Assembly: GCA_043825875.1 (NCBI GenBank)
Contig: JBDRRF010000056.1
Span: forward strand, 1 to 25,512
Direction of reading: 5' to 3'
From: Pseudomonadota bacterium
GTDB taxonomy: Bacteria > Desulfobacterota > Desulfobacteria > Desulfobacterales > RPRI01
DNA: 25,512 bases
The translations under genes were made by a program, and so were the position numbers. This document shows positions 1-25,512 of the stretch, in pieces. Under the pieces are notes generated by a model, which was not told where the DNA came from, ran no database searches, and saw only the letters and a list, made by a program, of their open reading frames with translations. Numbering within the stretch: the first letter of the stretch is position 1; each line of letters opens with the position of its first letter.

Positions 1-1
1 G

Positions 2-1729
2 AAAATCTATAACAATACATTTGCAGATCTTAATTATGCTATGATCCTTGGAATTACTCATGACATCTCTGGCAACGAATTTAAAAACAATATAGTATAT
101 AATGTTGATGGCACCCCAGGATATACAGGATGTACAAGAGGTTATAATGCCTCGGACGAAACAATTTCAGGAGACAGCCACTTAAAATACTTAACAAGTG
201 ATCCTTTTGTAGATTCTACAAATTACGATTATCATATAGTGCTCAGTAATGCTATAGATAATGGTACTGCTTTAGGTTATCCTTATAACTCAGATATGGA
301 TGGTCTAAGCCGCCCTCAAGGATCTACTTGGGATATTGGCGCTTATGAATATAAAGCTCCGATAGTTAGTGTTTCAGCGGATGCAAAAGATTTTGGAAGT
401 ATTACTATTGGCTCGGAAACAAGCTCAGAAATATTCACAGTTTCAAATGACATAAGTGGTGGTTATTTTTATATCAACTCTGTTACACTTACAGGTGACA
501 ATCCTGACCAATTCTTATTTCAAAACGATTCCTGCTCAGGACGAACCATAGCACCAGGCGGAAACTGCACCTTTACGGCAAAATTTCTCCCTACATATGA
601 AGGTGAACATTCTGCAGATATTGATATTAAATATGATGTTGTTACTAAAACCATAGCACTAAGCGGAGAAGGAGTTGAACCAGATATCCCTTATATGTCA
701 ATTTCACCTACTTCGATATCTTTCTCAAATGTTAATACAAATTCCACATCTGCAGCGCAGACAGTTACCATTGAAAACATCGGTAATGAAGCACTCAACG
801 TAAGCAGTATATACAACACAGGAGGAAATGATACTCTGTTTAATATAGTAGATGACGGATGCAGCGCGGGACGGGATATAACAAAGTTCAGTACTTGTAC
901 ATTCGGTGTAACATTTGCGCCGACAACAGGAGGAGAAAAAGAAACAACTCTTACTATCATATCCAATGCCGGCAATTCTCCCTATGAGATACCTTTATCC
1001 GGTAACGGAACTTCAGCCACAAGAGTAACCTCGACCAATTCAACTGTTTCAGAATATACAGTCTCCAATTCAGCATCAGGCAGCCCTTCGGATTATACTA
1101 CCCAATCGCTTACAAGTTATACGTTAACAGGTGTAAGCGGCAGTGCCAATGTCAGTATTACCTATCCTTCTTTACCGGCAAGTCCTGTATTCTATAAAGT
1201 TGTGAGCGGTATGTGGAAAACAATATATCCCACAAATGCTACCTCCGGAATTACAGGCGTTACATTAAGCGGCTTAACTCTTAGCTATACCATTGCAGAC
1301 AACTCCGATTGCGATAGCGATGGAACGACGGGCACCATCACCGACCCGGTAGCCGTAGGCGCTGTAACAACTGCAAGTACAGTTAGTAGTGGCGGGGGTG
1401 GCGGAGGTGGCGGAGGTGGATGCTTTATAGCAACAGCCGCATACGGATCAAGTCTTGATAAACATATAGTAGTACTAAAAAACTTTAGAGATAATTATTT
1501 GTTAACGAATTATTTTGGCAGGGTATTTGTAAATTTCTATTACCGCAACTCACCACCTGTTGCAAATTTCATCCGCAGACATGAAATAGCAAGAGCCGCA
1601 ACAAGATTTGCGCTTGCACCGGCTGTCTACTCCATGAAATATCCGCATGTGTTTGTGGCAATTACATTGATACTGTCCAGCTATATTATAATGCTGTATA
1701 GAAGAAAAAAAGGGAGAAACCTTCATTAA
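2..1729 (+). CDS. Large secreted/surface protein, 5'-truncated by the window: end of a parallel beta-helix region, choice-of-anchor Q-like motif, two Ig-like (choice-of-anchor D/ASH-like) repeats, choice-of-anchor U-like segment, poly-Gly linker, CFI-box-CTERM tail
   Basis: The frame is open from base 2 ([14 protein letters not shown]...), so the ATG at 41 is probably internal. Motifs: [20 protein letters not shown]; two repeats with F-G/S...C.F...F.PT..G...[25 protein letters not shown]10[10 protein letters not shown]...FRDNYL...[10 protein letters not shown], then a TM helix and RRKK. Confidence 0.85.
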
Positions 1730-1830
1730 AGCATGGATTTCCTCGACATCTAATTATCACTCTGCCTTCTTAATCGCTGACAGTATTTAAAAGACTGAAC
1801 CGCTTTCTTATACATAGACTCGAATTACAA

Positions 1831-2994
1831 ATGCAAATCAGAACAATAAGAACTAAACAAGAACTAGAAGCTGTGCGTACTTGTTGGGAAGAGTGGCAAA
1901 ACCATCCCAACAATGATTTTGACCACTTCCAGCTTGTTTGTTATCTGCGTGATGAGGTTCTGGGCCCTCACGTCATTGTTGTGGAACGCGATGGCAGGCC
2001 GTGCGCATTGCTTGCTGCACGACTGGAACTTACTCATTTTGTTCCTGCGATTGGTTATTTTAAGCCGATCCGGATACCTGTCACGGTGTTAACAGTAATT
2101 CACGAAGGATTGCTCGGTCAAGTCGACGAAGAAATCGGAGAAGAACTGGTCAGGCATGTGAAGTCCTTTTTATCCTCAGGAGCTGCTGATGCTGCGGTTT
2201 TCCATCATCTTCCCCAAGATTCACCGCTGCTGAAGGCTTTACTGATCCATAAACCGCAATCGTTGACTGAGAAAAAGCCCATATGCTCTACCCACTGGTC
2301 TATGGAGATATCGGAAGAGCAGGGCTTTTTACTAAAAAATCTGAAATCCAAACATCGCTCATGGATTCGCGGAAGAGAAAAAAAACTGAATTCTGCTTTT
2401 CAAGGTAAGGTGTCCTGGCAATGGATGAATCAAATTGATGACCTGCCAAATTTGTGTTCCCAGCTTGAGGAAGTGGCGGCTCATACCTACCAGCGAGGAT
2501 TAGGGTCTGGTTTTATAAACAATGAAGAACACCGGCAACGATTTTCCCTATTTGCAAACCGCGGCCAGTTGCGCGTTCAAGTTCTGAAGATAGATGGGAA
2601 AATCCGAGCCTTCTGGATTGGGACTGTTTACCGTGGCGTTTTCCATTCTTCAGAAACAGGTTATGATTCGGATCTGAGAAATTATGAACCCGGAACTTTG
2701 ATTTTTTTGCGTATGGTAGATGCATTGGCAAATGAAGGAATAAAGAAACTTGATTTTGGACTTGGAGATGCATATTACAAACAGCGGTTCGGAGATAGAT
2801 CCTGGCAACAAGCAACGATACGCCTGTTTGCCACAAGCATAAAAGGCCTTGCACTCAAAACCACTATGGGTCTCTTTGGCACTTTGGATAGTACTGCCCG
2901 TAGTCTGCTGCAAAAATCTGGCTTGGTAGACAGAGTGAAGACCGGATGGCGACGGCGTGTGGCATCAAGGAAAACAGTTAACGACGATAAATAA
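1831..2994 (+). CDS. GNAT-family acyltransferase, CelD/BcsL-like, polysaccharide locus
   Basis: 387-aa ORF with C-terminal GYDSDLRNYEPGTLIF...LDFGLGDAYYKQRF, typical of the Acetyltransf_6/CelD family. Confidence 0.8.
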   Translation: MQIRTIRTKQELEAVRTCWEEWQNHPNNDFDHFQLVCYLRDEVLGPHVIVVERDGRPCALLAARLELTHFVPAIGYFKPIRIPVTVLTVIHEGLLGQVDEEIGEELVRHVKSFLSSGAADAAVFHHLPQDSPLLKALLIHKPQSLTEKKPICSTHWSMEISEEQGFLLKNLKSKHRSWIRGREKKLNSAFQGKVSWQWMNQIDDLPNLCSQLEEVAAHTYQRGLGSGFINNEEHRQRFSLFANRGQLRVQVLKIDGKIRAFWIGTVYRGVFHSSETGYDSDLRNYEPGTLIFLRMVDALANEGIKKLDFGLGDAYYKQRFGDRSWQQATIRLFATSIKGLALKTTMGLFGTLDSTARSLLQKSGLVDRVKTGWRRRVASRKTVNDDK

Positions 2995-4248
2995 ATGAAA
3001 ATTAAAACAATAGCAGATATAGTATCCTGGCGCCTTTGTGTGGGTTGTGGTGCATGTGCGTATATTTGCAAAAACAATTACATCGAACTCAGAGATATCA
3101 TAGATCATGGAATAAGACCCATTCTATCTACGGACCAATGTGGAACATGTTCAGATTGTCTGCAAGTTTGTCCGGGTTATTCAACACCTATCCTTGGTAA
3201 TAATGAAGCAACGGAAAGCACTCATAATTCAAGCGAAAAAGGCTGGGGGCCTGTTATCGAAATATGGGAAGGCTACGCAAACGATAGTGAAGTTCGTTAT
3301 AATGGATCTTCAGGTGGCGCAGCAACTGCGATAGCTTTATACTGTCTTGAAAAGAAAGAAATGCACGGGGTCTTGCATATTGGTAGTAATGAAAAGGACC
3401 CTTTGAAAAATGATGTTTTTTTAAGTAAAAATCGATCAGATATATTATCCAGAACAGGTTCCAGGTATTCCCCGGCTTCTCCTTGTTCCGGCTTGGATAA
3501 GATTGAATCTGCTCCTTCTCCTTGTGTATTTATCGGTAAGCCATGTGATGTTGCGGCAAACCGTATGGCATGCTCGATAAGACCGGAACTCAAAGATAAA
3601 ACCGGAATATCCATAGGAATTTTCTGCGCTGGTACCCCTTCGAGCAGAGGTCTGCTCGATTTGTTGAGGGAAAAGAACATAAATCGCAACACAGTTAAGG
3701 ATGTCAGGTATAGAGGTAAAGGTTGGCCTGGAATGTTTAAAGTAGAGTCAAACCGTTCCCAAAATCCATTTCAAAAAATGACATATATGGAAGCATGGGG
3801 ATTCTTACAAAAATACCGGCCTTACCGGTGCTATCTATGTCCGGATGGCACTGCTGCCTATGCAGATATCTCTTGTGGCGATCCATGGTATCGAACAATA
3901 CAGGAAAATGAGCCCGGTTATTCGCTTGTTATTGTGAGAACTGCAAAAGGCAAAGAAATTCTTAAAGGTGCAATTGAGGCTGGTTATTTATCGATGGAAC
4001 GTATAGATATTCAAAAATTAATAGACTCCCAAGAAGGGTTACTACGGAAAAGAAAAGAAGTATGGGGCAGATTCTTGATGATGAAAATGTTTGGTCTCCC
4101 GACTCCTCAATACCCAGAATTCTTTCTTTTTCAGCAATGGGTTGCTTCATCAACCAGTCAAAAACTTCGCTCGCTTTTGGGTACCTTACGCAGAATTATT
4201 CAGCGTAAATATTTTTTACCTTTCAATACTAATAAAGAAAATAATTAA
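2995..4248 (+). CDS. Coenzyme F420 hydrogenase/dehydrogenase beta-subunit (FrhB/FdhB)-like protein with N-terminal 4Fe-4S ferredoxin domain
   Basis: CVGCGACAYIC and CGTCSDCLQVCP; SSGGAATA, GSRYSP, FIGKPCDV, IGIFCAG, RCYLCPD, ADISCGDPW. ATG directly follows the upstream stop (TAAATG). Confidence 0.85.
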   Translation: MKIKTIADIVSWRLCVGCGACAYICKNNYIELRDIIDHGIRPILSTDQCGTCSDCLQVCPGYSTPILGNNEATESTHNSSEKGWGPVIEIWEGYANDSEVRYNGSSGGAATAIALYCLEKKEMHGVLHIGSNEKDPLKNDVFLSKNRSDILSRTGSRYSPASPCSGLDKIESAPSPCVFIGKPCDVAANRMACSIRPELKDKTGISIGIFCAGTPSSRGLLDLLREKNINRNTVKDVRYRGKGWPGMFKVESNRSQNPFQKMTYMEAWGFLQKYRPYRCYLCPDGTAAYADISCGDPWYRTIQENEPGYSLVIVRTAKGKEILKGAIEAGYLSMERIDIQKLIDSQEGLLRKRKEVWGRFLMMKMFGLPTPQYPEFFLFQQWVASSTSQKLRSLLGTLRRIIQRKYFLPFNTNKENN

Positions 4249-4276
4249 TCTTGCTTAAACCACCTGTATTTTACAC

Positions 4277-5752
4277 ATGATTCGAGAGTTCCGACAGCAC
4301 GTCACAGATATAATAAGAAGCCACTTTGCTGGCAATACTCTTAAGGGTAAAGTAGCTAGTAGCGCTGTTTGGTTAGCCACTGCTAATGGCACAGGGAATG
4401 CCCTCAGGCTATTGCGCAACATGATACTTGCACGCCTGCTTGCACCTGAAGCATTTGGTATAATGGCCACTGTCATAGCTTCTGTTTCTGTAATGGAGGC
4501 ATTTGCAGAAGTTGGTCTAAAGCAATCAGTTATTCAAAACAAGAAAGGTGCGGATAAAGGATATCTTAATATCACTTGGTGGCTGACATCATTACGGGGG
4601 ATATCTCTCTATACCATTGCTTTTTTTGCCGCACCTCTGATAAGTCAATTCTTTAATAAACCGGATTCAGAGATATTCCTTCGTGTCGGTTTCCTGGCCA
4701 TATTGTTGAATGGATTAATAAGCCCTAAACTTCATGTTTTGCAAAAGAATTTGAAGTTTGCAAAATGGATCCTTGTTATGGATGGTGCTGGTGTTTTAGG
4801 TGTAACATTTACAATCATACTTGCTTTTTATATACAAAGTGTCTGGGCTTTAGTGTTTGGTTATACAGCAGAAGCTTTACTGCGGTTGCTTCTATCTTTT
4901 ATTGTTTGTCCTTTTAAACCACATTTTTCATTCGATAAATCATATCTTTCAGATATTCTGAAGTTCTCAAAGCAAATGTTTGGTTTGCCCATTTTAATGA
5001 TGTTTTTTATTCAATCCAGCGTATTTGTTATAGGGCGGGTATTATCGCTGGAAGAACTGGGAATGTTTACTTTAGCAAGGAGCTTGGCTGAAATACCAAG
5101 CACTTTGTATTCAAGAATCATTTCACCTGTTCTTTTGCCAACTCTCTCTAACATACAGGACAATAAAGAAAAACTTAACAGTATTTTATTAAAAATTAAT
5201 AAACTAACAGCTACTTTAGGAATACCATTTATCACCTTTTTTATAGTCTTTTCGAAACCCCTGCTAAGCCTGGTTTATGGCCATAATTATTCTGACGTAT
5301 CAACCCCGTTTAGTATATTATGTATTTACACATATATTTTTATTTGTTCGGCACCTATTGTGACTATGTACATTGCAACTGGGAAACCCGGCATTCATCG
5401 CAACGCATCGGCTTTGAAAACCATACTATTACTTATCTTGATTTATCCCGTAACAAAAATTTTCGGGTTAATTGGTGCTTCCTTTGCTATTTTGTTAGCA
5501 ATGTGTTCAGGATTCTTAGTGCAGATCGTATATGCACATAAATTAATAGATTTTCGGGTAAATTTATACATAAAAGGTTGGTCTATAGGAGCAGCTTCAT
5601 CATTAATCGTGATGCTGCCAGGAGTTATTATAATTAATTTTACTAAGCTATCTGATCTATCCACTATTTGCATTGGTACTATTTTGTTTTTGACAGCTTG
5701 GATAGTTGGTATTGCATATTTGGGTTCTTTTGCAGGAAAGGACAGGCGTTGA
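4277..5752 (+). CDS. Wzx-like oligosaccharide flippase (PST/MOP family)
   Basis: Many TM segments; LARLLAPEAFG and E/D-xGLxQSVIQ motifs of WzxC-like flippases. Confidence 0.85.
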   Translation: MIREFRQHVTDIIRSHFAGNTLKGKVASSAVWLATANGTGNALRLLRNMILARLLAPEAFGIMATVIASVSVMEAFAEVGLKQSVIQNKKGADKGYLNITWWLTSLRGISLYTIAFFAAPLISQFFNKPDSEIFLRVGFLAILLNGLISPKLHVLQKNLKFAKWILVMDGAGVLGVTFTIILAFYIQSVWALVFGYTAEALLRLLLSFIVCPFKPHFSFDKSYLSDILKFSKQMFGLPILMMFFIQSSVFVIGRVLSLEELGMFTLARSLAEIPSTLYSRIISPVLLPTLSNIQDNKEKLNSILLKINKLTATLGIPFITFFIVFSKPLLSLVYGHNYSDVSTPFSILCIYTYIFICSAPIVTMYIATGKPGIHRNASALKTILLLILIYPVTKIFGLIGASFAILLAMCSGFLVQIVYAHKLIDFRVNLYIKGWSIGAASSLIVMLPGVIIINFTKLSDLSTICIGTILFLTAWIVGIAYLGSFAGKDRR

Positions 5753-5800
5753 GTCTGATGCCCCCAAAATACATGTTCACCAGAGAAGGGAAGTTTATTG

Positions 5801-6442
5801 ATGATAGCATACAGAGATCGGAGGTTTCTTGACATCTTTCTTTTTACGCTTTACAGATTCAACAATCGACTTACAAGAAATGCTATTCTGAAGCTGATAT
5901 TGAGGCGAAAGGGAGCGGGATTTTACTCGAAGACATTGCGCAAATTGCTTTCGAAATATCATAAAGTCGAGATAGGAATGTATTCGCGAGGTGCATTTTG
6001 GGCAGATTTACCTCCCGGCACGATAGTTGGCCACTATTGTTCTTTGGCTAAAGGCCTTGTTGTGGTTAACGGAAGTCACCCCGTCAAGAACAAATCGACC
6101 CATGCCTTTTTTTTTAACCCTGATTTGGGATACGCCGACAGTCTCTTGATCGAGCGACGAAAAAGCCTGAATATTGGCCATGACGTTTACATGGGGTTGA
6201 ATGTAACACTACTCCCCAATGTAACATCGATTGGGACAGGGGCAGTTATTGCGGCAGGTAGTGTGGTAACAAAAGATGTGCCTCCCTATGCAATAGTAGG
6301 AGGTAATCCGGCAAAGATCATAAAATACCGTTTTTCTGAGGAAAAAATTAATGAGCTAATTCAATCTGCATGGTGGGATAAGAGTATTGAAGAACTAAAA
6401 GAAAATCAATTTGAATCATTTATTAAGCCTTTTGACATCTGA
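5801..6442 (+). CDS. Hexapeptide-repeat O-acetyltransferase (CatB/XAT-like)
   Basis: IGHDVYMG...IGTGAVIAAGSVVTKDVPPYAIVGGNPAKIIKYRF...WWD. ATG at 5801 (TTG at 5798 is an alternative) after GAAGGG. Confidence 0.85.
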   Translation: MIAYRDRRFLDIFLFTLYRFNNRLTRNAILKLILRRKGAGFYSKTLRKLLSKYHKVEIGMYSRGAFWADLPPGTIVGHYCSLAKGLVVVNGSHPVKNKSTHAFFFNPDLGYADSLLIERRKSLNIGHDVYMGLNVTLLPNVTSIGTGAVIAAGSVVTKDVPPYAIVGGNPAKIIKYRFSEEKINELIQSAWWDKSIEELKENQFESFIKPFDI

Positions 6443-6481
6443 CTTATTTTCACCATTTTTAGCTTAAAGCTGATTTCGGTA

Positions 6482-6712
6482 ATTAGAAATAAATATTCGC
6501 AAACTAATTTTGCCGGAAAAGCGTTTTTGAACTTATATTACAAATATTCCCCCCCTGCCGCAGATTTCATCCGCAAACATGACACTGCAAGAACCGCAAC
6601 ACGAATTGCCCTTACCCCAATTGTCTATAGCGTTCAATATCCGTATCTTCTGCTTCTGCTTTTAATACTTCCAACGCTCATTCTTATAAAAAGAAGAAAG
6701 ACTATAATTTAG
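6482..6712 (+). pseudogene. Orphan 3' remnant of a CFI-box-CTERM sorting tail
   Basis: [60 protein letters not shown] aligns with the tail of the first CDS ([54 protein letters not shown]). It lacks [10 protein letters not shown] and any upstream domain. Confidence 0.75.
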
Positions 6713-7035
6713 ACAGGATCAACAAGATGTACAGGATTTTGCCTACGGCAAGTGGAACAAGAGAAAACACAAAACTCATGAATCATTAGCCGCCGACTAA
6801 CGCGCAGACAAACGCAGAAAGAGATTTGATTAACATTCAAATAAAACTTACCTGCAATAGCAGCATGTCAGCATTTTAAGAATTTTTCCTCTCAAAAATT
6901 TCTTAAAAAAACTCTGTGACTCTGAGAACTCTGTGAGAGATTTAAAAGATACAAGGCACAAGTTTATACACTTTATGGTTATCGATTTACTGTCAACTGG
7001 TAACCGGAAACTGAAAACCGACACAATCCTGTCTG
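6708..7035. repeat. Scaffold repeat A: complete unit bounded by AGACAGGAT...ATCCTGTCT inverted ends; left bracket of the TA array
   Basis: AGACAGGAT at 6711-6719 and ATCCTGTCT at 7026-7034; near-identical direct repeat at 13505-13815. Confidence 0.85.
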
Positions 7036-7127
7036 ATAAATTTTCGTTTGATACCTTTAAGTTGACATATTGCTTGATTATTAATAATAATAACTCAAAA
7101 AGATAGGTATCTATCATGGAGATTAAT

Positions 7128-7385
7128 ATGCTAACACAAACTTTAAATATTAATGAATTCAAGACTCAACTTTCACAGTTGTTAGAAGAGGTTGCAACTG
7201 GTTCGGAGGTAATTATCTCTAAAAGAGGCAAGCCAATAGCTCGGCTTTCGAGAATCGAAGGCGGTAAACCTAAAATCCGATTTGGCGTTCTCAAGGGCAA
7301 GGTCAAAGTGGCTGATGATTTTGACGCACCACTGCCCAACGAAATCCTCTCTGAATTCGAGGATAAAAATGCAGCTCCTGCTTGA
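7128..7385 (+). CDS. TA1 antitoxin, Phd/YefM family
   Basis: NINEFKTQLSQLLEEVATGSEVIISKRGKPIARL; GGAG RBS before ATG 7128 (7116 is an alternative). Confidence 0.85.
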   Translation: MLTQTLNINEFKTQLSQLLEEVATGSEVIISKRGKPIARLSRIEGGKPKIRFGVLKGKVKVADDFDAPLPNEILSEFEDKNAAPA

Positions 7386-7746
7386 TACGCAGATTTTTAT
7401 TTGGCCTGTTATGGACAGTAAAAAGCTTGGAACAGAAGCTCGGCAGATTATACTCAATGCCGTCAAAGTTTTTGTTTCAGCAGCCTCAGTCTGGGAAATT
7501 GCAATCAAGACAAAAATAGGCAAATTGGAAGGCGAGCCGAAAGAGTTTGCAGCTGCAATTGCAAAAAGTGGATTCAGCGAGCTTCCCATCTCAGCCTATC
7601 ATGCTACTATGGTATATGAGTTACCTCTTTATCATCGGGACCCATTCGATCGGATGTTGATAGCTCAAGCCCTTGCCGAACCCCTTAGAATTTTGACTGC
7701 AGACAGGATGTTAAGCCAATATTCCGAGTTGGTAATCACAGTTTAA
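7369..7746 (+). CDS. vapC: TA1 toxin, PIN/VapC ribonuclease
   Basis: MQLLLDTQ...SAASVWEIAIK...HRDPFDRMLIAQA...LTAD; the start at 7369 overlaps the antitoxin end. Confidence 0.9.
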   Translation: MQLLLDTQIFIWPVMDSKKLGTEARQIILNAVKVFVSAASVWEIAIKTKIGKLEGEPKEFAAAIAKSGFSELPISAYHATMVYELPLYHRDPFDRMLIAQALAEPLRILTADRMLSQYSELVITV

Positions 7747-7752
7747 TCTAAC

Positions 7753-8077
7753 CCAACGCTTATTCTTATAAGAAGAAAAACTATAAATTAGACAGGATCA
7801 ACAGGATGGTCAGGTTTTTTTGTCTGCTGGCCAAGCCATTTCCTATGGCAAGTAGGTCAAGAGAAAGCACAAAACTCCTAAAGCATTAGCCGCCGACTAA
7901 CGCGCAGACAAACACAAACTTTATAATATCTGTGAACGTCCGCGGCTGTCCGCGGCAAATATGAAGTTAATTTTTCCCCTTCACCTGTCCGGATGCCGAT
8001 CAGACAATAAGCCATCACCTACGGCAAGGTTATTATAATAAAGTCTAAAGTGAAAGAAGTATTGACACATAAAACGA
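7753..8077. repeat. Scaffold repeat B, preceded by a copy of the last ~40 nt of the CFI remnant
   Basis: 7753-7800 resembles 6671-6720; AGACAGGAT at 7790; 7871-8077 is near-identical to 12475-12682. Confidence 0.85.
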
Positions 8078-8151
8078 TATACATTGACATATATCACATG
8101 GCTTGATAGATTTTTATCCGACATGATAAGATTTTACGAGGAGGTTGCGAG

Positions 8152-8397
8152 ATGAAGAGTGCAAGAACCATCATTACGATTTCGGAACAGGAAAAAAGAT
8201 GGCTGGCCGCATACAGTGGGCTCCACGGTGTTTCACTGGCGGAAGCCGTCCGCAGAGGCATCGCCTACCTGAAAGCAGCGGAAGGCGGTTCCTCATATCG
8301 GAAAATCGTGCAGAACACCGTTGGAATCTGGAACCGGGGCGACGCACTGCGCTACCAGGAAGATATCCGCTCTGAGTGGGAAAAACCTTCATGTTAG
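8152..8397 (+). CDS. TA2 antitoxin, probable ribbon-helix-helix/CopG-like
   Basis: RTIITISEQEKRWL...GVSLAEAVRRGI; C-terminal GIW...DALRYQEDIRSEW; AGGAGG RBS; lies directly upstream of a PIN gene. Confidence 0.75.
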   Translation: MKSARTIITISEQEKRWLAAYSGLHGVSLAEAVRRGIAYLKAAEGGSSYRKIVQNTVGIWNRGDALRYQEDIRSEWEKPSC

Positions 8398-8765
8398 AGA
8401 AGTTGCTCGATTCCGTCATCCTCATAGACCATCTCAACGGCATCCCACAGGCATCTGAATTTCTCCTCACACTGGATCCGGCGAAAACGGCCATATCAGT
8501 GGTCAGTTATGCTGAGATTCTGACGGGTCTGGATAAGGACGGGAAAAGGAAAGCTTTGCCGCTGCTGAATAGTTTCGAGATACTGGGAATCGATACCGCC
8601 GTGGCCGAGAAAGCTGCAACGCTCCGGCAGCAGCATGGTTGGAAGCTGCCAGACGCCTTTCAGGCTGCTATTGCTATACTTCACGGTATCAAGTTGTGTA
8701 CCCGCAACACCAAAGACTTCAATCCGCAGAAACACCCCTTTGTAGAAATTCCCTATTATCTTTAA
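8391..8765 (+). CDS. vapC: TA2 toxin, PIN/VapC
   Basis: LLDSVILID...SVVSYAEIL...WKLPDAFQAAIA...LCTRNTKDF. Confidence 0.9.
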   Translation: MLEKLLDSVILIDHLNGIPQASEFLLTLDPAKTAISVVSYAEILTGLDKDGKRKALPLLNSFEILGIDTAVAEKAATLRQQHGWKLPDAFQAAIAILHGIKLCTRNTKDFNPQKHPFVEIPYYL

Positions 8766-8782
8766 ATGAAAAAGCCAAGTTT

Positions 8783-9054
8783 TTTAGACAGGATCAACAG
8801 GATGTACAGAATATTTTACCTTTCGGCCGGAAGCCGGGCAGGCAATAAGCCATCGCCTGCGGCAAGTTGAACAAGAAAAAGCACAAAACTCATGAATCAT
8901 TAGCCGCCGACCGACGCAGACAAACACAAACTTTATAATATCTGCGAACGTCCGCGGCTGTCCGCGGCAAATATGAAATTATTTTTTTCCTCCCCTGCAT
9001 CGTTAAATTCCAAAGGACTATTAAACCGGGGTCAAAAAATTCTATAAAAAAACT
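8783..9054. repeat. Scaffold repeat C
   Basis: AGACAGGAT at 8786; GCCTGCGGCAA and TTAGCCGCCGAC...GTCCGCGGC modules; 8911-9054 is repeated at 9596-9737. Confidence 0.85.
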
Positions 9055-9154
9055 TTTTGCCTTTTTTGAAAGATGGCATCATATTAACTATATGTAAGAC
9101 ATTGTTTTTACCAAGATCGCTAATCCATCATAAAGTTGTAGGAAAGGAGTCGCT

Positions 9155-9391
9155 ATGACAACTTATAATACAATAGAAGCGGTTGTTAAAGAAGGAGTAA
9201 TTTATCCTCTGGACCCAAAGAAATTACCGAGAGAAGGTAAGCTGCTCTTGATAGTCCTTGACGAAAAGAACATTCAACCTGATATTGAAAAAATAAGAAA
9301 TTTACTTGGATGGTTAAAAACTGATGCGGACTCGGTTAAATGGCAGCAACAGATCAGGTCAGAATGGGATAAACGTCTATGCGACATTTAA
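9155..9391 (+). CDS. TA3 antitoxin, AF2212/DUF104-like
   Basis: TIEAVVKEGVIYPLDPKKLPREG N-terminus, DSVKWQQQIRSEW C-terminus; AAGGAG RBS; overlaps the PIN gene. Confidence 0.7.
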   Translation: MTTYNTIEAVVKEGVIYPLDPKKLPREGKLLLIVLDEKNIQPDIEKIRNLLGWLKTDADSVKWQQQIRSEWDKRLCDI

Positions 9392-9588
9392 TAGACACTA
9401 ATGTGTGGATAGACGCTTTATCAGGCAAACTTGCCGCTTCAACTTTTTTAAAATTTTCTGTTCAAGCAAGTTGGGCGGGATACTCCGCCATTACAAGGCT
9501 TGAACTGTTAGGCTATCCGGGCCTTAAGCATGAGGAAGATTTCAAAGGTATTGTCGGTTTGGATATTGTTGATCCACATACAATATGA
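9379..9588 (+). pseudogene. TA3 PIN toxin with an in-frame internal deletion
   Basis: The N-terminal LIDTNVWID...SAITRLELLGYP joins directly to the C-terminal DFKGIVGLDIVDP; 69 aa against 124-140 aa for the neighbouring PIN toxins. Confidence 0.8.
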
Positions 9589-9595
9589 GATCCAA

Positions 9596-9756
9596 CCAAC
9601 ACAGACAAACACAAACTCTATAATATCTGCGAACGTCCGTGGCTGTCTGCGGCAAATATGAAGTTAAATTTTTCCCCTGCACCGTTAAATTCCAAAGGAC
9701 CATTAAACCGGAGTCAAAAAATTCTATAAAAATAACTCTGTGTACTCCGTGAGAGA
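9596..9756. repeat. Scaffold repeat D (internal fragment)
   Basis: Direct repeat of 8911-9054, continuing into the CTCTGTG...GTGAGAGA module. Confidence 0.85.
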
Positions 9757-9784
9757 CAAGTAAAAGTACAAGGAGATTTGTAAA

Positions 9785-9964
9785 ATGAATACACTAAAGC
9801 AAGAAGCATTAACAGCGATTGAACAACTTCCGGATACCGCTGACATAGATGCAATCATGTATAAACTCTATGTGATCGATAAAGTAAGAAAAGGAAGAGA
9901 AGCCATTGAAAAAGGTGATATGATATCTGCGGAAGATCTGAAGCGGGAAAGCGATGCATGGTAA
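9785..9964 (+). CDS. TA4 antitoxin (59 aa; absent from the ORF track)
   Basis: Hand translation MNTLKQEALTAIEQLPDTADIDAIMYKLYVIDKVRKGREAIEKGDMISAEDLKRESDAW*; AGGAG at 9771-9775; overlaps the toxin start at 9958. Confidence 0.8.
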   Translation: MNTLKQEALTAIEQLPDTADIDAIMYKLYVIDKVRKGREAIEKGDMISAEDLKRESDAW

Positions 9965-10272
9965 TCTGGGCCACACCGGCAAAGTCTGACTTGAAAGCCA
10001 TTTACGATTTTATAGCATCTGACTCAAAATATTATGCAAAGAAAGTGGTCCGGGATATTATTACAAAAACGAATATACTCGAAGAACATCCGGGAATTGG
10101 CAGGCAAGTTCCAGAGATAAATGATGAAAACCTACGGGAAATCTTTATATATTCATACAGAATCCTTTACGAAATCAAATATGGTAAGATTTATATTATA
10201 GGAATAATTCACGGCAGACGTGATTTTGCATCCACAGATTTTCACAGAATCAAGAAGCATGACAACAGCTAG
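9958..10272 (+). CDS. TA4 toxin, RelE/ParE superfamily
   Basis: VIWATPAKSDLKAIYDFIA...HPGIGRQVPE...REIFIYSYRILY...IIHGRRDF. Confidence 0.85.
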   Translation: MVIWATPAKSDLKAIYDFIASDSKYYAKKVVRDIITKTNILEEHPGIGRQVPEINDENLREIFIYSYRILYEIKYGKIYIIGIIHGRRDFASTDFHRIKKHDNS

Positions 10273-10413
10273 AGACCTTTGCAAAACGTCCCCTTTTGCC
10301 CGATTACTTCGTCAGACTCAAATTTTAATCCTCGAAATACTCAATGTATTCCTGTGGTTAAAATTTTCGTCTTCCTTGTACTTGGACAAAATTGAACATT
10401 TTTCAAAGGTCTC
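10272..10413 (+). mobile_element. 142-bp MITE-like palindromic element, copy 1, with 5-bp flanking duplication AGCTA
   Basis: Ends GAGACCTTTGCAAAACG / CATTTTTCAAAGGTCTC (15/17 inverted match); AGCTA at 10267-10271 and 10414-10418; 33-nt core identical to copy 2. Confidence 0.8.
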
Positions 10414-10432
10414 AGCTAACCATTAAACGCTA

Positions 10433-10577
10433 TGGGAGATTTAAAAGATACAAGGCACAAGTTTATACACTTTACGGTTATCGATTTACTGTCAACTGCT
10501 AACTGACAACTGGCAACCGGAAACCGGAAACCGATTTAATCCTGTAAATCCTGTCTGGTAAGTTTTTACTTCGGTAC
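10433..10577. repeat. Scaffold repeat E (right half, heptamers, ATCCTGT x2 end, linker)
   Basis: GAGATTTAAAAGATACAAGGCACAAG... as at 6937-6994; six AACYGNN heptamers at 10494-10535; AATCCTGTAAATCCTGTCTG at 10538-10557. Confidence 0.85.
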
Positions 10578-10703
10578 CTCTTTTAACTTGACACTTCGCT
10601 TTATTCAACCGTATTGCCCTTAGATCCCTTGTCTCTTATTTGCTTTTAGAGAACAACTCTGATAATCTGCTTAATAATAGATTCTTTTAAGGAGCATTGT
10701 ATT

Positions 10704-10931
10704 ATGCAAACAATTGATTTGAATCAAGCAAAACAAAATTTACCCAAACTGATTGAACAAACAATCCAAGGGGATGATATTGTGATAACTAAAGGGGGGC
10801 AACCTCTTGTTAGACTTGTAGCTTTTACCAACCATAATAAAAAAAAACGACAGTTCGGAGGTGCAAAAGAATTTATACGATTTGCAGACGATTTTGATAT
10901 GCCAATAGAAGATTTTAAAGAGTATATGTAA
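10704..10931 (+). CDS. TA5 antitoxin, Phd/YefM family
   Basis: IDLNQAKQNLPKLIEQ...IVITKGGQPLVRL; AAGGAG RBS; TAATG stop/start overlap with the toxin. Confidence 0.85.
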   Translation: MQTIDLNQAKQNLPKLIEQTIQGDDIVITKGGQPLVRLVAFTNHNKKKRQFGGAKEFIRFADDFDMPIEDFKEYM

Positions 10932-11317
10932 TGCAGGCGATACTGGATACAAACAGCTTTTTATGGTTTATCAGCGGCAGTGAGAAATTAAGCATTAACG
11001 CTCTTGAATTTATTGCTGACTCAAACAATCGGCTTGTTATGAGCACTGCCGGTTTATGGGAAATTGCAATCAAGGTAAGTATCAATAAACTTAACCTATT
11101 ACAGCCATACGAAAAACTCATCCCTCAACAGCTTAAAGAAAATGATATAAATGTTATGCCAATCGAACTAAGCCATCTGGCTAAAGTAATAGAATTACCG
11201 TTTTACCACCGCGATCCTTTTGATCGGATAATCATTGCCCAAGCGCTTATAGAAAATCTGCCGATAGTAACTTCCGATTCAATATTTTCACAATACTCTG
11301 TAAAACTCATCTGGTAA
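10931..11317 (+). CDS. vapC: TA5 toxin, PIN/VapC (same subfamily as TA1)
   Basis: ILDTNSFLW...LWEIAIK...HRDPFDRIIIAQA...IVTSD. Confidence 0.9.
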   Translation: MQAILDTNSFLWFISGSEKLSINALEFIADSNNRLVMSTAGLWEIAIKVSINKLNLLQPYEKLIPQQLKENDINVMPIELSHLAKVIELPFYHRDPFDRIIIAQALIENLPIVTSDSIFSQYSVKLIW

Positions 11318-11391
11318 AATGTTTTTAAAGCTACAAACCATCAATGTAACCAGCTAAAACATATCAATATCTGTAATTAGATGGTTGATGG

Positions 11392-11502
11392 GAACAGAGA
11401 GTCCATATAAACTTCCACCAAACACAAACTGACAACTGGCAACCGGAAACTGTAAACTGTCAACTGGCAACCGGAAACTGAAAACCGACATAATCCTGTC
11501 TG
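11392..11502. repeat. Scaffold repeat F with nine tandem AACYGNN heptamers and ATCCTGTCTG end
   Basis: 11392-11450 resembles 12693-12752; heptamers at 11427-11489; ATCCTGTCTG at 11493-11502. Confidence 0.85.
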
Positions 11503-11544
11503 CCATTTTTAACCTTGTTTGTTCCTTACAAACTTTTTCACAAC

Positions 11545-11573
11545 TTGACAATGGCCATAATTATAGCTATTAT
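11545..11573 (+). promoter_or_regulatory. Sigma70 promoter of TA6 with a twin-palindrome operator
   Basis: TTGACA-N17-TATTAT; ATGGCCAT (11551-11558) and ATAGCTAT (11563-11570) palindromes overlap the spacer and the -10. Confidence 0.75.
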
Positions 11574-11618
11574 TTCAGAGAATACTTGTTGTACAAGAAA
11601 TGGGAGGGAATAATAACT

Positions 11619-11903
11619 ATGGAAGAACAATATACAATAGTAGATGCTAAAAATAAGCTGACATCAATCATCCATTCCGTTGAAACCGGCCATGCTGTTA
11701 AACTGACCAGGCATGGCAAACCCGTTGCCGTTTTATTATCAATAAAAGATTATCAAAGGCTAAACAGTAAAAAAGAAGGCTTTTACAATGCGCTAAATTC
11801 CTGGCGAAAAAACATGGCAAAAGAAGAAGATGCAGTTATTACAGGTGAAGAATTTGATGATGTCAGAGATAATTCATCAGGCCGGAACATCGACTTATTA
11901 TGA
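11619..11903 (+). CDS. TA6 antitoxin, Phd/YefM family
   Basis: YTIVDAKNKLTSIIHSVETGHAVKLTRHGKPVAVLLSIKDY; GGAGG RBS. Confidence 0.88.
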   Translation: MEEQYTIVDAKNKLTSIIHSVETGHAVKLTRHGKPVAVLLSIKDYQRLNSKKEGFYNALNSWRKNMAKEEDAVITGEEFDDVRDNSSGRNIDLL

Positions 11904-12322
11904 TAAAGTACCTGCTTGATACAAACATCTTATCCGAACCTGTGAAAGCTTGTCCCAACAAGTATGTGATGGCAATGCTTGAAAAACATCAAGATGAGAT
12001 TATAACGGCTGCTCCGGTATGGCATGAACTTCTGTATGGTTACCTTCGGCTTCCGGTTTCCCGTAAGCGGGAGATGATCGAAGCATATCTTGAAGAAGTT
12101 GTACTGAGAAACATGGATATACTTCCCTATGATGAGCGGGCAACAAAATGGCATGCGGAACAAAGAGCCAAACTATCCTTGCATGGGAACACTCCATCTT
12201 TTGTAGACGGTCAGATCGCAGCAATAGCTAGTGTTAATGATCTGATTCTGGTCACACGTAACACTCAGGATTTCAAAATGTTTGAAAGTTTCCGTGTTTT
12301 AAACTGGCATAAAACAGGTTAA
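11900..12322 (+). CDS. vapC: TA6 toxin, PIN/VapC (FitB-like)
   Basis: YLLDTNILSE...VWHELLYG...DGQIAAIA...LVTRNTQDF; ATGA overlap with the antitoxin. Confidence 0.9.
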   Translation: MIKYLLDTNILSEPVKACPNKYVMAMLEKHQDEIITAAPVWHELLYGYLRLPVSRKREMIEAYLEEVVLRNMDILPYDERATKWHAEQRAKLSLHGNTPSFVDGQIAAIASVNDLILVTRNTQDFKMFESFRVLNWHKTG

Positions 12323-12389
12323 AAATATTAGTTTTTATCTATAATTAATCCCAATTACTGTTCGGGGTGTCAAGCTTAATAGTTTAAAT

Positions 12390-12762
12390 CAGACAGGATG
12401 AACAGGATCTTACCGACTGACCGGAAGCCAGGCAGGCAATAAGTCATTGCCTACGGCAAGTGGAATACGTTCTAAAAACTCATGAATCATTAGCCGCCGA
12501 CCAACGCAAACAAACACAAACTTTATAATATCTGCGAACGTCCGCGGCTGTCTGCGGCAAATATGAAGTTAAATTTTTCTCCCCTGCACCTGTCCGGATG
12601 CCGGTCAGACAATAAGCCATCGCCTGCGGCAAGGTTATTATAATAAAGTTCAAAGAGAAAGAAGTATTGACACATAAAACGAATGTCTGAGAGAACAGAG
12701 CGTCTATATAAACTTCCACCAAACGCTAACTGACAACTGGCAACCGGAAACTGGAAACCGCT
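12390..12762. repeat. Scaffold repeat G (longest contiguous variant-2 unit)
   Basis: CAGACAGGAT at 12390; contains the modules of B and F in contiguous order; five heptamers at 12728-12762. Confidence 0.85.
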
Positions 12763-12790
12763 TGACACAATCTTAGATTGGCATTAAAAT
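12762..12790 (+). promoter_or_regulatory. Sigma70 promoter of TA7 with a palindromic operator
   Basis: TTGACA-N17-TAAAAT; CAATC-TTA-GATTG palindrome at 12768-12780. Confidence 0.75.
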
Positions 12791-12820
12791 GGTCATAATA
12801 ATTTTATTTTGGAGTTTATC

Positions 12821-13084
12821 ATGAGCAATATTCAACAAATCATGCCTGTTACAAAGGTCAAGAGAGGGCTTCTTGATATACTCAAGACCATGCAGGAGGA
12901 GGATTCTACAATAACCCTTACGAGAAATGGTGAGGCTGTTGGTGTTATGATGACTCCTGACCGCTACGAAGCTCTATTGGAAACTATTGAAATACTGGCG
13001 GATAAAAAAGCTCTGGCATCTCTTAAGTCTTCGGCGGATGATTTTAAAACCGGAAGGATTTATACTGACAAAGAGGTTTGGTAA
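12821..13084 (+). CDS. TA7 antitoxin, Phd/YefM family
   Basis: MPVTKVKRGLLDIL...ITLTRNGEAVGVMMTPDRYEALLETIEIL; GGAG RBS before ATG 12821. Confidence 0.88.
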   Translation: MSNIQQIMPVTKVKRGLLDILKTMQEEDSTITLTRNGEAVGVMMTPDRYEALLETIEILADKKALASLKSSADDFKTGRIYTDKEVW

Positions 13085-13089
13085 AATCA

Positions 13090-13389
13090 ATGTCCGGCTA
13101 CCGTCTTCTGTATTCGGAGACATCCCGAAATTTGATTGGCAAACTGCACCCTGACATAAAGCCTGTTATCAGAGCAAAGCTTGACAAACTTATAAAAGAG
13201 CCTTTCATGGGTAAAAATCTGGAAAGAGAATTATCCGGATACAGGTCGCTTAGGGCCGGTCGTTTTAGAATTATTTACAGGCTGAATGATGAAGAACAAA
13301 TTATTGAAATCCATTTTATAGGGCGTCGTAAGGATGTATATGAACTATTTACCGAGCAAAAGGGCATATCATCTATATTGGACGCATAG
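13090..13389 (+). CDS. relE: TA7 toxin, RelE/StbE family
   Basis: EPFMGKNLERELSGYRSLRAGRFRIIYRL...IHFIGRRKDVYE. Confidence 0.85.
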   Translation: MSGYRLLYSETSRNLIGKLHPDIKPVIRAKLDKLIKEPFMGKNLERELSGYRSLRAGRFRIIYRLNDEEQIIEIHFIGRRKDVYELFTEQKGISSILDA

Positions 13390-13477
13390 CAAACAGCTAA
13401 GTTATTAAGTAACCTGCTAATGTAAAAAGGGAAAGTAAGTAGCGAAGCGGATACATGCTTCAGACCGCTCTTCCGGA

Positions 13478-13815
13478 AAGTTTTTACTTTGGTACTATTA
13501 CAGTTTTAGACAGGATTAACAGGATAGACAGGATTTTGCCTACGGCAAGTGGGTCAAGAAAAAGCACAAAACTCCCAAAACATTAGCCGCCGACCAACGC
13601 AGACAAACGCAGAAAGAGATTTGATTAACATTCAAATAAAACTTACCTGCGATAGCAGCATGTCAGCATTTTAAGAATTTTTCCTCTCAAAAAATTCTTA
13701 AAAAATCTCTGTGACTCTGAGAACTCTGTGAGAGATTTAAAAGATACAAGGCACAAGTTTATACACTTTATGCTTATCAATTTACTGTAAACTGTTAACC
13801 GGCAACTGCAAACGA
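13478..13815. repeat. Scaffold repeat H: linker plus ~310-bp direct repeat of A; right bracket of the array
   Basis: 13478-13495 matches 10560-10577 at 17/18 positions; 13505-13815 resembles 6708-7020, including the CAGAAAGAGATTTGATTAACATTC...CTCAAAAA block found only in A and H. Confidence 0.9.
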
Positions 13816-13842
13816 TTTTATACTACAGGAAAGATACCGACT

Positions 13843-14718
13843 ATGACTGAAAGCTATTTTAGCAAAAGAAATTTATTGTTTTCTGCGTTCATATTAATTG
13901 CTGTCTTGATGTGTTATCTGCCTCTTAGAGAACTTCTTTCTACAACCTCAAACAGGGAATACTATTCTCATATACTTCTTATTCCTTTTGTCAGCGGATA
14001 CCTCATTTTTATAAAGAGAAAAGAAATATATTCTGATAAATCTTATTCTTTCGGAGCCGGTGGTGTTTTTCTCCTTATCGGAATTGCTTTATATGCAACA
14101 GGACTTATTAACAAACTAAATCTCAATCAAAATAATTATGCATCTCTTACAACATTTTCTGCTGTGATATTGATTTCAGGCGCTTTTATATTTACTTATA
14201 GTTTTTGTGCTTTCAAAAAAGCTCTCTTTCCGCTCCTGTTTCTTATATTTACGGTTCCGATTCCAAGTTATTTAATGGAAAGATTTATTTATTTATTACA
14301 ATCAGGATCTACTGAGTTTGCAAATTTTTTACTGACAGTCACAGGCGTTCCTTTTTTAAGAGATGGCTTTTACTTTCATCTTTCAAGCATGAGCGTTGAA
14401 GTGGCAAAACAATGCAGTGGAATCAGATCGGGCCTTGCGCTTTTTATTACTGCCCTTCTTGCCGGGCATCTTTTTCTTAAAACCGGACGCAATAAAATAA
14501 TATTAGCTGTTTGTGCATTGCCTGTTACAATGTTTAAAAATGGAATCAGGATTATTACTCTGGCATTGCTGGGTAACTACGTGGACCCGAGAATTCTTCA
14601 AAGCGATCTTCACAGGGAAGGAGGAATCCCGTTTTTTATTGTAGCTTTGCTGCTGCTTGCACCGATTCTTTATTTTTTAAGAAAATCGGAAACAAAAGGG
14701 GAAGGGGAAACCAAATAA
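13843..14718 (+). CDS. Exosortase (EpsH/Xrt family transpeptidase)
   Basis: About 8 TM segments; EYYSHILLIP, catalytic Cys in VAKQCSGIRS, KNGIRI (Arg), DLHREGG (His). Confidence 0.9.
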   Translation: MTESYFSKRNLLFSAFILIAVLMCYLPLRELLSTTSNREYYSHILLIPFVSGYLIFIKRKEIYSDKSYSFGAGGVFLLIGIALYATGLINKLNLNQNNYASLTTFSAVILISGAFIFTYSFCAFKKALFPLLFLIFTVPIPSYLMERFIYLLQSGSTEFANFLLTVTGVPFLRDGFYFHLSSMSVEVAKQCSGIRSGLALFITALLAGHLFLKTGRNKIILAVCALPVTMFKNGIRIITLALLGNYVDPRILQSDLHREGGIPFFIVALLLLAPILYFLRKSETKGEGETK

Positions 14719-16071
14719 TTATTTCCCGGTTTTTTTCTCTTTCTTAAGTTTACGCCATTTCTCAAGTCTTTGCCTGATTGTTTTTTCATAACCTCTTTCG
14801 GTTGGAAAATAAAAAAGAACGCCTTCAAGCTTATCAGGCAGGTATTCCTGAAATACATATTCTTCTTTATAGTCATGAGCATATTTATAGTCCTTGCCAT
14901 AACCCAGATCTTTCATAAGAGATGTCGGAGCATTTCTGATATGAAAAGGAACAGGAAGCGCTCCTTCGCTTTTAACGGCTCTCTGGACTCTCCCATATGA
15001 AGTATATACGCTATTGCTCTTGGGTGCAGTCGAAAGATAAATTACAGCTTGTGCAAGAACAAGCTCGCCTTCAGGTTGGCCGATAAATTTAAATGCTTCC
15101 ATTGCACTTACCGTAATGCTTAAAGCATATGGATCGGCATTTCCAATATCTTCTGAAGCAAATCTTATCATCCTTCTTGCTATAAAAAGTGGATCTTCAC
15201 CGGCTGAAAGCATTCGGGCAAGCCAATATAAAGCAGCATCAGGATCACTTCCTCTCATGCTCTTATGAAGTGCAGATATCAAATTGTAGTGTTCTTCACC
15301 CGTTTTGTCATACAGCAAAGCTTTTTTCTGAAGAGCCTTCTCTATATCTGTAAGCGTTATTTTTATTTCCCCATCATCTTTTTTCTTCTTTCCTGCCGCA
15401 ATTTTAGCAGCTATTTCAAGGCTGTTTAAAGCCATCCTTGCATCACCATCCGATATTCTTACAAGATGTGATAATACATCGTCTGATAGCAAAAGATTTA
15501 ATTCTCCAAGCCCTCTTTCCTTATCTTTAAGGGCGCCGCTAATTATCCGGGCCACATCATCATCGGATAGAGTTTTTAAAGTAATTACCCTGCATCGTGA
15601 AAGAAGAGGAGAAATAACTTCAAAAGAAGGATTTTCGGTTGTTGCGCCTATTAAGGTTATTAATCCGCTTTCAACATGGTGTAAGAATGCATCCTGCTGG
15701 GCTTTGTTGAATCTGTGAATTTCATCGACAAAAAGAATAGTTTTTTGCTTAAAAAGTTTAAGCTGGTTTTTTGCTTCTTCAATTACAGCTCTTATATCTT
15801 TAACACCGGAAAGTACTGCTGAAAAATGCATAAAATAAGAACTTGTTTCACGGGCGATAATTCTTGCAAGTGTTGTTTTGCCACATCCCGGAGGGCCCCA
15901 AAGAATCATTGAAAAAACCTGGTCATTTTCTATTGCATGCGCAATCAAGGTCCCTTCGGCAACAACATGTTCCTGACCTGCAAATTCATTAAGACTTCTC
16001 GGGCGCATCTTCTCGGCAAGAGGCTTTGAGTCATTTCCTGTTCTTTCCAAGTTGTATTCAAATAAATCCAA
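14719..16071 (-). CDS. rarA: Replication-associated recombination protein A (MgsA/RarA AAA+ ATPase)
   Basis: PLAEKMRP, WGPPGCGKTT, FVDEIHRFNKAQQD, ISALHKSMRGSDPDAA. Likely TTG start at 16071 (MDLFEY) after GGGGA; the longer ORF start lies inside the adjacent inverted repeat. Confidence 0.93.
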   Translation of the reverse strand: MDLFEYNLERTGNDSKPLAEKMRPRSLNEFAGQEHVVAEGTLIAHAIENDQVFSMILWGPPGCGKTTLARIIARETSSYFMHFSAVLSGVKDIRAVIEEAKNQLKLFKQKTILFVDEIHRFNKAQQDAFLHHVESGLITLIGATTENPSFEVISPLLSRCRVITLKTLSDDDVARIISGALKDKERGLGELNLLLSDDVLSHLVRISDGDARMALNSLEIAAKIAAGKKKKDDGEIKITLTDIEKALQKKALLYDKTGEEHYNLISALHKSMRGSDPDAALYWLARMLSAGEDPLFIARRMIRFASEDIGNADPYALSITVSAMEAFKFIGQPEGELVLAQAVIYLSTAPKSNSVYTSYGRVQRAVKSEGALPVPFHIRNAPTSLMKDLGYGKDYKYAHDYKEEYVFQEYLPDKLEGVLFYFPTERGYEKTIRQRLEKWRKLKKEKKTGK

Positions 16072-16092
16072 ATTGTCCCCGAATATATTTAC

Positions 16093-16593
16093 AATTAAGG
16101 TTCTTCTCCCAATTAGTTGGGAGAAAGGGTCCAAGGGGTCCAGGATTCAAGGATTCAAGTGTTTGTTTTCCAGAGATTTGATCATCGCTTTTAGCATTCT
16201 CTCGATATCCCCGATCTCATCCCTTATTTCCTGAAGCCGGTCTTTTTCCACATAAACCAAGTCACCAGATATCATCATTTGGGTTTCCAATTCACAGACT
16301 GAACCATAAGCAATATATAGAAACCTGACATACTCTAAGGTTGTTTTTCTCCCATATCCCTCGGCTATATTCGATGGTATAGAAACAGCAGATCTTCTGA
16401 TTTGTGAGGTCAAACCATACATTTCATCTTTTGGAAAACGCTTCGTTACTTTATATATATGCAAACAAAGCTTATACGATTTTTGCCAAACGCTTAGCTC
16501 TTTATAATTTTTAAGCATTTCACTCGATTCCTTGAATCCTTGCCCCCTTGAACCCTTCATTTAGATCAACTCTTTTGGAGATGATCCATAAAT
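16093..16593. mobile_element. Inverted-repeat-enclosed cassette carrying a four-helix-bundle gene
   Basis: Inner IR 16125-16161 vs 16521-16557 (32/37, 8-nt periodic); outer IR 16093-16119 vs 16567-16593 (20/27), with a small hairpin at each end. Confidence 0.7.
16147..16518 (-). CDS. Four-helix-bundle protein (23S rRNA intervening-sequence protein / Avd-like family)
   Basis: NYKELSVWQKS...FPKDEMYGLTSQIRRSAVSIPSNIAEGYGR...FLYIAYGSVCELETQ; ATG 16518 lies just inside the inner IR. Confidence 0.9.
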   Translation of the reverse strand: MLKNYKELSVWQKSYKLCLHIYKVTKRFPKDEMYGLTSQIRRSAVSIPSNIAEGYGRKTTLEYVRFLYIAYGSVCELETQMMISGDLVYVEKDRLQEIRDEIGDIERMLKAMIKSLENKHLNP

Positions 16594-16598
16594 AATCC

Positions 16599-17927
16599 CT
16601 ACTTTTTTTTATGCCTGTCGCCGTCTCTTTTCTTGAAAACAAGTTTTACCGGTGTTTTATCAAGTCCTGCACTTAGTCTTATCTGATTTATAAGATATCT
16701 TTTATATGAAAAATGAACAGCCTCAGGAAAATTCACAAAGAAAACAAATGTCGGTGGTTTCACTGAAACCTGGGTCGTATAGAAGAATTTAAGTCTTCTT
16801 CCTTTGTAAAGCGATGGCTCCGTTCTGTTAACGGCAGATTCTAAAATCCTGTTCAATTCTCCGGTGCCGATACGAAATTCATACTGTTTATATACTTCAT
16901 CCACAAGATCAAATATTTTTGAAACCCTAAGCCCTGTCTTTGCTGAAATAGTCATTGCAGGAGCATAACTTAAATATTTGGCGTCATATCTTAACTGTTC
17001 TATAAATTTTTTCTTTGTTTTCTCTCCTTTTTCTACGGTATCCCACTTGTTTAAAAGAAAGATACAGCCGCATTCTCTCTCGTAAGCGTAACCCGCAATA
17101 CTTATATCCTGATCCGTTATACCTTCCGAGGCATCAATAATTATAAGAGCAACATCACATCTATCAAGACTTTTTAAAGCTTTTATAATTGAAAACTTCT
17201 CAATCTTTTTTGATACCTTGCTTTTTCTTCTTATGCCTGCTGTGTCTATAATAAGATACTGCTTTCCTTTTATCTCACAAATAGAATCTACAGCATCACG
17301 GGTCGTACCCGGAACATCGCTTACTATATGCCTTTCTTTACCCAGAATCCGGTTTATTAATGAAGATTTTCCGGCATTGGGCCTTCCGATAACGGCAATT
17401 TTTGTGATATCCTGATATTTTTCATAAACATCTTTTGGAAATATTGCGCAAAGATCATCGAGAAAATCAGAAACTCCATAACCATGCTCTGATGATAAAG
17501 AATATATCTTTTCTAAACCAAGAGAATAAAATTCATATAGGTTGATCTCTTTTTCATCACCATCAATCTTGTTAACAACATAAAAAACAGGTTTGGTAAC
17601 CAATCTTAACATCTGGATAATATCTGCATCAAAAGGAGATACGCCGCTTTTTCCATCAAGCATCATTATGATTGCATCGGCATCATCTATTGATTGCTTT
17701 ACGTGAATGCGAATTTTTGAATTAATATCATCTTCATCATCGGATGCAAACCCGCCTGTATCAACAAGAGTGAATTCAATATCATTCCAGATAGCATCCC
17801 TGTGCATACAATCTCTTGTAACTCCCGGGAAATTATCAACTATGGCATCTTTAGTTTTTGTAACCCGGTTAAAAAAGGTCGATTTGCCGACATTTGGTCT
17901 GCCGATTATAGTAACAACAGGTTTCAT
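16599..17927 (-). CDS. der: Ribosome biogenesis GTPase Der (EngA)
   Basis: Two GTPase domains: GRPNVGKS/DTGG/NKID and GRPNAGKS/DTAG/NKWD; KH-like C-terminal domain. Confidence 0.96.
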   Translation of the reverse strand: MKPVVTIIGRPNVGKSTFFNRVTKTKDAIVDNFPGVTRDCMHRDAIWNDIEFTLVDTGGFASDDEDDINSKIRIHVKQSIDDADAIIMMLDGKSGVSPFDADIIQMLRLVTKPVFYVVNKIDGDEKEINLYEFYSLGLEKIYSLSSEHGYGVSDFLDDLCAIFPKDVYEKYQDITKIAVIGRPNAGKSSLINRILGKERHIVSDVPGTTRDAVDSICEIKGKQYLIIDTAGIRRKSKVSKKIEKFSIIKALKSLDRCDVALIIIDASEGITDQDISIAGYAYERECGCIFLLNKWDTVEKGEKTKKKFIEQLRYDAKYLSYAPAMTISAKTGLRVSKIFDLVDEVYKQYEFRIGTGELNRILESAVNRTEPSLYKGRRLKFFYTTQVSVKPPTFVFFVNFPEAVHFSYKRYLINQIRLSAGLDKTPVKLVFKKRDGDRHKKK

Positions 17928-17952
17928 TTATTTTAGGAATCCTCTTAACAAT

Positions 17953-20900
17953 TCAAGTATTTTGTGCTTTAGGTTCGGGATGAAATAATGAATAAACAGC
18001 CGGAATAAGTACTAGTGTGATAAGTGTTGATCCGGCAAGGCCTCCGATAACCGCACGCGCCAGGGGAGCCTGTGCGTCAGCACCTTCTCCGATACCAAAA
18101 GCCAAAGGCATCAGACCCAGGATCGTTGTAAGCGTTGTCATCAGAATCGGTCGTAATCTGCGCCGACCCGCCTCAGTCATGGCTTCTCGTGTGCGCATTC
18201 CGCCTCTTACCAATTGTCCGGCCTGGTCAACCAGTAAAATTGCATTATTGACCACAATTCCTCCCAGCATTATACAACCTATATATGACTGAACATTTAA
18301 AGTGGTGTTTGTGATAAAAAGTGTAATAAGCACCCCAACTCCCGCAAGCGGTACTGATAACATAACAACCAGCGGATCACGAAACGACTCATATTGACAT
18401 GCCAGCACCATATAAACAAGAACAAGCGCCAGAATAAGCGAAATTATAAGCTCGCCAAAAGCTTTTTGCTGTTCCTCGAAATTTCCGGCTACTATAAGAT
18501 CATAACCGACGGGACGGGCAATTTTCTCCAATCGGGTTTTCACATCCAAAGCTACAGATCCAAGATCGCGTCCTGCCACGTTTGCCTGAACAGTCACGTA
18601 TCGCTGTTGATCCTTACGATCGATCAGAAGCGGACCCCGGCCAGATTCCGTAGTAACAACATTGTGCAATGTTACCTGTTCTCCGGATGCGGTTGTCAGT
18701 GTAAGGTTGAGGATTTCGTTTATGGAAAGTTTCTCGGCATCTTTAAGCTGCACTAAAATGCGATAGGCATTGCCTTCCGTGCGGTATTCTCCGGCTTTGG
18801 AACCGGCCACTGCAGTTTCTAACAACCGGGTCACATCCCGCACACTTAAGCCAAGATCGGCTACTTTATTCCGGTCAACCTGAATTTCCTGCTGGGGAAT
18901 ACCGGCTTCAAGACTGGTCTGAACATCCGTAATTCCCGGCACATCGGTAATAGTTTTCGACACACGCCTGGCCAGGGCATTTAGCGTATCAAGTTCGTAA
19001 CCTCGAATTTCAATGCTAAGCCCTTCATCACCTCCAAGGATTCGTTCGAGCATAAACTGCCCCTGGGGTGCACGAACGCGTATTTCCATACCCGGAACGC
19101 AACCTTTTAATTTTAGACGAAGGTCTTCGGCTATTTCCACGTTTGAACGTTTCCGTTTAGCCGATGACAGCAAAGACAGGCGAATTTCACCTTCAGACGC
19201 TTCATTGGCCCGCCAGCCTGCGGCTCCCACACTTACAACCGAAGCCACCGCTTCAGGCACGGCAGGGTTTACAATCTTCTCCATTACCTGCGTTTGTTGA
19301 TCAACAAGCTCCAACCTGGTTCCGATTTCCATTTTGCCATTAACACGGACTTCACCTTCATCACTCGGGGGAAGAAATTCACTGCCGATAAAAGGCAAAA
19401 AAAGCAAGCTCATACCAAGTACAGCTAAAGTCAGAATAACCGTAACCATACGGTGATTTAATGCCTTATCCAACAATTTAAGATAGGTATTAGTAAGGCC
19501 GGGAAGAAAATTGCCGGAAGCAAATGCCAATTTATTCATTCCGGTTTTATTCTCTTTTTCCAACTCCTTACTTGTGTTTAAAAACCTTGACGCCAACATA
19601 GGAACCAAAGTTAGTGATACTGCAAGCGAACATATCAGGGAAAAGATTATTACGTATGCCAGCTCCTTAAAAAGGATTCCCGATACACCACGAACAAACA
19701 CCAGCGGCAGGAAAATAACAAAAGTTGTGATAGTGCTTGCAACAATTGCAGCTGCAACTTCCAAAGTTCCTTTAACCGCTGCATCAGCCGGAGTCTCCCC
19801 GCTTTCACTGCTGCGGCGGAAAATATTTTCCAAAACTACGATGGAACTGTCAACCATCATTCCAACACCAAGCGCAAGACCACCTAATGTCATAAGATTG
19901 AGCGTAAATCCGCCAAAATACATCAGGGCAAAAGTAGCAATGATCGAAATGGGAATCGAAAGTGAAATAACTAAAGTACTTCTGATGTTTCGCAAAAAAA
20001 GAAGAAGAACCAGAATCGCCAGGCCACCTCCGTATAATACCGAGCGGGCAACATTTGCGATAGAGCGTTCAATGAAATTGCCCTGATTGATAACCGGGAC
20101 TATATTGATCTGAGGAAAAGCTTTGTTGACCGCCTTAATTTCGTCAAGGATACGTTTGGAAACCTCAACAGTATTAGCATTAGCCTGCTTGCGAATGGCA
20201 ACACGCAATCCACGACCACCATTAACCCGTATGATACGCTTTAGCTTCTCATAAGTATCTTTGACTTCTGCAACTTGACCAAGGGTTACCACTGCATCTT
20301 CGCGCCGGACAATAACTGTGTTTCGAATCTGATCAAGATTTGTAAATTCAGCCGGAGCGCGAAGCATTACCTCATAACTTCCCTGCTCAATCTTTCCTGC
20401 GGGAAGATCCAGATTAGCGTCACGAATGGATTCAAGCACACGGTCAAGCGGCAGTCCCAATGCTTTTATCCGTTCAGGATCAAGTTCGATCCTGACTTCC
20501 CTGTTAAATCCCCCCCAGAGATCAACCTGCGCCACACCAGGAATGCGCGCAAACCTGTATCGAATCTGGACTTCTATCAACTCTGTAAGTTCTACCGGAT
20601 CAAGATTACTGGAAATTCCAAGTAATACTACCGGGAAACTGGCAATGTCGAACTTTCGGATACGTGGTCTTACAATATCGTCAGGCAATTCATTGATTTC
20701 ATCTTCCAACTTGCCCTGAACATCGATTGCCGCAGTGTCGATTTTAGTACCCCATGCAAAGCTGACCCGAACCGTGCTGTTACCTTCCGAGGATGTGGAT
20801 GTCATTTCTTCCACGCCGGGTACGGTAGCAACAATCTCTTCAATGATCTGGGTCACCAGTCGCTCCATTACTTCGGGACTGGCACCATCGTATTGTGTGC

Positions 20901-21042
20901 GGATGGTCAATGTGGGCAGTTCAATATTAGGCAACATGTCAATCTGTAGGCGGCTTAAGGAAAAGGCCCCGAGGATCACAACGATAAGAGTCACCATGGT
21001 CGTAAAGATAGGACGCCGAACGCTGAATCCTGGAAGGTTCAT
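17953..21042 (-). CDS. RND efflux permease, AcrB/AcrD/AcrF family
   Basis: 1029 aa; [26 protein letters not shown] and [12 protein letters not shown] motifs. Confidence 0.93.
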
Positions 21043-22250
21043 TTTAAATCGCTCTCCTTGCGACCGGAAACACTTTTATGCTGATTGGACCCAATAATGA
21101 TTGCTGAGCCATCTTTGACCAGCTGCTGCCCAAGTGTCACGACCCTGCCGGACAACTCTTCCCCTTCCACCTGGACGCGGTCTCCGTCGATGATACCTGT
21201 CTTTACCTCGCACCAGGCAACAGACTTCCCGTCTTCACTAACGATAAAAATCCCGGACTTATCATTACGAGTGGTTAAGGCTTGTTGCGGAATAATCGTA
21301 GCCTCCGGCACTTTTTCCAGAACCACTATTGTTCTTATAAACATACCGGGTTTTAGACGATGACGGGGATTTTCGATGATCATTTCCACTCTTGCCTGCC
21401 GGGTGGATTTTTTAAAAACAGGAGCTATGCGATCTATCTTGCCCTGAAACTCTTCACCTGGATAGGCGTCTGTAGTTAATGATATTATCTGGCCGGGCTT
21501 AAGACGTGCGTAGTCTTTTTCACTGACAAAAACAACCCCGATGATAGGATCGAGTTCAACAATCAACAGCAACTGTGCGTTTGCCGCAACAGTCTGGCCT
21601 TCATCAAGATATCGCGCAGCAACAATGCGATGCTCGTTACCGCCTGTCCAGCCTGCCGTAACCTTGGTGTATCCAAGCCGGATATTTGCTGTTTTGAGCG
21701 ATGAATTCGCCTTTATCACCTGTGCCTCAGCAACTTCGAGTTCTGCCTGTTTCGCCATTTGATCCGCTCTGGCTGAATCGAACTCGGAATCGGATGCGAT
21801 TCCCCGCTCAAGAAGAGACTCGGTACGCGCAAACTCCCGATGCGAAATATCTAAATTACTTTTTGATCTTGCCAGAATGGCCTTTGCCACCAACAGATCG
21901 GCTTTTGCCTGGGCAACAGCTTGAACATATTCATCATTATCTAATTCAGCAATAAGCTGGCCGCGCTTAACGGTATCGGAAAGATTTACGAACAGCTTTT
22001 CAACGCGTCCGCTCACTTTAGGTGAAACAACAAACTCGGACAAAGCCTCCAGCGTTCCGCTAAAAGTCCGCCGCAAAACTATCGGGCCACGCTGAATCTG
22101 AGCCACCTCAACCGGCTGGGGCTGTAAAGCCTTATCTTTTTCACCGGATTCGGTCTTATCCCGAAGTTGGTTGAAGATCAGAACGCTTAATCCTGCAATA
22201 ATACCAAACAAAATAACTGCAATAATAATTTTAGACCTGCCCGATTTCAT
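21039..22250 (-). CDS. RND periplasmic adaptor (membrane fusion protein)
   Basis: N-terminal TM segment; [30 protein letters not shown] lipoyl half, coiled coil, LKPGMF. Start taken at ATG 22250; overlaps the permease start. Confidence 0.9.
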
Positions 22251-22426
22251 TTTAAAACCATCCCCATTGGTATTTATATTATATAGGATTTTGCACTTTT
22301 GGGGTAAATATTGCAACAAAATTACTTGGGACTGATTATTTTAGGCTTTATCAATTATTGGTAATACTGTTATAGTATGTGCAAAATAATTTTGTTGTTT
22401 TAGTGCTTTAATAATTTTATATGATA

Positions 22427-22568
22427 GAGCCACTTTCAAAACGTTTCAGTTTGGTCAAGCTCAAGGCGGGAGAGGATTTCAACCACAGGAATACATTGAG
22501 TATTTCGAGGATTGAAATTTGAGCCCAACGCAGAGATCGGCCAAAATGGGGCGTTTTGAAACTGGCTC
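22427..22568 (-). mobile_element. 142-bp MITE-like palindromic element, copy 2 (inverted), with 4-bp flanking duplication GATA
   Basis: Ends GAGCCACTTTCAAAACG / CGTTTTGAAACTGGCTC (16/17); GATA at 22423-22426 and 22569-22572; 22481-22513 is the reverse complement of 10327-10359. Confidence 0.8.
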
Positions 22569-22631
22569 GATAAGATGTTTGATATCGTTTGATAAAAGCA
22601 CCAAAATCATATTCAGAAAGGCTGGAATTTC

Positions 22632-24257
22632 TTGCGCCATATTTTTAAAATCCTTGCACTCAGCGGATTACTGCTGACATCTGTAAATTTTGCCCTGTTT
22701 GAAAAATGGATTGCTCAAGCAGCAGAAGAACCGGATGTACAGTCCGATACATCAATGTATGTTCAATCGGAACCCATTTTCAAACGGGAAGAAATTACAT
22801 TACAAACAGTACCGTCATCTTCCTTAAAAATCACCCTTACCGAGGCTATTTTACTTTCACTTGAAAACAACCGTTCACTTGTAGTGGAAAGATTGAATCC
22901 TTCGATTAAGAACACTTTTGAAGATCAGGAAAAAGCTGTGTTTGATCCGGAAACAAACGCAGAACTTTCTATAGGAAGAGAAAAAGCAGAACGCCTTGCA
23001 AGATCCGGTTCCGAAACCGAAAGTTTCACCAGAGATACAACAGACGGTGTCATTTCTCTTGAAAAGTTTTTTTCTACCGGCACAACAGTTGCCATAGAGG
23101 GAAGTACGCAACGGACGGCTTCCACCTTGTATCAGGACAATTTTTATTCGACCCGTTTAGGCATGACAATTACTCAGGCGCTTCTCAAAGGATACGGAAC
23201 GGATGTCAACCTCGCCCGATTGCAGCAGGCTCGCCTGGATACGCGTATGTCAGAATACGAATTGAGAGGTTTTACAGAGTCTCTGATAGCTGAAGTGGAA
23301 CGAACCTTTTGGGACTATGCGCTGGCCGGACGCCAAATCGAGATTGTTGAAGAATCCCTTAAGGTGGCCCGCCAGCAGCTAAATGAAACAAAAGAACTGA
23401 TCGAAGTCGGCCGATTGGCCAATGCTGAATTGGCGGCTGTTCAAGCCGAGGTTGCAGGACAAGAACAGGCACTGATTGATGCCGGAAGCAATAAAGAAAC
23501 TACCCGTTTAAAACTGCTGCGACTACTAAATCCTGCGGGCCCCGGTCTGTGGACACGGGAAGTCGATCTAATCTATCAGCCAACCCTGCCTGATATCAAA
23601 CTTGAAAATGTTGAGCTTCATGTAGCCGTGTCAATGCGCATGAGTCCGATTTTAAACGAAGCCAGGTTAAAAATCCTGCGCGGTGATTTAGATCTTGTCC
23701 AAACTAAAAACGGGTTGCTTCCGCTAATGGATCTTTTTGTAACACTAGGTAAAAGCGGTTACGCAAATTCATTCGGCAAATCCATTAGCAGTCTCGATAA
23801 AGACAGCTATGACGCACTTGCAGGCATTCGATTCAATTATCCCCTGTTTAACCGGGATGCAAAGGCTCAGCATCAAAGAGCATTACTGAGCCGTAAGCAG
23901 GCGGACAAAGCGCTTGAAAACCTTTCACAGCTTGTTGAAGTTGATGTTCACACCGCATACATTGAAGTCAACCGCAGCAAAAAACAGATTGCCGCATCTT
24001 CGGCTACCCGTAGATTCAATGAGGAAAAACATCGTATCGAAACCGAAAAACTTAGAGTAGGAAAATCAACCAGCTTTCTTGTCGCTCAGGCTCAGCGGGA
24101 TCTTTTGGCCAGCAAGATAGCAGAAGTCAGGGCTCTTGCAAACTACCTTCAGGCACTGGTCGACCTCTACCGGCTGGATGGTTCACTGCTCGAACGCAAG
24201 GGCATTTCTGTTCCCGGCCGAGAAACAGTAAATCTCTCAAAAGAACAAAGGAGATAA
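22632..24257 (+). CDS. TolC-family outer membrane efflux protein
   Basis: Signal peptide; ITLTEAILLSLENN and LRVGKSTSFLVAQAQRDL OEP repeats; TTG start uncertain. Confidence 0.88.
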   Translation: MRHIFKILALSGLLLTSVNFALFEKWIAQAAEEPDVQSDTSMYVQSEPIFKREEITLQTVPSSSLKITLTEAILLSLENNRSLVVERLNPSIKNTFEDQEKAVFDPETNAELSIGREKAERLARSGSETESFTRDTTDGVISLEKFFSTGTTVAIEGSTQRTASTLYQDNFYSTRLGMTITQALLKGYGTDVNLARLQQARLDTRMSEYELRGFTESLIAEVERTFWDYALAGRQIEIVEESLKVARQQLNETKELIEVGRLANAELAAVQAEVAGQEQALIDAGSNKETTRLKLLRLLNPAGPGLWTREVDLIYQPTLPDIKLENVELHVAVSMRMSPILNEARLKILRGDLDLVQTKNGLLPLMDLFVTLGKSGYANSFGKSISSLDKDSYDALAGIRFNYPLFNRDAKAQHQRALLSRKQADKALENLSQLVEVDVHTAYIEVNRSKKQIAASSATRRFNEEKHRIETEKLRVGKSTSFLVAQAQRDLLASKIAEVRALANYLQALVDLYRLDGSLLERKGISVPGRETVNLSKEQRR

Positions 24258-24262
24258 TATTT

Positions 24263-25168
24263 ATGGAACAAAATTTATCTTACGACTCTCGCCAAAGAGT
24301 CCAAAAAACAATCCGTCATGAAGCAACAGACAGAATTCCAAGAGGTGAACTTTGCATAGCAGATGCTGTAATAAGCCGTGAATTAAATTGCTCCAATGTC
24401 GGTTTTGATGAAAGACTTTTATTTGCCAATCAAATCGGACTCGATATTATTACTGTTTCACCGGTTTTTAAATACGGAAAAGAAAAGCTTCCAAGCCCAG
24501 GTGATTCAAACTGGCCTGATATTGAAAAATGGTGCAACAACACTTCTCTGTTTACTTTTGCTCTTATTAACGGTGCGTTGGAAACAGGCATGAAGATACA
24601 CGGATGGGCTGATTTTTTAAAAATTATAAGAAAATCGCCTCAAACTCTTCTGGCATTTATTGATGAAGTGGAAAAGCTTAATATTTCAATGTTTAAAGAA
24701 GTTGCACAAAAGGGTATTGACGGTATTATACTTGCAGACGATGTTGCATATGCCAAAGGGCTTTTAGTAAATCCAAAAATTCTCCGGCAATATTTTTTCC
24801 CTTCTCTTGCAAGACAAGTTGAAGAAATAAAGCGCCTGGGCCTTTTTGCTTTCTTTCATTCAGACGGCGACTATCAGGAAATTATTCCCGAAATAGTTGA
24901 TATAAATTTTGATGGGATTCAATGTATAGAAAAACGATGCGGCATGGATACTGCCAAGCTACAGGAAGAATATGGAGACAGAATTTGCCTGTGGGGAAGC
25001 ATTGATATTGAAGATACAGTTAGAGCACATGAGGCGGATAATTTAAAGACAATTACAGATTCGCTTAAAAGCTTGCAAAAAAAAGGCCTTATATTCGGCA
25101 CTAACAACGGCCTTTACGAAGTAACTGACATTGCAGGCCTGAAGGCAATTTACCAGTTATTGTATTAA
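24263..25168 (+). CDS. Uroporphyrinogen decarboxylase-family protein (UroD/MtbA-like fold), substrate unknown
   Basis: DRIP N-terminus; GIDGIILADDVA, FFHSDG, YGDRICLWGSID, LIFG. Confidence 0.75.
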   Translation: MEQNLSYDSRQRVQKTIRHEATDRIPRGELCIADAVISRELNCSNVGFDERLLFANQIGLDIITVSPVFKYGKEKLPSPGDSNWPDIEKWCNNTSLFTFALINGALETGMKIHGWADFLKIIRKSPQTLLAFIDEVEKLNISMFKEVAQKGIDGIILADDVAYAKGLLVNPKILRQYFFPSLARQVEEIKRLGLFAFFHSDGDYQEIIPEIVDINFDGIQCIEKRCGMDTAKLQEEYGDRICLWGSIDIEDTVRAHEADNLKTITDSLKSLQKKGLIFGTNNGLYEVTDIAGLKAIYQLLY

Positions 25169-25320
25169 ATCGAGTTTGATAATCGAGCCAGTGTTCAGTA
25201 CATGGTATAGACAAAATATACTCAAGTTGACAATCCGGGGCAAACTCAAGAAACTGTTTTCATTAGGGTGTTATTCTGACAAATGCCACAAAACAAGATA
25301 ACTGTATTTGGAGAAAACAC

Positions 25321-25389
25321 CTCACTAATTCCTCCTTAACAAAAGGATTGTCTCACTAATTCCCCCTTAGGAAAAGGGGGATAAAGGGG
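25321..25389. repeat. Tandem REP-like CCCCTT...AAGGGG hairpins
   Basis: CTCACTAATTCCYCCTTA at 25321 and 25352; stem TCCCCCTT-AGGAA-AAGGGGGA at 25361-25381, followed by TAAAGGGG. Confidence 0.6.
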
Positions 25390-25512
25390 CATAAGCGCTA
25401 ACTTAACGAATCGTCCTCCCAGCCTTCAATTTGAAATGAGCGCTTACGAGGAGGTTCTCTTAGCCTGCTTGAGATTGCATGCCAGTTTTCGATACATTGA
25501 TACAAGCTCAGA
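25390..25512 (-). mobile_element. End of a probable IS4-family element (terminal IR plus transposase C-terminus), truncated by the window
   Basis: CATAAGCGCTAACTTAA fits the CAT-N7-AACTTAA end pattern of IS231-like IS4 elements; the minus-strand frame LSLYQCIENWHAISSRLREPPRKRSFQIEGWEDDSLS* stops inside that IR (25398-25400). Confidence 0.65.

Follow-up and report, generated by a model that had tools for sequence, protein, structure and literature searches.

A toxin–antitoxin array that looks like gene collecting without an integron

How can a row of different toxin–antitoxin (TA) pairs be gathered and reshuffled where no integron is at hand? The question is raised by a 25,512-nt stretch of DNA, here called the window (contig C56). 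In it, seven co-oriented TA pairs (T1 to T7; 14 ORFs by ORF calling, all on the + strand, 7125-13389) stand between genes for a CFI-box-CTERM surface protein and an exosortase (Table 1), and no cargo other than TA genes is seen from 7125 to 13389. A sequence-only reading had proposed seven such pairs without other cargo, and the ORFs and Pfam matches (Phd four times, PIN four times, ParE/RelE twice, AF2212-like once and weakly) bear it out, with one pair damaged: genome G011 has a 126-aa homologue of the T3 PIN gene (9379-9588, 69 aa) with 57 internal codons that are missing here, so only six of the seven pairs are intact. The array toxins are mutually dissimilar (44% identity in the closest pair), T2 has a raised GC3 (0.57-0.59), and the top four promoter matches stand upstream of T1, T2, T6 and T7. 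Judged by sequence, the array genes are type II TA systems, coupled pairs of known families with their own promoters and predicted toxins; the exceptions are the internally deleted T3 toxin and the T4 partner, which finds no family match in Pfam and profile searches. An anti-phage role is without support here, as 0 of 13 scanned array proteins match PADLOC-DB 2.0.0 (2023 library), a search that plain TA defence would escape. By analogy with superintegrons, we infer that the array may stabilise its locus. Its ends form a 311-bp direct repeat of 92% identity (6708-7018, within gap 1, and 13505-13813).

Table 1. Positions of the array, its borders and its scaffold modules in the window
Feature	Position	Strand	Basis or remark
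CFI-box-CTERM surface protein, 5′ end beyond contig	41..1729	+	full gene abuts scaffold in relatives
Duplicated 3′ end of CFI-box gene, left border of array	6483..6712	+	sequence comparison
Gap 1: A left arm, linker, B left arm, C right arm, 7-mer arm, A right arm	6706..7044	+	
T1 promoter, sigma-70-like	7062-7091	+	promoter match
T1: Phd antitoxin, PIN toxin	7125..7746	+	Pfam
Third short tail of CFI-box gene	~7753-7790	+	sequence comparison
Gap 2: A left arm, complete B hairpin, inner hairpin F, GxxExxY stub	7787..8078	+	
First stub: A-type GxxExxY gene start	about 8050-8078	+	in gap 2
T2 promoter-like site	8084-8112	+	promoter match
T2: RHH-like antitoxin, PIN toxin	8152..8765	+	Pfam; antitoxin is a weak RelB/RHH match
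Gap 3: A left arm, F, linker, complete B hairpin, module I	8779..9052	+	
T3: AF2212-like antitoxin (weak match), PIN toxin with in-frame internal deletion	9155..9588	+	Pfam
Gap 4: part of B hairpin, module I, C right arm	9592..9759	+	
T4: 59-aa partner, ParE toxin	9785..10272	+	Pfam
MITE-like palindrome, 142 bp	10272..10413	.	5-bp duplication here
Gap 5, remainder after MITE: C-arm tail, 7-mer arm, A right arm	10414..10569	+	
T5: Phd/DUF2281 antitoxin, PIN toxin	10704..11317	+	Pfam
Gap 6: module H, 7-mer array (7.7 copies), A right arm	11390..11516	+	
T6: Phd antitoxin, PIN toxin	11619..12322	+	Pfam; promoter 11545-11573
Gap 7: A left arm, F, B hairpin, F, GxxExxY stub, H, 7-mer arm	12388..12762	+	
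Second stub: GxxExxY gene start	12655-12682	+	in gap 7
T7: Phd antitoxin, RelE/ParE toxin	12821..13389	+	Pfam; promoter 12762-12790
Gap 8: inner hairpin G, then right 311-bp repeat copy	13440..13813	+	
Exosortase, right border of array	13843..14718	+	profile match
Four-helix-bundle gene between 37-bp inverted tandem-repeat arms	16125..16560	-	outside array

An array so rich in repeats might be an artefact of assembly, either in its order or in having been joined into one piece. Contigs of run X1, possibly the source sample, break at the repeats and none spans the whole array, which fits such an artefact. Against it, the seven units and both flanks are covered in X1 at equal depth (27-35) with no differing letters, one 1632-bp piece links T5 to T6, and the assemblies of G008, G013 and G016, each made independently, contain equivalent arrays. 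We consider an artefact highly improbable; the cassette order itself rests on the assembly and is not read-verified. Runs X2 and X3 cover the exosortase gene, T6 and T7, with no cover over T1, T3 and T5, and are not taken as evidence.

Another conceivable reading of the array is a CALIN in decay, with one of the four IntI encoded elsewhere in the genome (genes over cut-off on C51, C68, C79 and C107, none on C56) acting on it. The absence of IntI near the array agrees with a CALIN and not with an integron, and cassette content and order vary as in both. Chromosomal integrons are, in the available part of PMC13108822, enriched in TA cassettes, and downstream of T1 and T4 there are short stretches with TAAC that look, by eye, like the beginning of an attC site. 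We searched for attC with a heuristic scan of our own, not with IntegronFinder. A first scan around the four intI genes gave only 1 site, too weak a control, so the scan was redone genome-wide with looser settings: canonical sites appear on C51, C75, C76, C97, C109 and C110, and 0 of 41 attC-like matches fall on C56 or on C40, the contig of a second array described below. A stricter scan of three relatives' arrays likewise gave none. Within the limits of this heuristic, the window indeed shows no complete attC, as had been read from its letters. We also looked at T1 as a former integron cassette and rejected it: 200 genomes yielded 3 homologues, and inspection by eye revealed no attC. Since the repeats, moreover, have another, identified origin, a decayed CALIN seems to us very unlikely.

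That origin lies in foldback elements. All eight gaps contain repeats, with modules covering 2129 of 3085 gap bases (42-85% per gap), as the sequence-only reading had it; the single repeat family that it assumed is in fact a mosaic of at least four unrelated families plus a MITE-like palindrome. The mosaic is built from arms of three foldback families (A, B and C) and from 7-mer arms of four-helix-bundle genes. Every stranded non-MITE module match (45/45) is on the + strand, and 139 of 141 matches are co-oriented in six other arrays. Module order in the window is collinear (84:6, the order being defined from the window itself); a universal order is rejected by G008:C97 (25:19) and G013:C150 (13:13). 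Single gaps fold mostly unremarkably (z 0.2 to -2.2), because they contain half-elements; good folding (z -4.9 to -7.7) is seen for complete elements taken from relatives. An Rfam scan of 6400-14000 gave 0 matches at E <= 1. The MITE-like palindrome, with 272 matches genome-wide, is missing from T4 in G011 and G013, which marks it as a late insertion; this abundant intergenic element shows no TA link (7/272) and is rejected as a scaffold component. Outside the array, the four-helix-bundle locus is an intact example of the gene-in-hairpin design. The 23S rRNA intervening-sequence/four-helix-bundle genes (PF05635, TIGR02436) likewise sit within a loop closed by a long stem; here, by contrast, the elements sit in protein-coding operons.

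Elsewhere, the A, B and C arms bracket genes of the GxxExxY family (PF13366/TIGR04256), present in 74 of 121 genomes of this order and listed in the available part of PMC3424549 as of unknown function. The predicted structure has a PD-(D/E)XK fold (pLDDT 88; best structural match Z 8.7, rmsd 2.8, 97 aligned), and D66, E76 and K78 are invariant in 5 aligned rows. A profile search of solved structures by sequence found no match, and the fold search gave only middling scores spread over many PD-(D/E)XK proteins, which points to no particular activity. The arms, tandem 8-10-mers closing branched palindromes of 60-490 bp, occur within 220 nt of 50 of 53 GxxExxY genes versus 13 of 937 control ORFs. 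Arm type tracks the nuclease tree: five types need 4 changes, the minimum, against a mean of 21.4 when arm types are shuffled (0 of 200 shuffles as low as 4), and single genomes hold more than one type. The cassettes form three clades, by arm types A, B and C, and are patchy between conserved genes. Complete elements have precise inverted termini in AT-rich flanks, and no target-site duplication is seen at A, B or C ends. A deletion series runs from intact arm-gene-arm (G006) through half-genes (G008:C125; G000:C76) to the empty hairpin; thus, GxxExxY cassettes shrink to gene-less hairpins through internal deletion. In the literature, where subscription papers fall largely outside our coverage, we found no account of GxxExxY genes in hairpin cassettes or of this arrangement.

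Traces of the same cassettes remain in the array. The peptide KEVLTHK, from the N-terminus of the A-type GxxExxY protein of G013, occurs twice in the six-frame translation of the 4.77-Mb genome, both times in the array, and the syntenic site in G013 holds an intact A-type gene among tandem A palindromes (fold z -5.7). T7 lies between F-stub and G modules, the position of the GxxExxY gene in intact A cassettes. On C40, a second such array has the same modules flanking two GxxExxY genes, a four-helix-bundle gene and further TA-type pairs. These two, of B- and C-type, are the intact GxxExxY genes of this genome and lie at C40:8997-9386 and C40:19611-19994; no intact A-type gene was found in it, which we count against the explanation preferred below. 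An A-type protein is encoded on G013:C135. That no recombinase is present is accordingly right for the window and wrong for the genome, which has the four IntI, 13 Y1-transposase matches and the two intact GxxExxY genes.

Comparison with relatives shows that the cargo has changed. The equivalent site carries different cargo in relatives, and single units recur at other sites: T4 in G011 (96%, at a third site) and G013 (92%), T6 in G008 (87%), G013 (84%) and G002 (78%), and T7 in G013 (78%). On contig G013:C150, which represents a different site, the order is T6, T4, T7, with other pairs interspersed; G008:C106 has 4 pairs, 1 in common with the window. (C104, C106 and C105 of G008 are separate contigs of unproven adjacency.) Eroded T4 pieces lie inside the scaffolds of G008 and G013. 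The idea of a cassette-accumulating locus without attC or IntI therefore holds, because relatives differ in content and order, units recur elsewhere, and attC sites are absent here but detectable. For the same reason, that the same pairs stand in other orders and places, the array looks like integron-free collecting and swapping of TA genes.

How the units move is less direct to read. We favour, with a confidence only slightly better than even, a recombination hot spot of worn-down foldback elements that moves promoter-bearing TA modules via shared arms. Its starting point is observed: cassettes in which inverted tandem-repeat arms enclose a GxxExxY gene decay to empty hairpins. Arms of this kind have also visibly piled up in one orientation, both here, from the CFI-box gene to the exosortase, and in further surface-polysaccharide clusters of the genus. 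Self-contained TA modules with promoters, which evidently differ from site to site and from genome to genome, would move among these by crossovers at scattered points in shared arms. T4 and T6 homology with nearer relatives does stop within arm modules, at varying positions; a single precise cargo junction was looked for and not found. Such scatter is expected of homologous or microhomology-guided recombination rather than of one site-specific cut. The repeats would also drive deletions that addictive TA modules outlast better than other cargo, and the array would thus fill with TA pairs. Finally, intact GxxExxY proteins encoded elsewhere may trigger or bias arm recombination by cleaving their own hairpins where the DNA is single-stranded or cruciform. 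The genome has comEC; the same search is positive in 10 of 14 control genomes and says little about transformation.

Several counts run against arm-mediated movement. T6 and T7 homology with more distant relatives ends at the -35 box, outside the arms; T3 in G011 and two of three T1 homologues have no A/B/C arm nearby; and 36 of 45 TA loci in the genome lie > 500 bp from any arm. Neither an excised circle nor a fresh insertion was seen. Arms are also found singly and dispersed, for the most part with no TA gene beside them: of the 15 arm clusters outside C56 and C40, 2 have a PIN, ParE, Phd or Polbeta match no more than 1 kb away, and of 75 A-arm loci across phyla, 5 adjoin a TA-type gene and 6 have a GxxExxY match. 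Enrichment of scaffold repeats beside TA genes is thus true of the two arrays and fails for dispersed solo arms. TA modules and foldback elements may settle independently in tolerant, often-exchanged surface-polysaccharide clusters, the repeats moving no cargo; that TA loci and arms are mostly apart, that T6, T7 and VapBC homology with distant relatives stops at the promoter, and that arm-free homologues exist would all agree. We regard such independence as quite improbable, given the repeat share in eight of eight gaps, the near-uniform orientation in six other arrays, the abundant intergenic MITE that shows no TA link, and two units, T4 and a DUF433-DUF5615 pair, whose arm context is kept in three genomes while neighbours change.

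Conversely, GxxExxY might be a dedicated cassette enzyme, supplied in trans from C40, for which the arms are attC-like sites: it would cleave the hairpin of its own clade and put cargo in or take it out. Consistent with this are the strict pairing of arm and clade, the intact B- and C-type genes, the precise termini in AT-rich flanks, T7 in the nuclease gene's place, and the many cargo genes that begin 20-35 nt downstream of a C right arm. The positions of cargo junctions vary, however, target duplication is absent at A, B and C ends, most arms lack cargo, and we know of no strand-joining activity for a 129-aa PD-(D/E)XK fold. We think such an enzyme unlikely. A wider proposal, which we put forward tentatively and think less likely than not, is that GxxExxY proteins are clade-matched hairpin nucleases driving an integrase-independent cassette system across many phyla, with the arms as landing or exchange sites in surface-polysaccharide clusters and the arrays as capture products stocking TA genes as stabilisers or phage traps.

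The array and its arms have partial counterparts in known systems. REP/REPIN/BIME elements with RAYT have an enzyme gene between cognate palindromes, dispersed gene-less derivatives and mosaic clusters, and so do the elements described here. The gene found next to the arms here is not an HUH Y1 transposase: none of the Y1_Tnp matches is on C56 or C40, or coincides with any of the 33 arm clusters when compared by eye. A Y1 transposase acting in trans would fit this picture as well. To our knowledge, BIMEs are not known as TA arrays. The Ssn nucleases of Neisseria are, in the available part of PMC11893778, encoded by small single-domain genes flanked by their own hairpin motif, SRM/NTS (dRS3), in many nuclease-motif pairs, and motif clusters beside variable surface genes are proposed to provide recombination homology. 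The clade-specific hairpin motifs flanking GxxExxY genes resemble this; Ssn is a GIY-YIG protein (cd10448), whereas here the fold is PD-(D/E)XK, nuclease activity is predicted, three arm families are mixed and the cargo is TA pairs. Sedentary chromosomal integrons and CALINs, as far as the accessible text of PMC4889954 and PMC13108822 goes, share co-oriented shuffled units separated by hairpin-forming repeats, and promoter-bearing TA units that would kill on excision; they differ from the present array, which has no attC, no nearby IntI, imprecise junctions, spacers that are 200-500-bp mosaics and cargo almost only of TA type.

Taken together, these results tie the orphan family PF13366 to defined candidate DNA substrates, and with one arm type per clade its activity is directly testable with few oligonucleotides. 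They also suggest how TA-dense arrays that shuffle their genes could arise in cell-surface loci with neither attC nor IntI. Should GxxExxY prove active on the arms, the Ssn principle would have a second, structurally unrelated example, and the family might supply hairpin nucleases with sequence specificity. If host recombination alone acts, the locus would be a clear example of mobile-element debris becoming a cassette platform.

The window corresponds to the complete contig C56 of a 4.77-Mb genome. Fourteen small plus-strand ORFs, forming seven antitoxin-toxin (TA) pairs, T1-T7, stand between a duplicated piece of a CFI-box surface-protein gene (its 3′ end) and an exosortase gene. The pair types proposed in the sequence-only reading (Phd-PIN three times, RHH-PIN, AF2212-like-PIN, antitoxin-ParE/RelE and Phd-RelE) are matched by Pfam and NCBIfam. 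The region's four best sigma-70 matches, which are consensus matches only, precede T1, T2, T6 and T7. The T3 toxin has 69 aa, versus 126 aa in its homologue from the relative G011; 57 internal codons are absent from the window copy. The CFI-box gene 3′ end is present twice (1485-1648 and 6483-6712). In relatives G008 and G013, the scaffold between TA units adjoins a full-length CFI-box gene, so the four genes between the two copies appear to have been inserted, probably by recombination in the CFI-box gene end.

Positions and properties of the main features (window coordinates unless a contig is named; matches are to genus relatives)
Feature	Position	Content	Basis	Matches in relatives
Four genes	1831-6442	GNAT, FrhB-like, flippase, acetyltransferase		
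Left border	6483-6712	duplicated 3′ end of CFI-box surface-protein gene		
T1		Phd-PIN	Pfam, NCBIfam	
T2		RHH-like-PIN	Pfam, NCBIfam	
T3		AF2212-like-PIN	Pfam, NCBIfam	G011 82%
T4		unknown-ParE	Pfam, NCBIfam	G011 96%, G013 92%
T5		Phd-PIN	Pfam, NCBIfam	G016, part of antitoxin only
T6		Phd-PIN	Pfam, NCBIfam	G008 87%, G013 84%, G002 78%
T7		Phd-RelE	Pfam, NCBIfam	G013 78%
Right border	13843-14718	exosortase		
Second array	G000:C40 8841-12710 and 17009-20075 (L001, L002)	five TA-type pairs, both intact GxxExxY genes		
Family A		core ACAGGAT	fold z -5.7 vs shuffles	
Family B		core CGCAGAC	fold z -4.9 vs shuffles	
Family C		core CTCTGTG	fold z -6.8 vs shuffles	

The gaps had been thought to hold one repeat family. 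A genome-wide BLAST search with the gap sequences, which tells the palindrome apart from the rare modules, reveals instead a mosaic of three arm families (A, B and C), 7-mer arrays and a MITE. Modules known from elsewhere, all co-oriented, make up 2129 of the 3085 gap bases. Complete elements are branched palindromes with outer stems of tandem 8-10-mers; the fourth component, the 7-mer arrays, resembles those beside a four-helix-bundle gene on contig C40. The 142-bp palindrome at 10272-10413 can be taken as a late MITE-like insertion, because it has 272 matches in the genome, is absent from the corresponding TA unit of two relatives, and is flanked in the window by a 5-bp duplication. Another copy lies at 22427-22568, and copies are often found at contig ends. 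Non-MITE modules are rare: 18 of the 33 arm clusters in the genome are on C56 and C40. The latter is a second polysaccharide cluster, where shared modules flank two intact GxxExxY genes, the four-helix-bundle gene, MNT-HepT, VapBC and three DUF433-DUF5615 pairs; its array also contains a wecB-like 3′ fragment. On contig C100 (996-3622, L004), two A elements that are nearly identical to each other flank a lone PIN gene, and one of them encloses a GxxExxY 3′ fragment; the whole represents a one-unit version of an array. Downstream of the window array, a four-helix-bundle (PF05635) gene (16125-16560) sits between rarA and der inside 37-bp arms of inverted tandem repeats, and is conserved in G008. 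In that genome, exosortase and rarA are separated by a full A element with no gene in it (L037:7828-8249); the element is gone from the window, where both genes abut (14718-14719).

The array arms originate from cassettes carrying GxxExxY (PF13366) genes. Amid tandem A palindromes at its CFI-box-exosortase site, G013 has a GxxExxY gene in intact form together with a DUF433 gene and an unnamed pair of genes. An N-terminal peptide of this GxxExxY protein, KEVLTHK, is found twice when all six frames of our genome are read, at window 8053 and 12658, in both cases directly behind the inner hairpin that lies ahead of the gene in A cassettes; an intact A-type GxxExxY gene was not found in this genome. 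In G006 an intact arm-gene-arm unit sits between two conserved genes, without such an insert in G011, G013 and G016, and a deletion series leads from this intact form to half-genes (G008:C125, G000:C76) and on to empty hairpins. Tandem arm motifs lie within 220 nt of 50 of 53 GxxExxY genes versus 13 of 937 control ORFs, the genes being from the order, the genus (for both, the best-scoring of the matches found) and four other-phylum loci, with four of the 53 retrieved via the A arm itself, the controls all from this genome, and the motif classes defined after inspection of the first 35 genes. Among previously unseen genus rows, 12 of 14 have arms. Furthermore, arm type pairs with nuclease clade: five types require 4 changes on the protein tree, the minimum, versus a shuffled mean of 21.4 (0 of 200 as low), in a count that leaves out 3 unlabelled rows and in which kin share labels. 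Several arm types occur within single genomes, indicating that this pairing does not follow from host phylogeny alone. The GxxExxY model (pLDDT 88) adopts a PD-(D/E)XK fold (best Z 8.7, rmsd 2.8, 97 aligned), and D66, E76 and K78 are retained in 5 of 5 rows. Across the order, 74 of 121 genomes encode the family; within the genus, 14 of 17 do. Proteins of ~260 aa with two tandem GxxExxY domains occur in G028, G060, G110, G129 and G132. ORF6N-domain genes adjoin A arms in two unrelated genomes (L130, L166); possibly such hairpins carry this gene family too.

The array is not an integron. Our heuristic attC scan of the whole genome, which will miss some sites, gave 41 matches, with none on C56 or C40 and clearly canonical sites on C51, C75, C76, C97, C109 and C110, in line with the earlier remark that no complete attC site is visible in the array. 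Four integron integrase (IntI) genes are encoded on other contigs, none on C56; hence integrase is available in trans, yet the array offers no visible substrate. Canonical attC without an intI match nearby is seen at C109 65038-65762, C75 1740-1813, C97 2976-3035, C76 89656-89713 and C110 52880-53009. The array is like a CALIN (an attC cluster without integrase) or superintegron TA array in how it works, but differs in that no attC was detected there; that it is a decayed CALIN is very improbable.

Comparison with relatives shows that TA units have been exchanged among sites. In the five genus relatives searched with the array DNA, T1 and T2 have no match at E <= 1e-40. On G013:C150 the sequence is T6, MNT-HepT, T4, DUF433-DUF5615, T7, a GxxExxY stub and VapBC, following a different host gene, so both site and order differ from the window. 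A 5-kb array on G008:C106, which likely joins the exosortase contig of G008, is built on the window's modules and has four pairs, one common to the window. G012 and G002 have the exosortase without the upstream array; more arrays occur in G002, G005, G010, G013 and G016. In related-population contigs from two other sequencing studies, T6 and T7 are each joined to scaffold most like gap 1 (7033-11492 and 7044-12757, respectively, given as the window positions on either side of each joint, which may enclose further letters). Homology of T4 and T6 to near relatives breaks off within arm modules, at varying positions, and homology to distant relatives at the promoter. Eroded T4 fragments lie within the G008 and G013 scaffolds. 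On G013:C135 (L042:10267-14193), several of about twenty tandem A arms contain a short T4 antitoxin 5′ piece, copied along with the repeat. Could the array be an assembly artefact? In the sequencing run examined, which may be the source, no contig spans the whole array; depth is even (27-35) across all TA units and flanks, and one assembled piece joins T5 to T6. We consider an artefact scarcely credible.

The arms show no specificity for TA genes. Of the 15 arm clusters that belong to neither array, 2 have a PIN, ParE, Phd or Polbeta match no more than 1 kb away (6 of 268 for the MITE, 2.2% at random), and just 9 of 45 TA loci in the genome have an arm at a distance of 500 bp or less. Genomes from many phyla contain the exact A-arm pattern, in at least 125 stretches. 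After removal of 4 overlapping duplicates from 79 listed A-arm loci, 75 were analysed: a GxxExxY match lies within 1 kb of 6 of them, and for 5 one of the two closest small ORFs is a TA-type gene. These low counts imply that most arms are solo elements and arrays a local outcome. A dedicated GxxExxY cassette system seems unlikely; that the repeats are bystanders is a little less likely still.

We regard it as somewhat probable that arms derived from GxxExxY cassettes move TA units by recombination, addiction retains the units and GxxExxY acts as trigger. Exchange would occur inside co-oriented arms. Retention would reflect killing upon loss, in line with what PMC13108822 reports on TA cassettes in chromosomal integrons. 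The trigger role is proposed by analogy with the Neisseria GIY-YIG nuclease SsnA and its hairpin (PMC11893778). Ssn/SRM shares the nuclease-hairpin design of the array, and REP/RAYT its enzyme-hairpin design, but both differ in enzyme fold. An anti-phage role of the array is possible, although the array proteins gave no support for it. The GxxExxY/PDDEXK_3 family is entered as unknown in PMC3424549, and we found no published account of GxxExxY hairpins or such arrays in a search covering few subscription papers and no supplements. The array is real: a nuclease-plus-hairpin system with a cassette array as its outcome.
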